A stretch of 64,000 bases of DNA. Source: Clostridia bacterium. GTDB lineage: Bacteria; Bacillota; Clostridia; Oscillospirales; CAG-272. Positions within the stretch are counted from its first letter, which is position 1, and each line of letters starts with the position of its first letter. The stretch covers positions 12,194 through 76,193 of the forward strand of contig JAFVTV010000038.1 of assembly GCA_017502975.1 (NCBI GenBank), read 5' to 3'. The notes under the pieces are model-generated. The model saw nothing but the letters and a program-made list of their open reading frames with translations, was not told where the DNA came from and did no database searches. This document shows positions 1-64,000 of the stretch, one piece after another. The position numbers were made by a program, and so were the translations under genes.

Positions 1-992
1 TTGAAGCCATTTATTTTGCCTCTATCGGAAAAAGCTTTCGGGGAAACCATACAAACGAAATGATACGGTTTGGGCAAAAGGAAGCGATTCTCTCGCTTGA
101 TTTTCGGGCGAGTGGAAGAGAGCAAACGATTTCTCTTTGTCTTGGTGGCGGCAGGGTGCGCGCGGCAGAAAAAAACCGTGTAAAAATACGCCGTATGTCT
201 GAAATAGTAGGTAGTTTTAGAACCGTGCTTTTCTGCCCCGAGCATTTGAGTCTGATTAAGGACGGTCCTGCCGAACGTAGGCAATTTCTTGATATTGCGA
301 TCAGTGCCGCCGATCCTCTTTATATGGGCGCGCTGCAACGCTACAATCGCGTATTAAAGCAAAGAAATGCGCTTATTAAAGCAGCCGAAAAGGATAAAGC
401 CTTATTTGATGCAACCGTTGATATTTGGTCAAAACAGTTGGCGCGTGAGGGTGCTTATATTGCAAAAAGCAGGCAACGGTACGTAGAAAATGCCGCGCAA
501 TACGTCAGGGAATGTTTCAGAGAAATGACAGGCTCTCGCGAGGAGCCCGCACTCCTTTACCTTGGTGTTGGCGGCAAGGATTTTACCGATTACAGCGACC
601 TCTTGAAAATCGAGGAGTTACTTTACCAAAAACTTTGCCAAAACCATGAAAGAGAAATTGCCGCGGGTGCTACCCTTTGGGGTATACACAAGGATGACGT
701 AGAGGTTTTGCTAAACGGTCGCGCGGCGCGCAGCTTTTGCTCACAGGGGCAGCAAAGATCGCTTGCGTTGGCACTGAAAATTGCCGAGGGCGAGCTTTGT
801 AAAGAGGATTGCGGCGAATATCCCGTGCTGTTATTTGACGACGTGCTTTCCGAGCTTGATAGCGGCAGGCGCGAATATCTTTTAAAGCATATCAAGGGCA
901 AGCAGGTCATTATGACGACCTGTGAAAAAGAAGGGTTTGAAGCCGATCATCTGATCGTAGTGAAAAACGGAACCTACCAAAGAATGGAATAG
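1..992 (+). CDS. recF: DNA replication and repair protein RecF, 5' end cut by the window edge
   Basis: The frame stays open upstream of the listed Met at 60 back to nt 3 (EAIYFASIGKSFRGNHTNE...). The C-terminal SMC-like signature region (SQGQQRSLALALKIAE, LLFDDVLSELD) is typical of RecF. recF-DUF370-gyrB-gyrA synteny supports the call. Confidence 0.9.
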   Translation, partial: EAIYFASIGKSFRGNHTNEMIRFGQKEAILSLDFRASGREQTISLCLGGGRVRAAEKNRVKIRRMSEIVGSFRTVLFCPEHLSLIKDGPAERRQFLDIAISAADPLYMGALQRYNRVLKQRNALIKAAEKDKALFDATVDIWSKQLAREGAYIAKSRQRYVENAAQYVRECFREMTGSREEPALLYLGVGGKDFTDYSDLLKIEELLYQKLCQNHEREIAAGATLWGIHKDDVEVLLNGRAARSFCSQGQQRSLALALKIAEGELCKEDCGEYPVLLFDDVLSELDSGRREYLLKHIKGKQVIMTTCEKEGFEADHLIVVKNGTYQRME

Positions 993-1000
993 AGGATACT

Positions 1001-1255
1001 ATGTTTTTACACGTGGGAAACAACAAAAACATCAGAAAAAAGGAAATCATCGGTATTTTTGATGCCGATACCGCCACCGTTTCGGTCACAACGAGAAGAT
1101 TTTTATCAAAATCTGACAAGCGTGGCGAGATAGAGGCGGCAAATGAGGAAATTCCGAAATCCTTTATTCTTTACAGAAAAAAAGAGGGATACGGTATTTG
1201 CTTTTCTCAAATATCAACCTCTGCATTGCTTGGCAGAAGCGAGCAAAACGGATAA
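1001..1255 (+). CDS. DUF370 family small protein (YaaB/RemB-like)
   Basis: 84-aa ORF between recF and gyrB, the conserved Firmicute position of yaaB/remB. The sequence (NIRKKEIIGIFDADTATVS...) resembles that family as I recall it. Confidence 0.7.
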   Translation: MFLHVGNNKNIRKKEIIGIFDADTATVSVTTRRFLSKSDKRGEIEAANEEIPKSFILYRKKEGYGICFSQISTSALLGRSEQNG

Positions 1256-1278
1256 TGAACAAAACAAAGGAAGGATAA

Positions 1279-3246
<1,968 letters not shown>

Positions 3247-3263
3247 TGAAAGGAGATAAAAAT

Positions 3264-5789
3264 ATGGAATACAAGAACGAAAATATTGAATTTCCCAATC
3301 AGATCATCGAAGATGTAGAGATGTCGGGGCGTGTCAAGCAGGCGTTTATCGAGTATGCAATGTCTGTTATCGTTGCCAGAGCCCTGCCCGACGTGCGCGA
3401 CGGTATGAAGCCCGGTCAGCGCCGCATCATGTATGCTATGTACGAGGATCACCTCACCTCGGACAAGCCCTTCTTTAAATCGGCTACCACCGTTGGTAAC
3501 GTGCTGGGTCGCTATCACCCCCACGGTGATGCCGCCGTTTACGGCACCATGGTGCGTATGGCGCAGGATTTCTCCTTGCGCTATCCGCTGGTTGAGGGTC
3601 AGGGTAACTTTGGCTCGATTGACGGCGATAGCCCCGCTGCTTACCGTTATACCGAGGCGCGCCTTGCCAAGATCTCAAACGAGCTGATGGCTAACCTTGA
3701 AAAGGAGGTCGTTCCCTTTGGCCCGAACTTTGATAACCGCCGCCGCGAGCCTCTGGTGCTTCCCTCGCGCTTTCCGAACCTCTTAGTCAACGGCTCGGTC
3801 GGCATTGCGGTTGGTATGGCGACCAATATCCCGCCCCATAACATGGGCGAGGTCATTGATGCAACCATTTATCGCATGGAAAACCCTGAGGCGACCGTTG
3901 AGGAGCTGATGCAGTACATCAAGGGTCCCGACTTCCCCACCGCCGCTACCTGCTACGGTGTGCAGGGTATCATCGATGCCTACCGCACGGGTAAGGGACG
4001 CGTGATGGTGCGTGCCAAGTGTGAGGTTGATGAGGAGAACCATTGCATCAAGGTAACCGAAATTCCCTACCAGGTCAACAAATCCGCGCTCGTTATGTCG
4101 ATTGCGGAACTTGTAAAGGATAAGAGAATTGAAGGCATTACCGATATCAAGGACGTTTCCTCTGACCGTAACGGTATTTGTATTTTGATCCCCTACCGTC
4201 GCGACGTCAACGGTCAGGTCATTCTCAATCAGCTCTACAAATACACCCAGCTGCAGGATACCTGCTCGATCAATATGCTCGCCCTTGTCGGCGGTGAGCC
4301 TCGCGTGCTTTCCCTGCCGCAGATCCTTGACTACTATATCGCGCACCAGATGGACGTGATCACCCGCCGCACGAAGTTTGACCTTGATAAGGCAGAGGCG
4401 CGCGCGCATATCCTTGAGGGCTATAAGATCGCAGGCGATCATATTGATGACGTTGTGGCGCTGATCCGTGCCGCTGCCTCGGTTGCCGACGCCAAGGAAA
4501 AGCTGATTGCAACTTACACCCTTACCGAAACGCAGGCGCAGGCGATCGTTGAAATGACGCTTGGTAAGCTGACAGGCCTTGAGCGACAAAAAATCGATGA
4601 TGAGCTTGAAAAGCTGCATCAGATGATCAAGGAGTTCCGTGCCGTGCTTGCCGATGAGCAAAAGGTTAAGGAGATCATCAAGGATGAGATGCTGGAGATC
4701 CGCCGTAAATACGCAGATGCACGCCGCACCGAGATCGTGGAGGCGACCGATGACATCGACCTTGAGGATCTCATTGAGCGTCACGATTGCGTGATCACCC
4801 TCACCCATGCCGGCTATATCAAGCGCCAGCCTGCCGATACCTATGCAGTACAGCACAAGGGCGGCAAGGGTATTATCGGTATGACCACCAAGGAAGAGGA
4901 CTTTATCGAAAAACTGATGGTGGTACACAGCCACGATTACCTCATGCTCTTTACCAATACGGGCAAGGTGTTTATGCGTAAGGCATATCAAATTCCCGAG
5001 GCATCGCGCACCGCAAAGGGCACCAATATCGTAAATGTTGTGGAAACCGTGCAGGGCGAGACCATTACCGCCATGATCGCCGTTTCCGAGTTTGATGACG
5101 AGCACTTCCTCACCATGGTAACAAGGAACGGTGTCATTAAGCGTACGCGTTTGAAGGAATACGAATACCAACGCAAGGGCGGTAAGATCGCGCTTTCGCT
5201 CGATGAGGGCGATGAGCTGGTGTTTGTGATGCACAGCAAGGGCGAAAACGACGTGCTGCTTGCAACGCACGAGGGTAGTGCCGCACGCTTTACCGAAAGC
5301 GCGGTAAGACCCCTTGGCAGAACGGCGCGCGGCGTGCGCGGCGTTAAGCTCCGTGAGGGTGACTATGTTGTAGGTGCCGTGATCGTTGACGACACCAAGC
5401 AGCTGATTACCGTAACCGAAAACGGATACGGAAAACGCACATCGTTTGAGGACTTCCGCCAGAAGGGCAGAGGAGGCCTTGGTGTTACCTGCCACAACCT
5501 GACCGAAAAGACAGGCTTGCTTGCAGGCATTGCCGCTGTGACCGATGAGGATGATCTGATGATGATCACCAACCTTGGTACGATCATTCGTACCCCCGTG
5601 GCGCAGATCAATACCTACTCCCGTACCGCCGCAGGCGTTATCGTCATGCGTCTTGGCGACGGTCAGACACTGGCAGGCTTCTCAAAGGTAGCCCATGAGG
5701 AGCAGGAGAATGAGGAGAATGCCCCCGAGGTACAGGTTGAAGTAACCGAGGCGCAGGCTCCCACTGCCGAGCAGCCCGAAAACAACTAA
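3264..5789 (+). CDS. gyrA: DNA gyrase subunit A
   Basis: Contains the QRDR-like region ([19 protein letters not shown]), the active-site [10 protein letters not shown] and C-terminal beta-pinwheel repeats. I prefer the ATG at 3264 (RBS aaaggaga) over the listed 3246. Confidence 0.96.
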
Positions 5790-5798
5790 AATAAAAAA

Positions 5799-5836
5799 GA
5801 CAGCCCCGAGTATGCTTTGACATATTCGGGGTTGTC
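5799..5836 (+). terminator. Stem-loop downstream of gyrA
   Basis: GACAGCCCCGAGTATG / CATATTCGGGGTTGTC arms (two G-U positions), 10 nt after the gyrA stop. There is no clear T-run, so the assignment is tentative. Confidence 0.45.
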
Positions 5837-5951
5837 GCAGGCATAGCCAAGGCGAGCCCCACAGGGCATATCTTTTGGTAAAAAGAGGTGCAGGGGCGCC
5901 GTATGCCTATCACAATATCCCCCAAAACGGGGCAAAAAACAGGAGATTTAT

Positions 5952-6917
5952 ATGAAAAAACGTCTGATAGCCGTTATCGTGGCAATCGCGTTGATACTTG
6001 TATCACTGGGGGTGTTTTTGGTGGTGAGGCATATCAAAAACAATCGCCCGCCCGAGCTTGAGAGCCTAAGACCTCGCGTGATCGCACTCATTGACGCTTC
6101 GCATGAAATCAACGAGATCTTTTGGGGCGAGGGGCTTTCCACCCACCCGCGTGTATACCGCGAATACTATACACGTGTGCCGTTTTATTTGCAAGAGGAC
6201 GGCGATCACTATACCTTCAGCGACGCGCAGACCGACTACAAGCTCTATTATTATACCTTTACCGATGCAGAGGTTGGTGACATTCTTGCGTATCAGTATT
6301 GTCTGAAGGTCGCTGACGGCGTGTACGTTGACGTAGAAAAGGGTGGCGCCCTTACCATTGCCGATAAGATCAAATACCGCTACGCAAGAGTTTCGAGCGA
6401 GTGGGAGGAGGGCGTAATTTTTGAAGCGGGTGGAAAATACTATATCCCACTGCCCTCGTATGTCGAAAAGGAAGCGGATTTTTATTATACTTCCCAAGAT
6501 CCCGAGTATTACGACTATGTGCGTGATGATGCGGGGTATCTCACCACTGCCGCCATTAAGAGCAAGGCAGAGGGCGTTTATGCCAATGATTTTCTCTCCT
6601 CCGTGTATGAAAGTCTCTTTACGGGTATAACGATATCCGACAGCCAAAACGGCACGCTTTATGCGCGCTATATCGATCATACCGACACTGAGGGCAACGG
6701 CTATTTGATGAAGTCCAATATATGGACAGCGATACAGGTTTCGCGCGTTTATCTTTATGACACCATGCGTATGAGCGAGAAGCGCAAGAGTAACGCCACC
6801 GACGTTTTTATTGATATCGACAGCTACGTGCCCGGTAAGGAGAGCGAAACGCAGACCATTACCCTTTCCTTTACCCTGCAGGACGGCGCGTGGTATCTTA
6901 ATTCTGCAACCTATTAA
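5952..6917 (+). CDS. Hypothetical membrane-anchored exported protein
   Basis: 321-aa ORF with an N-terminal hydrophobic anchor (LIAVIVAIALILVSLGVFLVV) and a Tyr/Asp-rich ectodomain. I recognise no family. Confidence 0.6.
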   Translation: MKKRLIAVIVAIALILVSLGVFLVVRHIKNNRPPELESLRPRVIALIDASHEINEIFWGEGLSTHPRVYREYYTRVPFYLQEDGDHYTFSDAQTDYKLYYYTFTDAEVGDILAYQYCLKVADGVYVDVEKGGALTIADKIKYRYARVSSEWEEGVIFEAGGKYYIPLPSYVEKEADFYYTSQDPEYYDYVRDDAGYLTTAAIKSKAEGVYANDFLSSVYESLFTGITISDSQNGTLYARYIDHTDTEGNGYLMKSNIWTAIQVSRVYLYDTMRMSEKRKSNATDVFIDIDSYVPGKESETQTITLSFTLQDGAWYLNSATY

Positions 6918-6985
6918 GGGGCAGACCCCTTCCTGCATTTTGCTGCGGAAGGCTGTATCCCCATGCCCCCTGTTCGTATATTTGT

Positions 6986-7010
6986 GTAGGGGCGATTCAC
7001 GAATCGCCCC
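6986..7010 (+). repeat. REP-like hairpin, class iii (GTAGGGGCGATTCACGAATCGCCCC)
   Basis: GTAG head followed by a 9-10 bp perfect stem, located in intergenic DNA. Related copies lie at 26421-26442 and 26853-26876. Confidence 0.7.
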
Positions 7011-7118
7011 TGCGAGAAACTGTATCATTGTGCACCTTGTTCACACTGTATTATTCCCTTTCCCAAGATTTTTGGGAGTGTGGGAGTGAATGTTTTTTGC
7101 CGTGGGGCAAAAAACAAA

Positions 7119-7156
7119 GAGGGAGAGAGGACTTTTGCAAAAGTCCTCTCTCCCTC
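7119..7156 (-). terminator. 38-nt perfect palindrome; terminator of the acyl-CoA ligase gene
   Basis: GAGGGAGAGAGGACTTTTG|CAAAAGTCCTCTCTCCCTC. On the minus strand it is followed by TTGTTTTTTGCCCC and sits about 20 nt after the stop at 7178. Confidence 0.75.
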
Positions 7157-7177
7157 TCTTATTTTCTCCCTACTCAA

Positions 7178-8872
7178 TCATTTCACCAAGTGGCGTTTGA
7201 TCTTGCGGGAGGTGGTTTTTTCAAACTCGGTATCACGAATCTCAAGCCCCTTGATCTTTTTAAAGGAGGGGAGTTTTTTGTTGAGGTCGGTGAGTTTACC
7301 GTAAATCACCTTGTAAACGGTATCGGCATCGGCGCTCTCACCGAACAGATCCTTGTTCGGGTATACCACGGCGGTCAGCAGCACGGTTTCACCATCGGTA
7401 TCCTTTCTGCCAACCACAACGCTTTCGGCAATCTCCTCAATTTTTTCAAGATATTCCTCGATCTCCTCGGGGAACACGTTTTTGCCGTTTTCCAGCACGA
7501 TGACGGATTTCAGACGACCCGTGATATAGATATAGCCCTCAGCATCCATATAGCCAACGTCCCCCGTGCGATACCAGCCGTCCTCGGTAAATGCCTTGGC
7601 ATTCTCCTCGGGATTGTTGTAGTAGCCAAGCATGACGTTCTCACCCTTGACCTGGATCTCACCCTCTTCAAAGCCCTTGTCGTTGACGTTGCCTGTTTTG
7701 GCAATGCGTGACTCGCAGCAGGGCACAGCAGGGCCGACCGAGCCGGGCTTTGGCGCATAGTAGGGTGCAACGGAAATCAGCGGCGAGCATTCGGTAATGC
7801 CGTAGCCCTCGCAGATCTGGATGCCAAATGCCTCAAAATTCTTTACCATTTCGGGGTTTAGGGGCGCGCCGCCGCAGATGATCTTTTCAAGGCGACCGCC
7901 AAAGGCGGCAAGAACCGAAGAAAAGAGTTTGCGGCGCAGGTCTATGCCGACCTTTCTCATACCGTTTGAAATTTTGATCATGTTGCGCAGTAGTTTTTCC
8001 TTGCCCTTTTTGCGTGCCTCGTCCCAGATCTTTTTGTACATCGTGTTGACGAACAGCGGCACGAGGATAAGACCCGTAGGCTTAAACTCCGCAAAGTTGC
8101 GCATGAGGTGGCGGAGCGTATCGTTGATGCCGATGGAAATGCCGTAGCAAAGGCTGGCAAGCATGATGGCAAGCTCGTAGGTGTGGTGCAGGGGGAGTAC
8201 CGAAACGGTTACGTCGTTTTCGTTGAAGTTTACGGTATTACAAGCCGCATTCACGCACGCGCAAATGTTCTTCTCACAGAGCATAACGCATTTGCTAGAG
8301 CCCGTGGTGCCCGAGGTAAAGAGCATCACGGCAAGCGACTCGGGGTCGCGATCAGGGAGCTGATAGCCATTCTCAAGCGATTTTTCTCCCATTTTAAGGA
8401 TTTCTGCAAAGGGAACGACCTTTTCCGTGGCACAATCCTCTTGGGGCTCCATAGGCACAAAAATACGCAGTGTGGGATGGCGCTCCATTACGGCTGCCAT
8501 TTTTTGATTGAAGCTCGCGGAATAAACGATCGCTTCCGCATCAACGCTTTCAAGTAAGCCCTCGATCTCGCCAATGGCAAGCTCCTTATCCATGGGGATG
8601 ATCACGCCGCCCGCAGCTGTGACCGCAAGGTAGGTGGCAACCCACTCGGGCGAGGTTTCGCCAATGACGGCAATGCGCTTGCCGGCAAGCCCCAATGCAC
8701 AAATGCCTGCCGCTAAGGTGTGTGCCTTGTGTGAGAATTCTGCATAGGTAAGCGCGCCAAAGGTCTTGCCCACGGGAAAGCGAAAGGCATTCTTCTCTCC
8801 CCTTGCCGCAAGCGCGGGGATCATATCCCTAAAGGAGTTCATGGGCGTAAAGATACGCGGCGTTTTTTTCAT
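7178..8872 (-). CDS. AMP-dependent synthetase/ligase (long-chain fatty-acid-CoA ligase-like)
   Basis: 564 aa with the AMP-binding motif LFTSGTTGSSK, plus GYGITE and YRTGD motifs. Confidence 0.85.
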   Translation of the reverse strand: MKKTPRIFTPMNSFRDMIPALAARGEKNAFRFPVGKTFGALTYAEFSHKAHTLAAGICALGLAGKRIAVIGETSPEWVATYLAVTAAGGVIIPMDKELAIGEIEGLLESVDAEAIVYSASFNQKMAAVMERHPTLRIFVPMEPQEDCATEKVVPFAEILKMGEKSLENGYQLPDRDPESLAVMLFTSGTTGSSKCVMLCEKNICACVNAACNTVNFNENDVTVSVLPLHHTYELAIMLASLCYGISIGINDTLRHLMRNFAEFKPTGLILVPLFVNTMYKKIWDEARKKGKEKLLRNMIKISNGMRKVGIDLRRKLFSSVLAAFGGRLEKIICGGAPLNPEMVKNFEAFGIQICEGYGITECSPLISVAPYYAPKPGSVGPAVPCCESRIAKTGNVNDKGFEEGEIQVKGENVMLGYYNNPEENAKAFTEDGWYRTGDVGYMDAEGYIYITGRLKSVIVLENGKNVFPEEIEEYLEKIEEIAESVVVGRKDTDGETVLLTAVVYPNKDLFGESADADTVYKVIYGKLTDLNKKLPSFKKIKGLEIRDTEFEKTTSRKIKRHLVK

Positions 8873-8955
8873 AATTTATCCTCTTTTCCGTGCTTGTTTT
8901 TTCTTTGCGAGAAGCAAAGGCTCTCACCCGCAGAGAAGGTGCACGATTATATTTT

Positions 8956-8985
8956 ATTATACCCCAAAAACAGCACATCTGTCAA
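8956..8985 (-). promoter_or_regulatory. Sigma-A-type promoter for the ligase gene
   Basis: On the minus strand: TTGACA, 18 nt spacer, TATAAT. Confidence 0.5.
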
Positions 8986-9108
8986 GTAATGGAAGCGTTA
9001 CAAGAAAAAGGTGTTTGCAATATGGTAAAATGTGGAATATAAACGGGTGGAAAAGGGCCTCTTTCTCTAAAAACCATTTTGCACAGGCGCATTATTTGCA
9101 CAATCTCT

Positions 9109-9234
9109 GTAGGGGGCGGCGCCTCGACGCCCCGCCAGCTACGATATGTAAAACATGTACACATATTGTAGGGACAGGCGCCCTCGACTGTTCGGGATCT
9201 TGCGCCAATGGGGCGTCGAGGCGTCACCCCGTAC
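9109..9234. repeat. Cluster of three REP-like hairpins (BIME-like)
   Basis: 9109-9135 is GTAGGGGGCGGCGCCTCGACGCCCCGC (class ii, + orientation). 9168-9194 is GTAGGGACAGGCGCCCTCGACTGTTCG (class i, +). 9210-9234 is the reverse complement of GTACGGGGTGACGCCTCGACGCCCC (class ii-like, -). Confidence 0.75.
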
Positions 9235-9365
9235 AAAGAAATTTTCAATTCTTTAGACAAGGTGTTAGCGCAAGGGAAAATAAAATATCGCCCCACCGCG
9301 GCACACTCCAAACGGAGCACGCTTTGGTCGGGCGATATCTTTATAAAGCTTGGTTTTTACGGTGC

Positions 9366-9869
9366 TCAAAGCAGCGCGTCTATCATCGAAAGCACAAAGG
9401 GGATCAGCTTGATGAGCAGGATCGCAAGACCGATCGAAAGGATAACGGTGAGCATGAATTGCAACGGGCCGTTTCCCTTTTTATCAAAGCGCCCCTCGGC
9501 GCGGTATTTGAGTGCCTCGGGAATATAGTAGCGTGTGTCGTTCCCTTCCCCCTCTACCTTTTGAACGGTTTTTTGCAGCACGAGGTTGTGGCGCAATTCA
9601 AAGCCAAGTAAGCTTTTTTTGCTAAGATCGAGCTCCGCAAGCGTTTTTGCCGCGTCGGGCGATAGCGCCCCGGCGCCAAGCAACGCACGCACAAGGCTGC
9701 CGGGAACACTACGCTGATAGAGCGTGTAAAGAGAGGAAAGCACAATGCCAACGCAAATGCCCAGTATAAGCAGCGTAACCGTTGCGGCATCGCTTTGGTC
9801 AAAGGTAATGTTTTCGTATTCCTTTGCCTCAAGGGTAAACAGAGAGACAAGGGAGAGCGGGGTGCGCAT
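9366..9869 (-). CDS. Hypothetical integral membrane protein
   Basis: About 167-aa ORF with two or three hydrophobic segments. Its ATG overlaps the serS stop (TGATG), which suggests translational coupling. Confidence 0.55.
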   Translation of the reverse strand: MRTPLSLVSLFTLEAKEYENITFDQSDAATVTLLILGICVGIVLSSLYTLYQRSVPGSLVRALLGAGALSPDAAKTLAELDLSKKSLLGFELRHNLVLQKTVQKVEGEGNDTRYYIPEALKYRAEGRFDKKGNGPLQFMLTVILSIGLAILLIKLIPFVLSMIDALL

Positions 9870-11152
9870 CAAAGCGTCTCGGGCTTGATCACATCACAGC
9901 CCATGTAGGTGCGCAGTGCCTCGGGAACGGTCACGGAGCCGTCCTCGTTTTGATAGTTCTCAAGAATAGCCGCAACCGTACGGCCGACTGCTACGCCCGA
10001 GCCGTTTAGGGTATGCACCAAGCGGGGCTTATCCTTGGGCGTTTCACGGAAGCGGATGTTTGCGCGGCGTGCTTGGTAGTCCTCAAAGTCAGAGCAGGAG
10101 GAGATCTCCACATAACGGCCGTAAGAGGGCATGTATACCTCAATATCATAGGTCATGGCGCTGGAGAAGCCAAGGTCGCCCGAGGAAAGACGCACAACGC
10201 GGTAAGGAAGGCCAAGGCCCTGCAAAACGCGCTCGGCATCGTTTGTCAACTTTTCAAGCTCCTCATACGAGGTCTCGGGGCTGGTAAATTTTACCAATTC
10301 GACCTTGTTGAACTGATGCTGACGGATAAGACCTCTTGTATCACGTCCTGCAGACCCCGCCTCGGCACGGAAGCAAGCGGAATATGCGCAGAAGGAAAGG
10401 GGCAGCTTTGCGCCGTCAAGGATATCGTCGCGATACATGTTGGTAACGGGCACCTCTGCGGTGGGGATGAGGAAGAAATCGTTGTTTGCTACGCGGAAAG
10501 CGTCCTCCTCAAACTTCGGCAGCTGACCCGTGCCGCGCATCGAGTCGCGGTTTACCATGTAGGGCGGGAAAATTTCGGTGTAGCCGTGGTCGGTGTGGGT
10601 GTCAAGGAAATAGTTGATTATGGCGCGCTCCAAGCGAGAGCCCATGCCACGGTAAAAGTGGAAGCGCGCTCCCGTAACCTTTGCGGCGGTGTCGGGGTCG
10701 AGAATACCAAGTTCCTTGCCAAGATCCCAGTGTGCCTTGGGCTCAAAGCCAAAGGCTTTGGGCTCGCCCCAGCGGCGCATCTCCACATTGTCGGTGTCAT
10801 CCTTACCTACGGGCACCTTTTCGTTTGGGGTGTTGGGAATCGAAAGCAGAATGGTGGAGATCTCGCTGTCAATGGCGGAAATCTTTACTTCATCAGCCTT
10901 TACCGTTTCGGAGAGTTTCTTCATTTCCGCAAAAATGGGTGCAACGTCCTTCCCTTCCTTCTTCAGGGCGGGAATTTGCTTGGAAATTCTGTTTTGCTCC
11001 GCCTTTTTCTGCTCGGTATCGGCAATCAGCGCGCGGCGCTCCACGTCAAGCGTGAGCAAGCGGTCGATATCCGCGCTGTAATCCTTCTGACGGCTTGCAA
11101 GACGCTCCTTGACAAGCTCGGGGTTTTCTTTAATAAACTTAATGTCTAACAT
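9869..11152 (-). CDS. serS: Seryl-tRNA synthetase
   Basis: The N-terminal coiled-coil arm begins [16 protein letters not shown] and class II aaRS motifs are present. I chose the start at 11152 because the listed 11203 start would overlap parB. Confidence 0.95.
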
Positions 11153-11169
11153 AGTATGGCCCTCTTTTC

Positions 11170-12069
11170 TTATTCTTCCTCGGCAAAAAGCCCGTCGCCG
11201 CAAAGCGCTGTTAACAGCGCTTCCATATCGGCATCATCCTCGTAAAAGATCTCAATAGAGCGTTTTTTGTCGTTTTGTGTAATTTTTACTTTTCTGCCAA
11301 GGGCTTCGCGCGTGCGTCGCTCCAGATCCTTCATCCATACGCGGGTTTGTGCGTGCCCTGTGATATCGGGCAATTCCTCGCGGGGCTCGGTATTTTCGCG
11401 CTTTACAAGCGCTTCAACCTCGCGCACCGAAAGCTTTTTCGCCGCAATGCGCGCCGCCAACAAGGGGATCATTTCTTCATTTTTCAGCGCAAGCAACGCA
11501 CGGGCGTGTCCTGCGGTCAAAAATCCATCCTTTTCCTGCAGAAGTGTGAGCACTTCATCGGGCAGATCGAGCAAACGAAGGGTGTTTGCCACGGCAGAAC
11601 GGGATTTTCCCGCAATTTTTGAGACCTCCTCCTGCGTCATGTCGAAGCGCTCCATCAAGGCATTGTAGCCAAGCGCCTCCTCAACAACGTTAAGATCCTC
11701 ACGCTGTACGTTCTCAATGAGTGCGATCTGCGCGGTTTTCAGGTCGTCACCGTCAAGCACAACGGCAGGAATTTCGGTAAGCCCTGCCATTTTTGCGGCG
11801 CGCCAGCGGCGCTCGCCGGCAATGATCTCATATGCACCCTCAAAATTGGGGTTGGGGCGCACCAAAATAGGCTGAAGTACACCGTAAGCGGCGATGCTGT
11901 CGGCAAGCGCCTCAAGCGCCTCGCGGTCAAATTGCTTGCGGGGCTGATCGCTGCGCGGCTCAATTTCGGAAATGCGCAGTGTGGTGGCAGTTCCGTCCTT
12001 CATGCCCATGATGTTGTCGTCGAGTATGGAGTAAAAGTCTTTTCCAAGAGCACTTTGTCTTTTGGCCAT
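11170..12069 (-). CDS. parB: Chromosome partitioning protein ParB/Spo0J
   Basis: ParB box ([17 protein letters not shown]), an HTH region ([24 protein letters not shown]) and a position downstream of parA. Confidence 0.92.
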
Positions 12070-12129
12070 GTTGTTTCTCTCCTTATTTTTTTATAGTTGT
12101 TGGCACAAGGCGCTTTTTTTGCGCACCGT

Positions 12130-12891
12130 TCAGGGGCGCTCGTGTAGCTCCTTGGCAAATTGCAGATAATCTGCGGTGCCTTTTGCGCGTTTATCGTAGT
12201 AAACGATAGGCTTTCCAAAGCTTGGCGCCTCGCACAGACGCACGTTTCTGCCGATGGTCGTGGTAAAAACGCGGTCGCCGTAGTGCTTTTTTAACTCTTC
12301 CTTTACCTGTATGGAAAGCGCAAGGCGTGGATTGTGCATGGTTAGCAGAATTCCCGTTATTGAAAGGCGCGGATTGTAGCGCTTTTTGATGTGCCCCAGC
12401 GTGGTGGAGAGCTGCGTTAGCCCTTCCAGCGCATAATATTCGCATTGCATGGGGATTACCACGCCGTCGCTTGCGGCAAGCGCGTTGATCGTCAGCATAC
12501 CAAGCGAGGGCGGACAGTCAATAATAATATAATCGTAGCGATAACGGATGTCGGCAAGCGCGTTCTTGAGGTGCGCCTCATCCCCATCTCCGTCAAGCAG
12601 GTCAAATTCAGCACCGGCAAGCGAAATATTGGCGGGAATCAGGTCAAGCTTGCGAAAGCCCGTGGGTAAAACGGCGTCCTCTGCGCGGCAACCGCCAACA
12701 AGCAGGTCACGCACAGTAAAGCGCAGACCCTTTTTGCGCACACCAACACCGCTTGTGGCGCTTCCCTGCGGATCAAGGTCGATCAAAAGGGTGTCAAATC
12801 CAAGAGAGCCAAGACAAGCGGCAGTATTTACGGCGGATGTTGTTTTGCCAACACCGCCCTTTTGATTGGCAAATGCGATAATTCTGCCCAT
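12130..12891 (-). CDS. parA: Chromosome partitioning ATPase ParA/Soj
   Basis: Deviant Walker A motif (NQKGGVGKTT). I prefer the start MGRIIAFANQ at 12891 over the listed 12945. Confidence 0.92.
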   Translation of the reverse strand: MGRIIAFANQKGGVGKTTSAVNTAACLGSLGFDTLLIDLDPQGSATSGVGVRKKGLRFTVRDLLVGGCRAEDAVLPTGFRKLDLIPANISLAGAEFDLLDGDGDEAHLKNALADIRYRYDYIIIDCPPSLGMLTINALAASDGVVIPMQCEYYALEGLTQLSTTLGHIKKRYNPRLSITGILLTMHNPRLALSIQVKEELKKHYGDRVFTTTIGRNVRLCEAPSFGKPIVYYDKRAKGTADYLQFAKELHERP

Positions 12892-13182
12892 GGTTGCTTT
12901 TGGCACTCCTTTCCGCGGTTGCGTGTCGCTATCGCACGTGGGCAAATATGTTGAGCCCGCCGTTTGACGCGTATCGTGTGTATTATTATATCATTTAAAC
13001 CGCATTTTTGCAACAGTATTTTACCGATTTTTTGATTTTTTTACGCGCGCGATAAAATAAGGAGAAAAAAGCACGCGCGGTAAACGCAAGGGCAAAAGGA
13101 ACTGCAATGTGCAAAACAAAACAAATAAAGGCTTGTCGGTGTAAAAATCGGTGATGTTAAGGGTAAATCATAGCGTTTCGCT

Positions 13183-13411
13183 TGTTTCACGTGAAACATT
13201 TGCAAAAGCACAACCAAATTTGCCGCTATTTTGATATGGCGCAAAACTCGTTGCTTAGCGTTTCACGTGAAACATTTTTTTAAGCATCCTCGGCACCGGC
13301 AAGAAAGGATTGCGTTTTTGTTTCACGTGAAACAACGCCCTGTTGTGTGTAAAAGGTGTTTCACGTGAAACAATGCTTAATTTATGCGTGAAAAGTGTTT
13401 CACGTGAAACA
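13183..13411. promoter_or_regulatory. Array of five parS centromere sites
   Basis: The 16-mer TGTTTCACGTGAAACA occurs at 13183-13198, 13319-13334, 13357-13372 and 13396-13411. CGTTTCACGTGAAACA occurs at 13259-13274. Both fit the Firmicute parS consensus TGTTNCACGTGAAACA. Confidence 0.9.
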
Positions 13412-13413
13412 AA

Positions 13414-14406
13414 TCACCCCTTTTTGGGAATGCGAATAAGAATGTGCGCAAAATCCTCGTCCTCTTCCCTGCGGTATTCTGCGCTGACGCCCGTCTTTTC
13501 AAAGATACCCAGCGTGCGCTCAATAGAATTGTATAGTGGCTTTAGGTCGCGCAGGGCAAACTTGCGCGGCGTAACCCCCACCCCTTGCACGTTAAGCGCT
13601 TGCTTTTGCGGCAATAAGGGCTCGTTTTCGGCGCTTTTTTGCTGTTTTGGGGTAAAAAACACGTCCATTTCCTGTTTAAGCGTGGGTGTTGGGTCAAGCC
13701 CCCCATCTTTTTTGTCGTTTACAAGAGCCGCTTTGTTGCCCAAATGCAGATCCACCAGTGCCTCTGTACTTGCTACGTTGCGGTTCTCCCGCTGGGCGGC
13801 GGCAATCACCTCAAGGCGCGTTGCCGGGTCTGTGATCCGCAAAAAAGCGCGCGCGTGACGCTCAGAAAGTCCGCCCGCCACAATGATACGGCGCTCCTCG
13901 GGGGTCAGTTTTAGCAAACGAAGTTTGTTTGCTACGGCAGATTGTGAGAGTCCCATCTTTCTTGCAATCTCTTCTTGCGTCATATAATACTCCTGCATAA
14001 GGCGAGAAAATGCCTCTGCAAGGGCAAAAAAGTGCAGATTTTCGCTCCTTAACTGCAAAATTGCCGCCATTTGCAGGCATTTTGCGTCATTTGGCGGTAG
14101 TACAAGGCAGGGGAGCTTGTCCATACCTGCAAGGGCGGCGGCGCGAAAGCGGCGCTCGCCGTCTATCAACTCATAGATGGGAAAGCCGTCCTTCTGCGTG
14201 GATAATTTTACGCAGATCGGCTCTAAAATGCCGTATTTTCTAATGGATGCGGCAAGTCTAATGATGGCATTTTGCTCATTTTTGGGGTTTTGCGGTGCGC
14301 TTTGCGCCAAAATTTGCTCTGCGGCAAGAAAAATAGGCGTTTCAACCGCATTTCCCCTGCCAAAATGCATTGCCGAAGCGGTCGTGCTGCTATATAAACT
14401 CTTCAT
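13414..14406 (-). CDS. ParB/Noc-family paralog (nucleoid-occlusion-like)
   Basis: 330 aa with a ParB box (YELIDGERRFRAAALAG) and an HTH (MTQEEIARKMGLSQSAVANKLRLL). It sits between rsmG and parA, as noc does in Bacillus. Strong RBS ggaggt. The C-terminal ~130 aa are not ParB-like by eye. Confidence 0.75.
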   Translation of the reverse strand: MKSLYSSTTASAMHFGRGNAVETPIFLAAEQILAQSAPQNPKNEQNAIIRLAASIRKYGILEPICVKLSTQKDGFPIYELIDGERRFRAAALAGMDKLPCLVLPPNDAKCLQMAAILQLRSENLHFFALAEAFSRLMQEYYMTQEEIARKMGLSQSAVANKLRLLKLTPEERRIIVAGGLSERHARAFLRITDPATRLEVIAAAQRENRNVASTEALVDLHLGNKAALVNDKKDGGLDPTPTLKQEMDVFFTPKQQKSAENEPLLPQKQALNVQGVGVTPRKFALRDLKPLYNSIERTLGIFEKTGVSAEYRREEDEDFAHILIRIPKKG

Positions 14407-14633
14407 TTTTAACCTCCATATTGAATTTTGGCTTCAACTGTATCATATCACAGGTGTGTAGGGGAAAAATGTCACAATATAATGGAAAAATATGGAAATT
14501 ATAAACAAATTGCAGCAGGTAAGAGGGAATATAAAGTCACAAGGTGGATTTCAAGGAGAAAAAGCGCCTTGCCCGTGGAAAAACTGCGCGCAAGCGTCGA
14601 TTTTTGTCTAAAAAGCGCGATTTTAATGAAAAA

Positions 14634-14659
14634 TACCCACAAAGCCATGTCTTTGTGGG
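14634..14659 (-). terminator. Bidirectional stem-loop downstream of rsmG
   Basis: ACCCACAAAG-ccatgt-CTTTGTGGGT, flanked by T-runs on both strands. Confidence 0.6.
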
Positions 14660-14764
14660 TGTTTTTATGGTATAGATACGGTGTTTGCCCTATAATGGGC
14701 TAAGTATTTTGGTTTGTTCGGTATTTTTGCGTAATTTTTTGACGGGTTTGCTTATGGCTAGGCT

Positions 14765-15520
14765 TTAAAGCGGCTTTTTGAGAATGCGCGCAAAGGGGCG
14801 CGGCAGATCCGGGGGAGTGGGCTTGACCTTTTTGATCTCGATGAGCAAACGCTCATCGCCCTCGCCCTCCCCTACAAGTGTAATGCTTTTTGTTTGGATC
14901 ACGGCGCCGCCAAGGCGTGCAATGGCGCGCTCGGCAGCAGCAAGCTCCTCCGCGCCCCGTTTTGCCTTCATGGCAACGAAACTGCCGCCAAGGCGCACAA
15001 ACGGCAAGCAAAGCTCGGCTAGCACGGGCAAAGCCGCCACAGCTCGCGCCGTGACAACATCATACTGCGCGCGGTGGGGGGAATTGTGCGCCAATTCCTC
15101 CGCGCGTGCCGCAATGGCGGTAAAATGGGGGATCTCGAGGCTGTTTGCGGTGTTTTGCACGTAATTGATACGCTTTTCGGTGCTATCAAGCGCTGTAATG
15201 CTAAGATCGGGGCGAAAAATGCCAATCGGCAGGCAAGGGAAGCCCGCACCGCACCCAACGTCAAGTATTTTGGCGTTTTTCGGCAAAAATGGCGCTACGG
15301 TAAGGCTATCAAGGAAATGACGGACGATAATCGCCTTTTCCTCCTTAATAGCGGTCAGATTCATGGTTTTTCCCACCTCAAGCATATGCTGCATGAGAAA
15401 ATAGAACTTCCTTGACTGCGCTTCATCAGCAAGTGGCGAAAAACCATTATCTGCCATAACGGTATTTAAAAAGTCGTTAAATTCATTAAAATTCATTTGA
15501 GTGAAATGCTCCTTGAACAA
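14765..15520 (-). CDS. rsmG: 16S rRNA (guanine527-N7)-methyltransferase RsmG/GidB
   Basis: SAM-binding motif (ILDVGCGAGFPCLPIGI) and a position downstream of mnmG. The start could instead be the ATG at 15496. Confidence 0.9.
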   Translation of the reverse strand: MFKEHFTQMNFNEFNDFLNTVMADNGFSPLADEAQSRKFYFLMQHMLEVGKTMNLTAIKEEKAIIVRHFLDSLTVAPFLPKNAKILDVGCGAGFPCLPIGIFRPDLSITALDSTEKRINYVQNTANSLEIPHFTAIAARAEELAHNSPHRAQYDVVTARAVAALPVLAELCLPFVRLGGSFVAMKAKRGAEELAAAERAIARLGGAVIQTKSITLVGEGEGDERLLIEIKKVKPTPPDLPRPFARILKKPL

Positions 15521-15801
15521 TCAGTATGTTGTGGTAGCCTTGTAAAAGAAAATTGCTCGACATTGCTCGCTTATAGGGTTACAGTCCTTGTTTTTCGTGG
15601 CTTGCACGGCTTTTTTGTTGATTTTTTGCGGCTTGCCCTGATTTTGACGGCTCTTTTGGACAGCTTGTGGGTAAAACCATGCCGATCATGTGCCTTTGTG
15701 AAGGCAATTTGGGGCTGTTGCGAGTAACATTACGCGATTGCGTGCCTTTGCAAGCGCAATTTTGCACTGTTTCGGGTGTTTCGTGGCAAAATCCCGCAAA
15801 A

Positions 15802-17667
15802 TCAATGCACACCAAGGTAAATAAGCAGCACCGAGATGTCGGCAGGGCTTACACCACTGATGCGCGAGGCTTGCCCAACGGTGGCGGGGCGCATGGCGGA
15901 AAGCTTTTGTGCCGCTTCTATTCTAAGACCGGTTATTTTTTGATAGTCAAGGGTGTCGGGGAGCATTCTTGACTCTAACTTTTCATGCCGAGAAACTTCT
16001 ACCATTTGGCGGTTAATGTAGCCTTCATACTTGATTTGAACCTCTGCAGAAAGTGCCGCTTTTTTTGTCAGCTGCGGGCGCGAGGGGTCAAGAGGCCTGA
16101 GAGAATCATAGGTAATGCCGGGGCGGCGCAAAAGATCGGCAAGAGAGATGCCTGTGGAAACGGGGGATTGCCCCAATTCCGTAAGAAACGGGTTGACCAA
16201 CGCGGGGGAAAGGTGCGTGGTATTCAGGCGCGTGATCTCCGCCGCGATGGCGGCTTGCTTTTCTTCAAACGCGGCAAAGTGTGCGTCATCGATCAGCCCA
16301 ACCTTGTGTGCAAGGGGCGTCAGGCGCGCGTCTGCGTTGTCCTGGCGCAGCAGTAAGCGGTATTCCGAGCGTGAGGTCATCATGCGGTAGGGCTCGTTTG
16401 TGCCCTTGATGATAAGATCGTCAACCAAGGTGCCAAGATAAGAGCTGGAACGCGGCAAAATTACAGGGGGCTGCCCCTTTACCTTAAGAGCGGCATTCAT
16501 GCCGGCAAGCAGGCCCTGTGCCGCCGCCTCCTCGTAGCCCGAGGTGCCGTTAAACTGCCCCGCGCCGAAAAGGCCGCCGATCTTTCTGAATTCAAGGGTT
16601 GCGCCAAGCTCCGTGGGGTCACAGCAATCATATTCTATTGCATAGGCGTAGCGCATCATCTCCGCGTGCTCAAAGCCGGGGAGCGTGTGCAGCATTTCTG
16701 CCTGCACGTCGGTAGGCAGAGAGGTTGAAAAGCCTTGCAAGTAAAGCTCATCCGTATCAGCCCCGATCGGCTCAAGAAAGAGTTGGTGGCGCTCCTTGTC
16801 GGCAAAGCGCACGACCTTATCCTCGATCGAGGGGCAATAACGGGGACCTGTACCGTGAATATGGCCGCCATACATGGCGGAACGGGATAGGTTTTCGCGA
16901 ATGACGCGATGTGTTTCTTCGTTGGTATATACAATGTGACAGGGGAGCTGCGAAACACCTGCCATATAGTCCTCGGGGGTGTCGGCGGCATAGGGCAGGG
17001 GGTCAGCCTCGCCCGGCTGCACCTCTAAGCGGTCAAGCGCCACAGATCGGCGGTTGATGCGCGCAGGTGTGCCTGTTTTAAAGCGGCGCAGGGTCACACC
17101 AAGGTCGCTAAGGGCTGCGGAAAGTCCGCGCGAGGGCAAAAATCCGTCGGGGCCGCTTTCGTAATTCACGTCGCCCACAAAAATGCGGCTTTCGAGGTAC
17201 GTGCCTGCGGCAACAATGGCACATTCACATGCCCAAAGCTCGCCAAGATGGGTCATTACCCCGCAAACGTGATGATTTTCATCGGTTTTGACCGAAACGA
17301 TCTCGGCTTGCACAAGGCGCAGATTTTCTGTGCGCTCAAGCACCGATTTCATGTATGCCTGATAGTGCTTGCGGTCTGCCTGCACGCGCTTGGAGTGCAC
17401 GGCGGCACCCTTACCAAGATTCAGGGTGCGCGATTGGAGCGTTACGGCATCTGCCGCGCGACCCATTTCGCCGCCGAGCGCATCGATCTCATACACGAGA
17501 TGCCCCTTTGCCGTGCCCCCGATCGAGGGGTTGCAGGGCATATTGGCGATCGCCTCAAGAGAAATGGTAAATAAAACGGTATCAACGCCCATGCGAGCGC
17601 TTGCCAGCGCCGCCTCGATGCCGGCATGCCCCGCACCGATCACGGCGACCTTGGTAGAAAGCTTCAT
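15802..17667 (-). CDS. mnmG: tRNA uridine 5-carboxymethylaminomethyl modification enzyme MnmG/GidA
   Basis: 621 aa with an N-terminal FAD motif (VAVIGAGHAGIEAALASARMG) and sequence characteristic of GidA throughout. Confidence 0.96.
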   Translation of the reverse strand: MKLSTKVAVIGAGHAGIEAALASARMGVDTVLFTISLEAIANMPCNPSIGGTAKGHLVYEIDALGGEMGRAADAVTLQSRTLNLGKGAAVHSKRVQADRKHYQAYMKSVLERTENLRLVQAEIVSVKTDENHHVCGVMTHLGELWACECAIVAAGTYLESRIFVGDVNYESGPDGFLPSRGLSAALSDLGVTLRRFKTGTPARINRRSVALDRLEVQPGEADPLPYAADTPEDYMAGVSQLPCHIVYTNEETHRVIRENLSRSAMYGGHIHGTGPRYCPSIEDKVVRFADKERHQLFLEPIGADTDELYLQGFSTSLPTDVQAEMLHTLPGFEHAEMMRYAYAIEYDCCDPTELGATLEFRKIGGLFGAGQFNGTSGYEEAAAQGLLAGMNAALKVKGQPPVILPRSSSYLGTLVDDLIIKGTNEPYRMMTSRSEYRLLLRQDNADARLTPLAHKVGLIDDAHFAAFEEKQAAIAAEITRLNTTHLSPALVNPFLTELGQSPVSTGISLADLLRRPGITYDSLRPLDPSRPQLTKKAALSAEVQIKYEGYINRQMVEVSRHEKLESRMLPDTLDYQKITGLRIEAAQKLSAMRPATVGQASRISGVSPADISVLLIYLGVH

Positions 17668-17697
17668 AAGATCTCCTTTAAAGGGTTTAGATGAGAG

Positions 17698-18258
17698 TTA
17701 GCGTGTGGTGTTCGATAAAACGGTGCCGGACGGGTTGTAAAAACGGCACACGGATAGCATTTTTGCGGTTGCCTCGAAATAAAAGATCGCGCGGCGCTTT
17801 TCGCGGTTCTTGTCGTTGCCCAACTCAAAAAGCATAATATAAATATCGGGAGCAGACATGCTTGAAACACCCACAAACTCGCGCTCGGGCGCATAGGCGG
17901 TTGCGCGATCTGCTTCCAGAGGGGCTTCAAGGGGCGCAATACGCACGGCATCCTTTAGCTTCATCTCAAATATCTTGCGGCGCGAACGGTTGCCAAAGAC
18001 CTTTGTAAAGGTGAGTGTGCCTGAGGTAACGGAGTATTCATAATCCACCGAAACATAGCGCCACGTGATAAAAATAATCAGCCAAAGCGAGAGGGGGACA
18101 AAGGCAAGCAGAGGTGCTATAATTTGAGCTTTCATACCAAAAAACAGGACCACCAAGGGATAAAGGCAATAAAACGCGATAAGTCCGATCCGCGCGGCAA
18201 GCCACTTGCCCACTGTTTTTTGTGAAACAACAAATTCATAGGTTAAAAACTCATTCAC
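17698..18258 (-). CDS. Hypothetical membrane protein (two TM segments plus a soluble C-terminal domain)
   Basis: 186-aa ORF with a GTG start after AGGAG. It occupies the position upstream of mnmG where mnmE is usually found. Confidence 0.5.
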   Translation of the reverse strand: MNEFLTYEFVVSQKTVGKWLAARIGLIAFYCLYPLVVLFFGMKAQIIAPLLAFVPLSLWLIIFITWRYVSVDYEYSVTSGTLTFTKVFGNRSRRKIFEMKLKDAVRIAPLEAPLEADRATAYAPEREFVGVSSMSAPDIYIMLFELGNDKNREKRRAIFYFEATAKMLSVCRFYNPSGTVLSNTTR

Positions 18259-18353
18259 AGAGCACTCACTCCTCTCAACGTATTATTACATTTCAGTATA
18301 TCATAAAAAAGTAGATATTTCAATCTTTTTGTAAAGTATCCTCATAAAAGCTC

Positions 18354-18382
18354 TTGCTATTTTTTTAGTAAAGCAGTATAAT
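18354..18382 (+). promoter_or_regulatory. Sigma-A-type promoter for the ACT/UPF0210 operon
   Basis: TTGCTA, 17 nt spacer, TATAAT. Confidence 0.5.
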
Positions 18383-18424
18383 GGTATTATTATATGGATC
18401 GGCAGTGCCGAGAAGGAGAGTAAA

Positions 18425-18694
18425 ATGAAAGCAGTTATCACCGTTACAGGCAAGGATAGCGTTGGCATTATCGCCGCTGTGAGCACCTTTTGTGCAGAGC
18501 ATGGCGCAAACATTACCGAGATCACGCAGAGCGTGCTCAGCGAATATTTTGCAATGATCATGATCGCAGAGATCGACAAGCTCTCGGTGCCCTTTGCGGA
18601 TTTTGCCGCTGATCTTTCGGCAATGGGCAAGGAAAAGGGGCTTGATATCCGCGCGATGCATGAAGATATCTTCAACACCATGCACCACATTTAA
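18425..18694 (+). CDS. ACT domain protein (UPF0237 family)
   Basis: 89 aa beginning MKAVITVTGKDSVGIIAAVS, a typical ACT fold start. It forms the conserved pair with the UPF0210 gene downstream. Confidence 0.85.
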   Translation: MKAVITVTGKDSVGIIAAVSTFCAEHGANITEITQSVLSEYFAMIMIAEIDKLSVPFADFAADLSAMGKEKGLDIRAMHEDIFNTMHHI

Positions 18695-18706
18695 GGAGAG
18701 TGCACC

Positions 18707-20065
18707 ATGCTGAACGTAGCCGATATTCTTGAAACGATCGGGATGATCCGAGAGGAAAATCTCGACATCAGAACCATAACCATGGGCATTTCGCTCCTTG
18801 ACTGTGTGAGCGAGGATGCGAATCGCCTTTGCGACAAGGTGTACGATAAAATAACCAAAACCGCAGAAAAGCTGGTGGATACCGGTGTTTCGATCGAGCG
18901 CGAGTACGGGATTCCGATCGTAAACAAGCGCGTGTCGGTGACCCCCGTGTCGCTGATCGGCGGTGCGATCTCCCCCGAAGGGTACTTAAAATTGGCACAT
19001 ACCCTGCAACGTGCCGCGAAAACGCTGGGTATCAACTTCATTGGCGGATACTCTGCGCTGGTACACAAGGGGATGACGCAAGGGGATAGAAATCTTATTT
19101 CCGTCATTCCCGAGGCACTTGCCCAAACCGAGAACGTATGCTCCTCGGTAAACGTGGCAAGCACAAAGGCGGGCATCAATATGGATGCCATTCGCCTGAT
19201 GGGCAGCACGATCAAGCGTGCGGCTTATCTCACACGTGACAACAATTCGATCGGCTGTGCCAAATTGGTTGTTTTCGCGAACGTCCCCGAGGATAACCCC
19301 TTTATGGCGGGTGCGTTCCACGGTGTTGGCGAGCCCGATAGTGTCATCAACGTGGGCGTTTCCGGCCCCGGCGTGGTGGCAGCGGCGATCCGCCGCGCGG
19401 GCGCGTGCGATCTTTCGCAGCTTGCCGACGTCATTAAGACCACAGCCTTTAAGATCACGCGCGTTGGTCAGCTTGTTGCCAGCGAGGCGGCAAAGCGCCT
19501 TGGCGCGCCCTTTGGTATCATTGATCTTTCCCTTGCGCCCACCCCCGCGATCGGCGACTCGGTTGCCCGCATCCTTGAGGAGATGGGGCTTGAGGTCTGC
19601 GGCGCACACGGCACGACCGCGGCACTTGCCATGCTCAACGATGCCGTAAAGAAGGGCGGCGTTATGGCCTCCTCTCACGTTGGCGGACTTTCGGGTGCGT
19701 TCATTCCCGTTTCTGAGGACGAGGGCATGATCGCCGCGGTAAATGAGGGTGCGCTCTCCATCGAAAAGCTTGAGGCAATGACTGCCGTTTGCTCGGTCGG
19801 CCTTGATATGATCGCTGTGCCCGGCGATACCACCGAGGAGGTCATTTGCGGCATCATTGCCGACGAGATCTCGATCGGTGTGGCAAACACAAAGACGACT
19901 GCCGTGCGCCTGATTCCCGCCTACGGTAAGACTGTTGGGGATAGCGTTAGCTTTGGCGGGCTTTTGGGAACGGCGCCCATTATGCCCCTTCGCACCTATT
20001 CTCCCGCAAAATTCATTTCGCGCGGCGGCAGAATCCCCGCGCCGATCCATAGCCTGAAAAACTAA
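18707..20065 (+). CDS. UPF0210/DUF711 (PFL-like) family protein
   Basis: 452 aa. The N-terminus ([27 protein letters not shown]) matches my recollection of UPF0210, and it pairs with the ACT gene. Confidence 0.85.
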
Positions 20066-20156
20066 AAAGAAAACGCACCCACGAGCACAAAACCGTGTAC
20101 ATGGGTGCGTTTTTGTTGTATATTTTTGCTTTGTCTTAAACGACACAGGTGTTTTC

Positions 20157-20777
20157 TCAGGCGCTAACCTCTTCAAGAGGAACATATACGGGCGGTGCTT
20201 TTTCTGCCTTGATTGTTTCATAAAACTGCGCGGTGACCACCTGACAATAGGGAAGCGCGTAAAACAGCAGAATGCCGCCCGTTGCAACACCGAGCAGGAG
20301 CCAAGGGAGCATGCTCAAAGACAGATAAAACAAACGCATTTTGTTTCCCTCCATTAAATGAATGGATTCCTCTCTCACCTCGCTTTGGGACATTTTAGGA
20401 TTGTCGGCAAGAACAAAATAGCTCATGGAATATGCGTAGGAGCGAATGATACCGGGAACGACAAAGAGAAGCGACCACAATGCAATATAAAGGGAGTTTA
20501 GCAGGTTGAGCAAAAAGCAGGTTGTAAAATGACCAAAGCCTTTTCCAAGATTGGAGATTGCAACAGGGCGTTTTCGCACTACATTAATTGAGATTATCGT
20601 AAAGCTCATGGTAAGGCAGGGGGTGAAGACGTAAGTAAAAAGAGCACCAATGCCAAACAGGGTAAGAATTGCCGAGCCGGCAACAAAGATAAAATAGATT
20701 AAGGCGATGACCGCCATTTTAATTTTGACGGGCGCAAGCGAGGCGCGTGCTTGTTTTCTGATTTCCTTCAGGGTCAT
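20157..20777 (-). CDS. DUF975-like integral membrane protein
   Basis: 206 aa with multiple TM segments. The N-terminal region (IRKQARASLAP...) resembles DUF975. Confidence 0.6.
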   Translation of the reverse strand: MTLKEIRKQARASLAPVKIKMAVIALIYFIFVAGSAILTLFGIGALFTYVFTPCLTMSFTIISINVVRKRPVAISNLGKGFGHFTTCFLLNLLNSLYIALWSLLFVVPGIIRSYAYSMSYFVLADNPKMSQSEVREESIHLMEGNKMRLFYLSLSMLPWLLLGVATGGILLFYALPYCQVVTAQFYETIKAEKAPPVYVPLEEVSA

Positions 20778-21374
20778 AAGGGAAACTCCTTTCGAGTGGC
20801 GCGATCGTAAAGTGGGACTTTTCGATTTGGTGTGGACGGGTTAACTTGTTTTTAGGCTTTGCCTTTATGCTCAGTATAGCAAAAAAGCAGTGCGTTGTCA
20901 AGGAAAGTTGTGCAAAAAACACCGCAAAATCCAAGCGCGGCAAGGGTTTGGCGGTTTTTGCCCAAAAGAGTGGCGCAAAGCGAGAAAATGGAAAATGCGG
21001 CTTTTTGTCAATGTGGGAAGAAAAATGTATAAAAATGGAAAAACGAGAGCAGATGTGGGAAGAAAAGTTCTTTAAAAAAGCGATATTTCCAAAAACGGAA
21101 AGGGCTGGGTTTTTCCACCGGGCGGTGTGGCGTGCCTGTGGAAAACCCTGTGGAAACTGTGTAAAACTCCTTTTGTAGCACCGATTTCAGGATTTTTTTA
21201 CCTGTAAAACACCTGTGCAAAAGTGGGGTGTTATGCACAAAAAGCACGAAGCCTGTCGTTGCGAAAAAGGAAAGGCTTTTCCAAAGTGCGAAAAGTTTTA
21301 TTTTCGCTTCGCAGGACGGCGAGGCACGCCGCTTTTTTGATGTGGGGCGAGAGGGAAATTTTGTACTTCTCCCC

Positions 21375-21403
21375 TTGACATAAATGTTCTTAAAGTTTAT
21401 AAT
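21375..21403 (+). promoter_or_regulatory. Sigma-A-type promoter for the transketolase operon
   Basis: TTGACA, 17 nt spacer, TATAAT, about 50 nt upstream of the tkt start. Confidence 0.6.
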
Positions 21404-21455
21404 TATAATGATATAATATGACATTGCCCGACAAGCGGGCGCACAGGAGGAAACC

Positions 21456-22289
21456 ATGGAAAGGGCAAAAAAACAACAGCTTGCCAAAATTGCCGCTCAA
21501 ATGAGACTTGATATTCTTGACCAGGTTCACGCTGCCGGGTGCGGTCATCCGGGCGGCTCGCTTTCGATCGCCGACATTATGGCATATCTTTATTTTTCCG
21601 AAATGACCGTGGATCCTGCCGATCCTGCTATGGCATCGCGTGACCGTTTTGTGCTTTCCAAGGGGCACACTGCCCCCGCGCTCTATGCGGCGCTTGCCGA
21701 AAAGGGCTTTTTCCCGAAGGAGGAGCTTTTGGGTCTTCGTAAGATCCATTCCTTTTTGCAGGGTCATCCCGATATGAAGAATATCCCCGGTGTAGATATG
21801 AGCACGGGCTCGCTTGGCCTCGGTGTATCCGCTGCTTGCGGCATGGCACTTGCCGCTAAGCTTGACGGGCGCGACTATCGCACCTACACCATGCTTGGTG
21901 ACGGCGAGAGCGAGGAGGGTCAGGTTTGGGAGGCAATGATGTTTGCCGCGCACTATAAGCTTGACAACCTTGTTGTGATGATCGACTGGAACGGCTTGCA
22001 GATCGACGGGCCTGTCACCGAGATCATGAACCCCACGCCTCACGATAAAAAGCTGGAGGCATTTGGCTTCCACGTCATGGTTGTTGACGGACACGACTTT
22101 GATGAGATCGAGAAGGCGTTTGAAAAGGCAAAGACCGTCAAAGGTAAGCCCACCGCCATCATCTTTAAGACCGTGAAGGGCAAGGGTGTTTCCTTTATGG
22201 AAAATCAGGTTAACTGGCACGGTGTGGCGCCCAATGATGAGCAATACGAGATCGCCGTAGCCGAGATCAAGGCGAAGGCGAAGATTTAA
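21456..22289 (+). CDS. Transketolase, N-terminal (TPP-binding) subunit
   Basis: 277 aa with GHPGGSLS and GDGESEEGQVWEAM motifs. This is the split-tkt arrangement. Confidence 0.92.
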   Translation: MERAKKQQLAKIAAQMRLDILDQVHAAGCGHPGGSLSIADIMAYLYFSEMTVDPADPAMASRDRFVLSKGHTAPALYAALAEKGFFPKEELLGLRKIHSFLQGHPDMKNIPGVDMSTGSLGLGVSAACGMALAAKLDGRDYRTYTMLGDGESEEGQVWEAMMFAAHYKLDNLVVMIDWNGLQIDGPVTEIMNPTPHDKKLEAFGFHVMVVDGHDFDEIEKAFEKAKTVKGKPTAIIFKTVKGKGVSFMENQVNWHGVAPNDEQYEIAVAEIKAKAKI

Positions 22290-22303
22290 AGGGGGGCAAA
22301 GAG

Positions 22304-23245
22304 ATGGCAGAAAAGATCGCAACCAGACAAGCCTACGGCGAGGCGCTTGCCGAGCTTGGCGAAAAATATAATTTTGTGGTGCTTGACGCGGACCTTGCGG
22401 CAGCGACCAAGACAGGCATTTTTAAGAAAAAGTTCCCCAACCGCCATTTTGATTGCGGCATTGCTGAGGGAAATATGATGTCGGTGGCGGCAGGTCTTGC
22501 GGCAGCCGGTAAGATCCCGTTTGTATCCTCCTTTGCCATGTTTGCTGCGGGGCGCGCCTTTGAGCAGATCCGCAATTCTATCGGCTACCCGCAGTTGAAC
22601 GTAAAGATCGGCGCTACGCACGCAGGTATTACTGTGGGCGAGGACGGTGCTACGCACCAATGCAACGAGGATATTGCGCTGATGCGTGCGATCCCCGGCA
22701 TGACGGTGATCAATCCCGCGGATGCGGTAGAGGCGCGTGCGGCAGTTGAGGCGGCGCTTCATTTTGACGGTCCTGTGTATCTGCGCTTTGGCAGATATGC
22801 CGTGCCCGTGATCAACGATAAAAACACCTACAAGTTTGAGCTTGGTAAGGGTGTACAGCTGCGCGAGGGCTCTGACGTGACCATCATTGCCACGGGCATT
22901 ATGGTGGATATGGCAAATACTGCGGCAGAGATGCTGCAGGCAGAGGGCATTTCCGCGCGTGTGATCAATATTCACACCATCAAGCCCCTTGACCGCGAGA
23001 TCGTGCTGAAGGCGGCAAAGGAAACAGGTGCCATCGTTACCGCAGAGGAGCACAGCATCATTGGCGGTCTTGGTGCAGCCGTCGCCGAAACGGTATGTGA
23101 GGGCTACCCCGTACCCGTATTGCGCGTAGGTGTAAACGATGTGTTCGGTCGCTCGGGCTCGGTGCCCGCGCTTCTTGAGGCATATGGGCTTACCCCTGCG
23201 AACATTGTCGAAAAGGCAAAACAGGTAATTGCACTCAAAAAATAA
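22304..23245 (+). CDS. Transketolase, C-terminal (pyrimidine-binding) subunit
   Basis: 313 aa with FDCGIAEGNMMSVAAGLA and HAGITVGEDGATHQ motifs. Confidence 0.92.
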   Translation: MAEKIATRQAYGEALAELGEKYNFVVLDADLAAATKTGIFKKKFPNRHFDCGIAEGNMMSVAAGLAAAGKIPFVSSFAMFAAGRAFEQIRNSIGYPQLNVKIGATHAGITVGEDGATHQCNEDIALMRAIPGMTVINPADAVEARAAVEAALHFDGPVYLRFGRYAVPVINDKNTYKFELGKGVQLREGSDVTIIATGIMVDMANTAAEMLQAEGISARVINIHTIKPLDREIVLKAAKETGAIVTAEEHSIIGGLGAAVAETVCEGYPVPVLRVGVNDVFGRSGSVPALLEAYGLTPANIVEKAKQVIALKK

Positions 23246-23254
23246 AAAGAAACA

Positions 23255-23280
23255 AAAACGCCGCATGATGCGGCGTTTTT
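23255..23280 (+). terminator. Rho-independent terminator after tkt
   Basis: AAAACGCCGCAT-ga-ATGCGGCGTTTT. The right arm ends in a T-run. Confidence 0.8.
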
Positions 23281-23289
23281 CGACGGAAT

Positions 23290-23625
23290 ATGGAAACGAA
23301 AAGATTTTTAAAAAACGATAACGGCTTTATTTGCGCGCATTGCGGTAAGGCGGTGGAGCCGCTTGGCTACACCTCGCGCAATCACTGCCCCTTTTGCTTG
23401 TGGAGCTTGCACGTGGATGTCAATCCGGGCGACCGCGCGAATACCTGCGGCGGTGAAATGGAGCCTGTGAGTGCCCAGCCCGATGCCAAAAAGGGATTTG
23501 TGATCCTGCACCGCTGTGTGCGTTGCGGAGAGATCCACCGCAACCGCGCCGCGCACGAGGCGGCAGTACAGCCCGACAACAAAAAGCTACTCATTGCCTT
23601 AACGGCAAAACCGATCATAAAATAG
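23290..23625 (+). CDS. RNHCP domain protein
   Basis: 111 aa with a literal RNHCP motif (YTSRNHCPFCLWSLHVD) and further Cys pairs. Confidence 0.8.
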   Translation: METKRFLKNDNGFICAHCGKAVEPLGYTSRNHCPFCLWSLHVDVNPGDRANTCGGEMEPVSAQPDAKKGFVILHRCVRCGEIHRNRAAHEAAVQPDNKKLLIALTAKPIIK

Positions 23626-23642
23626 AAAGGTAGGGAAACGGT

Positions 23643-24677
23643 ATGAGAAAATTACGCTGTATGATATTAATGCTGCTATTTTCTCTTATGCTTGTCGCCT
23701 GCGGCGGCGAGGGAACTACCTATTTATATGATGCAGGGACACATACACACGTTTACGGCAACCGTTACGATGTAACGCCCGTGACCTGCGTGTGTGAGGG
23801 TACACAGATCCGCTATTGCAAGATCTGTCACCAGACGGTGACCGATACCGTTGCCGTGCCCGAGGATATTGCCGCACGCGCACATGCGTTTTCCGATACC
23901 GTGGTGGCACCAACCGAGGCGGAGGAGGGCTACACCAAGCGGAGCTGCACGCTATGTGAATACGTCATTGAGCGAACCGACGTGATCCCCGCACGCTACG
24001 CGCTGCTTACCGATGCTGCAACAAAGACCGAGGCGCCGCCAGGTGTGCAGGGCATATTGATGTCGGACACTGCCACACATCTGCTTTCGTACAGTGTTGG
24101 GGGCGAGATGACTGTTTCGGTTGAAATTGCCCGCCGTTTGGCGGTGGCATTGGTGATTACCGAGGCAATCGAGCAGCAAGCCCCCGCACTTACCGCGGAT
24201 ACCCCCATTACGCTTGTCAGCGGCATGGGTGCGGGAAACAGCTATACGGTGCGAGAATTGCTGTATGAGTGGATCGCAAGCGGCGATGCCGATATTGCAC
24301 GCGGCTTTGCCATGGCGCTTGACGGCAGCGAGGCGGCATTTGCCGCGCGTGTTGCGGCGCGCCTTGAAAAATTAGGTGTTTCGGCAAGCGTGCCCCTTGA
24401 CCTCTTTTCCCCTGATGCGTCGGGGGCGGCAACTCTTTATGCTACGGGTGTGCTGCTGGCGCGCGCGCTTGACGAGCCGCTTCTTTGTGAGGCTTTTGCC
24501 GATGCTGTGCCCGGCCTTGTGCGGATCGCGGGGAAAAAGCCTGCGCTCTATCTGTCGGTCGAGGGGCTTCGCATCTCGGCACTGAAAAATGACGCGGGTG
24601 TGTACTGCTTTTTGCTGCTCAGCGGCGAAAACACCTCTTCCGACCTTGAAAACATGCTGTTTTCGGCTGTTTTATAA
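23643..24677 (+). CDS. Putative lipoprotein with N-terminal Cys/His-rich modules
   Basis: Signal peptide with lipobox LVAC. It has two copies of the H...TC...G.....C..C module also present in the protease at 32141. The C-terminal part is loosely reminiscent of serine-type D-Ala-D-Ala carboxypeptidases, but I saw no SxxK motif. Confidence 0.6.
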   Translation: MRKLRCMILMLLFSLMLVACGGEGTTYLYDAGTHTHVYGNRYDVTPVTCVCEGTQIRYCKICHQTVTDTVAVPEDIAARAHAFSDTVVAPTEAEEGYTKRSCTLCEYVIERTDVIPARYALLTDAATKTEAPPGVQGILMSDTATHLLSYSVGGEMTVSVEIARRLAVALVITEAIEQQAPALTADTPITLVSGMGAGNSYTVRELLYEWIASGDADIARGFAMALDGSEAAFAARVAARLEKLGVSASVPLDLFSPDASGAATLYATGVLLARALDEPLLCEAFADAVPGLVRIAGKKPALYLSVEGLRISALKNDAGVYCFLLLSGENTSSDLENMLFSAVL

Positions 24678-24701
24678 AATTACCCGAAAGGAAAGAAAGC
24701 A

Positions 24702-25514
24702 ATGAAAGAGTTTTTTACAAATCTTTTTAACACGGTGGTCGGCACCGTGACAAGCAACTGGAACAAGATCTTGACGTTTGTATTGGTGCTTGTGATCGGA
24801 TACATCGTAGTGAAGGTGATCGGGCGCATTTTTGCGCGCGCCATGGATCGCTCAAAGCTAAAGGGCGCAACGGGCAACTTCCTCAAGTCGCTTGTAAAGG
24901 TTGCGCTGCTCGCGCTTTACGTCATTATTTTACTGTCCATGCTTGGCGTGGATACGACCTCGCTTGTGGCGATCTTCAGTGTGCTGACGCTCGCTATCTC
25001 GCTTGCCGTGCAGGGCGTGGTATCCAATCTTGCCTCTGGCATTACGCTGGTGGTCACAAAGCCCTTTGAGGAGGGCGATTTTGTGGATATCGGTGGCACC
25101 TCGGGCACGGTTGAAACGATCTCTATTTTCTCAACCAAGCTGAGAACCGGCGACAATAAGGTCATTATTATCCCCAATGGCAACGTCACGGCCGCTAATA
25201 TCACCAATTATTCTACCAAGGGCACGCGCAGACTCGACCTCACGGTTTCGGCGGCATATGGCACAGAGGTGGCAAAGGTAAAGCGTGTGATCCTTGACGT
25301 CATTTCTCGCCATGACGAGATCTTTAAGGACCCCGCACCTATGGTGCGCCTCGCTGAGCACGGCGCCAGCTCCATTGATTTTGCGGTACGTGTGTGGCTT
25401 GATGGCGGCGATTATTGGAACACAAACTTTGATCTGAAGGAAGAAATTTACGATGCGTTTAACGAAAACGGCATCGAGATCCCCTTTCCGCAGATGGACG
25501 TGCATATGGCATAG
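24702..25514 (+). CDS. mscS: Small-conductance mechanosensitive channel (MscS family)
   Basis: 270 aa with three N-terminal TM segments followed by the MscS beta domain (FEEGDFVDIGGTSGTVETISIFSTKLRTGDNKVIIIPN). Confidence 0.88.
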   Translation: MKEFFTNLFNTVVGTVTSNWNKILTFVLVLVIGYIVVKVIGRIFARAMDRSKLKGATGNFLKSLVKVALLALYVIILLSMLGVDTTSLVAIFSVLTLAISLAVQGVVSNLASGITLVVTKPFEEGDFVDIGGTSGTVETISIFSTKLRTGDNKVIIIPNGNVTAANITNYSTKGTRRLDLTVSAAYGTEVAKVKRVILDVISRHDEIFKDPAPMVRLAEHGASSIDFAVRVWLDGGDYWNTNFDLKEEIYDAFNENGIEIPFPQMDVHMA

Positions 25515-25573
25515 CGTGATACTCCAAGCGGAGTATCACGCATCGAGATAAATCCCTTGCGGGATTTTCGATA
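25515..25573. repeat. Two adjacent hairpins at the mscS 3' flank
   Basis: CGTGATACTCC-aagc-GGAGTATCACG (11 bp, perfect), then ATCGAGATAAATCCC-ttgc-GGGATTTTCGAT (imperfect). There is no T-run. They mark the left edge of the AT-rich islet. Confidence 0.5.
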
Positions 25574-25642
25574 TGTTGCTAACGCAACTCGAGTTAAAAA
25601 ACAAAATTCATAACATTAAGGTAGCAGAGGGCGTTTTCAAAT

Positions 25643-26257
25643 ATGAAAAAAACACATAAGCTTCTAATAGTATTGATTGCCCTAACAATTGTTGTTTTTA
25701 CTTGTACTATAATTCATCACAAAATATCCACACATTACACAATGTTTCGTTTTGATCAAAAAACATTGGAGTATGCTTTTTCAGACGAAGTGTCCTCTGC
25801 ACAATCATTTTGCGAAACTAAGGGGGCTAATACTATTCTATATGGTAGATATAAGTATGCTAAAGCAAACGATGATGGTACGCTCACAATTATCGTTGAT
25901 GATGAAACCTTAAGGTTATGGAAAAGTAGCGACTGGACCTTACAAATACTTCAAAGTTTGTTAGAAGAAAAAGAAATAGACATAGGCGTAGATATCGATT
26001 GGTCAGATGATTTTCTTAGCGCCAAACGCAAAGTTAAAGAGTGTGGAGTGGAAATTTCAGAGGATTATTCTTTAATCACTCAGGGTCCCGGTGATGATGG
26101 TTCATTTTACACTTTCCTATTGCCGGCATGTGTTTATATGCAAATTTTTGAAGGGAAGCAGGTTGGTGAAATAAAAGTTACTTATGTAGAAGTCGATGAA
26201 AAAGGCAATATTATTGATGAAATAAATTGGGAACTTGATTCAAGCAATAAATCATAA
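25643..26257 (+). CDS. Hypothetical membrane-anchored protein (AT-rich islet gene 1)
   Basis: 204-aa ORF with an N-terminal TM segment (LLIVLIALTIVVFTCTII). Composition is strikingly AT-rich compared with the flanks. I recognise no family. Confidence 0.55.
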   Translation: MKKTHKLLIVLIALTIVVFTCTIIHHKISTHYTMFRFDQKTLEYAFSDEVSSAQSFCETKGANTILYGRYKYAKANDDGTLTIIVDDETLRLWKSSDWTLQILQSLLEEKEIDIGVDIDWSDDFLSAKRKVKECGVEISEDYSLITQGPGDDGSFYTFLLPACVYMQIFEGKQVGEIKVTYVEVDEKGNIIDEINWELDSSNKS

Positions 26258-26420
26258 TTGTTTCAGCCGCGCCTTTGGGTACAGTGATTAAATCACATTC
26301 ATCATTCAAGTTTTAATTGTGAGGTGTTGGCTATGGTTAGATCAAAAACAGCAAAAACCCTCATTAAAGTATTATTGATATCTTTTCTTGCCTTGTTTTC
26401 ATTGCCCATCATTTTTTCGG

Positions 26421-26483
26421 GTGCTTCGTGAAGCGCCCCTACGGTACGAAAAAGGAGCGGGGCGTCGAGGCGCCGCCCCCTAC
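26421..26483 (-). repeat. Two REP-like hairpins (class iii and class ii), minus orientation
   Basis: 26421-26442 is the reverse complement of GTAGGGGCGCTTCACGAAGCAC. 26457-26483 is the exact reverse complement of the 27-mer at 9109-9135. Confidence 0.75.
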
Positions 26484-26509
26484 TTACATAGCAAACACGG
26501 AGGCGTGAA

Positions 26510-26809
26510 ATGAAGCTTGAAAAAATCAGATTCTGCCGATGCCCAAAATGCCATAAACACGGTATACCGGCATTCAAAAAAATAGGTCACCGCTACAACC
26601 CCGAAGTGCAATGTAAATATTGCAGTGTTAAATTTTCAGTAAATTTTGCACTATCGCTCATTATAAAAATATTTATTCCTATATTTTGGGGTGCTATTGG
26701 ATTGCTTTTCACCACTTATATCCTGGAAATACCCTTTCCTTTTTGGTGCGCTTTGGCAATCATAAGCCTGTTCGTTTTTGAATATTTTTGCCCAATGGAA
26801 GAGAGGTAA
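26510..26809 (+). CDS. Hypothetical zinc-ribbon membrane protein (AT-rich islet gene 2)
   Basis: 99 aa with CxxC pairs (CRCPKC ... CKYC) followed by two TM segments. Composition is AT-rich. Confidence 0.5.
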   Translation: MKLEKIRFCRCPKCHKHGIPAFKKIGHRYNPEVQCKYCSVKFSVNFALSLIIKIFIPIFWGAIGLLFTTYILEIPFPFWCALAIISLFVFEYFCPMEER

Positions 26810-26852
26810 AAGTTTGTTATCGAGGTCTTTTTCGCTTTGTTGGCATACTCTT

Positions 26853-26876
26853 GTAGGGGCGTTTCAAGAAACGCCC
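26853..26876 (+). repeat. REP-like hairpin, class iii (GTAGGGGCGTTTCAAGAAACGCCC)
   Basis: GTAG head plus an 8-9 bp stem, followed by GTAC. Confidence 0.7.
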
Positions 26877-26885
26877 GTACGGTAA

Positions 26886-26924
26886 AAAAAGGAGAGAGAA
26901 CATTTTATGTTCTCTCTCCTTTTT
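26886..26924. terminator. Bidirectional terminator (probable ancestral aspS terminator)
   Basis: AAAAAGGAGAGAGAACA-tttta-TGTTCTCTCTCCTTTTT, with A/T runs on both sides. It lies about 55 nt downstream of the orphan aspS 3' end. Confidence 0.7.
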
Positions 26925-26978
26925 AATCATGCTTTGCGTTAATGCAAGCTGCGGTTGGGTTTAAAAATTGTGCACCGT

Positions 26979-27017
26979 TTATGCTTCTTCGACCACGGCG
27001 ATGCTGAGATCGGCAAG
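26979..27017 (-). pseudogene. Orphan fragment of an aspS 3' end (12 codons plus stop)
   Basis: The minus strand reads LADLSIAVVEEA*. The live aspS C-terminus is LADLAIAVIDESEK*. My count is 9 of 12 aa and 26 of 36 nt identical. Homology stops exactly where a truncated REP head (GTAGGGA) begins. Confidence 0.65.
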
Positions 27018-27056
27018 TCCCTACAAAAAACAACAGGAATCAAATTCACTCCAAAA

Positions 27057-27083
27057 CGGACAGTCGGGGACGCCTGTCCCTAC
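27057..27083 (-). repeat. REP-like hairpin, class i
   Basis: Reverse complement of GTAGGGACAGGCGTCCCCGACTGTCCG, one substitution from the copies inside the RAYT-like gene. A truncated head copy lies at 27018-27024. Confidence 0.75.
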
Positions 27084-27140
27084 AAAAAAACAAGAATGTA
27101 AAATTGCATTTTTGGGATAGGGCATATGCTCAAAAATGAA

Positions 27141-27166
27141 ATCCCCCCCGCTATGCGGGGGGAGAT
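27141..27166 (-). terminator. Current aspS terminator
   Basis: On the minus strand: TCCCCCCGC-atag-CGGGGGGGA followed by TTTCATTTTT, about 20 nt after the stop at 27184. Confidence 0.7.
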
Positions 27167-27183
27167 TACTATGATAATTGGTT

Positions 27184-28980
27184 TTATTTTTCGCTTTCGT
27201 CGATTACGGCAATGGCAAGGTCGGCAAGCGCCTTGGGCTCTGCGGGAGCAGGGCAGCCCGACATCAGCTCGCTTGCGTTTTGCACCTTGGGGAAGGCAAT
27301 GACGTCGCGCAACGAATCTGCACCTGCCATGACCATGGCAAGGCGGTCAAGACCCATACCGGAGCCGCCGTGGGGCGGCGCGCCGTACTTGTAGGCATCC
27401 ACAAGGAAGCCAAACTTCTTTTCAATGTCCTCGGCAGTAAGCCCCAAGGCATTAAACATCTTTTCCTGCAGCTGCCAATCGGTAATGCGGATCGAGCCCG
27501 AAAGGAGCTCGGTGCCGTTGAGGACCATATCGTATGCCTTGGCACGCACCTTGCCGGGGTCGGATTCAAGGTAGGGTAGGCACTCCTCCATGGGCATGGT
27601 AAAGGGGTGATGCATCGCATCCCAAGCACCGGTTTCCTCGTTCCACTCAAAGAAGGGGAATTCGGTGATCCAAAGGAAGTTGTACTGCCCCTCGGGGATC
27701 AGCGCAAGCTTTTTGACAAGGAGGTTGCGCAGTGCACCAAGGGTGGGGAGCACCACGCGGTTTTTATCGGCAACGATAAGTGCAACGTCGCCTTTTTCCA
27801 TACCAAGTGCCGCGATCACAGCGCTTTGCTCGTCGGGCGTGAGGAATTTTGCAAAGGACATATTGGGTGCATCATCGACCCAGCGAATGTAAGCAAGACC
27901 CTTGGCGCCAATGCCCTTGGCATGCTCGGTCAGCTTGTCGATCTCCTTGCGCGAGAGGGTCGCCGCCGCGCCCTTGGCTACAATGCCGCGCACGCTGCCG
28001 CCTGCGGTGATCGCACCGCTAAAGACGGAGAAGCCGCAATCCTTTACAACGGGGGAGATATCCTTAATTTCCATACCAAAGCGCGTGTCGGGCTTGTCGC
28101 TACCAAAGCGCTCCATTGCCTCGGCATAGGTCATGCGCGCAAACGGCGTTTTCAGGGTGACACCCAAAAGCTCGCGGAAGGCACGTACGATAAAGCCCTC
28201 GTTCATCTCCATGATATCCTCTGCGGTTGCAAAGGACATTTCAAGGTCGATCTGTGTAAATTCGGGCTGGCGGTCTGCACGCAGATCCTCATCACGGAAG
28301 CAACGCGCAAGCTGAATGTAGCGGTCAAACCCAGAAAGCATCAAAAGCTGCTTGTAGATCTGGGGGGATTGGGGCAGGGCATAAAAGCTGCCCTTGTGTA
28401 CGCGGGAGGGCACCAGATAATCGCGCGCACCCTCGGGGGTCGCCTTGATCATCATGGGTGTTTCAATTTCCATGAACCCGTTTTCAAAATAATACTCGCG
28501 TGCAATGCGCGCAAGCTCGTGGCGCATGCGGATATTTTTCTGTAGCTCGGGGCGTCTTAAGTCAAGATAACGGTATTTGAGTGCCGTTTCATCCTTCACG
28601 CGCTTGGTATCAGAAACCTCAAAGGGAGGTGTTTGCGCGGCGGAAAGGATCTTCATTTCGGTGACATACACCTCAACCTTGCCTGTGGGGAGGTTGGGGT
28701 TTACAGCACCCTCGCCACGGGCGCGCACGGTGCCGTGCACGGCAACAACGTACTCGGCGCGGCAGGAAAATGCCTTTTCGAATACCGTTTTGGGGGTAGT
28801 GTCATCAAAAGCAAGCTGCAAAAGACCCGTGCGGTCGCGCAGATCGATGAAAATGAGTGCGCCAAGGTCGCGCTGGCGCTGCACCCAACCCATAACCGAT
28901 ACCGTTTTGCCGATATCCTGCTCGGAAAGGATGCCGCAGTAATGTGTTCTTTTGTCCTGTGCGGTTAGAAATTCAGCCAT
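27184..28980 (-). CDS. aspS: Aspartyl-tRNA synthetase
   Basis: 598 aa with an N-terminal OB anticodon-binding domain, class II motifs (FRDEDLRADRQPEFTQID; GGSGMGLDRL) and a GAD insertion. Confidence 0.96.
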   Translation of the reverse strand: MAEFLTAQDKRTHYCGILSEQDIGKTVSVMGWVQRQRDLGALIFIDLRDRTGLLQLAFDDTTPKTVFEKAFSCRAEYVVAVHGTVRARGEGAVNPNLPTGKVEVYVTEMKILSAAQTPPFEVSDTKRVKDETALKYRYLDLRRPELQKNIRMRHELARIAREYYFENGFMEIETPMMIKATPEGARDYLVPSRVHKGSFYALPQSPQIYKQLLMLSGFDRYIQLARCFRDEDLRADRQPEFTQIDLEMSFATAEDIMEMNEGFIVRAFRELLGVTLKTPFARMTYAEAMERFGSDKPDTRFGMEIKDISPVVKDCGFSVFSGAITAGGSVRGIVAKGAAATLSRKEIDKLTEHAKGIGAKGLAYIRWVDDAPNMSFAKFLTPDEQSAVIAALGMEKGDVALIVADKNRVVLPTLGALRNLLVKKLALIPEGQYNFLWITEFPFFEWNEETGAWDAMHHPFTMPMEECLPYLESDPGKVRAKAYDMVLNGTELLSGSIRITDWQLQEKMFNALGLTAEDIEKKFGFLVDAYKYGAPPHGGSGMGLDRLAMVMAGADSLRDVIAFPKVQNASELMSGCPAPAEPKALADLAIAVIDESEK

Positions 28981-28995
28981 TTTTTAACTCCTTTT

Positions 28996-29553
28996 TCACT
29001 CGATCACTTCGCCGTTGGCGGTGAAAAGCGGTAATTTTTCAAGATAAATGATATCCTCGCGGTTTTGCGCATCGCCCTCGGCAAGCACAGCCATACGGCC
29101 GCAGACAATGCCGCCTGCCGCCTTTACCAGCTCCTCTACGGCGTGCAGGGATGCACCCGTTGAGATCACGTCGTCAACGATCAAAACGCGCTTGCCGCGC
29201 ATCAGGTCGGCATCGGCTTGGTCAAGGAAAAGTTTTTGCTCCTTGGCGGTGGTAATGGAGCGCACCGTTACCTCCATGACACCCGTCATGTAGAGCTTGG
29301 GCGTTTTGCGCGCCAGCATATATTTTTGGTTGCCTGCAAGGCGTGCCATTTCATGCACCAGCGGAATGCCCTTGGCTTCCGCAGAGATGAGATAATCGTA
29401 GTCGGGTGCGCGGTCAAGCAGAGCCTTGGCGCAAGCGGTGGTAAGCTCGGGGTCGCCGAAAATGACAAAGGCACCGATCGAAAGATTTTCATTCAGAGGA
29501 CAAAGCGGCAGTGCGCGGTCAAGACCCGCGATGTTCATTTTATAGGCTTTCAT
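28996..29553 (-). CDS. Phosphoribosyltransferase family protein (purine PRTase-like)
   Basis: 185 aa with the PRPP-binding motif VLIVDDVISTGAS. Confidence 0.75.
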   Translation of the reverse strand: MKAYKMNIAGLDRALPLCPLNENLSIGAFVIFGDPELTTACAKALLDRAPDYDYLISAEAKGIPLVHEMARLAGNQKYMLARKTPKLYMTGVMEVTVRSITTAKEQKLFLDQADADLMRGKRVLIVDDVISTGASLHAVEELVKAAGGIVCGRMAVLAEGDAQNREDIIYLEKLPLFTANGEVIE

Positions 29554-29631
29554 GGTATCTCCTTATTTTGTTAGAGTTATGATTTATAAAGTTATCATTT
29601 ACATTATACACATGTTTTTAAAAATGTCAAC

Positions 29632-30666
29632 TCACAGGGCGCAGATCAACTGCTCGATCGGGTCATAATCGGCATAAGAGCTTTTCAGCGCAAGGTCGGT
29701 CTTGGCAACAAGCGCAATGACGCGTGCCAATCGCTGCGGACCTGTGCGCGCAAGGGACTTGGCTAGAAGCCCCACCTTATATTCGTGCATTTTGAGAACA
29801 GCGGAAATTTCCTTGTTGCTTTTACCCGCTTCAAGAAGCACCTGTACACCCTGCAGCTCCGAAAAGATGCGCGCGATCTCACCAAGGATCACGGTTGGCT
29901 CAACACGCTCAAACTTCAGCACCGCCAAAGCATCGAGCGCGGCGCGCCCGTCGCCTGCGAGAATGGCGTTTGAGAGGGCAAAGGCATCAGGGAGCATGGC
30001 GGGCACGGCAACCGTTTGGATATCGGATACCGCAACCTCGGTGCGCCCGTGCTCCTTTACATAACAGGCAAGCTTTTCTATCTCGTTTGCCAGCACGAAC
30101 ATCGTTTTGCCTGCGTGTGCGATGAGCGCCGTGCAGACCTCGGGTGCGGCAGCAACACCGTAATGCGCAAAATGCTTGGATGCCCAGCGCGCCAAGCGCG
30201 CGTCGGTGGGTGCAACAAACTCCACGGGCGTGGTTACCTCGGCAAGCTTTTTGAATACCGTTGAAGGTTTTTTGGGCAAAAAGCCCTCGTCGATCAGCCC
30301 TGCCGCCACAAGTAAAATGATGCAGTTGAAGTCATATTCCTCAAGCTCGGCAAGCACCGCGGTGAGCGCATCGAGATCGCTGCTCTTCATGGTGCGAAAA
30401 TCAAAGCCGCGCAGTACAATAAGGCGGGCATCGGTCATCATAGGCGGCGCCGCCATGGCGTCAAGGAGCCTGTCGGGGGTGTAATCGGTAAAATCTATGG
30501 TAACGTCATTGAAAAACGCCATAGCGGGGTCGGGGCAAAGGGTTGCGCGCGTTTCGCGCACGGCGGCTGCCTTGAGGTAATCCTCCTCGCCAAAAAAGAG
30601 GAACGCGCGCCCCGGCGCCTTTGCGATATTCTTGCGGTATTCTTCATCCCTGATGATCGCGTTCAC
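29632..30666 (-). CDS. holA: DNA polymerase III delta subunit
   Basis: 344 aa. The N-terminus (FLFFGEEDYL) and overall HolA-like layout support the call. GTG start after AGGGGGG. Confidence 0.75.
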   Translation of the reverse strand: MNAIIRDEEYRKNIAKAPGRAFLFFGEEDYLKAAAVRETRATLCPDPAMAFFNDVTIDFTDYTPDRLLDAMAAPPMMTDARLIVLRGFDFRTMKSSDLDALTAVLAELEEYDFNCIILLVAAGLIDEGFLPKKPSTVFKKLAEVTTPVEFVAPTDARLARWASKHFAHYGVAAAPEVCTALIAHAGKTMFVLANEIEKLACYVKEHGRTEVAVSDIQTVAVPAMLPDAFALSNAILAGDGRAALDALAVLKFERVEPTVILGEIARIFSELQGVQVLLEAGKSNKEISAVLKMHEYKVGLLAKSLARTGPQRLARVIALVAKTDLALKSSYADYDPIEQLICAL

Positions 30667-30778
30667 GGCAAAGCCCCCCTTTTAAAAATACATCTTTATT
30701 ATACTCTTCCTTATAGGCTTTTGTCAATCATATAGAATTTTTTATGAAAGAAAAAATCAAAAAACTTGCAAAAAACAC

Positions 30779-30807
30779 TTGCGCACGGGCGCCTTGAGTG
30801 TTATAAT
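30779..30807 (+). promoter_or_regulatory. Sigma-A-type promoter for the GMP synthase gene
   Basis: TTGCGC, 17 nt spacer, TATAAT with an upstream TG. Confidence 0.45.
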
Positions 30808-30871
30808 AAAAAATATCAAAAAACAAAGTGTCGCAACACTCTGCGGCAAAATATACAAGGAGGAAAAAACA

Positions 30872-31879
30872 ATGGCATTTGATCCCAACAAAAGACCCGA
30901 CGATATGGCTCGTATTACCACAAAAGAGCTGGCGGATCGCTTCATCGAGGAGCAGGTAAACGCGGTACGAGCACAGGTAGGCAACAAAAAGGTGCTTCTC
31001 GCGTTGTCGGGTGGTGTAGATTCCTCCGTTGTGGCGGCTTTGCTCATCAAGGCGATCGGCAAGCAGCTTATTTGCGTGCACGTTAACCATGGCCTTATGC
31101 GCAAGGGCGAGAGCGAGCAGGTGATCGAGGTGTTTGGCAAGGCGCTTGACGCAAACCTCGTTTATGTTGATGCAACCGACCGCTTCCTTGATCTTCCTGC
31201 AGGCGTCAGCGACCCCGAGAGCAAGAGAAAGATCATCGGTAAGGAGTTTATCGAGGTCTTTGCCGACGAGGCAAGAAAGCTCGAGGGCGTAGAGTTCCTT
31301 GCACAAGGCACCATTTATCCCGATATTCTCGAGAGTGTAAAGCAGGCAGAGGGCAAAAAGGCAGTAAAATCTCACCACAACGTGGGCGGCCTTCCCGAGG
31401 ATCTCAAGTTCGAGCTTGTTGAGCCCGTAAAGCTTTTGTTTAAGGACGAGGTAAGAGTTGTTGGTGAGGCGCTGGGGCTCCCCCACGCAATGGTGTACCG
31501 TCAGCCCTTCCCCGGCCCCGGTCTTGGTGTGCGTTGCCTTGGCGCCATTACGCGCGAACGCCTCGCGGCACTGCGCGAGGCAGATGCCATTTTGCGTGAG
31601 GAATTTGATAACTTTGGCCTTGCAGGCAAGGTTTGGCAGTATTTTGTGGTTGTACCGGACATCAAGAGCGTTGGTGTGAAGGACGATAGCCGCTATGAGG
31701 GCTGGCCCGCGATCCTTCGTGCCGTCAACACCAAGGATGCCATGACCGCCACGATCGAGGAGATCCCCTACGAGGTGCTTCATAAGGTCGTTGCTCGTAT
31801 TACGAGCGAGGTGGAGGGAATTAACAGAGTTCTCTATGATCTGACACCCAAACCCACCGGAACGATCGAGTGGGAGTAA
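30872..31879 (+). CDS. guaA: GMP synthase, ATP-pyrophosphatase/dimerisation part only (no glutaminase domain)
   Basis: P-loop SGGVDSS, then HHNVGGLP and the C-terminal dimerisation end TIEWE. The start at 30872 follows aaggagg, giving about 335 aa against about 510-525 aa for fused bacterial GuaA. Confidence 0.85.
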
Positions 31880-31963
31880 TAACGTTTATCACAGCAAAAA
31901 CAAATTATCGCAAAAAGGTAAATTCGTTTATCGTTTGAGCGTTTTTGCACTACAATAAAAAGA

Positions 31964-32002
31964 AAAGACCTTGCTTCATCCGGGTGATGGATCAAGGTCT
32001 TT
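31964..32002 (+). terminator. Stem-loop after guaA
   Basis: AAAGACCTTG...CAAGGTCTTT followed by GTTACTGTTTT. Confidence 0.6.
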
Positions 32003-32140
32003 GTTACTGTTTTAAGTTGAAATTTGTGATATAATTTGTTGCAGAGCAAAAAAATTTAAAAAATCTATTGACATTTACCCTACGTAAAAACGTAATATCA
32101 TAGTTGCACGATACCGCGAAAGAATGTTGGAGGTAACATT

Positions 32141-33787
32141 ATGCAAATGAAAGGCTTTTTATCGGTTATCGCATCTCTGCTGTTAGCGCTTGTGCTTTGC
32201 TTGTGCTTTACAGCGTGTGGGGAAGAACAGGAGCACGTTCACTCGTTTTCCGCATGGAACACAACAACATCGCCCACCTGTACCACTGAGGGCAGGCAAA
32301 CCAGAACCTGCAGCTCGTGCGATACCTCGGAATACATACCGATTCCGGCGTTGGGGCACAAAAAGGTGATCGACAATGCCGTTGCTGCCACCTGCTTGGC
32401 AGAAGGCAAGACAGAGGGCAGCCATTGCAGTGTTTGTAATATTGTAATCAAGCCGCAAAATACAATTGCCGCGCTTGGGCATACTGCCGTAACAGATGCC
32501 GCGGTTGCACCCACCTGTACTGCACAGGGTAAGACAGAGGGCTCGCACTGCAGTGCTTGTGACGCTATACTTGTTGAGCAGACTGCCATAGAGCCCTTGG
32601 GGCATCAGTACGATGCGGGAGTGGTGGTAACGTCTGCAAGCTGTGTTGCGGCAGGCACAAAGAAATACACCTGCACTGTTGCTACGTGCAAGCATACTTA
32701 TAATGCGCCCTACGACATGGCAACCTTTACCGCAACCGAAATATACGATAAGGCGATTAAATTTGTTGCCGAGATTACGATTTACGACAAAACCGGTGAA
32801 GAAGTAGGCGTTGGCGCGGGCTTTGTATACAGCCGTGACGGAAGAATTGTTACCAATTATCATGTCATTGAGGATGCATACAGCGCAACCGTTACCATAA
32901 ACAAAAAAACCTATGCCGTTTTATCGGTTCTTGCGTTTGATGTCGATATAGATCTGGCGGTTTTGAAGATAAACGCCACGGGCTTAACCGTTGCCAATGT
33001 GTGCAAAAAACCCGTTAAGGTGGGGCAAACGGTTTGGGCGATCGGTTCACCCATGGGGCTGACCAACACGCTTTCGCAGGGTATGATTACCTATGCAGAC
33101 AGAGAATTGTACGACGTATCCTACGTTCAGCACGATGCATCCATTGCGGGCGGCAATTCGGGCGGACCGCTGATCAATGTGCACGGAGAAGTGATTGGCA
33201 TAAACACATTTTATTTTGCGGATTCGCAAAATCTGAATTTTGCTGTTTTTGCAGGCGAGCTCGACAACCTGTACTACGGAACACCGATATCGCTGGCCGA
33301 TCTGTATGAGCTTAATCATGACCCATACAATATTTTGACCAACTGGCTGACTGAAAACTATACCGATTATTCATCCTATGAGATTTGTTATGATGAGATA
33401 CTGGAAGACGCTTGGTTTTCCATCGGAATGGATCTGCAGACCGGGGATCTCTACATTGATGCGCTGTGGGATCTCGGGGATGGGGTAGAGTGCTATGTGC
33501 TGCTGAACCTTTCCTATGACCCCTCGCAATATGTCTATTATGCATGTTTATCTTACGATGGATACCAAAACATAGTGATCGGTCGCATCAACGCCGCCAC
33601 CTTTAACGAAAATACCGTCTTGACCCCGATCACCTATGAGGGAAATTATTGGGATGAGGAGTTGGTTTTGGAACTGTATTGCGCGGGGATTATCGATCTG
33701 TTGTATTGGTTTGATTGGGTAAGCTTTGAGAACGGTATTGGTGTGACGCCGACGGATTTCGGCTTTGCGGCGCTTGAGTGGGTATAA
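32141..33787 (+). CDS. Secreted trypsin-like serine protease (S1C/HtrA-like core) with four N-terminal Cys/His modules
   Basis: Signal/lipoprotein-like N-terminus. Four ~41-aa modules lie at 32234-32716. The protease core shows TNYHVI (His), DLAVLK (Asp) and GNSGGPL (Ser). The C-terminal ~170 aa are unassigned. Confidence 0.8.
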   Translation: MQMKGFLSVIASLLLALVLCLCFTACGEEQEHVHSFSAWNTTTSPTCTTEGRQTRTCSSCDTSEYIPIPALGHKKVIDNAVAATCLAEGKTEGSHCSVCNIVIKPQNTIAALGHTAVTDAAVAPTCTAQGKTEGSHCSACDAILVEQTAIEPLGHQYDAGVVVTSASCVAAGTKKYTCTVATCKHTYNAPYDMATFTATEIYDKAIKFVAEITIYDKTGEEVGVGAGFVYSRDGRIVTNYHVIEDAYSATVTINKKTYAVLSVLAFDVDIDLAVLKINATGLTVANVCKKPVKVGQTVWAIGSPMGLTNTLSQGMITYADRELYDVSYVQHDASIAGGNSGGPLINVHGEVIGINTFYFADSQNLNFAVFAGELDNLYYGTPISLADLYELNHDPYNILTNWLTENYTDYSSYEICYDEILEDAWFSIGMDLQTGDLYIDALWDLGDGVECYVLLNLSYDPSQYVYYACLSYDGYQNIVIGRINAATFNENTVLTPITYEGNYWDEELVLELYCAGIIDLLYWFDWVSFENGIGVTPTDFGFAALEWV

Positions 33788-33824
33788 GCCAAGGCTTGAT
33801 TTTAAAAATAAGGAGTGTTAAGTT

Positions 33825-34322
33825 ATGAAAACTGTAATACATCATGAAATTTACGGACCGATCACATACAGCGAAAGCGATTGGACGGGCAAAAAAGAAA
33901 TATGGTTTGGAAGCACACCGCTTGTGAAGAGAGGAAAGAGTTGCTTTGTGTGGAAAAATCATGAAGGTGTGGAAACGATTGTCACCGTAAAGGGCAATCT
34001 TTTCTCGGGCAGAACGCTTTATATCGGAGCCGAGAGGGTTGAGGTACAGCCTGCTTCAAAATGGTATGAGATCGTTTGCTCTTTTTCCATTCTGCTCTTT
34101 ATTTTGGTTTGGGGTAACAGTGTTACGCTTTGTTCTATTTTGCCGCTTGTGGGTGGTGCGATCGGCGGCGCTATTTCGGGTGGCGCCTCGGTGCTGTGCT
34201 TGCTTGGTATGAAAAAATTTAAAAATGTGGGCGGCAAGCTATTGGTATGGCTTGCGGCGTTTGGGGCAACGGTTTTGATTTGCTTTTTGCTTGGTCTTGC
34301 TATTTTGTCCTTGCTGCTATAA
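33825..34322 (+). CDS. Hypothetical membrane protein
   Basis: 165 aa with a soluble N-terminal ~85 aa followed by three TM segments with a Gly-rich stretch. Confidence 0.5.
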   Translation: MKTVIHHEIYGPITYSESDWTGKKEIWFGSTPLVKRGKSCFVWKNHEGVETIVTVKGNLFSGRTLYIGAERVEVQPASKWYEIVCSFSILLFILVWGNSVTLCSILPLVGGAIGGAISGGASVLCLLGMKKFKNVGGKLLVWLAAFGATVLICFLLGLAILSLLL

Positions 34323-34337
34323 AGAAAGGCTCCGGGG

Positions 34338-34369
34338 GTGCCATCAAATGCATATGCATTTGATGGCAC
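34338..34369. terminator. 32-nt perfect palindrome (probable terminator, possibly an operator)
   Basis: GTGCCATCAAATGCAT|ATGCATTTGATGGCAC, 16 nt after the upstream stop, followed by TCCCATCTTTTTCTT and then a promoter. Confidence 0.6.
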
Positions 34370-34382
34370 TCCCATCTTTTTC

Positions 34383-34412
34383 TTGACAGCAGAGAAGGGC
34401 GTGTGGTATGAT
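34383..34412 (+). promoter_or_regulatory. Sigma-A-type promoter for the ABC operon
   Basis: TTGACA, 18 nt spacer, TGgTATGAT (extended -10). Confidence 0.5.
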
Positions 34413-34550
34413 AAAAGCAGAGATTTGGCAAATAACCCTACAACGGGTGTGCTTTTTTGGGGGTTCAACCGTTGGTATGTGGACTTTTTCTGCCGCAACG
34501 GATATACTAAAGTAAATAAAACGCCGCCGTTGGCGGCAAAAGGAGCGAGT

Positions 34551-35261
34551 ATGTTAAAAATCGAGCACTTGACAAAATGCTATGGCGAGAAAAAGGCAGT
34601 AGATGATCTCTCGCTGCACATTCAAAAGGGCGAGATCTGCGCCTTTATCGGCCACAACGGTGCGGGAAAAACCACCGCTATCAAATCGGTGTGCGGCATC
34701 TTGCGCTTTGATGCGGGCGAGATCTATATTGACGGAATCTCGGTCAAGGAAAACCCACTTGCCGCAAAGCAGCTTATCGCGTATATTCCCGACAATCCCG
34801 ATCTTTACGATTTTATGACGGGCATTGGCTACCTTAACTTTGTAGCTGATATTTTCGGCGTGGATGCCGCCGCGCGCAACGAGCGCATCCATCGCTTTGC
34901 CGATATGCTGGAACTGACAAAGGATCTTGCACAGCCAATCTCTGCCTACTCGCACGGTATGAAGCAAAAGCTTGCCATTATTTCGGCGCTCGTACACGAG
35001 CCGCGCTTGCTTGTAATGGATGAGCCCTTTGTCGGGCTTGACCCCAAGGCGGCGCACCTCTTAAAGGAGCTGATGCGCGAGATGTGCCGCGAGGGCACGG
35101 CGATCTTTTTCTCCACACACGTTTTGGAGGTTGCCGAAAAGCTTTGTGACAAGGTTGCCATTATCAAGGGTGGCAAGCTCATTCGCGCGGGCAAAATGGA
35201 GGAGGTAAAGGGCGACACCTCGCTTGAAGCCGTCTTCCTTGAGCTGGAGGGTGAGCAATGA
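34551..35261 (+). CDS. ABC transporter ATP-binding protein
   Basis: Walker A GHNGAGKTT, signature YSHGMKQKL, Walker B LLVMDEP. The start at 34551 follows aaaaggag; the listed 34338 start is an upstream extension. Confidence 0.9.
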   Translation: MLKIEHLTKCYGEKKAVDDLSLHIQKGEICAFIGHNGAGKTTAIKSVCGILRFDAGEIYIDGISVKENPLAAKQLIAYIPDNPDLYDFMTGIGYLNFVADIFGVDAAARNERIHRFADMLELTKDLAQPISAYSHGMKQKLAIISALVHEPRLLVMDEPFVGLDPKAAHLLKELMREMCREGTAIFFSTHVLEVAEKLCDKVAIIKGGKLIRAGKMEEVKGDTSLEAVFLELEGEQ

Positions 35262-36859
35262 TCAAGGCTCTTTTTAAAAAGCAGATGCTTGAGGTCTTTT
35301 CTTATCTCTTTATGACAAATAAGAAAAAGACCCGTCGCACGGGCAAGGCGCTTGCCTATACCTTGGTGCTTTACGGCTTTTTGTTTGCCTACCTTTGTGT
35401 GATGCTCTTTTTCATGGCAAGGTTCCTTTGCGAGGCGCTTGTGCCGTTGGGGCTCACGTGGTTCTATTTTGCTATCATGGCGTTGATGTCCCTTGTGATG
35501 GGCATCATCGGCAGTGTATTTAACACCTACACAACACTGTATCAGGCAAAGGATAACGACACCCTCTTGGCCATGCCCATTCCGCCCCGTTATATCCTGC
35601 TCGTGCGCCTTGCGGGTGTTTACGTATCGGGCCTGTTTTTTGAGCTTTTGGTGATGCTTCCCGCAACGGTTGCGTGGTTTATGTATGGCGAGGTGACGGC
35701 GCTTGGCGCGATCTTTGCCGTGCTCCTGCCCTTTGTGCTTTCCTTTTTCGTGCTGTCACTTTCCTGCCTTTTGGGGCTGCTGGTGGCGGCGATCGCCGCG
35801 CGTATCCGCCACAAGTCGCTTGTCATTACGCTCCTTTCGCTCGGCTTTCTCGCGCTTTATTTCTGGGGCTACAGCAAGCTGATGAGCTCGCTTACGGACC
35901 TGATGACCGTGCTCGGCGATATTGCCCAAAGGGTAAAGGGCCCCTTGTTCCTTTTCTACCATATGGGGCGCGCCGCCGAAGGGGAGGCGCTTTCGATGCT
36001 GATCTTTACGGGTATCGTGCTCGGTATTTTCCTTTTGATCTATCTCTTGCTCTCGCATAGCTTTCTCACGCTTGCCACCACCAACAGGGGGGCGGCAAGA
36101 AAAGCATATAAGCGCGAGCGCACCGCGCAAAGGAGCGTTGGCAGGGCATTGCTCGTGAGGGAACTGAAGCACTTTGCTTCAAGCTCCGTTTATATGCTGA
36201 ACTGCGGGCTCGGCGCGCTGATGCTGCCCCTTATGGGCATTATGCTGCTGATATTTAAGGACGACGTGCGTGCAATGCTCCCTCTATTTGAGGCAATGCT
36301 CGGAGGCGCTGACGTGATATATCTGCTCTTTGCGGCATTTGTGTGTATGATGACGTCAATGATCGATCTCACCGCCCCCTCGGTATCGCTTGAGGGCAAA
36401 AATATTTGGATCGTGCAATCGCTCCCCGTTGAGCCGCGCAGGGTGCTGTATGCAAAGCTCCTTTTGCACCTGCTCATCGGCGTGCCCGCGGCATTGGTTG
36501 CGGCGGTATGTCTTTTGATCGCCATTTCTCCCTCGCTACCGTTTTTGATCCTCATTCCGCTTGCCATGCTGCTGTTTTTGCTGTTCATTGCACTGTTTGG
36601 ATTATTTATGAATCTGAAAGCACCAAACCTCTCTTGGGCAAACGAAACAGTGCCTGTCAAGCAATCCATGAGCGTAACCGTTACGCTTTTTGGCGGCTGG
36701 GTGCTCACTGCAGCTTTGGGTGCTCTTTACGTACCCCTGCACGGGCACGTGGCGCCCGCCCTTTACCTCGCGCTTGTGTGCTTGCTGCTGGCAGGTGCTT
36801 GCACAGCGCTTTTCCTGTGGATCAGAAAAAAGGGCGCGGAGATCTTTGCAACGTTATAA
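35258..36859 (+). CDS. Multi-pass membrane protein, putative ABC exporter permease
   Basis: 533 aa with about 12 hydrophobic segments. It overlaps the ATPase stop by 4 nt. Confidence 0.7.
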   Translation: MIKALFKKQMLEVFSYLFMTNKKKTRRTGKALAYTLVLYGFLFAYLCVMLFFMARFLCEALVPLGLTWFYFAIMALMSLVMGIIGSVFNTYTTLYQAKDNDTLLAMPIPPRYILLVRLAGVYVSGLFFELLVMLPATVAWFMYGEVTALGAIFAVLLPFVLSFFVLSLSCLLGLLVAAIAARIRHKSLVITLLSLGFLALYFWGYSKLMSSLTDLMTVLGDIAQRVKGPLFLFYHMGRAAEGEALSMLIFTGIVLGIFLLIYLLLSHSFLTLATTNRGAARKAYKRERTAQRSVGRALLVRELKHFASSSVYMLNCGLGALMLPLMGIMLLIFKDDVRAMLPLFEAMLGGADVIYLLFAAFVCMMTSMIDLTAPSVSLEGKNIWIVQSLPVEPRRVLYAKLLLHLLIGVPAALVAAVCLLIAISPSLPFLILIPLAMLLFLLFIALFGLFMNLKAPNLSWANETVPVKQSMSVTVTLFGGWVLTAALGALYVPLHGHVAPALYLALVCLLLAGACTALFLWIRKKGAEIFATL

Positions 36860-36863
36860 TGTA

Positions 36864-36900
36864 AAAACACCCCAAAACGCAGCACGTTTTGGGGTGTTTT
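36864..36900 (+). terminator. 37-nt hairpin, copy A
   Basis: AAAACACCCCAAAACG-CAGCA-CGTTTTGGGGTGTTTT (16-bp perfect stem, T-run included), 5 nt after the permease stop. Confidence 0.85.
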
Positions 36901-37078
36901 GCTTTTATTTATCTTTTATACAGTGTTGCTTGACGATAAAAATTATAGGCATTGTCGGTTTTATCAATAGGAAGCATTCCTGCGTGCCTGTGAATTGAAA
37001 AACAACACCGTTTGTGGTATAATAAAGTAACACGCCTTGTTTGAAACAAAATTTCTCAAGCAAATAAAAGGAGCAACC

Positions 37079-37732
37079 ATGAAAACGATACTAATCATCG
37101 ACGACGATATCCATATTGGAGATATGCTGACAGAGGTGTTGGAGCGTGAGGGCTATGGTGTTTTGCGCGCGTATTCGGGCACGGAAGCGTTATTGCTGCT
37201 TTCACAGAAAACGCCCGATCTTGTGCTGCTTGACCTGATGCTCCCCGGGCTTTCGGGTGAGGAGGTCTTGCCCAAAATTAAGAACATTCCCGTCATTGTG
37301 GTAAGTGCCAAAATAGACGTGCAGGACAAGGTGGATCTTTTGCTTGGCGGGGCGGCGGATTACGTCACAAAGCCCTTTGATACCAAGGAATTGCTTGCAA
37401 GAATTTCGGTGGCGCTACGAAACACATCGGCGCAAGTGCCACTTTTGCATTACGATGCGATTACCTTGAACACGGCAAGCTATGCCGTGTTTGTTGACGG
37501 TGCCGAGGTCAAGCTGACGCGCACGGAGTTTGCCATCCTCAAATATCTGATGCAAAACAGTGCACAGGCACTTTCCAAGTCGCAATTACTTGACCGTATT
37601 GCCCTTGATACACCCGATTGTACCGAAGGCTCGCTAAAAATTCATGTTAGCAATCTGCGAAAAAAACTGCGTGACGTGTCGGGGAAAGATTATATTGAAG
37701 CTGTTTGGGGCATCGGTTTTAAGTTGAAATAA
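37079..37732 (+). CDS. OmpR-family response regulator
   Basis: Receiver domain (ILIIDDD, LVLLDLMLPG) plus a winged-helix output (VWGIGFKL). I chose the start at 37079 (RBS aaaggag). Confidence 0.9.
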   Translation: MKTILIIDDDIHIGDMLTEVLEREGYGVLRAYSGTEALLLLSQKTPDLVLLDLMLPGLSGEEVLPKIKNIPVIVVSAKIDVQDKVDLLLGGAADYVTKPFDTKELLARISVALRNTSAQVPLLHYDAITLNTASYAVFVDGAEVKLTRTEFAILKYLMQNSAQALSKSQLLDRIALDTPDCTEGSLKIHVSNLRKKLRDVSGKDYIEAVWGIGFKLK

Positions 37733-37843
37733 GGCAAAAAACCGCAAAATGAAAATCTTTACGAAATCTTAACCCTTTTCTTTACCGCTACCTTAACCGC
37801 TTTGCGGTAAGATATCGGCAACATCCAAAAGGAGGAGTTCGAG

Positions 37844-38758
37844 ATGGAATACGTACTCACAACACAAAACTTATCCAAATCCTACCGCAAATTTCAGGCG
37901 CTCGATAATTTCACCATGCGCGTGCCAAAGGGCGCGATCTATGGCTTTGTCGGCAAGAACGGCGCGGGTAAGACCACGCTCATTCGCCTTGTTTGCGGTC
38001 TGCAAGCGCCCACGGCTGGCTCTTACAGCATCTACGGCATCGACTATAAGGACAAGAGCATTTCAAAGGCGCGCCGCCGCATGGGCGCGGTGGTGGAAAC
38101 GCCCGCGATTTATATGGATATGACCGCCACGGAAAACTTGAAGCAGCAGTATCTTCTGCTCGGACTTCCTTCCTATGAGGGGATCGACGAGCTGCTTTCT
38201 CTTGTGGGGCTTGCGAACACAGGAAAGAAAAAGGCGCGCAACTTCTCGCTTGGTATGAAGCAGCGCCTTGGCATCGCCATCGCGCTTGCGGGCGATCCCG
38301 ATTTTCTCGTGTTGGACGAGCCCGTGAACGGCCTCGATCCACAGGGCATCATCGAGATCCGCGAGCTGATCCTAAAGCTCAACCGCGAGCGACAGATCAC
38401 CGTGCTGATCTCCAGCCATATTCTTGACGAGCTTTCCCGCCTTGCCACGCACTACGGCTTTATTGACAAGGGTAGAATGGTTAAGGAAATGAGCGCCGCG
38501 GAGCTGGAGGCGGCTTGCCGCAAATGTATGCGCGTGGAGGTCAGCAACACCGCCGCGCTGTCGCGCGTGCTGGACGGTATGGGCGTGGAATACAAGATCC
38601 TTACCGACACCACCGCCGATATTTACGCAAAGCTTAATATTTCGGAGCTGACACGCGCGCTCGATAAGAGCGCCTGCGAGCTGCGCGCGATCACCGAGCA
38701 CGATGAATCCCTTGAAAGCTACTTTGTGGGGCTTGTGGGAGGTGGCGAGCGTGAGTAA
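37844..38758 (+). CDS. ABC transporter ATP-binding protein (antimicrobial-peptide/lantibiotic-immunity type)
   Basis: Walker A GKNGAGKTT, signature FSLGMKQRL, Walker B FLVLDEP, and a ~80-aa C-terminal extension. Confidence 0.88.
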   Translation: MEYVLTTQNLSKSYRKFQALDNFTMRVPKGAIYGFVGKNGAGKTTLIRLVCGLQAPTAGSYSIYGIDYKDKSISKARRRMGAVVETPAIYMDMTATENLKQQYLLLGLPSYEGIDELLSLVGLANTGKKKARNFSLGMKQRLGIAIALAGDPDFLVLDEPVNGLDPQGIIEIRELILKLNRERQITVLISSHILDELSRLATHYGFIDKGRMVKEMSAAELEAACRKCMRVEVSNTAALSRVLDGMGVEYKILTDTTADIYAKLNISELTRALDKSACELRAITEHDESLESYFVGLVGGGERE

Positions 38759-39590
38759 TCTTTTGCGCGCAGGATTTGTCCGTTATCTCAAAAATCCACT
38801 TGCAGTCATTGCCGCCGTTGCCTCGCTTGTGATAGGGCTTCTTGGCGGTCGCAATGCAGTCTACACCATCGATGATGTGTATTTAATCGCGTTGTTCATT
38901 GCATTTGCCGCATTTATTTCGCTACTCGTCGGGCGCGAGCACGGGGAAGGCGGCTTTCGCAATAAGGCGATCGCGGGTTACACGAAGGGACAGATCTTTT
39001 TCTCGGAATGGCTGCTGCACACGGTGTTTTGCCTGTGCCTGCTGCTGCTCTTTCTTGTCGGCTTTGCACCACTCGCGCACGAGGTGCTTTCCCCCGTGCC
39101 CGCGAGGATGCTTGCTTTGATTGCTTTGTGTTTTGTATGTATGACGGTAGCTGTTGTGACTCTGCTTTGCGTGCTTTCCATGCTGGTTAGCTCTCGCGCC
39201 GTGTCGGCGATCCTTTCGGTGCTGTTGGTGATCGGGCTGTTGTTTGCTTCTTATAAGATTGAAGAAGCGCTTTCCACACCGCAATATTATTACATAAGTC
39301 ACTATGATGAGCAAAACGAGCTTGTATGGGAAGAACAAAAGGAAAGTCCGCTTTATGTGGACGGCGCGGCGCGCACGTTTCTTACGCATCTGAATTATAC
39401 GATCCCCTTGGGGCAAAGCGAGCCGTTGATCCAGTGCATTGGTGTATGGAATTACGACGTGTCATGGATCGATGAGCATTCTTGTTCGCATCTGAAGATC
39501 GTGAAATTTTTTCCGCTTTATTCCTTGGGGCTAACGGTAACCATCGGTGGCATCGGTTATGCGATCTTCCGCCGCCGTGACCTGAGATAG
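38751..39590 (+). CDS. ABC-2-type permease subunit 1
   Basis: About six TM segments. A GTG start overlaps the ATPase stop (GTGAGTAA). The listed 38703 start would lie inside the ATPase gene. Confidence 0.7.
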   Translation: MSNLLRAGFVRYLKNPLAVIAAVASLVIGLLGGRNAVYTIDDVYLIALFIAFAAFISLLVGREHGEGGFRNKAIAGYTKGQIFFSEWLLHTVFCLCLLLLFLVGFAPLAHEVLSPVPARMLALIALCFVCMTVAVVTLLCVLSMLVSSRAVSAILSVLLVIGLLFASYKIEEALSTPQYYYISHYDEQNELVWEEQKESPLYVDGAARTFLTHLNYTIPLGQSEPLIQCIGVWNYDVSWIDEHSCSHLKIVKFFPLYSLGLTVTIGGIGYAIFRRRDLR

Positions 39591-39593
39591 GGG

Positions 39594-40448
39594 GTGGACG
39601 GCGTGAAAAATCTGCTTTCTGCCACCTTTCGGCGGCTTTTTAAGGGGAAGTTGTTTTGGATCGGCATGCTTGCCATGGGCGGTTTTGGCGCCGTTGCAAC
39701 GATCGCACGGGCACGCGATGCCTACATTCTGCAGGGAATGGGCTACGACACCCCCGACGGGCTTTTGTTTATCGGTCTCACTTATTTTCTCATCACCGTG
39801 GCGGCGTTCGATAGCCTTTTCATCGGTGCCGAGCACGCGGACGGCACGTGGCGTAATAAATTGATCGTGGGGCAAGGGAAGGTGCAGATCTATCTCACCT
39901 ACCTGATCGTCACAACCGCAGCCACGCTCCTGATGCACCTTGTCTATATCGGCGTGGTGTTGGGGCTTTCCGCATCGCTTCTGAATCCTTTTTTGACGCC
40001 GATTAGAGTGAACGTGGTCTTCTTTTTCTGCTCCCTTGCCACCGTGGTGGCAATGAATGCTCTGATGGTCACGCTTTGTATGCTCGTGCAAAACAGGGCG
40101 TTTGTGGCGGTTGGCGCAATGCTGCTTGCCATTGGCTTGATGATGGGCGGTATGACGATCTATCAAATGCTCTGCGCACCTGAATTTTTAAGCGGTCCGC
40201 CCTCGACCGTAAACGGTGTGCTGATGCCATCCCCCGAGCCCATGCCCAACCCCAAATATCTCACGGGCGCGAAGCGCGCATTCTTCCAATTTTTGCACGA
40301 TTTTCTGCCCGGTGGTCAGGCGCTGACCATTGGCACGACAGGCGAGCTGCCTGCAAATGTGTGGCGTTTGCCCGTGTTGTCTCTGTCGCTCGCCCTGCTT
40401 TCCACCCTTGGCGGCGCGTGGGGCTTTTGCCGCCGTGATTTAAAATAA
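39594..40448 (+). CDS. ABC-2-type permease subunit 2
   Basis: 284 aa with about six TM segments and the same layout as subunit 1. GTG start. Confidence 0.7.
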   Translation: MDGVKNLLSATFRRLFKGKLFWIGMLAMGGFGAVATIARARDAYILQGMGYDTPDGLLFIGLTYFLITVAAFDSLFIGAEHADGTWRNKLIVGQGKVQIYLTYLIVTTAATLLMHLVYIGVVLGLSASLLNPFLTPIRVNVVFFFCSLATVVAMNALMVTLCMLVQNRAFVAVGAMLLAIGLMMGGMTIYQMLCAPEFLSGPPSTVNGVLMPSPEPMPNPKYLTGAKRAFFQFLHDFLPGGQALTIGTTGELPANVWRLPVLSLSLALLSTLGGAWGFCRRDLK

Positions 40449-40469
40449 TATCAAAAAGGAGGTGTGCGT

Positions 40470-41348
40470 ATGGTTGCGTTATGGATCGCGGTGGGGGTGT
40501 TGTCCCTTGCCGTACTCTTGCTTGTGTGCAAGGTTTTCTCCATGCAAAAGGCGGCAAGAGAGATCGCGGCAGGTTTTGCCGAGCATCTGCAAAGCGATAC
40601 CAATACGCTGATCTGCGTATCCACCAGGGATCGACATATACGCGCACTTGCCGTTGCCATTAACCGAGAGCTGCGCACGCTACGCGAGATGCGGCACCGC
40701 TATCAAAACGGCGACAAGGAGCTGAAAAGCGCCGTCACCAATATCTCGCACGATCTGCGCACACCGCTCACCGCCATTTGCGGGTATCTTGACCTTTTAG
40801 AAGCGGAGGAAAAATCCGAGCAGACCGCCCGTTATATCGCGCAAATTGCAAACCGGATCGAGGTTTTGAAGTCGCTGACCGAGGAGCTGTTTCGCTTTTC
40901 GGTGATCTCTGCCGAGCCTGCCCTCGCGCCTGAGCGCTTGAACGTGTGCCGCGTGCTGGAGGATACGCTCATTTCCTTTTACGGCGCGCTGGAGGGAAAG
41001 GGCATAAAACCACAGATTTCTTTGCCTGATTGTGAGGTGTGGCGCACCTTGGATGCTTCTGCGCTTTCTCGGATTTTTGGCAACATCGTGAGCAATGCGG
41101 TAAAATATTCCGACGGAGATTTTAGTGTCTGTATGAGCGAGGACGGCCGCATCGTGTTTACCAATACGGCGCACACCTTGTCTGCGGTGGACGTGGAAAA
41201 GCTGTTTGACCGCTTCTATACGGTCAATTCCGCGAGAAGCTCCACAGGCCTCGGGCTTTCGATCGCCAAGATCCTGGTCGAGCGGATGGGTGGGTGTCTG
41301 TCCGCCCAATATAAGCATGGGCAGCTTAACATTATTTGTACTTTCTAA
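40470..41348 (+). CDS. Sensor histidine kinase (single N-terminal TM segment, intramembrane-sensing type)
   Basis: H-box ISHDLRTPLT, N-box NIVSNAVKYS, G-box GLGLSIAK. The ATG at 40470 lies 6 nt after aaggagg. Confidence 0.88.
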   Translation: MVALWIAVGVLSLAVLLLVCKVFSMQKAAREIAAGFAEHLQSDTNTLICVSTRDRHIRALAVAINRELRTLREMRHRYQNGDKELKSAVTNISHDLRTPLTAICGYLDLLEAEEKSEQTARYIAQIANRIEVLKSLTEELFRFSVISAEPALAPERLNVCRVLEDTLISFYGALEGKGIKPQISLPDCEVWRTLDASALSRIFGNIVSNAVKYSDGDFSVCMSEDGRIVFTNTAHTLSAVDVEKLFDRFYTVNSARSSTGLGLSIAKILVERMGGCLSAQYKHGQLNIICTF

Positions 41349-41399
41349 AAAATTATGATCTGTCGGGTCATGTGCAAAAAAGCACCACACCGTAACCGA

Positions 41400-41436
41400 A
41401 AAACACCCCAAAACGTGCTACGTTTTGGGGTGTTTT
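41400..41436. terminator. 37-nt hairpin, copy B (inverted relative to copy A)
   Basis: AAAACACCCCAAAACG-TGCTA-CGTTTTGGGGTGTTTT. The arms are identical to 36864-36900 and the loop is the reverse complement of copy A with one change. It lies between convergent genes. Confidence 0.85.
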
Positions 41437-41440
41437 CTTG

Positions 41441-42142
41441 TTATTTGCGCTTGCGCGCAGGCACGAGGGAGAGTGCGAGAAGCGCCTGCGAGGGCACGTA
41501 AAAGATCCATGCGAGGTTGAAGCCCGGGTGCGCTAAGTGGTAGATGAAGCCGCCCTTGGCGAGGGGAAGATATCCTTCAATGAGGGAAAGCCCCACAAAA
41601 ACATCACAGCAGGCAAAGAGCAAAAGCCCCGCGGCAAACAGGGGCGGCTTTTCGCCGGCAAGAAAGGCGAAGACCACATTTAAAAGCAGATTGGCGAAGT
41701 AAAACATCGAAACAAGCGCCACCGCATCGGCATTTTTGCCGAGCGCCAAAAGTGTGATAGCGAGTGTGAGAATTGGCACACCAACGCGCAAAAGTGCGTG
41801 CACGGTGCGGCGTTTTTCGTTTGTATCGGCAAAATAAATGCGCGCAAAATAGCAAAGCTGCGTTACTGAAAAAAAGAGCATGGCAGCAAGCTTTTCCTCA
41901 GCGCCCCGCAGCACCAAAAAGTAATCGGCACAAACGGTAGCGAGGAGTGCTGCTTGTGTGAAATAGTAGCACTTCGTGTGGGAGAAAAGCAAAAACGCAA
42001 ACAGGCAGGCAAGCACAACAGCCGCATAGGAGCACAAAGTAGCACCTCTGCCGGGCAGTACTTGGAGCAGGATGCCGAGCGTGAGCTCCGCTATTAAAAA
42101 CGCGCCACACAAGAGCTTGTCGAGGTGTTTATTCTTTCGCAT
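41441..42142 (-). CDS. YhhN-like (lysoplasmalogenase family) membrane protein
   Basis: 233 aa with about 7-8 TM segments. The family assignment rests on size and topology only. Confidence 0.45.
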   Translation of the reverse strand: MRKNKHLDKLLCGAFLIAELTLGILLQVLPGRGATLCSYAAVVLACLFAFLLFSHTKCYYFTQAALLATVCADYFLVLRGAEEKLAAMLFFSVTQLCYFARIYFADTNEKRRTVHALLRVGVPILTLAITLLALGKNADAVALVSMFYFANLLLNVVFAFLAGEKPPLFAAGLLLFACCDVFVGLSLIEGYLPLAKGGFIYHLAHPGFNLAWIFYVPSQALLALSLVPARKRK

Positions 42143-42208
42143 ATTCGCCCTCCTTTTTTTAATCTGCTTTTATTATAGCGCTTTCTTTGAAAAAGTCAAC
42201 CTGTTTTA

Positions 42209-42238
42209 TTGACAAGAGGGGCGCAAATTCGGTATAAT
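42209..42238 (+). promoter_or_regulatory. Sigma-A-type promoter for the MBL hydrolase gene
   Basis: TTGACA, 18 nt spacer, TATAAT. Confidence 0.55.
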
Positions 42239-42264
42239 AAAGAAAAACGATCAAGGAGCATTCT

Positions 42265-43083
42265 ATGAAGCTTACCTATCTTGGCACCTCCTCTGTTGAG
42301 GGCTTTCCCGCTGTTTTTTGTAATTGTAAAAACTGTGCCGCGGCGCGCAAGCTTGGCGGTGTGAATATTCGTACGCGTACACAGGCACTTGTCAACGAGG
42401 ATCTTTTGATCGACCTGCCCGCTGACACCCTCCATCACTTTTTGCAGTTTGGCATAGAGGCGCACAAGGTCAAGTACCTGTTTGTAACGCATTCGCATAA
42501 GGATCATTGCTACCCGCAGGAGCTGGGATGCCACCGTCACCCCTGCGCCAAGGAAATGGAGCAGCCGGTCCTGCGCGTATTTGGCAGTCACGGCGCACAC
42601 GCCCTGATGGCTCCCTTTGCCTCGGACAACGTTGTTGTGTCGGAGCTGAAGCCCTTTGATGTGGTTGAGCTTGCGGAGTACTGCGTGACCGCGCTGCCCG
42701 CTAGGCACATGGGTGAGAATGAAGGCGCACTCATTTACCTCATTGATGACGGCGAGAAGAAGGTGCTTTATGCCCATGATACAGGCTACTTTCTTGATGA
42801 GGTGTTTGATTACTTAAAGGATAACGGCATCGTGCTGGATCTGGTCAGCTACGACTGTGCTTACGGCGATAAATTCGTTGCCGATACGGGCGGACATATG
42901 GGCATTGAAAACATCGTGCGCGTGCGTGAGCGTCTTCTCGAGATCGGCGCAGTGAATGAAAAAACCATTCACGTACTCAATCATTTCTCGCATGGCATCA
43001 ATCCCTTGCAAAGCCGCCTTGAAAAGCTGGTGAGAGGCCAGGGCTTCTCTGTGGCACACGACGGCCGCGTAATGGATATCTAA
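42265..43083 (+). CDS. MBL-fold metallo-hydrolase (PhnP-like)
   Basis: HxHxDH motif (THSHKDH) and an N-terminal Cys cluster (CNCKNC). Confidence 0.8.
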   Translation: MKLTYLGTSSVEGFPAVFCNCKNCAAARKLGGVNIRTRTQALVNEDLLIDLPADTLHHFLQFGIEAHKVKYLFVTHSHKDHCYPQELGCHRHPCAKEMEQPVLRVFGSHGAHALMAPFASDNVVVSELKPFDVVELAEYCVTALPARHMGENEGALIYLIDDGEKKVLYAHDTGYFLDEVFDYLKDNGIVLDLVSYDCAYGDKFVADTGGHMGIENIVRVRERLLEIGAVNEKTIHVLNHFSHGINPLQSRLEKLVRGQGFSVAHDGRVMDI

Positions 43084-43134
43084 AAAAACAAAAACAAAGG
43101 CTTGTGCAGCTGCCATGTGGCGCTGTGCAAGCCC

Positions 43135-43602
43135 TTATTTTTTTGCAAGATTTAAAATCGGAACACCGTTTTGCTGCGCGTAGGAGCAGGTGTAAAACGT
43201 GCCACCCTGCCGTTTTGTAATGTAGGCAACGCAAAGCTCACTTCCGTCAACCAAGGCGCGGTTGCGTGCATACATACAGCCCGACCGATAAGTGTCAAAG
43301 AGAAAGCGCACGCTGTCGGCATGATCGATGATATCCTGCCAGAGAAGCCGCTCTCCCTCGCGCCAGTTTTTTGCCTGATCGCGGCAGGGCAAGATGAGGT
43401 GAAGCTTGATCTCGGGATGCTTTTCCCGCGCCGAGAGCACGCGAAGGGCGGCAAGCATATCAAAGCCAAGTGCGCCGCCCGCGCGAAATTCGGTAAAGCC
43501 CTCGGCAATCAGTGCTTCAAGGGTGCGGTCAAGGCGCAGGGTAAGAGCAAGGCGCGCGGTAGCGGGAATATCGCGGTGCCCTGTAAAGCAGCAGATCCTC
43601 AT
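43135..43602 (-). CDS. SLOG/DUF1273 family protein
   Basis: About 155 aa beginning MRICCFTGHRD, typical of DUF1273. RBS aggagg. The upstream part of the listed 448-aa ORF is a shadow frame. Confidence 0.75.
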   Translation of the reverse strand: MRICCFTGHRDIPATARLALTLRLDRTLEALIAEGFTEFRAGGALGFDMLAALRVLSAREKHPEIKLHLILPCRDQAKNWREGERLLWQDIIDHADSVRFLFDTYRSGCMYARNRALVDGSELCVAYITKRQGGTFYTCSYAQQNGVPILNLAKK

Positions 43603-43842
43603 ACGGTGCCCCTCCTTTCTTTTTTTACAGTATAGCACAAAACCCCACGCAACGGTAGCGATTTTGAAAATATTCCTCAAAAAATCAGTTTTCCATCGCA
43701 AGTTTTTCGACTTTTCGGCAGCGCACGCCGCCCCCCGACGGTTTTTTGCAGCTTTTTCCAAATAGCAATCAATTTCGGCGGCACGTGGCGACGGCTTTTG
43801 CACCTCACGGGGACTACAATAAAAGCAAAAACGGAGGTCGTT

Positions 43843-46188
43843 ATGCAAAACGAGAAAACAAAGGAGAAGCCTCGCGCGCGGGCAGAGGGGGAGCGCGCCG
43901 CGGCTGAAGAGATCTGCCGCCATCTTATTTTTGCCGCGCTTGGCGCATTGCTCTCGGCGGCAGAGCTGGTGTTTGGTGTACATCCATTTGGCATAGCGCT
44001 TGCCGCGGCGGCAAGCAAGTATTTTTACGCCACGGCGCTGGGTGTTGCCGTGTTTGCACTGGCGGTGGGGGATCATACCTCGCTTGTGGCGCTTGGGGTG
44101 CTGGCGCTGTTGCGCGTTGCGGTGTCGCTCCTTGCACAGGAAAAGATCTGTGCAAAGAACATTTTTCACGAGCGGCCGCTCTTTCGCATCGCCGCCTCGG
44201 CGGTTGCGGTGCTTGGCGTGGGTATTTCGGGAGTGGTGAGTGGGGGCTTCCGCTTTTATGATCTCTTTGCCATGCTGCTTGCCGTTGCCGCAGCACCGCT
44301 TGCCACCCTTCTTTATATCGGTGTTTTTGAACGTGAGCATGGGGTTGTGGCGTATCACTTTGAGCTTGGCGTAGCGGCACTTGTGCTTACCGCAGTGTTT
44401 GCTATGCGCACGGTCAGCTTTTTCGGCATTTATCCCGCCGCCGCCATTGCCGCAGGCATCGCCTTTTTGCTTGTTTCGCATCGCGGTATTTTGTGGGGCA
44501 CGGTTGGCGGTGCGCTGGCAGGTCTTTGCTTTGATTGGCGCATGGCGCCTGCCTTTTTGCTTTGCGGGCTCTGTTTTGGTCTGCTTGAGAAAAGCAGCAG
44601 GGGCGGCGGTGTGTTGGCAGGCAGCGCGGCAGCGGGGGCATATGCCTTTTTGGTTGCCTCTGCAGCGGGGCTTGCCTCGGTGTTGCCCTCACTGCTGGTT
44701 GCGGGCGCGCTCTTTCTTGCCTTTGACAGCGCAGGGCTTGTGGAGGGCGCACCCGTGCGCCATTTGATGCTGGCACGCCGCCGTGCGGCGGCGCAATCTG
44801 CAAGAGCAGAGGAGCAGGCGGTAAATGCATTGCAGCTAAAGGAGATGTCGGGGGCGCTGCTGGATCTTTCGGGTACGTTTTATGAGATCAGCAGCCGTAT
44901 GCGCCGCCCAAGCCTTAGTGCGCTCAGGCACCTGTGTGACAAGGCATTTGATAGCGTGTGCCCCGGGTGCCGTAACCGCGAGGTCTGCTGGGGGAGCGAC
45001 TATCAGCAAACCGCTAAGACGGTTGACGGTGTATGCCGGCGCCTGTATAAGAACGGCATGGTGCAAAAGGGGCACGTGGAGGGTGCGCTTGCCATGCGCT
45101 GTACCGAGCTTGCGCGTATTTTACATGTGATCAATAACGGCGCAACCGCGCTTGCTGAGGAGGCGCTGCATGGCGATAAAACCTCGGTCGTGGCAATGGA
45201 TTACGCGGCAATGGGGCGCGTAATCAAGGAAACCGTGGAGCAAAGCAGCGAGGATTTTGTTTGTGATACCGGTGTGGGGGAGCGTATTTTTGGGCGCCTG
45301 CTGCGCCTTGGCTACGGCCTTGAATCGGTGGCGGTGTGCGGCAAAGCACGCAGACGTGTGATTTTGCGTGGGGTACGCGCCACGGGGCGCAGTATTCGTA
45401 TGCGCGAAATTCGCGGTGTGATCGAAAAGCACTGTCATTTTACGCTCGGCTCGCCCGAGGTGCGAGAGCACGAGGGGCTTTGCGATATTGTGTTCCCCGA
45501 GCACCGCAAGCTTACCGCCTCCTCGGTAAAGCTTACGCGTCCCAAGGGCAGGGGCGAAGGAAAGCATTGCGGCGATAGCGTGGCGGCATTTGCGGGGGAG
45601 CATGGGCTTGAATATGCCTTTATTTGTGACGGCATGGGCAGCGGCACCGATGCGGCGCTTACCTCCGCGCTTGCCTCTGTGTTTTTGTCAAGGCTTTTGC
45701 AGGCAGGGGGGCGCGCGGATAGCTCGCTGCGTATGCTCAACGGCTTTCTTGCGGCACGCAGTCAGGGCGAGAGCGAGAACAGCACCACGGTCGATCTTTT
45801 GGAGATCGATTGCATCAAGGGCGAGGCGGTGCTCTTTAAATGCGGTGCCGCCCCCACGTATCTGTTGCGACGCGGCGAGGTAACACGCTTTTTCTCGCGC
45901 ACTGCGCCTGTCGGTATTTTGGAGGCACTGGATGCCGAGCGCATCACCTTTGCCGTGGAGCCCGGTGACGTGGTGGTGCAGGTCAGTGACGGCTTTACGG
46001 GTGGCGAGGAGGATTGTCCGTGGCTTTGTGAGATCATTTCCACACGTTACGACGGGGATAGCGAGGCATTTGCAAGAATGGCAATCAACCGTGCCTCGGG
46101 CGAGGGCGACGATGATCTTTCCATTATCGTGACCAAAATTGGGGAAGCACCTCTGCCGTGGGAGGCGGAAAAACGCACCAGCGCGTGA
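43843..46188 (+). CDS. spoIIE: Stage II sporulation protein E (membrane PP2C phosphatase)
   Basis: About 10 N-terminal TM segments, a central regulatory region and a C-terminal PP2C domain (FICDGMGSGTDAA ... VVVQVSDGF ... DDDLSIIV). The start at 43843 follows acggagg. Confidence 0.85.
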   Translation: MQNEKTKEKPRARAEGERAAAEEICRHLIFAALGALLSAAELVFGVHPFGIALAAAASKYFYATALGVAVFALAVGDHTSLVALGVLALLRVAVSLLAQEKICAKNIFHERPLFRIAASAVAVLGVGISGVVSGGFRFYDLFAMLLAVAAAPLATLLYIGVFEREHGVVAYHFELGVAALVLTAVFAMRTVSFFGIYPAAAIAAGIAFLLVSHRGILWGTVGGALAGLCFDWRMAPAFLLCGLCFGLLEKSSRGGGVLAGSAAAGAYAFLVASAAGLASVLPSLLVAGALFLAFDSAGLVEGAPVRHLMLARRRAAAQSARAEEQAVNALQLKEMSGALLDLSGTFYEISSRMRRPSLSALRHLCDKAFDSVCPGCRNREVCWGSDYQQTAKTVDGVCRRLYKNGMVQKGHVEGALAMRCTELARILHVINNGATALAEEALHGDKTSVVAMDYAAMGRVIKETVEQSSEDFVCDTGVGERIFGRLLRLGYGLESVAVCGKARRRVILRGVRATGRSIRMREIRGVIEKHCHFTLGSPEVREHEGLCDIVFPEHRKLTASSVKLTRPKGRGEGKHCGDSVAAFAGEHGLEYAFICDGMGSGTDAALTSALASVFLSRLLQAGGRADSSLRMLNGFLAARSQGESENSTTVDLLEIDCIKGEAVLFKCGAAPTYLLRRGEVTRFFSRTAPVGILEALDAERITFAVEPGDVVVQVSDGFTGGEEDCPWLCEIISTRYDGDSEAFARMAINRASGEGDDDLSIIVTKIGEAPLPWEAEKRTSA

Positions 46189-46359
46189 GTAAAAAATAAT
46201 ACAAAATCCTTTTAGCACAGGAGCGCCCTTTTCCATGACTCACAGCGGCTTTAGCACTTTTTGGGTCTGTGATAATTATAGCACTTTTAAGGTCTATTGT
46301 CAACCCTTTCATTTAAAAATCATATACAATTATTTTAAGGTTTAAATGGGGGATCAGGG

Positions 46360-46626
46360 ATGAACAGATTAAGGGATGTTAGAGAGGATTTTGATTTTAC
46401 CCAAAAAGAAATTGCCGAAAAACTGCATATTCAGCAAACACACTATTCGCGGTACGAACGTGGAAAGCAGATGATGGGAATTGATAAATATATGATTCTT
46501 TCTCTTTTTTACAATATTTCCATCGATTATCTTTGCGGAATGGTAGATACGCCCCGCACCTTGACGGGAATAAGTTACAAAGAGAATTTGCAGATTAAAA
46601 AGAAAAAACAAAGGGACAGTAAATGA
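46360..46626 (+). CDS. XRE-family helix-turn-helix transcriptional regulator (orphan, AT-rich)
   Basis: 88 aa with the HTH region FTQKEIAEKLHIQQTHYSRYERGK. Its composition is much more AT-rich than its neighbours. Confidence 0.8.
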   Translation: MNRLRDVREDFDFTQKEIAEKLHIQQTHYSRYERGKQMMGIDKYMILSLFYNISIDYLCGMVDTPRTLTGISYKENLQIKKKKQRDSK

Positions 46627-46698
46627 ACTGTCCCACAGGTATATGCTCTGTTTTTAAAGGCCTAGGGCTGTTGCGTTTAAGTTATGTTGCATAAAAAA

Positions 46699-46820
46699 GC
46701 CTCCCCTGTGTAAGGGGAGGTGGCTTGAGAAGCAAGACGGAGGGATTGTAAAAGCATAAATACTTTGCCAAAAACAATCCCTCACCGCCTTTGGCGGAGC
46801 TCCCTTTACACAAGGGAGCC
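46699..46820. repeat. Inverted pair of a ~50-nt two-hairpin repeat (copies R1 and R2)
   Basis: R1 (46699-46749, +) is GCCTCCCCTGTGTAAGGGGAGGTGGCTTGAGAAGCAAGACGGAGGGATTGT. R2 (46774-46820, -) reads GGCTCCCTTGTGTAAAGGGAGCTCCGCCAAAGGCGGTGAGGGATTGT. A third copy lies at 63882-63931. Confidence 0.7.
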
Positions 46821-46879
46821 TTTTTCATTTCCATGCTTTATGCAATATTCCCTTAGTGCAACAGTCCTCTTTTTATCTT

Positions 46880-47581
46880 TTATTTTATTCCGCAAAGGTC
46901 CTTGATCACAGCGCCTGCAAGCACAAGGCCTGCGGCGGCGGGCACAAAGGAGATGCTGGCGGGCGCGTGCCTGCTCCCCTCGGTAAAGGTCGTGCCGCAG
47001 GGCGGCTCGGGCGACCAGACCACCTTTAGGTGCTTAATGCCCTCCTTGCGGCAAAGCCCGCGCACGGTACGCGCGAGAGGACAGCCCTCGGTCTTGTAGA
47101 TATCGGATACACGAAAGGCGGTGGGGTCAAGCTTGTTGCCCGTACCCATTGCCGAGATAATGGGTGTGCCCGTGGCGTTTGCGCGGCGCACAAGCTCCAT
47201 TTTGGCGGCGACGGTATCGATGGCATCTATCACGTAATCATACTGTGAAAAATCAAACAGATCGGCATTTTCGGGCAGGAAAAAGGTGTTGTGCACCGTG
47301 ATTTTTACATCGGGATTGATATCGCGGGCGCGATTTGCCGCCACCTCTGTTTTATACTGTCCCACGGTGCTGTGCAGGGCAATGATCTGGCGGTTTAGAT
47401 TGCTTTTGCTCACGGTATCGTTGTCGATAAGGTCAAGCGCGCCGACACCCGCGCGCACCAGCGCCTCAACGGCATAGCCGCCAACGCCCCCAATGCCAAA
47501 CACGGCAACATGGGCGCTTTGCAACCGCGCGATTGCCGCTTCACCAATCAGGCCTGCGGTTCTTATGAATTGTTCCTTCAT
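46880..47581 (-). CDS. tcdA: tRNA threonylcarbamoyladenosine dehydratase (ThiF/MoeB-fold, TcdA-like)
   Basis: 233 aa with a Rossmann motif (VAVFGIGGVGGYAVEAL) and typical TcdA size and sequence. Confidence 0.8.
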   Translation of the reverse strand: MKEQFIRTAGLIGEAAIARLQSAHVAVFGIGGVGGYAVEALVRAGVGALDLIDNDTVSKSNLNRQIIALHSTVGQYKTEVAANRARDINPDVKITVHNTFFLPENADLFDFSQYDYVIDAIDTVAAKMELVRRANATGTPIISAMGTGNKLDPTAFRVSDIYKTEGCPLARTVRGLCRKEGIKHLKVVWSPEPPCGTTFTEGSRHAPASISFVPAAAGLVLAGAVIKDLCGIK

Positions 47582-47584
47582 AGA

Positions 47585-47965
47585 TCAGGGTGTGGGAGTG
47601 CCAAAGCCTGCGCGTGCGCGCTCGGCGGTGTCGATCATTTGATTGATCTCATACTGCACCAGCGCGATGGTAGCGACGGGCACGAAAAAGCCAAGCACCA
47701 TCCAAAGAAGCTTGTTGTCGTTTTTTTGCATGCCGTACATTTCCTTGATCGCGTTTATGTTATCATCGGCGTCAAGGCCAAGCAGTAAGCCGCCAACGTT
47801 TGCATAAAAGAGCATCATCAGTGTGGTGAGGATAACGGGAATAGAAGTTTTTTTGCCCTGCTGCTGCAGTGCTGTGCAGGTCACATATGTCCACCAGACT
47901 GCGTAAATACCGCAGGTGAGAAGTGAAAAAATAACGACAGTTGCAATGTTGCGTTTTGTAAGCAT
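47585..47965 (-). CDS. DUF4234-like small membrane protein
   Basis: The TCGIYAVWW motif and three TM segments. The start at 47965 follows ggagg. Confidence 0.65.
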   Translation of the reverse strand: MLTKRNIATVVIFSLLTCGIYAVWWTYVTCTALQQQGKKTSIPVILTTLMMLFYANVGGLLLGLDADDNINAIKEMYGMQKNDNKLLWMVLGFFVPVATIALVQYEINQMIDTAERARAGFGTPTP

Positions 47966-50714
47966 AAGGGTACCTCCAAGGTAAAAATTTTGTCCTAAAA
48001 ACAGTATAACGCGGCGGCTGACATTTGTCAACCGCCGCGTGTGATTTTTTATTCAGCAGCCTTTTCTTATCGATCAGTCTGTGCACAAGCTTTACTACCT
48101 CAACAAGAGGAATGATGGTAAAGCCAAGCGCCATTGCAATCAGATATTCCTTCCAATCGATGGATGCCATTTCAAACAGGCCTGCAACCTCGGGGATCAG
48201 CACGACCACAGAGGTCAGCACGAGAGAAAGGATACCTGCGCCCCACAGCCACTTGTTCTGCCCCTTGAGGGTGAAGATAGAGCCGCGCAGCGAGCGCATG
48301 TTAAAGGAGTGGAAGACCTCACACATAGCGAGCGTGAGGAACGCCATTGTGGTACCGTGTACACTGTTGGTGATCTCAAAGTTACCGGTCTCATACCAGT
48401 GACCGATAAAGTAAGAAGCAAGCGTAATGAGCGTTACCAGCACACCCTGATAAGCAACGGCAGCGCCAAGACCGCCCGCAAAGATGCCCTCTTTCGAGTC
48501 ACGCGGCATACGCTTCATCACGTCAGCCTCGGGCTTTTCCATGCCGAGTGCGAGTGCGGGGAAGCAGTCGGTGATGAGGTTGATCCAAAGAAGCTGTACG
48601 GGCTGGAAGATGGTAAAGCCAAGCAGAGTGGCAAAGAAGATAGCCAGCACCTCGGAAAGGTTGGAGGCAAGCAGGAACTGGATTGCTTTACGGATGTTGT
48701 CGTAAATGCGGCGTCCCTCGCCTGCGGCGGAAACGATGGTAGCAAAGTTATCATCGGCAAGGATCATATCGGCAACATTTTTCGTTACGTCAGTGCCGGT
48801 AATGCCCATGCCAACGCCGATGTCGGCATTTTTGATAGAGGGTGCGTCGTTTACGCCGTCACCTGTCATTGCGGTAACCTTGCCCTTCTTGCGCCAAGCG
48901 TTAACGATTCTCGTCTTGTGCTCGGGCTGCACGCGTGCGTAAACACTGTATTTTTCAACCTCGACGTCAAAATCCTCATCGGAGATCTTGTCAAGGTCAG
49001 CGCCTGTGATCGCTTCATCGGCGCTTTCAATGATGCCAAGCTGCATGGCGATCGCAACGGCGGTGTCCTTGTGGTCACCCGTGATCATAATGGCGCGAAT
49101 GCCTGCGGAGCGGCACTCATCAATAGCGGGCTTCACCTCGGGGCGCACGGGGTCGATCATGCCAACAAGACCCACGTAGCAAAGATCACACTCTACAACC
49201 TCGGACTCGTAAGCCTCGGGCAGTGCGGCAAGCTCCTTCTTGGCAGCGGCAAGCACACGAAGTGCTTGGTCAGCCATCTTCTTGTTTGCGGCAAGGATAT
49301 CGGCGCGGATCGCGTCGGTCATTGCCACGATCTCGCCGTTTACAAGCGCGGTGGTGCAGCGCTTGAGGATCTCATCGGGCGCACCCTTGGTAAACTGCAA
49401 GAGCTTGCCGTCCTCGGTCTTGTGTACCGTGGACATCATTTTACGCATGGAATCAAAGGGAACCTCGCCAACACGCACGAGAATGTTTTTCTGCTCGTTT
49501 TTGCTCATGCCAACCTTTTCGGCATAGTTGACAAGCGCACACTCGGTGGGCTCACCGATCGCGGTGCCTGCCTCAACGTCAAACTCCGCATCGGAGCAAA
49601 GCGACATTGCGTTTGCAAGCAGCATTTCATCGGAGCCAACGAAATCAACGACGGTCATCTTGTTCTGGGTAAGCGTACCCGTTTTGTCGGAGCAGATGAT
49701 CTGCGTGCAGCCGAGCGTTTCCACCGCGGTCAGCTTACGGATAATGGCATTGCGCTTCGACATATTGGTTACACCGATCGAAAGCACGATGGTTACAACG
49801 GTTGCAAGACCCTCGGGAATTGCTGCAACCGCAAGAGAGATCGCCAGCATAAAGGAATTGAGAATCGTGTCAAAGCCAAAGCCGTCACGGATCAGCTGTA
49901 CGCCGAAGATCACTACACAAATACCGATAACGAGGTAGGTAAGGATCTTGGAAAGACCCGCAAGCTTGATCTGCAGGGGAGTTTTACCCTCCTGCGCGTT
50001 TGCAAGCGCGTCGGCGATCTTGCCCATTTCGGTATCCATGCCCGTAGCAACGACAACTGCCTTGCCGCGACCGTATACAACGGTAGAGCCCATAAATACC
50101 ATGTTCTTACGGTCACCAAGTGCTACGTCGCCGTTCTCGCCTGCTTTAAGGGCGGTATCCTGCTTGGTTACGGGTACCGATTCACCCGTGAGCGCCGCCT
50201 CCTCGATCTTCATCGAGGCACATTCGATAATGCGCGCGTCGGCGGGTACGGCATCGCCTGCCTCAAGCACGATGATATCGCCAACTACAAGATCCTCGCT
50301 GTGAATGGTGATCTGCTTACCGTCACGAATGACCTTACAGGTAGCGGCGGCAATTTCTTGCAGTGCCTCTATTGCTTTTTCGGCCTTGCTTTCCTGGAAC
50401 ACACCGAGAATGGCGTTGATGAGAACAACTGCCATGATGATCACAACGTCCGCGGGGAACTCCCAGTGACCTGCGCTGATGCCGTTGTAGATCTCAACAC
50501 CTGCCGAAATAATAGCGGCAACGATGAGAATGATGGTCATCGGCTCGGCAAGCTGCTTTAAAAAGCGCTTTATAAGAGATTCCTTCTTGCCCTCGGCAAG
50601 TTTGTTTTTGCCGTTTTTCTCAAGGCGCGCGGCGGCTTCGGCTTGGGATAAGCCCTGCTCGCTTGTGCCAACTTCGGCGAAAACGGCACTCGTTTCTTCA
50701 AGATAATGCTTCAT
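47772..50714 (-). CDS. P-type (P2A, Ca2+/Mn2+-type) cation-transporting ATPase; the formal ORF carries a ~92-codon aberrant C-terminal extension
   Basis: Motifs DKTGTLT, TGES, MITGDH and GDGVNDAP, with 10 TM segments. A normal-length protein (~888 aa) would end near 48050, but the frame stays open to 47772 and overlaps the next gene. Confidence 0.9.
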   Translation of the reverse strand: MKHYLEETSAVFAEVGTSEQGLSQAEAAARLEKNGKNKLAEGKKESLIKRFLKQLAEPMTIILIVAAIISAGVEIYNGISAGHWEFPADVVIIMAVVLINAILGVFQESKAEKAIEALQEIAAATCKVIRDGKQITIHSEDLVVGDIIVLEAGDAVPADARIIECASMKIEEAALTGESVPVTKQDTALKAGENGDVALGDRKNMVFMGSTVVYGRGKAVVVATGMDTEMGKIADALANAQEGKTPLQIKLAGLSKILTYLVIGICVVIFGVQLIRDGFGFDTILNSFMLAISLAVAAIPEGLATVVTIVLSIGVTNMSKRNAIIRKLTAVETLGCTQIICSDKTGTLTQNKMTVVDFVGSDEMLLANAMSLCSDAEFDVEAGTAIGEPTECALVNYAEKVGMSKNEQKNILVRVGEVPFDSMRKMMSTVHKTEDGKLLQFTKGAPDEILKRCTTALVNGEIVAMTDAIRADILAANKKMADQALRVLAAAKKELAALPEAYESEVVECDLCYVGLVGMIDPVRPEVKPAIDECRSAGIRAIMITGDHKDTAVAIAMQLGIIESADEAITGADLDKISDEDFDVEVEKYSVYARVQPEHKTRIVNAWRKKGKVTAMTGDGVNDAPSIKNADIGVGMGITGTDVTKNVADMILADDNFATIVSAAGEGRRIYDNIRKAIQFLLASNLSEVLAIFFATLLGFTIFQPVQLLWINLITDCFPALALGMEKPEADVMKRMPRDSKEGIFAGGLGAAVAYQGVLVTLITLASYFIGHWYETGNFEITNSVHGTTMAFLTLAMCEVFHSFNMRSLRGSIFTLKGQNKWLWGAGILSLVLTSVVVLIPEVAGLFEMASIDWKEYLIAMALGFTIIPLVEVVKLVHRLIDKKRLLNKKSHAAVDKCQPPRYTVFRTKFLPWRYPYAYKTQHCNCRYFFTSHLRYLRSLVDICDLHSTAAAGQKNFYSRYPHHTDDALLCKRWRLTAWP
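48009..48040 (-). terminator. Stem-loop between the ATPase core and the DUF4234 gene
   Basis: On the minus strand: ACGCGGCGGTTGAC-aaat-GTCAGCCGCCGCGT (one G-U pair) followed by TATACTGTTTTTAGG. Confidence 0.6.
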
Positions 50715-50740
50715 ATTGCTCCTTTCTTTCCCGAGAGGTG

Positions 50741-50787
50741 AAAAAAGACTCGCGGGGCGGCGCAAAGGTGGCTGCCCCGCGAGTCTT
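50741..50787 (-). terminator. Leader terminator (expression platform) upstream of the ATPase start
   Basis: On the minus strand: AAGACTCGCGGGGC-15 nt-GCCCCGCGAGTCTT followed by TTTTTT, about 25 nt before the RBS. Confidence 0.8.
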
Positions 50788-50868
50788 GTCGATTAAGATA
50801 AGCCAGGCCTTTCGGCTTGTGTTGTTGACTTATCACACAATTTCTGTGTCAACTACTCCCTCACGGAA
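50778..50868 (-). promoter_or_regulatory. Candidate yybP-ykoY (Mn2+) riboswitch aptamer
   Basis: The leader RNA contains CGUGAGGGAGUAGUUGAC near its 5' end and AUCGACAAGACUCGCG near its 3' end. CGUGAG (50865-50860) can pair with CUCGCG (50783-50778), which is also part of the terminator stem. The downstream gene is a P-type ATPase. Confidence 0.55.
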
Positions 50869-50878
50869 TTACGAGGGA

Positions 50879-50907
50879 ATTATAACACACAATTTTGCCT
50901 TTGTCAA
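50879..50907 (-). promoter_or_regulatory. Sigma-A-type promoter for the ATPase leader
   Basis: On the minus strand: TTGACA, 17 nt spacer, TATAAT, preceded by TGTGT. Confidence 0.65.
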
Positions 50908-50977
50908 GAGCTTTGTGAAAAACTTGACTTTCAATCATATTACTGATAAAATATTGTATAAGAAATGAGGTGAAAGT

Positions 50978-51439
50978 ATGAATTTTCGCAAGATAAAAAG
51001 AGAGGATGCTGCCGCTTATGTCGAAATGGCAACCGATTTTTACAGCTCGCCTGCGGTACTGCACAGTATTCCCCAAAATTACATTGAAAATACAGTAAAG
51101 GCCGTGCTTTCGGGAACGCCCTTTGCGGATATTTACATATTTGAAGAAAATAGCACCACCGTGGGCTACGGCTTGCTTGCCTATACCCACTCGCAGGAGG
51201 CGGGCGGGCTTGTGTGCTGGCTGGAGGAGATCTACGTGCGCCCCGCCGAGAGGGGCACGGGTGTGGGTGCGGCATTTATTGAATTTATCAAAAAAACTGT
51301 TCCTGCCGCACGCTATCGCCTTGAGGTAGAGCCCGACAATACGCGCGTGAAGGCACTTTACCGACGCCATGGCTTTTCGCCGCTTGCCTATGAGAGCTAT
51401 GTGCTTGAAAACCGAGAAGAAAACGGCAAAAAACAATAA
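50978..51439 (+). CDS. GNAT family N-acetyltransferase
   Basis: 153 aa with an acetyl-CoA-binding region (IYVRPAERGTGVGAAFI). Confidence 0.85.
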   Translation: MNFRKIKREDAAAYVEMATDFYSSPAVLHSIPQNYIENTVKAVLSGTPFADIYIFEENSTTVGYGLLAYTHSQEAGGLVCWLEEIYVRPAERGTGVGAAFIEFIKKTVPAARYRLEVEPDNTRVKALYRRHGFSPLAYESYVLENREENGKKQ

Positions 51440-51577
51440 CGCATGGGCGACAAATGCTCTTTTTTGCGTGAAAAACGCGAAAAAAGTCGAAACACGGCAT
51501 TGATTTTTTAAATGTTACATGCTACAATGAATATAGTATATTAAGACTTTAAAATTTGCATCAAAAGGAGAAAATGT

Positions 51578-52243
51578 ATGTTTTTATTTGGCAGAAGAAA
51601 AAAGCGCCTTGAAAGGGAGCGCCTTGCCGCAGAGCAGGCAGCAGCCGCCGAGCAGGCAAGAATTGCCGAGGAAATGAAAAAGGCGGAGGAAATGCGCCAA
51701 GCCGAGCTTGCGCAAAAGGCAGAGGCTGCAAGAAAGGCAGCCGAGATCGCCGCTGCCGAGGAGGCAGCCGCCGCGGAGCAGGCAGAAGCGGCTGAGCAAG
51801 CGCCTGCTGAGGTAGCAGAAGCACCCGCCGAGGAAATTAGCGAGGAGGTTGCAAAAGCAAACGGAAAGTTTGAGATCAAGCGCGCGAGTGACGGCAGATA
51901 CATGTTTAACGTGCGCGCGGGGAATACGCAGGTAATTGCAAGCTCGCAGATGTACAGCTCGATGGCATCCTGCAAAAACGGCATTGCCAGCGTTGGGGTA
52001 AATGCGCCCTTGGCGGCCATTGAGGATCAGACCCTGCAAACCATCAATGTGGAAAAGTGCCCCAAGTTCCAGATCTATTTTGACAAGGCAGGGCAGTACC
52101 GCTTCAATCTGATTGCCAAAAACGGCAATAACATTCTTTCCTGCACGCAGGGCTACCGTCAAAAGTCAAGCTGCAAAAACGGCATCAAGAGTGTGATCGC
52201 AAATGCAAGCGCCCCCACTGAGATTTTGAAGACCGAGAAATAA
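51578..52243 (+). CDS. YegP/DUF1508 tandem-domain protein with an Ala/Glu-rich N-terminal region
   Basis: Two DUF1508-like repeats (FEIKRASDGRYMFNVRAGNTQVIASSQMYSSMASCKNGIASV and FQIYFDKAGQYRFNLIAKNGNNILSCTQGYRQKSSCKNGIKSV) follow an ~85-aa AAEQA-type low-complexity segment. Confidence 0.8.
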   Translation: MFLFGRRKKRLERERLAAEQAAAAEQARIAEEMKKAEEMRQAELAQKAEAARKAAEIAAAEEAAAAEQAEAAEQAPAEVAEAPAEEISEEVAKANGKFEIKRASDGRYMFNVRAGNTQVIASSQMYSSMASCKNGIASVGVNAPLAAIEDQTLQTINVEKCPKFQIYFDKAGQYRFNLIAKNGNNILSCTQGYRQKSSCKNGIKSVIANASAPTEILKTEK

Positions 52244-52360
52244 GCAGTTCTATGTTGTAAAAAAGGAAAACGCGCATTTGCGAGGGTTCTCGTAAGGATG
52301 CTCACAAATTTCGGCAGAGATGTTATTTTCTCTGCCGATTTGTGCTATATTGAGAGGGTG

Positions 52361-52897
52361 ATGGAAATAGAAGAATTAAAAAGTAGAAAAACGCCAAGAT
52401 ATCAAAGCTTTGATTATAATAGTGTCGGCGCATATTTCATAACGATCTGCACGCAAAACAGGCGACCGCTTTTATCTCGCATCGTAGGGACAGGCGTCCT
52501 CGACTGTCCGCAAACCGAATTGACACGATACGGAAAAATTGCAGATAAATACATCAAACAAATAAATGATTTTTACAATCATTTATCGGTTGAGAGTTAT
52601 GTGATAATGCCTAACCATATTCACCTTTTGCTTTGGGTGAAGGAAAATAAAAACGCGGCCGATAACGGACAGTCGAGGACGCCTGTCCCTACAAATGTTG
52701 AGCGAGCAAACAGTGTGTGTTCGCAATTTGTATCGACATTTAAGCGCTTTTGCAACAAGGAGTATGGCGAAAACATTTGGCAGGCTCGCTTCAATGACCA
52801 TATCATCCGAAACCGCGCAGACTATGAAGAACATTTACGGTATATTTACGAAAATCCGCTTCGTTGGTACTACGATGAATTATACACGGCAGAATAG
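52361..52897 (+). CDS. IS200/IS605-like Y1 (HUH) transposase homolog, RAYT-like
   Basis: HUH motif (VIMPNHIHLLLW) and a C-terminal block (IWQARFNDHIIRNRADYEEHLRYIYENPLRW) with the catalytic-Tyr context. The start at 52361 follows gagaggg. Confidence 0.85.
   Translation: MEIEELKSRKTPRYQSFDYNSVGAYFITICTQNRRPLLSRIVGTGVLDCPQTELTRYGKIADKYIKQINDFYNHLSVESYVIMPNHIHLLLWVKENKNAADNGQSRTPVPTNVERANSVCSQFVSTFKRFCNKEYGENIWQARFNDHIIRNRADYEEHLRYIYENPLRWYYDELYTAE
52484..52510 (+). repeat. REP-like hairpin class i, in frame inside the RAYT-like gene (left arm)
   Basis: GTAGGGACAGGCGTCCTCGACTGTCCG, which encodes part of IVGTGVLDCPQ. Confidence 0.9.
52666..52692 (-). repeat. REP-like hairpin class i, in frame inside the RAYT-like gene (right arm)
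   Basis: CGGACAGTCGAGGACGCCTGTCCCTAC, the exact reverse complement of 52484-52510. It encodes part of NGQSRTPVPTN. Confidence 0.9.
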
Positions 52898-52993
52898 GGG
52901 CATGGACTTATCGGTTGTGCCTATGCATTTGTAATACAAATGCGAAGCTTGCAAGCCACAACGACAAGTATGAATTTTGGGAAAGGGGGGCTT

Positions 52994-53272
52994 ATGAAGA
53001 AATACACATGGATTGATACATTAAAAGAAGTATTAAAAGAACTATCTATTATACCATTGTTTGCTTTATTTTTAGCAATCGTTTTGCTCATTGCATATTT
53101 GCTTCCTGCCGGATTATTGAAATTTATCCCCTTTGAGGTTTTTTGTGCCCTTGTTTTTATTGCTATATTTGGAGTTTTATATGCAATATTCAACATTGTC
53201 GTGGTAATACAAAAAACAAGAGCAAAGAAAGGCCAAACCACGAAAGATAAAGACGAGCACTCCAATTTATAG
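52994..53272 (+). CDS. Hypothetical small membrane protein (AT-rich)
   Basis: About 92 aa with two TM segments and a basic C-terminal tail. The ATG at 52994 follows a G-rich RBS. Confidence 0.45.
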   Translation: MKKYTWIDTLKEVLKELSIIPLFALFLAIVLLIAYLLPAGLLKFIPFEVFCALVFIAIFGVLYAIFNIVVVIQKTRAKKGQTTKDKDEHSNL

Positions 53273-53286
53273 AACAGAACCAAACA

Positions 53287-53321
53287 AACCCCGACAGACA
53301 TTTACAAAATCTGTCGGGGTT
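53287..53321. terminator. Bidirectional stem-loop
   Basis: AACCCCGACAGA-11 nt-TCTGTCGGGGTT, between convergent genes. Confidence 0.65.
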
Positions 53322-53410
53322 AATGTATTTGTTTAAAGCGTAACAAATTCGAGCTCCACGAAAAAACTTCCTTATGAGAACCTGCTTTTTAATGCACGCC
53401 CTCTTCTTTT

Positions 53411-53992
53411 TTAAATTTCCTTCACCGCGGCCTTATACTCATCATAGCTTGCGATCACGTTAAGGGCGGCAAGCAGGGCATTGGGGGTCATGTCTGTGGG
53501 AAGGGCAAAGTGTTGTGCCAGCGCTGCGCGGCGCGCCGTTGCATTCTCGCATCCCGTTAGGCGATCTTCAAAGAAATCGACCTTGGATATGGGGCGCGCA
53601 GTGTTGCGTATCTTGCCATCCGAAAGTGGCTTTAAAAGCTCATATAAAAGCAGGGTATCCTGCCCCTCAACGCCAAGAAACCCTTCGGCAGAGGGTGCTT
53701 GCTTGCGCTTTTCCGTACCCTTTTTTTGCGGTACGTATAGCGGAATAATGCGCTCTTTTGGTATCGCTGTGCCGATGTGTGCGCGAATGAGCTTTCCCGC
53801 CCCATCGGGGTCGGTCAGCACCACAATGGGTGTTTTGGCGGCAAGGGCGCGCAGCAGCGCCAGCCGCTCCTTTTTTTTGAAAATACCAAACCCCTCGGTG
53901 GTCAGGATCTGCCCCTCCATCACGGCAAGAAGCCGCAGGCGGTCGTATTTTCCTTCTACTACCACGGGGTAGGAGATCTTTAGCTTTTCCAT
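53411..53992 (-). CDS. Toprim domain protein (RNase M5-like / DUF4093-like)
   Basis: 193 aa with VVVEGKYD and VVLTDPDGAGKLIR Toprim motifs. Confidence 0.7.
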   Translation of the reverse strand: MEKLKISYPVVVEGKYDRLRLLAVMEGQILTTEGFGIFKKKERLALLRALAAKTPIVVLTDPDGAGKLIRAHIGTAIPKERIIPLYVPQKKGTEKRKQAPSAEGFLGVEGQDTLLLYELLKPLSDGKIRNTARPISKVDFFEDRLTGCENATARRAALAQHFALPTDMTPNALLAALNVIASYDEYKAAVKEI

Positions 53993-54007
53993 TGTTTTGT
54001 ACCCTTT

Positions 54008-54826
54008 TTAAAAAATCAAAGTAAGAAGCACGGCAATGCCGAGGAGAATACGGTAAATGCCGAAGCAGGAAAAGGTGTGGCGACGCACGAAATCGGTCAA
54101 AAAGCGAAGTGCCGCAAGCGAAACGAGGAAGGCTGTGAGTGTGCCAACACCGAGAATCAGCCATTCGGTTGGAGCGAGTCTGCCCCCCGAAAGGAAAAAT
54201 TTTGTCACCTTCAGCACCCCCGCGCCCGCCATGGTAGGTAGGCCCAGAAAAAAGGAAAAAAGTGCTGAAACGGGGCGAGAAATGCCAAGTAAAAGACCCC
54301 CGAGGATCGTTGCGCCCGAGCGCGAGGTGCCCGGGATGAGTGATAGCACTTGAAAGGCACCGATCTTTAGTGCATCGGCATATCCAATGTCGCCCACGTG
54401 GTGTGTGCGGGGGAGCGCTTGGCGGCGCTCGATCGCCAAAAACAAAACGCCGTAAGCAATGAGAGAAACGGCTACCGTTAGTGGGTTAAACAGCAAGCTG
54501 TTGATGAGATCGTCAAAGAGGAGCCCGATGATAGCAGAGGGAATTGTTGCCACAACGATCTTGCCCCACAGCGAAAGGCACGCGCGACGCTCTGCCGTAT
54601 CCTTTCTTTTTGAAAAGGGGAAAAGGGTGTGGAAAAACAGCACCCCGACAGCAGACATGGCGCCAAGCTGTATCACGACCTCAAACAGCTCAAAAAAGCC
54701 GTCGTCAAGTGTGATGGGTAAGAAGTGCCGCAGTAAAATGATATGCCCCGTTGAGGAAACGGGCAGCCACTCGGTAATGCCCTCCAATATGCCAAAGCAA
54801 AGGGCAAGCAATATCGCGTAAAGCAC
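54008..54826 (-). CDS. uppP: Undecaprenyl-diphosphate phosphatase
   Basis: 272 aa with the motifs GITEWLPVSSTGH and PGTSRSGATI. Confidence 0.92.
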   Translation of the reverse strand: MLYAILLALCFGILEGITEWLPVSSTGHIILLRHFLPITLDDGFFELFEVVIQLGAMSAVGVLFFHTLFPFSKRKDTAERRACLSLWGKIVVATIPSAIIGLLFDDLINSLLFNPLTVAVSLIAYGVLFLAIERRQALPRTHHVGDIGYADALKIGAFQVLSLIPGTSRSGATILGGLLLGISRPVSALFSFFLGLPTMAGAGVLKVTKFFLSGGRLAPTEWLILGVGTLTAFLVSLAALRFLTDFVRRHTFSCFGIYRILLGIAVLLTLIF

Positions 54827-54940
54827 AGACGTATACTCCTTTCTTTATATAAGGTAAACGTCTGTTGTTTTATTCCCAATGTGTGAAGCGGGAGGGAGAG
54901 CCCTCCCCTATATTTTAAGATTGATGGCAAGAAAGCGCCA

Positions 54941-56209
54941 TCAATCCTTCTTTTTGCCGCCCTCGCGCCGTATCATGGCGGCGTAGGCGGCTGCTGCTTG
55001 CTCGTTTTTGTTATCTCCGTACACATAGTATTTTTTGCCCTTCAGGTCATCGGGCAGATACTGCTGTTTTACGTAGTGATAGGTGTAGTCGTGCGGGTAG
55101 CGGTAGCCCTTAAACAGGGGCGATTGCAGATGCGTGGGGGCGGTGACGCCAAGCCCGCGCTCCACATCCTCCCGCGCGGCGGCAACGGCGAGATACGCCG
55201 AATTTGATTTTGGTGCCGTGGCAAGCAAAAGCGCCGCGTTGGCAAGGGGGATCTGTGCCTCGGGGAAGCCAAGCTCCTTGGCGCTTTCACAGCAGGCGCG
55301 CACAATGGCAGCCGCCTGCGGATAGGCAAGCCCCACATCCTCGCTGGCAATGACCTGCAGGCGGCGGCAAAGGGAAATGAGGTCGCCCGTTGCCACTAAT
55401 TTTGCTACATAAAAGGCGGTAGCATCGGGGTCGGAGCCGCGAATGGATTTTTGCAGGCAGGACAAAAGATCGTAGTGCGTGTCGTCGTTTGCGTTGCCGA
55501 CCTTCACGTGAAAGCTTTCGATATGCTCGCGCAAAATGGCACACGTGTCGGTGTTTTTCTCGCCACTCTCGGTCGCACTTGCCGCAAAATAGCCGTTTTC
55601 AAGAAGTCCGATGCCGCGCCGCACGTCGCCGCCAACCGACGATGCTACAAAGGAAAGTGTTTCATCATCCGCCGTAACGCGGGTGCCGTTGTCGGCATTG
55701 AGCTTTGCCAGTGCGCGAGAGAGGGCAGGCACCATTTCGGCAGGTGCAACGGGCTTGAACTCAAACAGCGAGGAGCGCGAGATGATCGCGTTATAAATGT
55801 AAAAATGGGGGTTTTCTGTGGTAGAGGCAATCAGCGTTACGCGCCCATCCTCCATGTACTCAAGAAGCGCTTGCTGCTGCTTGCGGTTGAAATATTGGAT
55901 CTCATCAAGGTAGAGCAGCACGCCCCCCGCGCCAAACACGTTGTTGGTTTCGCTAAGGACCTCCTTGACCTCGGCAAGCGTTGCCGAGGTGCAGTTGAAG
56001 CGGCGAAAGAGCATCCCTGACCTTGCGGCGATAATGGCGGCGGCGGTGGTTTTACCCGTGCCGGGAGGGCCAAAGAAGATCATATTTGTCACGCGCCCGC
56101 TTTCCACCATGCGGCGCACCACGCCACGGGGGCCAAAGAGGTGCGTTTGCCCTACAATGGTATCAAAACTGTTGGGGCGCAGGATATCTGCTAACTGTTC
56201 GTTTCTCAT
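54941..56209 (-). CDS. rarA: Replication-associated recombination protein A (AAA+ ATPase)
   Basis: Walker A GPPGTGKTT, Walker B LLYLDEIQYFN and a MgsA-type C-terminal domain. Confidence 0.92.
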   Translation of the reverse strand: MRNEQLADILRPNSFDTIVGQTHLFGPRGVVRRMVESGRVTNMIFFGPPGTGKTTAAAIIAARSGMLFRRFNCTSATLAEVKEVLSETNNVFGAGGVLLYLDEIQYFNRKQQQALLEYMEDGRVTLIASTTENPHFYIYNAIISRSSLFEFKPVAPAEMVPALSRALAKLNADNGTRVTADDETLSFVASSVGGDVRRGIGLLENGYFAASATESGEKNTDTCAILREHIESFHVKVGNANDDTHYDLLSCLQKSIRGSDPDATAFYVAKLVATGDLISLCRRLQVIASEDVGLAYPQAAAIVRACCESAKELGFPEAQIPLANAALLLATAPKSNSAYLAVAAAREDVERGLGVTAPTHLQSPLFKGYRYPHDYTYHYVKQQYLPDDLKGKKYYVYGDNKNEQAAAAYAAMIRREGGKKKD

Positions 56210-57477
56210 ACCGTCACCTCCTCTTTTTCCTCGCCTGCGCGCAGGATGTCGCCTTCTGCGGCGGCAAAGGGCAGACGGGCGTAAAAGACCATCAACGGGT
56301 GTGGCGCGCTTTCAATGGGGTTGCCCGCTTCATCGTAAAGCTCGGTAATCTTGCAGGGTATGCCGACCTTGCCGGGCGTGAGGAGCTCGGCGCTATCGCC
56401 AAGGGAGAGCTTGTTGCGCTGACGGAAGCGGCAAAGCACACCTGCCGCGTTCTGCTTTTCAAGGCATGCCGGCGGGTCGATCTGCTCGATTGCGGCGGCA
56501 AAATATGCCTTTTCGCGAATATAACCGGGGTCGCGGCAAAGTTGAGCATTTTCTCGCACGTTATCAAACCAATAGCCCGTGCAGTATTCGCGGTGCGAAA
56601 CGCTTTCCACCTCGCGGTAGAGTGCTTCGTCAAAGGTGTACCCTTTGGGATCGTTTTGATAGGCGTCGATCGCCATGCGGTAGGCGTTTGTAATAACGGC
56701 GGTGTAGTAGGCGCTCTTCATGCGCCCCTCGATCTTAAAGGAGGAAACACCTGCCTTTATCAGTTCGGGCACGTGGCGCAGCATGCACATATCCTTTGAG
56801 GACATAACAAAGGTGCCGTTCTCGTTTTCAATGATGGGCAGGTGCTCATCGGGGCGCTTTTCCTCTACGATGGTGTAATTCCAGCGGCAGGGCTGTGTGC
56901 ACGCGCCGCGATTGGCATCGCGCCCGGTAAACTGATTGGAAAGCATGCAGCGCCCACTGTAGGATACGCACATCGAGCCGTGCACAAATGCCTCAAGTTC
57001 GACCTCGGGGTCAAGTGCTTCTCTGATGGCGCATACCTCTTTTAGTGTCAGTTCTCTTGCCAGCACCAAGCGCTTTGCGCCAAGTGCCGCCCATGCCTTT
57101 GCCGCCGCAGGGCTCACGATGCTCGATTGCGTGGAGATGTGCAGTTCCATATCGGGTAAAAGCTCGCGAACGGTGGAAAACACGCCAAGGTCTGTCACGA
57201 TCATCGCATCGATTCCGACACCCGCAAGCCCCGAAAGATAGGCGCGCAGACGGGGGTACTCGCCACCGTGCGGCATGGTATTGACGGTAAGGTAGAGCTT
57301 TTTGCCACGCGCGTGCACGTATTCTGCCGCCGCGGCAAGTTCCTCATCGGTAAAGTTATCGGCAGCGGAGCGCATGCCAAACCCCTTGCCCGCCAGATAC
57401 ACCGCATCCGCACCAAAGCGGAGCGCCGCGCGCAGCTTTTCCATATTTCCCGCAGGGGAGAGCAGTTCCACAGCCAT
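56206..57477 (-). CDS. Peptidase U32 family protein
   Basis: N-terminus ELLSPAGN, a conserved Cys-rich core (HGSMCVSYSGRCMLS) and the U32 C-terminal beta-barrel. It overlaps the rarA start by 4 nt. Confidence 0.88.
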   Translation of the reverse strand: MAVELLSPAGNMEKLRAALRFGADAVYLAGKGFGMRSAADNFTDEELAAAAEYVHARGKKLYLTVNTMPHGGEYPRLRAYLSGLAGVGIDAMIVTDLGVFSTVRELLPDMELHISTQSSIVSPAAAKAWAALGAKRLVLARELTLKEVCAIREALDPEVELEAFVHGSMCVSYSGRCMLSNQFTGRDANRGACTQPCRWNYTIVEEKRPDEHLPIIENENGTFVMSSKDMCMLRHVPELIKAGVSSFKIEGRMKSAYYTAVITNAYRMAIDAYQNDPKGYTFDEALYREVESVSHREYCTGYWFDNVRENAQLCRDPGYIREKAYFAAAIEQIDPPACLEKQNAAGVLCRFRQRNKLSLGDSAELLTPGKVGIPCKITELYDEAGNPIESAPHPLMVFYARLPFAAAEGDILRAGEEKEEVTV

Positions 57478-57673
57478 AAGTAACACCCTTCCAAAAGCAA
57501 ATTTATACTTCCTTAATTATAGTCCATTTTTTATCCTCTGTCAAGAAAGACTGCGCACATGCGCAAAATTTTGCTTGCTTGACTTTCTTTTCCCCACTGT
57601 GCTATAATCAAAACATAAAATTGCCCCTTTTGTCAGATACTTACCGTAGAGTGATACGGAAAGGATCAAGGGC

Positions 57674-58960
57674 ATGAAACAAAAATCTCCAAACAAAACG
57701 GCACAAGGGGAAAAAGTTTTGCGTGTGTTGCCGGCATTTAGGGCGGTAACGGTGCGCTTTTTGGCACAGCGCCCGCCCGCTGTGTGCTTTGTCCTTTTCC
57801 TCTTTTTTGGGGTATTGACCTTTTTCTTTTGTGTCATGGCGGGTGGCGAGCGTACCTTTCTTGGCATTTTTCACGCGCAGGGCGACACGCTGTTTTCCGA
57901 TTTCTTTCGCTCGGTGCGCGATGCCGCCATGGGCAGTGCCGTTTACAGTGAGCGTCGGGTGATCTATCCGCCCTTGGCAAATGCTGTTTTTTGGCTGATC
58001 TCACGCGTGATGCCAAGCGTCTATCTTGAGGCGCCCGTGGCGCAGTGGAGCACGTGGCATTCCTATCCCGCCGCGGTGCTTGGCGTTTCGTTTTTTCTCT
58101 GCCTTTCGCTGGTGCTTTTTGCGGGGGTGCTGGGGCGCGAGCCCTATCCCCGCCCTCTTCGCCTGCTGCTGGCGTTTTTCTTAGCGGCGTCCTTTCCCAT
58201 GCTTTTTTTAATCGAGCGCGGCAATCTTGTTTTGCTTTGCCTTGTGGCGCTGATCGTTTATTCGCAAAATTACGGTAGTGACAGCGCTGTGGCGCGCGAG
58301 GTGGGGCTATTTGCGCTTGCGGTGGCTACCGCGCTGAAGATCTACCCGCTTTTGTTTGGCTTGCCGCTCATAAGAGAGCGCCGTTGGCGCGATGCGCTAC
58401 GTGCCGCACTGTATGCCTTTTTGCTTTTCTTCATCCCTTCATTTTTCTTTGGCGGCCCGCTGTTTTGTGCTTGGTGGCTTGTGAAAAACACGCTTTACTA
58501 TTCCAATTATGCGGGGCGCGGCGCGATATCCCTGCTTGCTACGTTTGGCATTTCCGCCACGCTTGCACGTGCCGTGATATATGTGCTGTATGCCGCCCTG
58601 CTGCTTTTTTTGATCCTGTCGGCGCTATTGCCGCGAAGGCCCTTTAAAGCATGGGCGCTTTGTGCCGCCGCTTTGCTTGCCGTGCCCTCTGTTTTTTCTG
58701 CTTATAATTGGGTGCTGATGCTTCCCGCGCTCCTTGCCTTTTTGCGGGAAGAGCGCCTTGTGGGGCGAAACATCCTTTGGTTTTTCTTAATGGCAACACC
58801 CTTTTTTGTGTTTGTGCCAAAGGCATATCAGGATAACGGATTGATTGTGCTTATCGGCGGGATCATTGCGCTCTCCGTGTTTGAAAGCGTTGCGCTCTTG
58901 CGGCGGCGGAGCAGGGAAAACATGCGCAAACGGGGTGAAAAACCTTACTATACACTATGA
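57674..58960 (+). CDS. Polytopic membrane protein, GT-C/DUF2029-like putative glycosyltransferase
   Basis: 428 aa with more than 10 TM segments and an early loop carrying the YPPLA motif. The assignment is tentative. Confidence 0.45.
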   Translation: MKQKSPNKTAQGEKVLRVLPAFRAVTVRFLAQRPPAVCFVLFLFFGVLTFFFCVMAGGERTFLGIFHAQGDTLFSDFFRSVRDAAMGSAVYSERRVIYPPLANAVFWLISRVMPSVYLEAPVAQWSTWHSYPAAVLGVSFFLCLSLVLFAGVLGREPYPRPLRLLLAFFLAASFPMLFLIERGNLVLLCLVALIVYSQNYGSDSAVAREVGLFALAVATALKIYPLLFGLPLIRERRWRDALRAALYAFLLFFIPSFFFGGPLFCAWWLVKNTLYYSNYAGRGAISLLATFGISATLARAVIYVLYAALLLFLILSALLPRRPFKAWALCAAALLAVPSVFSAYNWVLMLPALLAFLREERLVGRNILWFFLMATPFFVFVPKAYQDNGLIVLIGGIIALSVFESVALLRRRSRENMRKRGEKPYYTL

Positions 58961-58994
58961 CATGGCACGCGCGGCTATGCCGGAAGGGAGCAAT

Positions 58995-59906
58995 ATGCGT
59001 TACGAAAAATGGTATGAGAAAAACACCGCCTCGCTTGTGGGCAAGGTGGCAGTGGTAACAGGTGGCAACAGCGGCATCGGCTTTTGCGCCGCGCGCGGCT
59101 TTTTGCATCTTGGTGCTAAGGTGGTGCTTGCCTGCCGCAACGAGGCGCGTGCCGCAGCGGCAAGAGAGCGGTTGCTTGCGGACTTTCCGCTCGCGACGGT
59201 GGAAACGGCAATGCTTGATCTTGCTAACAATGCTTCTATCGATGCGTTTTGCGAGGAAATGCGCAAACGGTATGAGAAAATCGATATATTTTTGCATTGC
59301 GCGGGCGTGTATTATCCGCGCGGTGACAAAACCAAGGATGGCTTGCCTATGACCGAGGGTGTCAACACCTGGGGGACGGTACGCCTTGCCGAGGGCGTAC
59401 TGCCCTTGATGGACGGCGCCTGCCGCATGATCTTTACCACAAGCCTTGTCGATCGCTTTGGCAAGGATCGGGCACCCAAGGGTGAGGGCTATGCCGCCTA
59501 TGCGCGCAGCAAATATCTGCTTTCTGCCTATGTGTTGCGGCGCGCGCGGGAGCGCGCCGCGAGCGAGCCGCTGTTTATTGCCACGCACCCGGGCATTACC
59601 GCAACCGCGCTCCTTTCCCCTGAAAAAACAACACATAAGCCCCTGTTTTCACGCCTCGGGCACGCCTTTCTTTATCTGTTTACACATGCGCCCGAAAAAG
59701 CGGCACTCACCGCCGTTTGGGCGGCGGCGGGCAAGGTGCAAAACGGTGCGTGCATTGGCCCTCGCGGCATATTTGGCATCAGCGGCTATCCGCACCGTAC
59801 CGCGTTTTGCAGGAATGTTTGCCGCCGTGCGGCAAAAAAAGTTTCACTTTCTCCTGATGAAAACGAAAAAAACACTTGTGCCGACGCGCCGAGTGTGCTA
59901 TACTGA
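58995..59906 (+). CDS. SDR-family oxidoreductase
   Basis: TGGNSGIG cofactor motif. The start at 58995 follows gaagggag; the listed 58845 start overlaps the upstream gene. Confidence 0.85.
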   Translation: MRYEKWYEKNTASLVGKVAVVTGGNSGIGFCAARGFLHLGAKVVLACRNEARAAAARERLLADFPLATVETAMLDLANNASIDAFCEEMRKRYEKIDIFLHCAGVYYPRGDKTKDGLPMTEGVNTWGTVRLAEGVLPLMDGACRMIFTTSLVDRFGKDRAPKGEGYAAYARSKYLLSAYVLRRARERAASEPLFIATHPGITATALLSPEKTTHKPLFSRLGHAFLYLFTHAPEKAALTAVWAAAGKVQNGACIGPRGIFGISGYPHRTAFCRNVCRRAAKKVSLSPDENEKNTCADAPSVLY

Positions 59907-59951
59907 TTGTATGTTATTTCCAAACCTAAGGTTTGGAACGAGGAGGATACC

Positions 59952-61436
59952 ATGTTTCGCATCGGTTTTGACAATGACGAGTATATCCGACGCCAGTCGG
60001 CACATATCCGAGAGCGCATTGCGCAGTTTGGCGGCAAGCTCTATCTTGAGTTTGGCGGCAAGCTTTTTGACGACCATCACGCCTCTCGCGTGCTGCCGGG
60101 CTTTGCGCCTGACAGCAAGATCCGCATGCTTGTAGAACTGGCAGCGGAAGCGGAGATCGTGATCGTTTTGAGCGCGGCGGATATTGAGAAAAACAAGGTG
60201 CGCGGCGATCTTGGTATTACCTATGATCAGGACACCCTGCGCCTCATTGATGCGTTCCGCGATTTCGGGCTTTACGTTGGCAGTGTGGTGCTGACGCGCT
60301 ACACGGGTCAGCCTGCCGCCGCCGCATTTGCCAAGCGTCTTGAGGCGCTTGGACTTCGCGTATACCAGCATTATTCGATACCGGGATACCCCTCCGATGT
60401 GGAAAAGATCGTGAGTGACGAGGGCTACGGCATCAATCAGTATATCGAAACCTCGCGCTCTCTTGTGGTGGTGACCGCCCCCGGCCCCGGTTCCGGAAAA
60501 ATGGCAACGTGCCTCTCGCAGCTCTATCACGATAACAAGCGCGGTATTCGCTCGGGCTATGCAAAGTTTGAGACCTTCCCGGTGTGGAATCTTGGACTGA
60601 AGCACCCCGTCAATCTTGCATACGAGGCGGCAACGGCAGATCTTAACGACGTGAATATGATCGACCCGTTCCATTTGGAGGCGTATGGCGAAACCGCCGT
60701 GAACTATAACCGTGACGTAGAGATCTTTCCTGTGGTGAAGGCGATGCTGGAGCACATTTACGGCAGTTGCCCCTACAAATCGCCCACCGACATGGGTGTA
60801 AACATGGCGGGGTATTGCATTGTGGATAACGATGCTGTCAGCGAGGGCGCGCGCGATGAGATCCTGCGCCGCTACTACCGCGCGCTTTGCAGTCAGCGCA
60901 AGGGCGAGAGCGACGGCACGGACGTTGCTAAGATCAAGATGCTGATGCGCTCGATCGGGCTTGATGAAACGGCTCGCCCTGCTATCGGTGCGGCGCTGGC
61001 ACGCGCCAAGGAAACGGGAGAGCCGGCTGTTGCGGTGCAGTTGCGCGATGGGCGCGTGATAACGGGCAAGACATCCAAGCTGCTTGGCGCGGTTTCGGCA
61101 ATGGTCTTAAACGCGCTTAAGGCGCTGGCGGGTATCCCCAAGGAGGTTGACCTCATTTCCCCCGATATTTTAGCCCCCGTGTCGGCACTTAAGCTGGAGC
61201 GCCTTGGAAATCACAACCCGAGATTGCACCTCGATGAGGTGCTGATCGCGCTTTCGATCTCTGCCGTGAACGAGGAGCCCGCGCGCCGCGCGCTCGATTG
61301 TCTTGAGGGCCTGAGGCGCTGCGACGCACATTCTACCGTTATCCTGTCGCAAACCGATGAGAGCATGCTCAAAAAGCTCGGTGTAGAGCTGACCTGCGAG
61401 CCTGCTTATCAAACCAAAAAGCTTTATCACCGTTAA
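59952..61436 (+). CDS. DUF1846 (UPF0371) family protein
   Basis: About 494 aa. The N-terminus ([23 protein letters not shown]) matches my recollection of the family. RBS gaggagg. Confidence 0.8.
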
Positions 61437-61440
61437 CGCT

Positions 61441-62025
61441 ATGGCAAAAAAGAGCACACGTAACACGAAAAGCCGTATCGTAGATGCCGCTTGGAAGCTT
61501 TTTTACGAGCAGGGCTATGAAGATACCACGGTGGAGGAGATCATTGCGCTTTCCGGCACCTCAAAGGGCTCGTTTTACCATTATTTTGGCAGTAAGGACG
61601 ACCTGCTTGGCTCGCTTGCCTATTTGTTTGATGAAAAGTATGAGGAGCTTGCCTGTGGCGAGGCGGTAGAGCAAAACGCCATAGACGCATTGCTTTATCT
61701 GAATCGCGAGCTGTTTGCTATGATCGAAAACCGCATCGATCTCTCTTTGCTATCCCGTCTTTTATCCACACAACTCACGGTTCAGGGCGGCAAGCAATTG
61801 CTTGACCGCGACCGCGTGTATTTCAGGCTTCTTCGCCGCATCGTTGCCGAGGGGCAGGCGCGGGGGGAAATTACCGAGGAAATGACGGTGGGCGAGATCG
61901 TGCGCCTGTATGCCATGACCGAGCGCGGATTGCTTTACGATTGGTGCCTGCGCGGCGGCGATTATTCACTTTGTGCTTACGCAGAAAAAATATTGCCGCT
62001 GTTTTTAAAGACGCTTAAAAAATAA
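61441..62025 (+). CDS. TetR/AcrR family transcriptional regulator
   Basis: N-terminal HTH region (IVDAAWKLFYEQGYEDTTVEEIIALSGTSKGSFYHYF). Confidence 0.9.
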   Translation: MAKKSTRNTKSRIVDAAWKLFYEQGYEDTTVEEIIALSGTSKGSFYHYFGSKDDLLGSLAYLFDEKYEELACGEAVEQNAIDALLYLNRELFAMIENRIDLSLLSRLLSTQLTVQGGKQLLDRDRVYFRLLRRIVAEGQARGEITEEMTVGEIVRLYAMTERGLLYDWCLRGGDYSLCAYAEKILPLFLKTLKK

Positions 62026-62108
62026 AAGTTTTATTTTTGTATAAATTTTTGTTTTTTAAATCGTCTACATCTGAAACCCTTGTAATTAAACAATTTTAAT
62101 TAAAATTA

Positions 62109-62148
62109 AGAGAACGGCGTACAGAATTTAGTCTGTACGCCGTTCTCT
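62109..62148. other. 16-bp perfect-stem hairpin between tetR and putP
   Basis: AGAGAACGGCGTACAG-aatttagt-CTGTACGCCGTTCTCT. There is no clean T-run. It abuts the putP promoter. Confidence 0.5.
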
Positions 62149-62149
62149 A

Positions 62150-62178
62150 TTGCATTTATAAAAAAGTTGTGATACAAT
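62150..62178 (+). promoter_or_regulatory. Sigma-A-type promoter for putP
   Basis: TTGCAT, 17 nt spacer, TACAAT. Confidence 0.5.
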
Positions 62179-62211
62179 AGAAGAGTATTATAAATAGGAA
62201 AGGACTTTGTT

Positions 62212-63765
62212 ATGGCACAATTTTCAGCATTTATTCTTTATTTTGCGCTGATGCTTGGCATTGGCATTTACTTCTTCCTGCGTGACCGCAGTAAGAGCGA
62301 CGCAGATTACTTCCTCGGCGGCCGTCAGATGGGACCTTGGGTCACTGCAATGAGCGCGCAGGCATCGGACATGTCCGGCTGGCTCTTGATGGGCTTTCCC
62401 GGCAGTATCCTTGCCTTTGGTATGGGCAAGGTATGGATCGGTATCGGCCTTGCGATCGGCACAGCGGCAAACTGGCTGATCGTGGCAAAGCGCTTGCGCA
62501 ATTTCTCTAAGGCGTCAAACGATTCCATTACTCTGCCGCAGTACCTCACCAACCGTTTTGCAACCGCAAACCCTGTGTTGAAGGTGACCTGCGCAATTAT
62601 CTTCCTCATCAGCTTTACCGTATATGTGGCATCTGCCTTCAATGCGGGCACAAAGGTGTTTGTAGCAGTGCTCCCGAAGATCTTCCTTGGCAGGGAAATG
62701 CTTGCCATGGCGATCTTTGCGCTCATCGTTTTGGTATATACCTTCCTTGGCGGCTTTAAAGCAGTTTGCTGGACTGACTTTTTCCAAGGGCTTCTCATGC
62801 TTGTGGCGTTGCTTCTGGTGCCGATCGTAATGGCGGCAGGCGTGCATGAGGATGTATTTCAGCAGGCATTTTTGCCCGGTGTTTCCGCATTCAATCCCAA
62901 TCCCTTTGCTGCCTCGTGGCAGGATATCGTATCGGGTCTTGGTTGGGGTCTTGGCTATTTTGGCATGCCGCACATTCTGGTGCGCTTTATGTCGATCAAA
63001 AAGGCATCCATGATCAAGAAATCCGCAACGGTAGCCATTTCTTGGGTAGTCGTTACCCTTACCGCAGCCATCTTTATTGCCTTCCTTGGCAGAACCTATG
63101 TTTTTGCTGACGGATCCTCCTTGGCGGCTCTCCTGCTTCCCGCAGGCAATCAGCAAAACATTTTCATTGAGATCGTGCAAAAACTCTTCCCCGGCTTTAT
63201 TGCGGGCATTTTGCTTGCCGCCATCATTGCGGCATCGATGTCTACGGCAGACAGCCAGCTGCTGGTTGCCTCCTCCTCCTTTGCTTCTGACCTTTACAAG
63301 CCCCTCATTCGCCGCGGCAAGGCGAGCGACAGTGAGGTTACCTGGGCAAGCCGCCTGGTGGTGCTTGCGGTAGCCGTGGTGGCATTTGTCATTGCCGCTT
63401 CGGGTCTTGGCGATAACAGCGCTTGGGCAAGTAACATTATGGCAATGGTTGAAAATGCATGGGGTCTGTTTGGCTCGGCGTTTGGCCCTGTTGTGATCCT
63501 GTCGCTGTTCTGGAGACGCCTGAATTACAAGGGCGCAGTTGCCGGCATCATCGGCGGCGCGGTGGTAGATATTCTTTGGCTGGTGCTCTTTACCAACACC
63601 ATTATCAAAAACCCTATTGCATCTACCGGTGTTTACGAGATCGTTCCCGGCTTTATCATTGGTGCTGCGATCACCGTTGCCGTATCGCTCCTCACAAAGG
63701 CACCCGACAAGGCGGTTACCGATATCTTTGATGCCGCGCTCGCTCCCGAAGCAGATGAGGCTTAA
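62212..63765 (+). CDS. putP: Sodium:proline symporter (SSS family)
   Basis: 517 aa with about 13 TM segments. The N-terminal region (DYFLGGRQMGPWVTAMSAQASDMSGWLLMGFPG) is typical of PutP. Confidence 0.88.
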   Translation: MAQFSAFILYFALMLGIGIYFFLRDRSKSDADYFLGGRQMGPWVTAMSAQASDMSGWLLMGFPGSILAFGMGKVWIGIGLAIGTAANWLIVAKRLRNFSKASNDSITLPQYLTNRFATANPVLKVTCAIIFLISFTVYVASAFNAGTKVFVAVLPKIFLGREMLAMAIFALIVLVYTFLGGFKAVCWTDFFQGLLMLVALLLVPIVMAAGVHEDVFQQAFLPGVSAFNPNPFAASWQDIVSGLGWGLGYFGMPHILVRFMSIKKASMIKKSATVAISWVVVTLTAAIFIAFLGRTYVFADGSSLAALLLPAGNQQNIFIEIVQKLFPGFIAGILLAAIIAASMSTADSQLLVASSSFASDLYKPLIRRGKASDSEVTWASRLVVLAVAVVAFVIAASGLGDNSAWASNIMAMVENAWGLFGSAFGPVVILSLFWRRLNYKGAVAGIIGGAVVDILWLVLFTNTIIKNPIASTGVYEIVPGFIIGAAITVAVSLLTKAPDKAVTDIFDAALAPEADEA

Positions 63766-63787
63766 TCCTTAAAAAATAACCAATCAC

Positions 63788-63866
63788 AACCACCCGTCAA
63801 ACGGGTGGTTTGCACTAGGGCTAAAAGCCCAATAGTACCAGCCAGCGGCTCAAGCCGCTGGCTTTT
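63788..63866 (+). terminator. Two stem-loops after putP
   Basis: AACCACCCG-tcaaa-CGGGTGGTT (63788-63810) and GCCAGCGGC-tcaa-GCCGCTGGC followed by TTTT (63841-63866). Confidence 0.75.
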
Positions 63867-63881
63867 GCTTTCAAAAGCTGT

Positions 63882-63931
63882 CTGCAAAAATGCCTTCTCC
63901 TTGAGGAGAAGGTGGCAGCCGAAGGCTGACG
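63882..63931 (+). repeat. Two-hairpin repeat, copy R3
   Basis: GCCTTCTCCTTGAGGAGAAGGTGGCAGCCGAAGGCTGACGGATGAGGTGT. It has the same architecture as 46699-46749, with both stems changed compensatorily. Confidence 0.65.
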
Positions 63932-64000
63932 GATGAGGTGTAGCGCGAAGCGCGTTTGTGCGGCTCGTTGCAAAACTCGAACACGCCGCTATGGCGGCTA

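Follow-up and report, generated by a model that had tools for sequence, protein, structure and literature searches.

Short repeats (REPs), each consisting of a GTAGGG head and a GC hairpin, form a genuine, dispersed family in the DNA analysed here, a window of 64 kb from a gut Clostridia genome. The window has ten copies, which fall into three stem classes. Class i (GTAGGGACAGGCGYCCYCGACTGTYCG) occurs at 9168-9194 and 52484-52510 on the + strand and at 27057-27083 and 52666-52692 on the - strand. Class ii (GTAGGGGGCGGCGCCTCGACGCCCCGC) occurs at 9109-9135 (+) and 26457-26483 (-), with a degenerate, GTAC-headed copy at 9210-9234 (-), and class iii at 6986-7010 (+), 26853-26880 (+) and 26421-26442 (-). 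All ten copies listed in the initial annotation are present as claimed, in position and in strand. A scan of the full window with a covariance model (CM; trained on 43 related arms and run with filters off) recovers the same ten and no further convincing copies; six score 35-44 bits, and the other four, three of class iii and the degenerate one of class ii, match weakly.

The units are 22-27 nt long, within the 20-40 bp of the stem-loop units of the REP GTAG super-family (Di Nocera 2013). Nine of the ten have a GTAG head and one has GTAC, and positions G1-G6 are invariant across the 43 related arms. Folded as single-stranded DNA, seven of the eight copies tested reach -5 to -11 kcal/mol, and the copy at 26421 reaches -4.4 kcal/mol. 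Two pairs of copies are reverse complements over 27 of 27 positions, namely 52484-52510 and 52666-52692 in class i, and 9109-9135 and 26457-26483 in class ii. Such recurrence of exact 27-mers within the window, together with the excess of GTAGGGGCG (3 seen, 0.37 expected) and of GTAGGG (27 seen, 13.05 expected; 0 of 100 shuffles), excludes a chance origin. The discriminating signal is the GTAGGG head combined with a GC stem; a scan of the window for GTAG plus any hairpin was non-specific (17 matches versus 9.8 in Markov simulations) and was rejected. No Rfam family matches anywhere in the window at gathering thresholds. A metagenome scan with the class i 26-mer found at least 148 exact copies in at least 120 stretches, at least 128 of the copies being outside RAYT-like genes, and solo GTAG-headed hairpins of 24-27 nt are dispersed at about one per 6-8 kb.

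The originally flagged segment of 126 bp (9109-9234) consists of three REP units and forms a REPIN/BIME-like cluster at 9104-9239; regional folding confirms the BIME-like grouping proposed for it. The left arm is the class ii unit at 9109-9135 (-10.3 kcal/mol, CM 34.9 bits) and the right arm is the degenerate, GTAC-headed unit at 9210-9234. The segments 9104-9133 and 9210-9239 are 87% complementary and 76 nt apart, making an inverted REP doublet, and the spacer of this doublet holds the class i unit GTAGGGACAGGCGCCCTCGACTGTTCG (9168-9194; CM 38.3 bits), which is 2 nt off the class i copies located within an ORF (see below). Folding of 9095-9250 gives -41.7 kcal/mol (z = -6.7), and in this fold the two class ii copies pair with each other around the class i copy, so that the cluster has the close inverted REPs, able to form a larger hairpin, by which REPINs and BIMEs are recognized. 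An Rfam match of mir-358 over the cluster (E = 0.21) was dismissed as a chance match. The false ORF 8982-9320 is an example of a spurious "hypothetical protein" generated by these repeats.

The class iii unit GTAGGGGCGATTCACGAATCGCCCC at 6986-7010 (-11.4 kcal/mol, z = -7) lies between convergent genes and also between the terminators of these genes, which are at 6916-6931 and 7116-7159. A single stem position is A:T, T:A and C:G in the three class iii copies, as had been claimed; the degenerate unit at 26421-26442 has an extra C.A mismatch elsewhere and folds weakly. The class ii unit at 26457-26483 (CM 34.9 bits) is the exact copy of 9109-9135. The class iii unit at 26853-26880 is double-headed, starting with GTAG and having GTAC as the head of the opposite strand; it has a stop codon on one side and a terminator-like hairpin on the other, and the class i unit at 27057-27083 (CM 43.3 bits) is found just past the terminator of the aspartyl-tRNA synthetase gene. 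The spacing of the elements around 26421-27083 is identical in three assemblies, with no insertion polymorphism, and a comparison of near-identical strains likewise revealed no presence/absence polymorphism.

As the initial annotation stated, every copy that is not part of the RAYT-like gene, eight in all, is intergenic; all eight adjoin terminators and do not replace them. None of the ten copies in the window has a T tract, and separate intrinsic terminators stand nearby; the idea that the REPs are themselves terminators was rejected on these two grounds. The suggested intergenic enrichment holds in related genomes, where 113 of 164 elements are outside ORFs and ORFs make up 87% of the DNA (p = 3e-60), and so does the preference for gene 3' ends, with elements occupying 14% of convergent intergenic regions versus 5.4% of tandem and 4.8% of divergent ones in these relatives. 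REPs of the GTAG super-family are described as mostly extragenic, with a preference for gene pairs that are convergent or unidirectional (Di Nocera 2013, PMC3733652).

The two other copies are located in the only RAYT-like gene of the window (52361-52897, +), which encodes a Y1 HUH protein of 178 aa. The HUH motif, H-I-H, is at 52616-52624, within MPNHIHLL, and the putative catalytic Tyr is at 52841-52843, within RYIYENP (Y-x-x-x-N-P context). The protein matches NCBIfam NF047646 (REP_Tyr_transpos) with E = 5e-18, at 65.3 bits versus an equivalog cut-off of 80, and has no Pfam match at E <= 0.01. Its best sequence match in PDB is 4ER8, the E. coli TnpA-REP (E = 3.6e-13), and the best fold match by Foldseek is likewise 4er8_A (E = 1.6e-7, TM 0.57/0.61), above IS200/IS605 TnpAs; the AF2 model has a pLDDT of 86. 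These matches uphold the RAYT-like identity given to the gene earlier, and sequence and modelled fold together support a REP/RAYT reading in which its product would be a RAYT/TnpA-REP-like enzyme. An identical protein is found in the same housekeeping synteny in 8 contigs from different samples, assembly GCA_045602625.1 of this species carries the identical gene, and the genes adjoining 52361-52897 have no transposase domain. A representative homologue search gave 17,311 matches at E <= 1e-3. For comparison, 80 related genes from other genomes were collected by protein similarity; since the window and these 80 loci have essentially no neighbouring genes in common, synteny tells nothing about vertical inheritance above the species level.

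The cognate class i REP sits within the ORF of the enzyme as an inverted, in-frame pair with heads outward. Arm 1 (52484-52510, +; CM 43.9 bits) encodes VGTGVLDCP, residues 42-50, which forms the loop of a β hairpin; the HUH proline codon follows 126 nt downstream. Arm 2 (52666-52692, -), the exact reverse complement of arm 1, reads on the + strand as GQSRTPVPT, residues 103-111, a loop of low model confidence that lies between the HUH strand and the helix after it. The two surface loops, both of them loops in the AF2 model, bracket the HUH motif. GQSRTPVPT is an insertion relative to 4ER8, immediately N-terminal of the helix aligned to αC, which binds the REP stem (PMC3479197), and by analogy the REP-coded loops would be neighbours of the helices with which TnpA-REP contacts that stem. 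If the pair is the recognition site of the enzyme, its place in the reading frame would mean that a change of REP class also alters two surface loops. No REPs flank the gene in the window, and thus the arrangement is not that of REPtrons, which are coding sequences bordered by palindromes (PMC8266576). The initial annotation had set these two copies aside as lying within the RAYT-like gene; it was right about their location, but the pair is no exception and is instead the central conserved feature.

The same architecture is present in 56 of the 80 related genes, all with intact ORFs: relative to the HUH proline codon, a + strand GTAGGG hairpin is found about 126 nt upstream and a - strand one 58-85 nt downstream. 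A long-range inverted repeat (score of at least 20) is seen in 47 of 83 RAYT-like regions versus 2 of 451 size-matched control ORFs. The arms differ at a median of 1 in 24 nt within a gene versus 11 in 24 between genes, and the two arms of one gene evolve in concert. Flank REPs belong to the gene's own class in 24 cases versus 2.9 +/- 1.9 by permutation (0 of 2000), a genomic association that points to a specific tie between the enzyme gene and one REP class. The prediction of one paralogue per stem class holds in the relatives. Exact class iii is the in-ORF pair of a separate paralogue subfamily (L071), embedded there in the same manner, with both arms identical to the first 24 of the 25 bases of the window copy at 6986; class iii is also found at loci L045 and L011 and in a paralogue at L005, where the class iii gene adjoins one that is class-i-like.

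Matched in-ORF pairs are not obligatory, as some relatives have arms of mismatched classes within one gene (L005, L009, L011, L014, L079) and others have a single arm in the ORF, or none. Classical flanking copies accompany some genes (the second gene of L001, L015, L040, L046, L063, L072, L075), and in the second gene of L001 and in L075 this classical arrangement occurs within the same gene family. In-frame tandem multiplications of precisely these arm segments are found in 21 of the 120 closest homologue clusters, and L011 has a class iii unit as an extra, foreign-class element at the arm position. Where the amino acid is the same as in the window, the codon is also the same at 116 of 121 positions in the arms versus 384 of 706 elsewhere in the gene, a contrast that is suggestive only, biased as it is by the choice of loci that have the class i 26-mer. 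L001 and L008 give support with less bias: both were collected on the basis of their proteins (55-58% identity), and their arms are only 1-2 of 27 nt from those of the window.

The covariation that the initial annotation saw in a few copies survives on the larger set of 43 distinct arms, in which seven of nine stem pairs have changed on both sides and three of them occur as four Watson-Crick types each. The covariation score is 0.551 versus 0.122 in shuffles (0 of 500) and at most 0.117 in slid controls, for arms pre-selected by a pairing filter and with a shuffle-based significance that is inflated by sequence relatedness. Complementary stem changes are also what distinguishes REP sub-families according to Di Nocera 2013, and the sub-families here differ in this way. 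Non-Watson-Crick stem pairs, read on the GTAG strand, comprise 71 G.T/T.G and 13 A.C/C.A, and this large excess of G.T over A.C identifies the GTAG strand as the one that folds.

The closest known parallel in protein sequence and fold is found in E. coli, where REP/BIME elements and TnpA-REP make up the REPtron (Nunvar 2010, PMC2817692; Ton-Hoang 2012, PMC3333891; Messing 2012, PMC3479197, PDB 4ER8). Both systems have a 5' GTAG head with an imperfect GC-rich hairpin, dispersed intergenic copies that often come as inverted doublets or in clusters, a Y1 HUH enzyme (4ER8 being the closest solved relative of the window protein) and, associated with the gene for it, an inverted pair of REPs. In the present system, however, the pair is within the ORF and is translated, whereas a REPtron has its REPs on the borders of the gene; in addition, the head reads GTAGGG, the organism belongs to a gut Clostridia lineage, many classes coexist per genome, and the protein scores under the NCBIfam equivalog cut-off. 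The REPIN-RAYT systems of Pseudomonas (Bertels & Rainey 2011, PMC3116915; Bertels 2017, PMC5581495) similarly have inverted doublets that form a larger hairpin, as at 9104-9239 here, a RAYT gene, here presumably chromosomal, in fixed housekeeping context, and class-specific pairing of RAYT and repeat family. They differ in that REPINs flank the RAYT, whereas the 155-nt spacer of the in-ORF doublet encodes the catalytic HUH core; local repeat densities are higher in Pseudomonas, and the relatives studied here may have two or three RAYT-like paralogues within 20 kb (L005, L014). Group 1 RAYTs are known to occur in Clostridia (Bertels 2017, PMC5581495). REPs inside RAYT ORFs are not described in the literature searched, including Nunvar 2010, Ton-Hoang 2012, Messing 2012 and Di Nocera 2013, nor mentioned in Bertels 2017, Quentin 2018, Corneloup 2021 or the Bertels & Rainey preprint "Ancient Darwinian replicators"; the same papers and searches yielded no description of a Firmicutes REP/RAYT system, in agreement with the initial annotation, and the repeat sequences, searched as literature text, matched only unrelated primers. 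The in-ORF REP pair, common to most relatives, thus appears to be new relative to this literature.

We put the probability at roughly three in four that the flagged cluster is made of REPs of a RAYT-type family, whose cognate class i pair is embedded in the ORF of the enzyme itself. By homology, the repeats would be substrate-type sequences of RAYT/TnpA-REP-like Y1 HUH nucleases. If the E. coli TnpA-REP is a guide, the enzyme would bind single-stranded DNA, such as the lagging-strand template, at the GTAG head and at the hairpin foot; the tyrosine would cleave close by and the ends would be rejoined, with the result that REPs spread and become homogenized. We infer the working mode of the in-ORF pair from its anatomy: an inverted pair would provide each strand with one GTAG-headed copy, its position within the ORF would make enzyme and recognition site inseparable, and selection would retain only in-frame events in insertion-tolerant loops. 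The in-ORF copies could then serve as resident master, or seed, copies of their class, and paralogous enzymes encoded beyond the window would act on classes ii and iii. The further step, that the pair is a functional coupling device and that the family has its master copies within the ORF, is a tentative one, and we regard it as rather improbable.

The same anatomy may also have a neutral origin, in which REPs insert at exposed single-stranded DNA near the enzyme, its own gene included, and serve neither as sites nor as seeds or regulators, the survivors being only the in-frame insertions in two tolerant loops. The location of both peptides in loops, of which one has a low pLDDT, agrees with such hitch-hiking, as do the in-frame tandem multiplications and the foreign-class unit of L011 at the same spots, and the mismatched or missing arms of some genes. 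REPs are also known within other protein genes, and, together with Rickettsia RPEs, these in-frame short palindromes add peptides at tolerant positions, as the arms do here (Di Nocera 2013, PMC3733652). Those elements, however, occur in a scatter of unrelated genes, often ones for repair or replication, whereas here the host gene is that of the repeat's own presumed enzyme, and two sites are fixed across a large family with inverted copies that are kept alike. The same two sites are filled, at the fixed offset of -126 nt, in proteins that are only 30-60% identical, the arms are near-identical within genes and divergent between them, only 2 of 451 other ORFs of similar size have such pairs, and 69% of flank elements avoid ORFs. 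On balance, we consider neutral hitch-hiking possible, but doubtful.

It is quite unlikely that the hairpins are chiefly RNA elements (stabilizers of mRNA 3' ends, attenuators or terminators) and that the link with the Y1 enzyme is incidental. The preference for convergent regions and 3' ends, the tolerance of G.T pairs on the GTAG strand, and the stabilization of mRNA by E. coli REPs (cited in PMC3733652) are what one would expect of RNA elements; yet T tracts are absent from all ten copies and separate intrinsic terminators adjoin, several copies are past the terminators, the GTAG strand of in-ORF arm 2 is antisense to the mRNA, the class-specific tie to the enzyme gene is significant, and Rfam has no matching family. 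Even less probable, to the point of being nearly negligible, is the derivation of the units from decayed ends of an IS200/IS605-type insertion sequence, with the gene as an ordinary IS200 transposase. Y1 HUH chemistry, recognition of single-strand DNA hairpins (for the window enzyme, presumed by analogy) and a guide-like tetranucleotide 5' of the hairpin are indeed shared with the TnpA of IS608 and ISDra2, and IS200/IS605 TnpAs are significant fold matches, but TnpA-REP ranks first by both sequence and fold. Insertion sequences of this type have LE and RE enclosing the gene, with hairpins on one strand, multiple identical copies and often tnpB; here the two hairpins are inverted, no transposon ends surround the gene, and hundreds of solo hairpins are dispersed without it. 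Moreover, the gene is the only RAYT-like one in the window, its neighbours are housekeeping genes with no transposase domain among those adjoining, and the locus, with the exact same protein, is syntenic across the samples from which the 8 contigs came.

The REP family with its in-ORF pair, which is our preferred reading, extends REP/RAYT systems to abundant gut Clostridia, including Acutalibacteraceae, Oscillospiraceae and Ruminococcus, and accounts for odd low-complexity peptides that recur in "transposase" annotations, such as VGxGVLDxP, GxSRTPxPT, VGAIHESP, AIRESPLQ and VGAGLKPAPT. The repeats probably also fragment the assemblies of these genomes. If functional coupling were true, site and enzyme specificity would be inherited jointly, and perhaps tuned jointly, and a single 0.5-kb gene could found and maintain a REP family in a naive genome after transfer. 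The fusion of site and enzyme in a single reading frame is a natural experiment on the origin of REPs, their spread and their matching to RAYTs: as arms, encoded loops and dispersed copies can be traced together over thousands of homologues, RAYT-REP co-evolution, class switching and seeding become directly testable.

The only RAYT-like gene of the window, at 52361-52897 (+), codes for a protein of 178 amino acids with an HUH motif (MPNHIHLL) and a tyrosine motif (RYIYENP). The sole family match of this protein is NCBIfam NF047646, "REP-associated tyrosine transposase" (E = 5e-18), with a score of 65.3 bits, below the equivalog cut-off of 80 bits; a Pfam search with the same protein gave no match. 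The best relative of known structure in a family profile search is E. coli TnpA-REP (4ER8, E = 3.6e-13), and the AlphaFold model (pLDDT 86) has 4er8_A as its top fold match (E = 1.6e-7, TM 0.57/0.61), with IS200/IS605 transposases behind. The gene is surrounded by housekeeping neighbours (DUF1508 protein, RNase M5-like, BacA, RarA), and an identical protein in identical gene context is found in 8 contigs from different samples, GCA_045602625.1 among them. The adjoining DUF1508 protein has an Ala/Glu/Gln-rich stretch in its N-terminal part, encoded by imperfect 18-nt repeats GCCGCMGAGCAGGCAGC (51626-51801).

Two class i copies of REP, the GTAGGG-headed hairpin repeat, lie within this ORF and are translated in frame: arm 1 (52484-52510, +) codes for VGTGVLDCP, and arm 2 (52666-52692, -) for GQSRTPVPT. 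The arms are perfect reverse complements with their GTAG heads facing outward, and the HUH motif is encoded in the 155 nt between the two. In the AlphaFold model, VGTGVLDCP forms the loop of a β-hairpin (strands 40-43 and 52-55), and GQSRTPVPT is a low-confidence loop (pLDDT 57-65) leading from the HUH strand to the next helix. The latter peptide is an insertion relative to 4ER8 and immediately precedes the helix aligned with αC, which in TnpA-REP forms the REP-stem-binding surface together with αB (Messing et al., PMC3479197).

Both peptides are kept in the 120 closest homologue clusters (64-88% identity, MAGs of Clostridia and Oscillospiraceae), and 21 of these show in-frame tandem multiplication of exactly the REP-coded segments, for example GQSRTPVSD x3 with a 27-nt unit. 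An exhaustive representative search with E <= 1e-3 returned 17,311 relatives. In distant ones, these two sites are filled by other peptides, and the two peptides of each pair read as two translations of one GTAGGG hairpin: VGDGVLDVP and GTSRTPSPT, VGGGVLDAP and GASRTPPPT, VGADSISAR and RADMESAPT, VGEGLAPP and GGASPSPT, and VGAIHESP and AIRESPLR, the last of which corresponds to class iii of the window. Searching a single genome per species with a diverse alignment (A1) yielded 80 loci (L001-L080) holding related genes; in 56 of the 80 genes, the reading frame is intact and the proline codon of PNHIH has a '+' GTAGGG hairpin some 126 nt upstream and a '-' one 58-85 nt downstream. A long-range inverted repeat of such strength occurs in 47 of 83 RAYT-like regions; among the 451 other ORFs of 150-235 aa drawn from the same loci, 2 have one. 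Arms differ by a median of 1 mismatch in 24 within one gene, compared to 11 between genes.

The claim of the initial annotation that the stems covary is borne out by 43 distinct 27-nt arms, in which 7 of 9 stem pairs are altered on both sides and three pairs each occur in all four Watson-Crick forms. Their covariation score is 0.551, whereas shuffles give 0.122 (0/500) and sliding the partners gives no more than 0.117; these arms were pre-selected by a pairing filter, so that the diversity of pair types, and not the percentage paired, is independent evidence. In-ORF arms have lengths of 24 or 27 nt, multiples of three, and 26-nt variants of the 27-nt design are all seen outside genes (9109-9135, 26457-26483, L043 2863, L002 4984), a pattern to be expected if persistence in the gene is filtered by the reading frame.

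Within this one protein family, the in-ORF arrangement grades into the classical flanking one. The second gene of L001 has no in-ORF REP and is accompanied by an inverted pair, heads outward, just outside the ORF; the gene of L075, also without in-ORF REP, has alternating REP arrays on its borders; L063 and L072 have their first REP within the ORF and their second after the stop codon; and in-ORF and flanking REPs occur together in L015, L033, L037, L040 and L046. The distant relatives from Ignavibacteria (L069, 10277-10352), Algoriphagus (L073, 10307-10334) and Anaerolineae (L080, Anaerolineales, 10256-10284) lack the upstream in-ORF arm and have only a double-headed perfect palindrome (GTAGGG...CCCTAC), sometimes tandem, after the HUH motif, coding for peptides such as VGAGLKPAPT.

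All ten REP copies of the initial annotation are present at their coordinates and strands, and a covariance model built from the 43 related arms (A2, R1) recovered them, and nothing convincing beyond them, in a scan of the whole window with filters off. Each unit has a GTAGGG head and, behind it, a GC-rich hairpin. In class i (GTAGGGACAGGCGYCCYCGACTGTYCG), an outer stem of 6 bp is separated from an inner stem of 2 bp by a G.A mismatch; class ii (GTAGGGGGCGGCGCCTCGACGCCCCGC) repeats this design with a different stem and a loop shorter by 1 base; class iii (GTAGGGGCG-N-TTCACGAA-N'-CGCCC(C)) combines a stem of 9-10 bp with a loop of 4 nt. Among the copies, some 27-mers occur more than once in identical form, and GTAGGGGCG and GTAGGG are in excess over dinucleotide shuffles. 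As ssDNA, 7 of 8 tested copies fold at -5 to -11 kcal/mol, and the degenerate copy at 26421 at only -4.4 kcal/mol. The three-REP cluster at 9109-9234 folds as one unit at -41.7 kcal/mol (z = -6.7), and its proposed BIME-like nature holds: the two class ii copies form a paired, inverted doublet that encloses a class i copy, with the heads of the doublet pointing outwards.

As had been proposed, all copies that are not in the enzyme gene, eight in number, are intergenic. REP 6986 lies between convergent genes, and also between their terminators; the cluster 9109-9234 is past the terminator of gene 9366-9872 (-) and upstream of the promoter 8985-8956 (-) of an AMP-binding enzyme gene; REPs 26421 and 26457 are between two + genes; REP 26853 has a stop codon on one side and a terminator-like hairpin on the other; and REP 27057 is just past the terminator of the aspartyl-tRNA synthetase gene. 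A role of REPs as terminators was rejected, because no copy in the window has a T tract. The promoter just downstream of the cluster has a perfect sigma-70 consensus (TTGACA, 18 nt, TATAAT, 12/12). The 36+36 nt near-perfect palindrome at 7102-7173, with T/A runs on both sides, works as a terminator in both directions between convergent genes, and in spite of its CCCTAC end is not a REP. The 112-aa ORF 8982-9320 (-), which crosses the whole cluster, is almost certainly spurious; REP clusters give rise to false 'hypothetical proteins', and they inflated the present count of REP elements 'in ORFs'.

The window has further repeats of other kinds. Three intergenic copies of the palindrome GTTTCACGTGAAACA (13184-13384, spacings 76 and 98 nt) upstream of gene 13414-14406 (-) look like an operator set for a dimeric regulator. 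Near-identical terminator-like hairpins AAAAACACCCCAAAACG...CGTTTTGGGGTGTTTT at 36863-36910 and 41393-41446 (85-91% alike) bound the gene block 37037-41348 on both ends. Two 60-nt direct repeats at 32378-32560, 123 nt apart and 75% identical, within ORF 32141-33787, suggest an internal protein repeat.

Dispersed REPs match the class of the local gene: in the related loci, 24 flank elements share its in-ORF class, compared to 2.9 +/- 1.9 by permutation (0/2000). The 1.24 Mb of flanks contain 164 GTAGGG hairpins, 69% of which are outside ORFs, though ORFs cover 87% of the DNA (p = 3e-60); occupancy is 14% for convergent, 5.4% for tandem and 4.8% for divergent intergenic regions (chi-square p = 5e-4). 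A metagenome scan with the class i 26-mer found at least 148 exact copies in at least 120 stretches, at least 128 of the copies being outside RAYT-like genes, many at contig ends. Several REP classes coexist in many genomes, and clusters often contain a mixture of them (L014, L053, L070). Paralogues that each have an in-ORF class of their own may sit side by side, as the class-i-like and class iii genes of L005; three RAYT-like genes are present in L014 and two in L023. The window class iii copy 6986 agrees in its first 24 of 25 bases with each of the two in-ORF arms of L071, and class ii is arm 1 of L009 less one loop base. In L034, a Synergistaceae MAG, about 20 GTAGGG hairpins of three classes occur within 20 kb (2478-5516 and 10691-10999), but no REP is present in the ORF of the local RAYT-like gene; therefore REP density is separable from in-ORF architecture.

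REPs, RAYTs, REPINs and intragenic REPs are already known, and RAYT genes have been described as bordered by REPs or TIRs. The literature searched, without most subscription journals, names no Firmicutes among REP hosts and makes no mention of REPs within RAYT reading frames, which does not prove that no description exists; Clostridia are noted only as having Group 1 RAYTs (Bertels 2017). We regard as demonstrated how the REPs are built, that the in-ORF pair is conserved, that its arms evolve in concert, that the association is class-specific and that the enzyme is homologous to TnpA-REP.

Among 268 distinct elements, ascertained symmetrically with up to 2 non-Watson-Crick pairs of any kind, GTAG-strand stems contain 71 G.T/T.G and 13 A.C/C.A pairs; therefore the GTAG strand is the one selected to fold. 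In the in-ORF pair this strand is sense at arm 1 and antisense at arm 2, which is easier to reconcile with ssDNA substrates on both strands than with an element of the mRNA. The main rival explanation sees the in-ORF copies as neutral hitch-hikers that permissive loops tolerate; this would account for the expansions and exceptions, but leaves the fixed positions and the homogeneity of arms unexplained.

By homology with E. coli TnpA-REP (PMC3479197, PMC3333891), the protein would read the GTAG head base-specifically, recognise the hairpin foot on ssDNA, cut nearby and rejoin. Tandem multiplications and occasional foreign-class arms show that the in-ORF spots are active, and retention would be limited to in-frame outcomes in tolerant loops. 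The anatomy of the pair suggests that an inverted repeat within the ORF would make enzyme and site inseparable and, for either direction of replication, would present one GTAG-headed copy per strand; copies within the ORF could be resident master or seed copies.

Follow-up and report, generated by a model that had tools for sequence, protein, structure and literature searches.

We found five copies of the canonical parS palindrome packed into 229 bp upstream of parA on the chromosome of an uncultured gut Clostridia bacterium. This array is most likely (with a probability of roughly 0.8) the chromosomal centromere, and probably the sole one, whose five sites would load the canonical ParB encoded next to them. 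Mechanistically, it is an ordinary ParB-parS system. The notable part is its architecture, i.e. a sole locus in a fixed position with a tight pitch, and its evolution.

ParB binding, clamp loading and a role in segregation are what we infer for this array from its sequence. One ParB dimer would be bound per parS site, CTP binding would turn the dimer into a closed clamp able to slide away from parS, and five sites in 229 bp would thus make up a single multi-entry ParB loading zone. About 15 kb from oriC, this zone could seed one partition complex of ParB for the segregation of origins by ParA and probably also for the loading of SMC. Most likely, the five sites represent an expanded form of a parS doublet that many genomes of the order have upstream of parA. 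Within the genus the array is maintained at 3-7 copies and continually remodelled via tandem gain and loss of units that each comprise a parS and its spacer.

The array and its genomic context

The window, i.e. the whole 64-kb stretch of DNA that was analysed (C39:12194-76193), contains exactly five matches to TGTTTCACGTGAAACA at ≤2 mismatches, all within positions 13183-13411 (229 bp), where dinucleotide-preserving shuffles of the window give a chance expectation of 0.05 matches on average and 1 at most. Four of the five are perfect and one carries a single mismatch, and they follow the 16-bp consensus palindrome TGTTNCACGTGAAACA. The features of the locus, in window coordinates, are as follows.

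15802-17667, minus strand: mnmG
14765-15520, minus strand: rsmG
13414-14406, minus strand: ParB paralog of 330 aa at the noc position, with Noc structures as best PDB matches
Between the paralog and parA: intergenic region of 522 bp that holds the array
13396-13411, no strand: parS site 5, perfect, separated by 2 nt from the Noc-type paralog's stop codon, an anchoring kept in relatives
13357-13372, no strand: parS site 4, perfect
13343-13412, no strand: tandem pair of 39-bp units, each made up of a parS and its spacer, with 87% identity across 31 nt
13319-13334, no strand: parS site 3, perfect
13259-13274, no strand: parS site 2, CGTTTCACGTGAAACA, one mismatch at an outer position
13183-13198, no strand: parS site 1, perfect TGTTTCACGTGAAACA, at the array end nearest the promoter
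12130-12891, minus strand: parA/soj, 253 aa, deviant Walker ATPase with KGGVGKTT, short chromosomal type
11170-12069, minus strand: parB/spo0J, 299 aa, with the CTP motifs GERRWRAA and ENVQRED and the recognition residues R..T..D..G
Beyond parB, minus strand: serS

The sites are spaced by 76, 60, 38 and 39 bp, and this irregularity argues against strict phasing in the source genome. A regular 38-bp lattice with decayed members was ruled out, as the 60- and 76-bp gaps hold no parS relics at ≤5 mismatches. Sites 4 and 5 lie in a 39-bp tandem duplication (positions 13343-13373 and 13382-13412 share 87% identity across 31 nt), whose two units are to all appearances a recent local duplication. In these respects the original prediction was accurate: it had described four perfect copies and one singly changed copy of a canonical parS at the same five starts, with identical spacings, the last two sites in a 39-bp tandem duplication and the fifth ending 2 nt before the stop of the noc-like gene (site end 13411, stop codon 13414-13416). 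The gene map also agrees with its view of a single dense array between the noc-position gene and parA.

No other parS was detected at ≤2 mismatches in the whole 1,661,828-bp assembly, a MAG of 56 contigs that is 83.9% complete, and further parS could sit in the missing 16%. The earlier statement that the 64 kb contain no further parS thus holds for the entire assembly, and the genome-wide scan for the 16-mer at 2 mismatches that had been proposed as a check revealed no dispersed parS outside the array in this 83.9% complete MAG. All five occurrences of the 12-mer core TTTCACGTGAAA in the assembly belong to the five array sites. Matches with three mismatches number eight, are scattered and all lack the conserved core, and the half-parS GTTTCAC is not enriched genome-wide (73 occurrences, about 101 expected). 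The genome encodes only two ParB-family proteins, both at the par locus. Every detected parS also lies inside the array in two near-complete relatives, G008 (97% complete) and G014 (95% complete).

The array (C39:25376-25604) is origin-proximal, being located on the same contig as dnaA (C39:9108-10469) and about 15 kb from both this gene and the GC-skew switch, where the sign changes at ~8-12 kb of contig C39. The context is that of a chromosome and not of a plasmid, with dnaA-gyrA on one side and mnmG-rsmG-paralog-parA-parB-serS at the locus itself.

Two side observations concern the organization of this genome. The genes from dnaA through gyrA are encoded on the plus strand and mnmG-rsmG-paralog-parA-parB-serS on the minus strand (C39:9108-30000; window 1-17700). 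Since this par/gid block lies on the same side of the GC-skew switch as dnaA-gyrA, it is transcribed head-on to replication, an orientation that is unlike the Bacillus arrangement. Furthermore, two 14-bp perfect palindromes, GCCGGATATCCGGC and ACATCTTAAGATGT, occur seven times each, always ~50 bp apart and mostly <200 bp from a contig end (in G000 the pairs are at C1:41-103, C6:40-102, C35:40-102, C41:163-225, C41:3222-3284, C46:3-65 and C56:13760-13822). The pair probably belongs to the end region of a mobile element whose multiple copies break up the assembly.

Conservation and turnover of the array

The array is a lineage trait of the genus. One to seven parS (≤1 mismatch) were detected in 21 of 24 other species, always in a single cluster in those genomes whose positions were listed, and the three genomes without parS are 70-82% complete. 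Across 19 related loci, the window included, we counted 2-5 sites each, which lie between the paralog and parA wherever both flanks were mapped. With two exceptions, the first site at these loci starts within ~25 nt of the paralog stop codon. The MAGs in which ParB relatives were found are labelled Oscillospiraceae, Clostridia or Eubacteriales and come from sheep, goat, roe-deer and human gut.

Within this fixed position, the array changes rapidly. While the 16-mers are invariant among relatives, the spacers diverge, being alike inside a species and unrelated between species, which indicates that local tandem duplication and loss keep renewing the array units. Duplicated units measure 39 bp in the source genome, 38 bp in L002, 34 bp in L003, 75 bp in L004 and 66 bp in L005, and an indel leaves the closest relative, whose ParB is 98% identical, with four sites against five here. 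The original prediction had suggested a check of whether copy number varies by tandem expansion; the comparison of relatives, with 1-7 sites and duplicated units in several species, shows that it does. Of 55 inter-site gaps, 33 (60%) measure 32-40 bp, and 32 bp is the minimum. In one relative, the sites have altered centres (L018:2791-2915), with CACATG in three of the four and CATGTG in the fourth instead of CACGTG, which suggests a concerted change of the whole array.

Such conservation also bears on the question of whether the repeats are protein-binding sites at all. Repeats can be mishandled in MAG assemblies, and the transcript of the region is predicted to fold strongly (z = -5.6), as might be expected if the repeats were repetitive DNA devoid of function, part of an RNA element or a product of misassembly. 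But this fold is a trivial outcome of repeated palindromes, the 16-mer is a textbook parS that stays invariant despite spacer divergence, the same architecture recurs in independent MAGs from different studies and hosts, and unique spacers make a collapse or expansion during assembly unlikely. We therefore consider this explanation extremely improbable. An RNA element was rejected, as Rfam yielded only sub-threshold microRNA matches and the stable fold is a by-product of the palindrome repeats. A function of the parS hairpins as intrinsic terminators of the paralog gene was likewise discarded: there is one weak terminator-like match, which lies inside the gene end, and no consistent U-tracts follow the sites in relatives.

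Beyond the genus, we searched for dense pairs, defined as two exact cores 30-60 bp apart. Such pairs, nearly always one per genome, occur in 51 of 301 genomes (17%) and 36 of 152 genera of the order, and 18 of 20 sampled pairs are located directly upstream of parA, often with a Noc-type paralog on the other side. In the phylum, 40 of 301 genomes and 35 of 222 genera contain a dense pair, with zero control matches. Larger arrays in other families of the phylum arose independently. One of them (G591:C16:1281-1489) comprises six parS at an exact 39-bp period with a half-parS-like GGTGAAACGCGAC in each spacer, and another genome, G374, has two arrays of three and five GTTCCACGTGGAAC-type sites 2.2 kb apart (C14:44309-44398 and 46558-46727). 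The contrast with the single, scattered parS of Bacillus drawn in the original prediction is thus valid, but the layout is not unique, given dense pairs in 17% of the sampled genomes of the order and larger arrays elsewhere in the phylum.

It is conceivable that the 32-40-bp pitch and the multi-copy state have been selected. A 'super-parS' would then have evolved repeatedly in single-centromere gut Clostridia, with cooperative clamp loading at the minimum steric spacing and an array renewed by tandem duplication, and co-directional transcription of the Noc-type gene would sweep clamps toward the parA promoter, thereby coupling array occupancy to parAB expression. This scenario is speculative and we regard it as doubtful; if true, the arrays would represent a distinct, convergently evolved centromere design and no chance cluster.

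The predicted ParB reader and the parA promoter

The canonical ParB is the predicted reader of the array, based on its RxxG recognition residues and CTP motifs, as opposed to the Noc-type QKKR set in the paralog. ParB matches the ParB structures of Caulobacter, Thermus and Myxococcus with E-values of 1e-55 to 1e-51. Aligned to Caulobacter ParB (6T1F), it has R and G at two DNA-contact positions (R173 and G201 equivalents), both of which are invariant among parS-binding ParBs (Jalal et al. 2020, PMC7383237). The putative CTP-binding and hydrolysis motifs GERRxRA and ENxQRxDL are present as GERRWRAA and ENVQREDL, and a 253-aa KGGVGKTT ParA is encoded immediately upstream of parB. The paralog has Q-K-K-R at four specificity positions and a degenerate ENxQRE motif (LQLRSE). 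In experiments, the QKKR set switches Caulobacter ParB from parS to NBS preference (PMC7383237), and the Noc-type paralog is accordingly predicted to lack a preference for parS. This split between RxxG in ParB and QKxR in the paralog is kept in every relative where the residue pattern was matched, with QKKR, QKRR or QKQR in the paralogs. The paralog evolves much faster than ParB, its identity across relatives falling from 88% to 40%, as compared with 98% to 77% for ParB.

The array might nevertheless be read mainly or additionally by the Noc-type paralog, for example as a hub for membrane tethering or nucleoid occlusion at the origin. The anchoring of the first parS within ~25 nt of the paralog stop codon in nearly all relatives would fit such a role, as would the genome itself, which offers the paralog neither a Bacillus-type NBS (consensus ATTTCCCGGGAAAT, ≤1 mismatch; none in the array either) nor any other dispersed NBS-like palindrome that is enriched genome-wide. 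The paralog residues in the source genome and its relatives are, however, of the very type that shifts ParB from parS to NBS preference, and arrays or doublets also precede parA at loci with no detected paralog in the vicinity. A second palindrome in the array, moreover, is absent in the source species, and eight relatives yielded only an unrelated 10-mer in L012. A reading by the paralog is thus very unlikely. Noc sites interleaved with the parS were ruled out, as the array contains neither an NBS nor a second palindrome.

With the canonical ParB as the predicted reader, its own expression could be affected by the array. The relevant features of the intergenic region are the following.

12985-13013, minus strand: predicted parA-parB promoter, -35 TTGCAA, 17-nt spacer, extended -10 TGnTATAAT, almost unchanged among relatives
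13014-13060, minus strand: A-tract (UP-element-like) block with the CG-rich palindrome TTACGCGCGCGATAA (13038-13057), just upstream of the -35

The promoter is the best sigma-70-like site on the gene strand (TTGCAA, 17 nt, TATAAT and an upstream TG at 13013..12985; 10 of 12 matches). Together with the A-tract block, it forms the most conserved part of the intergenic region in an alignment of 15 species, in which it is always located between the array and parA. The TTACGCGCGCGATAA palindrome with its flanking A-tracts hardly varies in L001 and L002, can still be recognised in L005 and L022, and is possibly an operator for some regulator of parA-parB. The distance between array and promoter varies across species from ~25 to ~170 bp: the nearest parS lies ~25-50 bp upstream of the -35 in L006, L007, L009, L010 and L011, and in the source genome site 1 is ~170 bp away. 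In none of the 15 aligned loci does a parS overlap the -35, the -10 or the spacer.

The array had originally been thought to overlap the parAB promoter and to impose strong autoregulation. The first of these claims conflicts with the ~170-bp distance to the conserved promoter and with the 15 aligned loci. Since the two do not overlap, strong autoregulation could only come about through ParB spreading, which rarely silences genes in the chromosomes studied (PMC4010829, PMC7022226). In such a scheme, the array would be centromere and autoregulatory operator at once, with ParB clamps that spread over the parA promoter and repress parA-parB in a copy-number-sensitive feedback. The array is indeed upstream of parA in every relative, and in several species no more than ~25-50 bp separate the last site from the -35. 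Spreading of ParB usually extends over kilobases and would still reach the promoter here, a plasmid test showed silencing of a promoter at a distance of 200 bp from parS (PMC4010829), and ParB is reported, as cited in the same paper, to autorepress the parAB genes of S. coelicolor. In B. subtilis and V. cholerae, though, silencing correlates poorly with spreading, and parAB is not autoregulated (PMC4010829, PMC7022226). A par operon that uses parS as operator (type Ib plasmids; S. coelicolor parAB) would be expected to have sites overlapping the core promoter, in contrast to the situation here (promoter at 13013..12985, parS from 13183 onward), and a variable array-promoter distance (26 to ~170 bp) is unlike the fixed geometry of an operator. 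Autoregulation by the array thus appears rather unlikely to us, if still worth considering, and we prefer to view the array as a centromere that loads the canonical ParB.

Comparison with known partition systems

In its components, this centromere resembles the chromosomal ParABS systems of Firmicutes and other bacteria (B. subtilis Spo0J-parS, Caulobacter ParB-parS), with which it shares the 16-bp consensus palindrome, an origin-proximal position adjoining soj/spo0J-type parA-parB genes, the CTP-clamp motifs and RxxG. It differs from the ParABS of model organisms in its layout: there, 1-10 sites are distributed over kilobases to hundreds of kilobases, whereas all detectable sites lie here in 229 bp upstream of parA. 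B. subtilis has one parS inside spo0J, unlike the present locus, where all are in one intergenic region. According to reviews, one to four parS is the number in most species, at least 20 occur in some, these sites are located in the origin domain, and one site suffices (PMC10786196, PMC7022226). Gut bacteria of the OMM12 consortium have 1-10 parS, mostly clustered at 5-kb resolution (PMC10197239).

A genus-wide tight, fast-evolving tandem array, which serves as the only detectable centromere and has a fixed position upstream of parA, is a natural layout that differs from these reviews. In literature phrase searches, which had the main comparative parS survey outside their scope, we came across no report of Clostridia in which natural parS sites are arrayed upstream of parA with a pitch of 32-40 bp. 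Closely packed parS arrays have been used as artificial substrates in single-molecule work (PMC8299390). The array and its relatives are natural test substrates for the question of whether packed ParB-CTP loading sites cooperate or interfere, and they also bear on the minimum inter-site spacing and on the feedback of a par-adjacent loading zone on par expression. In fragmented MAGs, the array could moreover serve as a practical marker of the origin region.

Two further known systems are close to the array. In the F-plasmid sopC, a 43-bp unit is directly repeated 12 times, and SopB binds a 16-bp inverted repeat in every unit (PMC3177203). Both sopC and the array have tandem units with one 16-bp palindromic ParB-family site each, a pitch of ~40 bp and an evolution by unit duplication. 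sopC is, however, located on a plasmid, downstream of sopB, is highly regular, has another motif and is paired with a type Ia ParA that carries a regulatory domain at its N-terminus, whereas the array described here is chromosomal, upstream of parA and irregular, consists of canonical parS and is paired with a short 253-aa ParA. Its repeat regularity is limited to two clear 39-bp duplicates among five irregularly spaced sites, with units of 34, 38, 66 and 75 bp in relatives.

The densest chromosomal parS cluster that we found described in the literature is that of Myxococcus xanthus, with 22 parS in ~3 kb, ~4 kb upstream of parA (PMC3899335). Canonical parS are likewise clustered there in multiple copies on the chromosome, close to parAB, and serve as centromere, as is probable for the present array. 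The M. xanthus cluster has a mean pitch of ~140 bp, many more copies and a distance of 4 kb to parA; here, in contrast, five sites at 38-76 bp lie between the noc-position gene and the parA promoter. The advance therefore concerns the architecture and evolution of the array, while its sites, proteins and mechanism are otherwise textbook.

Follow-up and report, generated by a model that had tools for sequence, protein, structure and literature searches.

The window, by which is meant the whole 64,000 nt stretch of DNA analysed here, raises the question of how a housekeeping gene can come to be followed by a second copy of its own 3′ end, and of which of the two ends is the native one. The gene concerned is aspS (minus strand, 27184–28980; 598 aa), and the second end is an orphan of 12 codons and a TAA (minus strand, 26979–27017), which reads CTTGCCGATCTCAGCATCGCCGTGGTCGAAGAAGCATAA from 27017 to 26979 and would encode LADLSIAVVEEA-stop. 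It is not translatable where it stands, as a TAG is found two codons upstream, inside the head (GTAGGG) of a REP, and there is no start codon. The initial annotation saw in this orphan the resident terminus of aspS, displaced by a newcomer end that had arrived either through allelic replacement with foreign DNA or with an element integrating into the gene.

That the orphan is an aspS end, at the position and with the sequence originally given, is borne out by comparison within the genus. The live aspS tail of a congener (G003; LADLGIAVVEEE-stop) is identical to it, in frame, at 34 of 39 nt, and agrees with it in codon count and stop position (E 6e-7 in a genus search). Across 29 aspS tails of the genus, the number of identities to the orphan ranges from 21 to 34, with the adjacent live tail at 27, and the positions at which the orphan departs from real aspS tails are mainly third codon positions. 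Because of this pattern of change, and of the match to G003, the 39 nt segment is a real aspS 3′ end from another lineage.

When the two tails within the window are set against each other, they share 8 of 12 residues and 25 of 36 nt, in each case one fewer than first counted (9 and 26, respectively). Both lie in the same orientation, 166 nt apart, and both open with an identical 8 nt stretch, CTTGCCGA, as direct repeats. The significance of the resemblance had been left to a later check, and on both strands of the 1.66 Mb genome the only 39-mers that match the orphan at 27 or more of 39 positions are the orphan itself and the adjacent live tail. With regard to other genes, a comparison of each gene tail with its own 800 nt downstream places aspS in a tie for fourth to sixth among 1712 long ORFs under +1/−1 scoring; under +1/−2 scoring, in the same type of control, the similarity of live tail and orphan is unremarkable among ORF tails. 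Four independent assemblies, made from other samples, have the identical structure, and an assembly artefact is thereby ruled out.

Of the two ends, it is the live one that is native to the clade. Its tail (27184–27228, LADLAIAVIDESEK-stop) closes with IDESEK. The same tail is found in the closest genome (G044) and in L117, a third haplotype, neither of which has the orphan, and in two further relatives (G008 and G051) aspS ends with IEESEK. In all of these, as in the genome under study (G000), the ESEK tail directly abuts aspS. The L117 haplotype combines an aspS tail of the G000 type with a downstream region of the G008 type. Along the length of the gene, the identity of aspS to that of G008 runs from 83 to 96 % without a mosaic break, and a mosaic test covering aspS, the convergent gene mscS and their flanks, using G008 and G044 for comparison, revealed no discontinuity except four SNPs at the end of mscS. 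Since the tails are shared by relatives that have no orphan, and since no mosaic break is seen, the live tail and the REP element behind it are ancestral, and the 1.5 kb block that follows is new. The polarity originally proposed is probably wrong, the live tail being ancestral in the clade and the orphan a foreign piece. Thus, the alignment with relatives that had been suggested as a check speaks for the live end and not for a displaced resident, whilst the accompanying proposal of a horizontal replacement of aspS does not fit a gene that is non-mosaic and stands in the same relationship to G008 and G044 as its flanks.

The closest species representative, G044, is 94–96 % identical at the nucleotide level on both flanks and is collinear with G000 up to 25508 and again from 27017. 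Read from aspS, it possesses the IDESEK-stop tail, the same 21 nt spacer, a module that will be referred to as module A, REP1, a second T-run, REP2, 165 bp of further sequence and, finally, the mscS end (HMKQ-stop). It is these 165 bp of G044 (C14:36315-36479) that are replaced in G000 by a specific block of 1508 bp (25509–27016), termed the islet, of which the orphan forms the right end. G044 is not a deletion derivative, because, one short REP match aside, nothing in its 165 bp recurs in the G000 block. The islet is arranged as module L, ORF204, two REPs, ORF99, a further REP, a terminator and the orphan. Its two ORFs have a GC content of 31–38 %, compared with 51–63 % in the flanking genes, and a DNA search of 39 other genomes of the genus did not find the block. 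It is compositionally foreign, and is on this evidence taken to be imported.

The convergent arrangement of mscS and aspS is common in the genus, and at least four states of the interval between them can be distinguished. These are 60 bp (G021), 636 bp with a small zinc-finger gene (G008, which is 86–89 % identical to G000 on both flanks, and L117), the REP element plus 165 bp (G044) and the REP element plus the 1.5 kb islet (G000). As all of these states end at the same aspS stop, the interval is viewed as a replacement hot spot.

The resident sequence that lies immediately downstream of aspS is a repeated element (minus strand, 27039–27162) consisting of module A, i.e. a G+C-rich hairpin with ~45 nt of flanking sequence, and then a REP preceded by a T-run (REP1, 27057–27083). 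The element is 88 % identical to a second copy in G000 (C5:19881-20005), has a partial match on C34 and occupies the same position in G044. Multiple copies of module A exist in the genus, and the REP at 27057–27083 has more than a dozen copies in G000 and many more across the genus. The hairpin of module A (~27143–27162) folds at −12.7 kcal/mol (z −4.9) and serves as the terminator of live aspS. A strong, bidirectional terminator hairpin (26886–26924; −17.9 kcal/mol, z −9.8) is located between ORF99 and the orphan, and was presumably shared by aspS and ORF99 in the donor. The islet also contains, at 26853–26882 on the plus strand, a REP of the GTAGGGG class, with copies elsewhere in the group, in other genera and other genomes. 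The initial annotation had listed the two hairpins and the complete REP as separate features, and all are indeed present, with both hairpins being strong. It had also listed a direct repeat, CAA-A6/7-GTAGGGA, as part of the rearrangement; the repeat exists, but it is the tandem REP doublet already found in G044 rather than a rearrangement product. Rfam offers no family for the repeated element, the orphan or module L, with sub-threshold hairpin matches only. Copies of module A (hairpin CCCCGCATAGCGGGG plus ~45 nt) are repeatedly found 50–190 nt from contig ends (G043, G047, G009 and others), and the module may lie at the edge of a larger multi-copy element at which assemblies break.

The right junction of the islet is situated within REP2. 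Whilst G044 has this REP as an intact 9 bp hairpin, GTAGGGAC-AGGC-GTCCCTAC, G000 keeps only the first arm and its T-rich flank (minus strand, 27017–27035), and turns to the orphan directly after GTAGGGAC, where G044 continues with AGGCGTCCCTAC. Homology between the two genomes resumes at 27017. The junction, GTAGGGA(C)/TTGCC, has one shared or ambiguous base, at 27017, which is common to the GTAGGGAC arm and to the CTT that is the first codon of the orphan, and it falls exactly where, in the REP2 of G044, the first arm gives way to the loop. It had been noted from the outset that the similarity to aspS stops at the REP head GTAGGGA (27018–27024), and that this ties a REP to an illegitimate rearrangement junction. 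Both points hold, and the right joint is, as defined by the comparison with G044, illegitimate (1 nt of microhomology) and inside a REP. A joint with the repeated element through 10 nt of microhomology (C[CT]T[GA]CCGATC in the copies on C5 and C34) was considered and dropped, as the resident site in G044 continues with AGGCGTCCCTAC, and joints at two other microhomologies close by (CGATCTC and CGCCT) would have given products different from the one observed.

At the opposite end, mscS (plus strand, 24702–25514) is intact up to the ATG codon at 25506–25508. Homology to G044 ends at 25508, and there module L begins, its first bases, (G)CATAG, forming the new mscS stop. The altered tail of G000 (DVHMA-stop) is derived, the corresponding tails in G044, G008 and G021 being HMKQ, HVKQ and HLKQ, respectively. 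Module L (plus strand, 25508–25592) is the truncated terminus of a multi-hairpin repeat family, copies of which in G005, G045, G009, G010 and G042 start at (G)CATAGCG. In full, members of this family (L014-L019, from G005, G045, G009, G042, G010 and G049) are long, TCGATAT-rich repeats with multiple hairpins, of which G000 has the first ~85 nt. Within the first hairpin of the copies, changes on one arm are paired with changes on the other (GCGTGATACTC/GAGTATCACGC, GCGTGTTATCC/GGAGAACACGC and GCGTAGTGCCC/GGACACTACGC), which suggests that module L is under structural constraint.

Compared with G044 and G008, the last 22 nt of mscS have four synonymous changes that are derived (25487, 25493, 25499 and 25505), where ~0.8 would be expected from 28 differences over 807 nt (Poisson P ~0.008). 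This suggests that the end of mscS is a short donor tract and hence that a homologous crossover took place within the gene. Strain L026 shares only the change at 25505, which is the nearest to the junction, and module L starts 3–4 nt after this last change. Given that L026 has just one of the four, the left joint, too, may be illegitimate, or a later conversion may have trimmed that end.

With regard to its cargo, the islet has only two ORFs, of 204 and 99 aa, neither of which has an above-threshold Pfam match, and no integrase or recombinase was found within it. ORF204 (plus strand, 25643–26257) encodes an N-terminally anchored accessory protein, homologues of which, 57–77 % identical, exist in other uncultured Clostridia and occur in scattered, unrelated contexts. 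In two independent contexts (L112:3533-5621, L115:1-1932 and L113), homologues that are 71–75 % identical lie 23–46 nt downstream of orphan RHS-repeat fragments, and these fragments are 65 % identical between two contigs. A search for an RHS-repeat fragment partner of ORF204 in G000 did not find one. The layout of these homologues, following an RHS fragment, is that of a toxin C-terminus and then an immunity gene. ORF204 itself may be a putative orphan immunity-type gene, and such a role, if true, would provide a selective reason for import of the islet. A Pfam match of ORF204 to PF02258 (18 bits against a cut-off of 27) was treated as noise. None of the contexts examined for relatives of ORF204 is beside aspS. 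In one of them (L116, GCA_052833805.1, 2109-5615), a homologue with 62 % identity stands at the end of the rpoA-rplQ operon, i.e. at the 3′ edge of a housekeeping block, and ~1.3 kb downstream of a gene for a large serine recombinase. The second protein, ORF99 (plus strand, 26510–26809), is small, has a CxxC..CxxC motif and hydrophobic segments, and is without a Pfam family; an identical protein in the same arrangement is present in four other assemblies.

The reading favoured here, with a probability of about 0.55, is a single import of the accessory islet from an unsampled congener in which it also lay beside aspS, with the join on the aspS side being illegitimate and resembling homology-facilitated illegitimate recombination (HFIR). 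Prior to this event, the recipient would have resembled G044, i.e. mscS (ending KQ), 165 bp, an intact REP2, REP1, module A and convergent aspS (ending IDESEK), and the donor would have been an unsampled member of the genus-level group with the islet between mscS and aspS. The incoming DNA would have been linear, starting at the end of donor mscS and reaching 39 nt into donor aspS. Its mscS side could have recombined within or beside the last codons of the gene. Its aspS side, with only 39 nt at ~70 % homology, would have been joined illegitimately, via 1 nt of microhomology, where the first arm of REP2 meets the loop, 166 nt downstream of the stop of resident aspS, with deletion of the intervening 165 bp. 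The live aspS would at no point have been interrupted, and would have kept its native tail together with the module A hairpin as its terminator. The orphan itself supports the proposed synteny of the donor, as it is in the orientation of aspS with a terminator still 55 nt away.

Candidates for this donor were sought using a degenerate codon pattern for LADLSIAVVEEA-stop, applied to genomes and metagenome contigs, and a C-terminal protein search. An aspS encoding this tail was found neither in 185,579 species genomes, nor in JGI metagenome contigs, nor among the best 120 matches of a search of 5.8 billion proteins, and the nearest nucleotide match to the orphan is that of G003 (34/39). AspS proteins with VVEEE or VVEE tails were rejected as donors, being only ~80 % identical, with different synteny and a tail identity of 23–29 nt. 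A second AspRS-like gene in G000 (C28:~17500-19900), which has an open frame of ~707 aa and is 54 % identical in the C-terminal core, was also rejected as a source, its C-terminus being unrelated to the orphan; the C-terminal extension of this protein (containing EKIADLARLSLSGEEKARV) may be GatC-like. As for the route by which DNA might have entered, the genome has an intact ComEC gene, which is a weak sign of natural transformation, given that the ComEC family also matches 10 of 14 control genomes.

Subsequent to its import, the islet, complete with its junction, has spread among diverged lineages by ordinary homologous recombination. Between G000 and L026, positions 25509–27110 differ by 0.5 %, compared with 5.6 % for aspS and 1.2–4.3 % for the other flanks, and G000, L026 and G044 form a mosaic species complex. 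The difference between 0.5 and 5.6 % points to recent homologous exchange, in which the islet and its junction moved from lineage to lineage and the right crossover fell inside the REP element.

A rather unlikely alternative to the single import divides the history into two steps. A clean double homologous crossover, in mscS and aspS, would have brought in the islet along with the VVEEA-stop tail of the donor. Later, homologous recombination in aspS with DNA from a G044-like sibling, carrying the gene and its native tail, module A, REP1 and the REP2 first arm, would have restored the native tail, the far end of this DNA being joined illegitimately at codon L587 of the resident gene and the donor-type tail left as an orphan. 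This gives exactly the product observed, and retains the polarity of the initial annotation. Cassette swapping at the site is, moreover, real, with three haplotypes having the same aspS tail and the islet itself having moved homologously, and a REP hairpin at an incoming single-strand end is a plausible stopping point. It does, however, require an extra event, it places the illegitimate joint inside a region that is still homologous, and it yields a duplication rather than the usual deletion. In addition, an intermediate with a live VVEEA-stop tail was not found in any of the collections searched, and aspS has no residual donor tract. Much harder to sustain is a site-specific integrative element that inserted at the aspS 3′ end, supplied a replacement end (attL/attR) and was later reduced to ~166 bp. 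The two tails are direct repeats that open with the same 8 nt (CTTGCCGA), as such an element would have it, but the live tail is identical in relatives that have neither orphan nor islet, and so no substitute end has been supplied. Furthermore, the 166 bp between the tails are resident and common to G044, no integrase exists in or near the block, and the foreign block is outside the repeat pair and not between its members. The integrating element of the initial annotation is thus already contradicted, the live tail predating the event.

Least credible is the suggestion that the orphan resembles aspS by chance, or that it forms part of the repeated element and is no relic of aspS. The full element copies on C5 and C34 do have CCTGCCGATC or CTTACCGATC at a comparable position, similar to the first 10 nt of the orphan, and the likeness of live tail and orphan is not outstanding under +1/−2 scoring. 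Against this stand the in-frame agreement with a real aspS tail at 34 of 39 nt, with its stop at the same codon, the adjacent live tail as the unique best match in the genome, and the element copy at the same site in G044, which continues differently; as the sequences stand, this possibility is already refuted. Improbable, albeit less so, is a causal role for REP2, in which the REP-associated tyrosine transposase (RAYT) or hairpin processing would have cut the arm/loop boundary and joined foreign or excised DNA to it. The breakpoint and the end of the GTAGGGAC arm are at precisely the same base, Y1_Tnp (PF01797) proteins are encoded above the curated cut-off (C47:569-882, in two frames, and C5:15339-15572), and this REP family is abundant across the genus. 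This is, however, a single junction and one positional coincidence, two other G000/G044 breakpoints within 18–36 kb are without a REP at their edges, and what the imported DNA contributes to the joint is a gene tail, and not a REP or hairpin. Nor was another orphan gene end found at a GTAGGG head in the genome. The initial annotation had looked to further gene-end duplications beside REP heads, and genome-wide scans for other orphan gene ends yielded tandem repeats, tandem paralogues and tRNA-like duplications alone, and nothing beside a GTAGGG head. In its broader form, that REP hairpins or RAYT are preferred entry points for foreign DNA, REP2 having been opened at its arm/loop boundary and a linear fragment ligated to it, the idea is accorded little probability; if true, accessory (immunity-like) islets would be captured at the REP doublets that follow housekeeping genes.

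Some features of the wider genome were recorded alongside these analyses. The Y1_Tnp (RAYT/IS200-like) match at C47:569-882 is split over two frames, by a frameshift or an insertion inside the gene. Tandem duplications of ~150 nt with tRNA-like 3′ ends (GGAGAATCGAACTCC) occur at C43:~7000-7400, near C43:7103, and a tandem repeat of ~100 nt is found at C28:~74600-74775, near C28:74775, both having come up when the genome was scanned for orphan ends.

If a single import with an illegitimate join on the aspS side is indeed what took place, then the scar is a base-resolved natural example of a small islet entering, in uncultured gut Clostridia, a conserved pair of convergent genes. It would record the gene order of the donor (islet beside aspS), and would demonstrate that the end of a housekeeping gene can hitch-hike as a 39 nt fossil. 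Its illegitimate joint is placed exactly at the boundary of a REP hairpin, and any wider value would depend on breakpoints recurring at REP boundaries. For annotation, the locus serves as a warning that such relics do not prove that the adjacent live gene has been replaced.

Amongst the closest known systems is HFIR, the outcome of which, as described in PMC5361080 and PMC3240628, is an insertion coupled to a deletion, with one illegitimate end. The studies cited there (de Vries & Wackernagel 2002; Prudhomme et al. 2002; Meier & Wackernagel 2003) concern Acinetobacter baylyi, Streptococcus pneumoniae and Pseudomonas stutzeri. The aspS locus is similar in that 1508 bp of foreign DNA have come in and 165 bp of recipient DNA have been deleted, with one end at or in a homologous gene (mscS) and the other joined without homology, via 1 nt shared. 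It differs in being deduced by comparative genomics in an uncultured gut Clostridia lineage rather than directly observed, in having a homologous anchor suggested only by a short SNP tract, in its microhomology of 1 nt, where experimental HFIR joints usually have 3–10 nt, and in the position of its illegitimate joint within a REP hairpin.

Displacement of C-termini, leaving orphan 3′ ends, is also known from rhs, CDI and T6SS effector loci (Jackson et al. 2009, PMC2935791; Kirchberger et al. 2017, PMC5361080). As in those loci, the orphan 3′ end is found shortly downstream of the live end, beside small immunity-like genes, and is attributed to one-sided illegitimate recombination. The polarity is the reverse, however: whilst the live end of the effector genes is the newcomer and the orphan the displaced resident, at aspS the live end is ancestral and the orphan most probably donor DNA borne by the islet, the ESEK tail being present in G000, G044, L117, G008 and G051, and the orphan being nearest to the distant G003. 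The two-step history considered above would partly restore this feature of displacement. The genes, too, are of different kinds, the effectors being polymorphic toxins whose ends diversify under selection, and aspS a housekeeping gene.

A duplicated 3′ end of the target gene (attL/attR) is also left by integrative elements, for instance tRNA-gene islands and SCCmec at rlmH, and the present locus resembles them in having two direct copies of a gene 3′ end, one live and one orphan. Unlike these elements, it has no integrase, its block is not between the copies, and its live end is not element-borne. The REPs themselves are similar to REP/BIME of the Escherichia coli type, being GTAG-headed imperfect palindromes in tandem or inverted groups, intergenic and downstream of genes, in a genome with a Y1 transposase gene; here, unlike in REP/BIME with RAYT, the REP is the site of a breakpoint only, and catalysis of the join by REP/RAYT is putative. 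Set beside these systems, the scar at aspS is a real but ordinary recombination scar, which represents another instance of a known process rather than a new system.

Follow-up and report, generated by a model that had tools for sequence, protein, structure and literature searches.

An inverted pair of REP elements lies in frame within a RAYT-type transposase gene of gut Clostridia

Results

A RAYT-type Y1 HUH gene in the window

The window, that is, the whole 64-kb stretch of DNA analysed, contains a single copy of a gene that, judged by its motifs and modelled fold, encodes a TnpAREP/RAYT-type Y1 HUH enzyme (Table 1). The ATG at 52361 was taken as the true start, as it has a GAGGG ribosome-binding site and agrees with the N-termini of homologues, and an in-frame ATG upstream of it (52298) was rejected. 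About 8000 homologues of the protein were found, the nearest database relative being 88% identical.

The gene product was evaluated using curated family models, a profile search and structure prediction. The NCBIfam model NF047646 (REP_Tyr_transpos) matched the ORF with E = 5e-18 and 65.3 bits, under the cutoff of 80, and a Pfam scan at E ≤ 0.01 returned neither PF01797 (Y1_Tnp) nor any other family. The profile search matched the TnpAREP structure 4ER8 (E = 4e-9) over strand beta1, the HUH motif and the Y motif. In addition, a Foldseek search with the AF2 model (pLDDT 85.7, pTM 0.80) gave 4ER8_A as the top PDB match (E = 1.6e-7, TM 0.57-0.61), followed by the TnpA proteins of ISDra2 and IS608. 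Since both the fold and the motifs agree with the family, NF047646 and PF01797 appear to be too narrow for this RAYT clade. A first-pass annotation of the window had already called the gene a RAYT-type Y1 HUH transposase, and the NF047646 match, the 4ER8 profile match and the fold match bear out this identification.

Within the protein, PNHIHLL (residues 84-90) aligns to the HUH segment of the 4ER8 chain; H86 and H88 never vary in either alignment (A1 or A2), and N85 is invariant in A1 only. Similarly, YIYENP aligns to YIYINP of the 4ER8 chain, and Y161, which is invariant in A2, is by its motif the probable catalytic nucleophile. The last modelled helix bears this Y motif and stops at residue 171, 7 residues short of the C-terminus. 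The source for subclass 2.4 of TnpAREP proteins (Quentin, Siguier, Chandler and Fichant, 2018, BMC Genomics 19:475, PMC6006769) gives in its main text the key motifs NH[IFV]H (HuH), WQ (W motif) and YIxNNP (Y motif). The window protein carries NHIH and WQ exactly and has E for N in the Y motif (YIYENP; family consensus YIxxNP). Subclass 2.4, equal to Bertels Group 4, is thus the best motif match for the protein, the placement being one by motifs only.

The neighbours of the RAYT gene encode a DUF1508 protein, a small protein without a Pfam match and a Toprim/DUF4093 protein. An ORF of about 220 aa lies directly upstream on the same strand both here and at the related locus L001, a likeness of position and size. 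No REPs were found flanking the RAYT gene within 300 bp, and an Rfam gathering scan of the whole window matched no family.

Table 1. Coordinates of the RAYT gene, its internal REP sites and related features in the window
Feature	Position	Strand	Remarks
Dispersed REP copy, 2 mismatches	9168..9194	+	Within an intergenic REP cluster
Dispersed REP copy, 1 mismatch	27057..27083	-	In a REP-rich gap of ~0.9 kb
Terminator-like hairpin	52311..52338	+	Just 5' of the RAYT start; arrangement common to L001
Predicted RAYT / TnpAREP-like Y1 HUH transposase gene	52361..52897	+	178 aa and a stop codon; best motif match is subclass 2.4 / Group 4
In-gene REP site S1	52484..52510	+	GTAG head and hairpin on the coding strand; encodes V42-P50
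155-nt spacer	52511..52665	+	Encodes helix alphaA, strand beta2 and the HUH strand beta3
HUH motif codons (N85 H86 I87 H88)	52613..52624	+	Read off the sequence
In-gene REP site S2	52666..52692	-	GTAG head and hairpin on the non-coding strand; overlaps codons N102-T111
Putative catalytic tyrosine Y161	52841..52843	+	Motif RYIYENP; first Y of YIYENP

A perfect inverted pair brackets the HUH codons

The 27-nt sequence at S1, GTAGGGACAGGCGTCCTCGACTGTCCG, has its exact reverse complement at S2, with 155 nt between the two arms and the HUH codons lying in this interval. The inverted-repeat score within the gene was 27, as compared with a shuffle maximum of 10 and a value of 8 in the direct-orientation control. 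The exact 27-bp pair, in frame and bracketing the HUH motif, was thereby recovered as the first-pass annotation had described it. When folded as single-stranded DNA, the 27-nt unit is predicted to form a 4-nt GTAG head, a 6-bp stem, two more inner pairs and a 4-nt loop (-8.7 kcal/mol, z = -3.65). The sequence features given in the annotation were all confirmed.

Read in frame, S1 gives VGTGVLDCP and S2 gives NGQSRTPVPT. Placing the segments on a structure, a check that the annotation had proposed, mapped both to loops of the AlphaFold model. S1 forms the loop of a beta-hairpin (residues 39-42/51-54), and S2 lies in the beta3-alphaC loop (94-112), which is modelled at low confidence, with pLDDT < 50 at residues 106-110. 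Moreover, the predicted RNA fold of 52470-52705 pairs the arms into a 27-bp duplex, with an energy of -93.2 kcal/mol vs. -49.9 kcal/mol for shuffles (z = -10).

The 27-mer belongs to a dispersed REP family

At up to 3 mismatches, the 27-mer had 4 matches in the window and none in any of 100 dinucleotide-preserving shuffles. The two dispersed variants noted in the first pass were both confirmed (Table 1), and the REP-rich gap that holds the second lies between the listed ORFs 25643-26257 (+) and 27184-28980 (-). Counting the 27-mer in genomes, as had also been suggested, showed it to be dispersed across many related MAGs: with three degenerate positions allowed, at least 120 stretches were found in GTDB species genomes. 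The hosts among the matches listed are Oscillospiraceae, Acutalibacteraceae, Ruminococcus, Lachnospiraceae, Eubacteriales and unclassified Clostridia MAGs, with at least about 5 copies per MAG among these matches. Of 100 exact copies in 80 GTDB loci, 86 are located away from RAYT genes, for the most part in AT-rich DNA without a long ORF, and most extragenic copies are covered by no ORF of 150 aa or more. Intergenic REP doublets with other spacers were present in three MAGs (L089, L100 and L106). When the relatives' own in-gene REPs were searched for as exact copies within up to 10 kb either side, most of the scanned loci longer than 8 kb had none outside the gene.

The unit combines an unpaired 5' GT[AG]G with a G+C-rich stem-loop that follows at once and is within the 20-40 nt range, and it is multi-copy and mainly extragenic, as are REPs of the GTAG super-family. 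The 27-mer is thus a genuine GTAG-type REP, dispersed in the intergenic DNA of many related genomes, and the RAYT gene therefore carries copies of the REP family associated with it.

Both sites are conserved as DNA across the family

The conservation of S1 and S2 was evaluated in 82 genes, metagenomic or from the window, with protein identities of 34-100%. In 57 of the 82, the HUH motif is enclosed by a significant inverted pair. A second, independent detector, which used a GT[AG]G head plus stem, found S1 in the + orientation in 61/82 genes, S2 in the - orientation in 62/82 and both in 50/82, with only 1 and 2 cases of the wrong orientation. The REPs of relatives at S1 share position, frame and orientation with the window gene, S2 lies 6-13 residues past the HUH motif, and GTAGGG is in frame 0 (Val-Gly) in 56/57 genes. 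Part of this frame conservation may be due to an 'IV.G' motif native to the protein and shared with relatives that have no REP. One or both in-gene REPs are absent in 25-40% of relatives, indicating that the pair is dispensable.

In 11 close relatives, synonymous-codon differences amounted to 7.8% in the REP codons vs. 48.5% elsewhere. In the same relatives, the HUH codons themselves showed synonymous differences of 0.5-0.8, and the S1 codons of about 0. Both segments are constrained as DNA and not as protein, which settles at the nucleotide level a distinction that the first-pass annotation had asked for.

Across the set, 41 distinct units were recognised, 38 of which fold with the stem directly after GTAG. 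The stem sequence varies by lineage with its pairing retained, and the arms within one gene match each other. REP identity was at least 0.93 wherever protein identity was at least 60%, and a Mantel test of REP type against protein similarity gave an observed value that was reached by 1 of 999 permutations. The density of REP-like units is 3.19 per kb within the RAYT genes examined vs. 0.17 per kb elsewhere. Furthermore, some homologues contain in-frame arrays of 27-, 33-, 48- and 54-nt units, and arrays of the unit occupy the beta3-alphaC loop in P0002, P0030 and P0055. Two tandem paralogues at one locus (L084) each have their own REP type, and at others (L022, L019, L079 and L056/57) one in-gene arm is absent and its counterpart, with matching sequence and unchanged orientation, is found immediately beyond the CDS.

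Distant relatives were collected by tblastn of a plasmid collection. A Monoglobus gene contains the in-gene pair, two Bacteroidota genes are without in-gene REPs, and the cyanobacterial matches belong to another subclass. The Leptolinea relative is a classical flanked REPtron with flanking REPs only: its outer upstream copies are in the + orientation and all downstream copies in the - orientation, and the copy nearest the start (-54) is also in the - orientation. These distant relatives were informative on REP orientation but did not help to assign the window gene to subclass 2.4.

Discussion

The explanation that we favour, with moderate confidence, is that the RAYT has its cognate REP doublet within the coding sequence and not on either side of it. 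Because its 'left +, right -' order equals that of the REPs flanking related genes, we read the pair as a REPtron doublet that has become internalised, its encoded peptides being passengers. The S1 REP sits just after beta1 with its head on the coding strand, and the S2 REP faces the opposite way after the HUH motif. RAYTs recognise a GTAG guide tetranucleotide and a hairpin on single-stranded DNA, and this DNA element is the conserved entity; VGTGVLDCP and GQSRTPVPT would be the passenger peptides, filling two surface loops. Both arms and the dispersed genomic copies evolve in concert, so that the gene of each RAYT lineage contains the REP type that belongs to its family. The concert may arise from RAYT cleavage and rejoining at REPs and/or from template-switch or gene-conversion correction between the arms, with selection for recognisability by the enzyme. 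The hairpin-prone units also grow and shrink in frame as tandem arrays, and a likely side effect would be lowered expression through the 27-bp long-range mRNA duplex. As to the earlier suggestion that the gene carries its own substrate, REP copies of the associated family are indeed present in it, and we infer that the encoded enzyme acts on them. Against our reading, mechanical homogenisation (quasi-palindrome correction) might account for all of the nucleotide conservation, with the in-gene copies unused by the enzyme, and dispersed copies are sparse in the surroundings of most related loci.

Other readings of the same observations differ in the role that they give to the pair. It is conceivable, if doubtful, that the inverted pair is a selected cis module, a permanent seed or 'master' REP that throttles the gene via RAYT-bound hairpins or the mRNA duplex; if so, the cognate REPs of thousands of uncultured RAYTs would be readable from coding sequence. 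At the other extreme, the units would be dead passengers, old REP insertions in permissive loops on which the enzyme is inactive, kept perfect by template switching or gene conversion and persisting since precise excision is rare. This is essentially the reading in the main text of Quentin et al. (2018), where a published model sets the beta3-alphaC insertion distant from the DNA-binding and catalytic sites (PMC6006769). Consistent with it, both sites are loops (S2 modelled at low confidence), copy number varies, arrays are present and some family members have lost the pair. However, site, frame and orientation are kept down to 34% protein identity; the unpaired GTAG head persists in all but one of the 57 genes, though palindrome correction gives it nothing; and the in-gene sequence equals the majority dispersed form across many species, in which other synonymous sites are saturated. 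We consider this reading unlikely. Autoregulation at the mRNA level, with the arms forming a 27-bp helix around the HUH segment that serves as an RNase III substrate or a translation obstacle, seems less likely again. The RNA fold does pair the arms, which co-vary perfectly within genes across lineages, and pairing is retained where one arm is outside the CDS, probably still in the transcript; yet a duplex alone explains neither the GTAG-headed hairpin of each arm nor the match of the arms to the dispersed REP family, and translating ribosomes would melt the helix.

The annotation had further proposed an invertible off-switch, in which the 155-bp HUH segment would be inverted by recombination at the 27-bp arms, turning the gene off in a reversible way. 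Perfect inverted repeats around an essential segment suit this proposal, and inversion would truncate the protein soon after S1 (minus-strand ORF 52621-52806). The proposal has nevertheless become very improbable. A length of 27 bp is close to the lower limit for RecA recombination, a recombinase is absent among the RAYT neighbours, and the inverted allele occurred in none of the 82 genes, nor in 9 GTDB RAYT loci found via the REP, a weak test at these ~90 loci because assemblies report the majority orientation only. Rearranged copies were confined to deletions or truncations (L105 and L156). We attach even less credence to the idea that the segments are simple conserved protein motifs with incidental nucleotide complementarity. 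V-G and P-T residues are widely conserved in the family alignment, but synonymous variation is nearly absent in the REP codons only, and the DNA is perfectly complementary even though the peptides that it encodes at the two sites differ in reading frame and orientation. The idea is refuted by these synonymous-site data, by the mostly extragenic location of the same 27-mer and by peptides that differ wholly between lineages with the hairpin potential retained.

The in-gene doublet bears on how RAYTs and REP families stay matched over long evolution and on the reasons for which the genes persist, as the enzyme shares 540 bp with two copies of its presumed substrate and co-diverges with them. The 82 genes contain no fewer than 41 distinct hairpins, so that enzyme-substrate pairs can be read out computationally, and such pairs could serve the study of the recognition code of HUH ssDNA enzymes, in a family for which public data hold 50%-identity clusters by the thousand. 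The gene also offers a compact construct, in which synonymous recoding of 18 codons would abolish both REPs and leave the protein unchanged. For annotation, this RAYT family is missed by Pfam and falls under the cutoff in NCBIfam, and REP-encoded peptides (VGTGVLDCP, GQSRTPVPT and VGADSISAR) give rise to spurious ORFs and false protein similarity in Clostridia annotations.

Comparison with known systems

REPs inside subclass 2.4 genes have been known since 2018. The first-pass annotation knew of no description of this architecture, a claim that does not hold: in-frame REP insertions inside tnpAREP genes were reported in the main text of Quentin et al. as a unique feature of subclass 2.4, in which short DNA repeats explain length heterogeneity (PMC6006769), and intragenic GTAG REPs were described in other genes (Di Nocera, 2013, PMC3733652). 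The window RAYT resembles subclass 2.4 in its NH[IFV]H HuH motif, WQ and YIxxNP-type Y motif, in having no C-terminal tail domain and in the variable beta3-alphaC insertion formed by an in-frame REP. In contrast, the published genes are also REP-flanked in that text, the window gene having no REP within 300 bp, and they come mostly from Cyanobacteria and Bacteroidetes, as opposed to gut Clostridia here. The main text, Fig. S10 aside, makes no mention of an upstream arm or a conserved, co-evolving pair, and it is likewise silent on an inverted pair bracketing the HuH motif, the conservation of frame and orientation, the co-variation of the arms and the nucleotide constraint.

The E. coli REPtron (tnpAREP/rayT, yafM; 4ER8) shares the fold, the catalytic motifs and the type of substrate, namely a GTAG guide tetranucleotide and a hairpin, and its REPs are also inverted across the two sides of the gene. 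Unlike those of the window gene, however, they are extragenic, and the enzyme belongs to subclass 2.2 (DHLH, WE, YIHYNP) and is about 24-27% identical to the window RAYT. The main text of Quentin et al. gives one REP family per RAYT (PMC6006769). In the Pseudomonas REPIN-RAYT system (Bertels and Rainey, 2011, PMC3116915), two inverted REPs can similarly form one long hairpin, and REPINs co-evolve with a single-copy, vertically inherited RAYT. REPINs, however, are found outside genes, their spacers are short and non-coding, and each replicates as a unit, whereas the spacer here is 155 nt of essential coding DNA; neither this spacer nor the HUH segment recurs in the 64-kb window, and reading the pair as a REPIN-like unit was therefore rejected.

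Short palindromes tolerated in frame are also known from Rickettsia RPEs and from intragenic GTAG/CGTC REPs, where they occur as singles, dimers or clusters, presumably in loops (PMC3733652). Those insertions lie in unrelated host genes at non-conserved sites, in contrast to the family-conserved sites found here in the REP's own transposase. Finally, IS200/IS605 elements likewise have a Y1 HUH enzyme, with a fold related to that of the window RAYT model, and hairpin and guide-tetranucleotide sites on either side of the region coding for the catalytic core. Their LE and RE are on the same strand and outside the ORF, and these elements transpose as a whole and are multi-copy, whereas the arms of the window gene are on opposite strands and inside the ORF, in a chromosomal context that is probably conserved, to judge by L001.

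Results

The inverted pair reported in the first-pass annotation was confirmed. The two 27-nt arms are exact reverse complements separated by 155 nt, and coordinates and translation showed that both lie in frame inside the RAYT-like ORF and bracket the HUH codons. With up to 3 mismatches allowed, the 27-mer occurred four times in the window, namely the two in-gene arms and the two intergenic copies claimed earlier, and 0 of 100 shuffled sequences gave a match at this threshold. As single-stranded DNA, the unit is predicted to fold with an unpaired GTAG and the 6-bp stem already proposed, plus two further inner pairs (-8.7 kcal/mol, z = -3.65).

The assignment of the product as a RAYT-like HUH transposase was also supported. 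A Pfam search of the ORF product gave no match; the family is very large, and PF01797 misses it. The NCBIfam model for REP-associated tyrosine transposases, NF047646, matched at E = 5e-18, below its cutoff, and a close-homologue profile aligned with beta1, the HUH strand and the Y motif of E. coli TnpAREP (chain 4ER8). Moreover, the best PDB fold match of the AlphaFold2 model (76-sequence alignment, pLDDT 85.7, pTM 0.80) was 4ER8_A, followed by IS200/IS605 TnpA structures. About 8000 close proteins were found by word-indexed search, and 50%-identity clusters numbered 22,328 at E <= 1e-3 and 340 at E <= 1e-30. A source name was present for only 4 of the best 120 database homologues: 'transposase', 'hypothetical protein' (twice) and 'REP element-mobilizing transposase RayT'. 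The neighbouring genes encode a DUF1508 protein, a small protein without Pfam match and a Toprim/DUF4093 protein, with no recombinase among them. A terminator-like hairpin covers part of the likely promoter region, and the related locus L001 has a similar one ahead of its gene; there, too, a ~220-aa ORF lies directly upstream on the same strand, as at the window locus (in position and size only).

Features of the window and of related loci (L numbers)
Feature	Position	Remarks
RAYT ORF	52361-52897 (+)	start ATG 52361; stop 52895-52897
Left arm, S1	52484-52510 (+)	GTAGGGACAGGCGTCCTCGACTGTCCG; VGTGVLDCP
HUH codons	52613-52624	between the arms
Right arm, S2	52666-52692 (-)	(N)GQSRTPVPT
Intergenic 27-mers	9168-9194 (+); 27057-27083 (-)	
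Terminator-like hairpin, 10 bp	52311-52338	TCGGCAGAGA...TCTCTGCCGA plus TTTG; directly upstream of RAYT start
Minus-strand ORFs over the arms	52414-52557 (-); 52621-52806 (-)	GQSRTPVPT, VGTGVLDCP
Intergenic REP clusters	about 8.9-9.4 kb; 26.3-27.2 kb	further site at 6986
Other GTAGGG-hairpin units	6986-7010; 9109-9133; ~9211-9235; 26418-26442; 26459-26483; 26853-26876	
L001 array	8123-8252	27 nt x 4.8 copies
L084 RAYT paralogues	5018-5521; 6110-6619	GTDB MAG JAZOCL010000034.1; different in-gene REP pairs
L105 degenerate RAYT remnant	2182-2409	breaks directly after S1
L156 degenerate RAYT remnant	526-787	residues ~29-115 lost, deletion across S1 and S2
L205 Monoglobus pectinilyticus RAYT homologue	NZ_OY725736.1 155312-155797	between two site-specific DNA methyltransferase genes

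A metagenome scan yielded 80 relatives (34-82% identity), giving 82 genes with the window gene and L001. The pre-HUH segment was compared without gaps with the reverse complement of the post-HUH segment; the best match scored at least 14 in 57 of the 82, with a shuffle maximum of 13 and at most 16 in direct orientation. All 57 matches were GT[AG]GGG-hairpin units, and in 56 of these genes GTAGGG is read in frame 0 as Val-Gly. In nearly all genes, 28-44 residues separate the end of the left arm from the HUH motif; in most, the right arm begins 6-13 residues past it, and the arm-to-arm spacer was mostly 125-180 nt. Furthermore, a second, independent detector, which requires GT[AG]G followed by a stem of 6 bp or more, found a + REP at S1 in 61 of the 82 genes and a - REP at S2 in 62 (both in 50, neither in 9); wrong orientation appeared once and twice at the two sites. 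The density of REP-like units was 3.19 per kb in these genes vs. 0.17 per kb at distances above 300 bp from them.

Despite widely differing stem and loop sequences, 38 of the 41 distinct units fold with the stem directly after GTAG, and the arms within one gene differ by 0-3 mismatches. REP type goes with protein relatedness: at protein identity of at least 60% (REP peptides left out), hairpins were at least 0.93 identical, and below 60% they were at the 0.65 baseline (Mantel test, observed value reached by 1 of 999 permutations). One MAG (L084) carries two tandem RAYT paralogues, each with its own REP type. Their last ~29 residues are identical despite the different REP pairs, a pattern suggestive of recent chimera formation or 3'-end gene conversion.

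In a codon alignment of 11 relatives sharing this REP type (53-100% protein identity to the window gene), same-amino-acid pairs used different codons in 48.5% of cases outside the REPs vs. 7.8% in REP codons. The synonymous difference was 0.00 at most REP codons and 0.5-0.8 at the catalytic P-N-H-I-H codons. Therefore, the constraint acts on nucleotides, and both segments are constrained as nucleotide sequence, which answers the earlier question of nucleotide- or protein-level conservation.

The 27-mer is a real dispersed REP. A scan of one genome per GTDB species, with three Y positions allowed, matched at least 120 stretches. Among the matches listed, the taxa were Oscillospiraceae, Acutalibacteraceae, Ruminococcus, Lachnospiraceae, Eubacteriales and unclassified Clostridia, all gut MAGs and often with the 27-mer on several contigs; the 100 copies in 80 listed loci comprised 14 in RAYT genes and 86 elsewhere, mostly in AT-rich sequence without a long ORF over it. 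Dispersed copies were single, paired as inverted doublets in either relative orientation, or arranged in short tandem arrays; some intergenic copies are arrayed along with their flanks (L095, L148, L150).

Besides the 27-mer, the window holds at least four further GTAGGG-hairpin families. Two of them are very close to REP types found within RAYT genes of other lineages (L013-16/L014 and L076/L044/L084 paralogue 2), with identical stem and loop or 2-3 mismatches, and because of this resemblance additional RAYT paralogues are probably present in the genome beyond the window. The REP is palindromic and stays open when read as its reverse complement, so the minus-strand ORFs over the arms encode look-alike peptides. 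Both ORFs of this kind and intergenic REPs can give rise to spurious 'hypothetical proteins' and misleading protein similarity.

When a gene lacks one of its internal arms, a matching one is often found immediately outside the CDS with its orientation unchanged (right arm downstream in L022 and L019, left arm upstream in L079 and L056/57). A Leptolinea plasmid relative (Chloroflexota) has no in-gene REPs; its upstream REPs lie at -415 (+), -291 (+) and -54 (-), and its three downstream REPs are all -. Because missing arms turn up outside the CDS in the same orientation, and by comparison with the Leptolinea flanks, the in-gene pair appears to be the counterpart, in position and orientation, of the flanking REPs of a REPtron (tnpAREP/rayT gene plus flanking REPs), moved into the ORF. 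In Monoglobus pectinilyticus the in-gene pair is present (VGADSISAR and RADMESAPT); this homologue has no N-terminal beta1 region, its sequence starting at the S1 REP, and its annotated CDS begins only after S1.

The structural placement proposed at first pass puts both segments in predicted loops. In the AlphaFold2 model, a beta-hairpin (strands 39-42 and 51-54) lies between beta1 and helix alphaA, and S1 (residues 43-50) makes up its turn. S2 falls within loop 94-112, which joins the HUH strand to the helix after it and in which pLDDT drops under 50 at residues 106-110. In-frame tandem expansions occur at both sites in homologues, with P0001, P0003, P0047 and P0113 as S1 cases and P0002, P0030, P0042 and P0055 as S2 cases. 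The unit is 27 nt in L001 and 33, 48 or 54 nt at S1 in homologues other than L001, and the S2 arrays of P0002, P0030 and P0055 are of the 27-nt type. Because unit limits vary and sometimes include native flanking codons, the arrays point to hairpin-associated duplication rather than clean transposition. In addition, the breaks of the two degenerate remnants at REP sites are consistent with REP- or palindrome-associated deletion.

Discussion

An internalised REPtron doublet is the best explanation of the pair, and we hold it with moderate confidence. The conserved entities would be the DNA elements, with the peptides as passengers in loops, and the in-gene copies would undergo concerted evolution, both between themselves and with the dispersed family. 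By analogy with TnpAREP chemistry, in which GTAG plus a hairpin is recognised and REPs are cleaved and rejoined (searchable text of PMC6006769, citing Ton-Hoang 2012 and Messing 2012), the encoded enzyme may act on its in-gene copies, and the same chemistry may homogenise them.

That the arms are dead passengers kept perfect by quasi-palindrome correction is unlikely, although we give it some weight. mRNA-duplex autoregulation as the selected function is less likely again; as free RNA, 52470-52705 is predicted to pair its arms over 27 bp, enclosing the HUH-coding segment as a loop (-93.2 kcal/mol, z = -10). The inversion off-switch suggested at first pass is very improbable, since no recombinase lies next to the gene and no inverted allele occurred in about 90 loci, a weak test. 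The segments are not just a conserved protein motif, a reading that the synonymous-codon difference refutes and to which we assign almost no probability. Of the earlier interpretation, REP family copies carried in the gene and nucleotide-level constraint stand, and the inversion switch and the novelty claim do not.

That novelty claim, of no known description of this architecture, fails because REPs inside these genes, as a general phenomenon, were already described in the TnpAY1 classification of Quentin et al. (2018; PMC6006769). Its searchable text explains a highly variable beta3-alphaC insertion by short DNA repeats and suggests that the inserted segments form loops that are peripheral and tolerated. 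Di Nocera et al. (2013; PMC3733652) list GTAG REPs within other genes; in-gene REPs are not mentioned in Bertels et al. (2017), and a full-text literature search gave nothing further on them. No upstream site, inverted pair bracketing the HUH motif, conserved frame or orientation, arm co-variation, synonymous-site evidence or Clostridia clade was found in the searchable text, and the conserved, co-evolving inverted pair is possibly an undescribed regularity. By its motifs, the window gene belongs to a putative Clostridia clade of subclass-2.4-like RAYTs. Subclass 2.4 has NH[IFV]H, WQ and YIxNNP and no tail domain (Table 1 of Quentin et al.), whereas the window protein has NHIH, WQ and YIYENP, with E rather than N in the Y motif; among the subclasses in that searchable text, these motifs appear to fit 2.4 better than any other.
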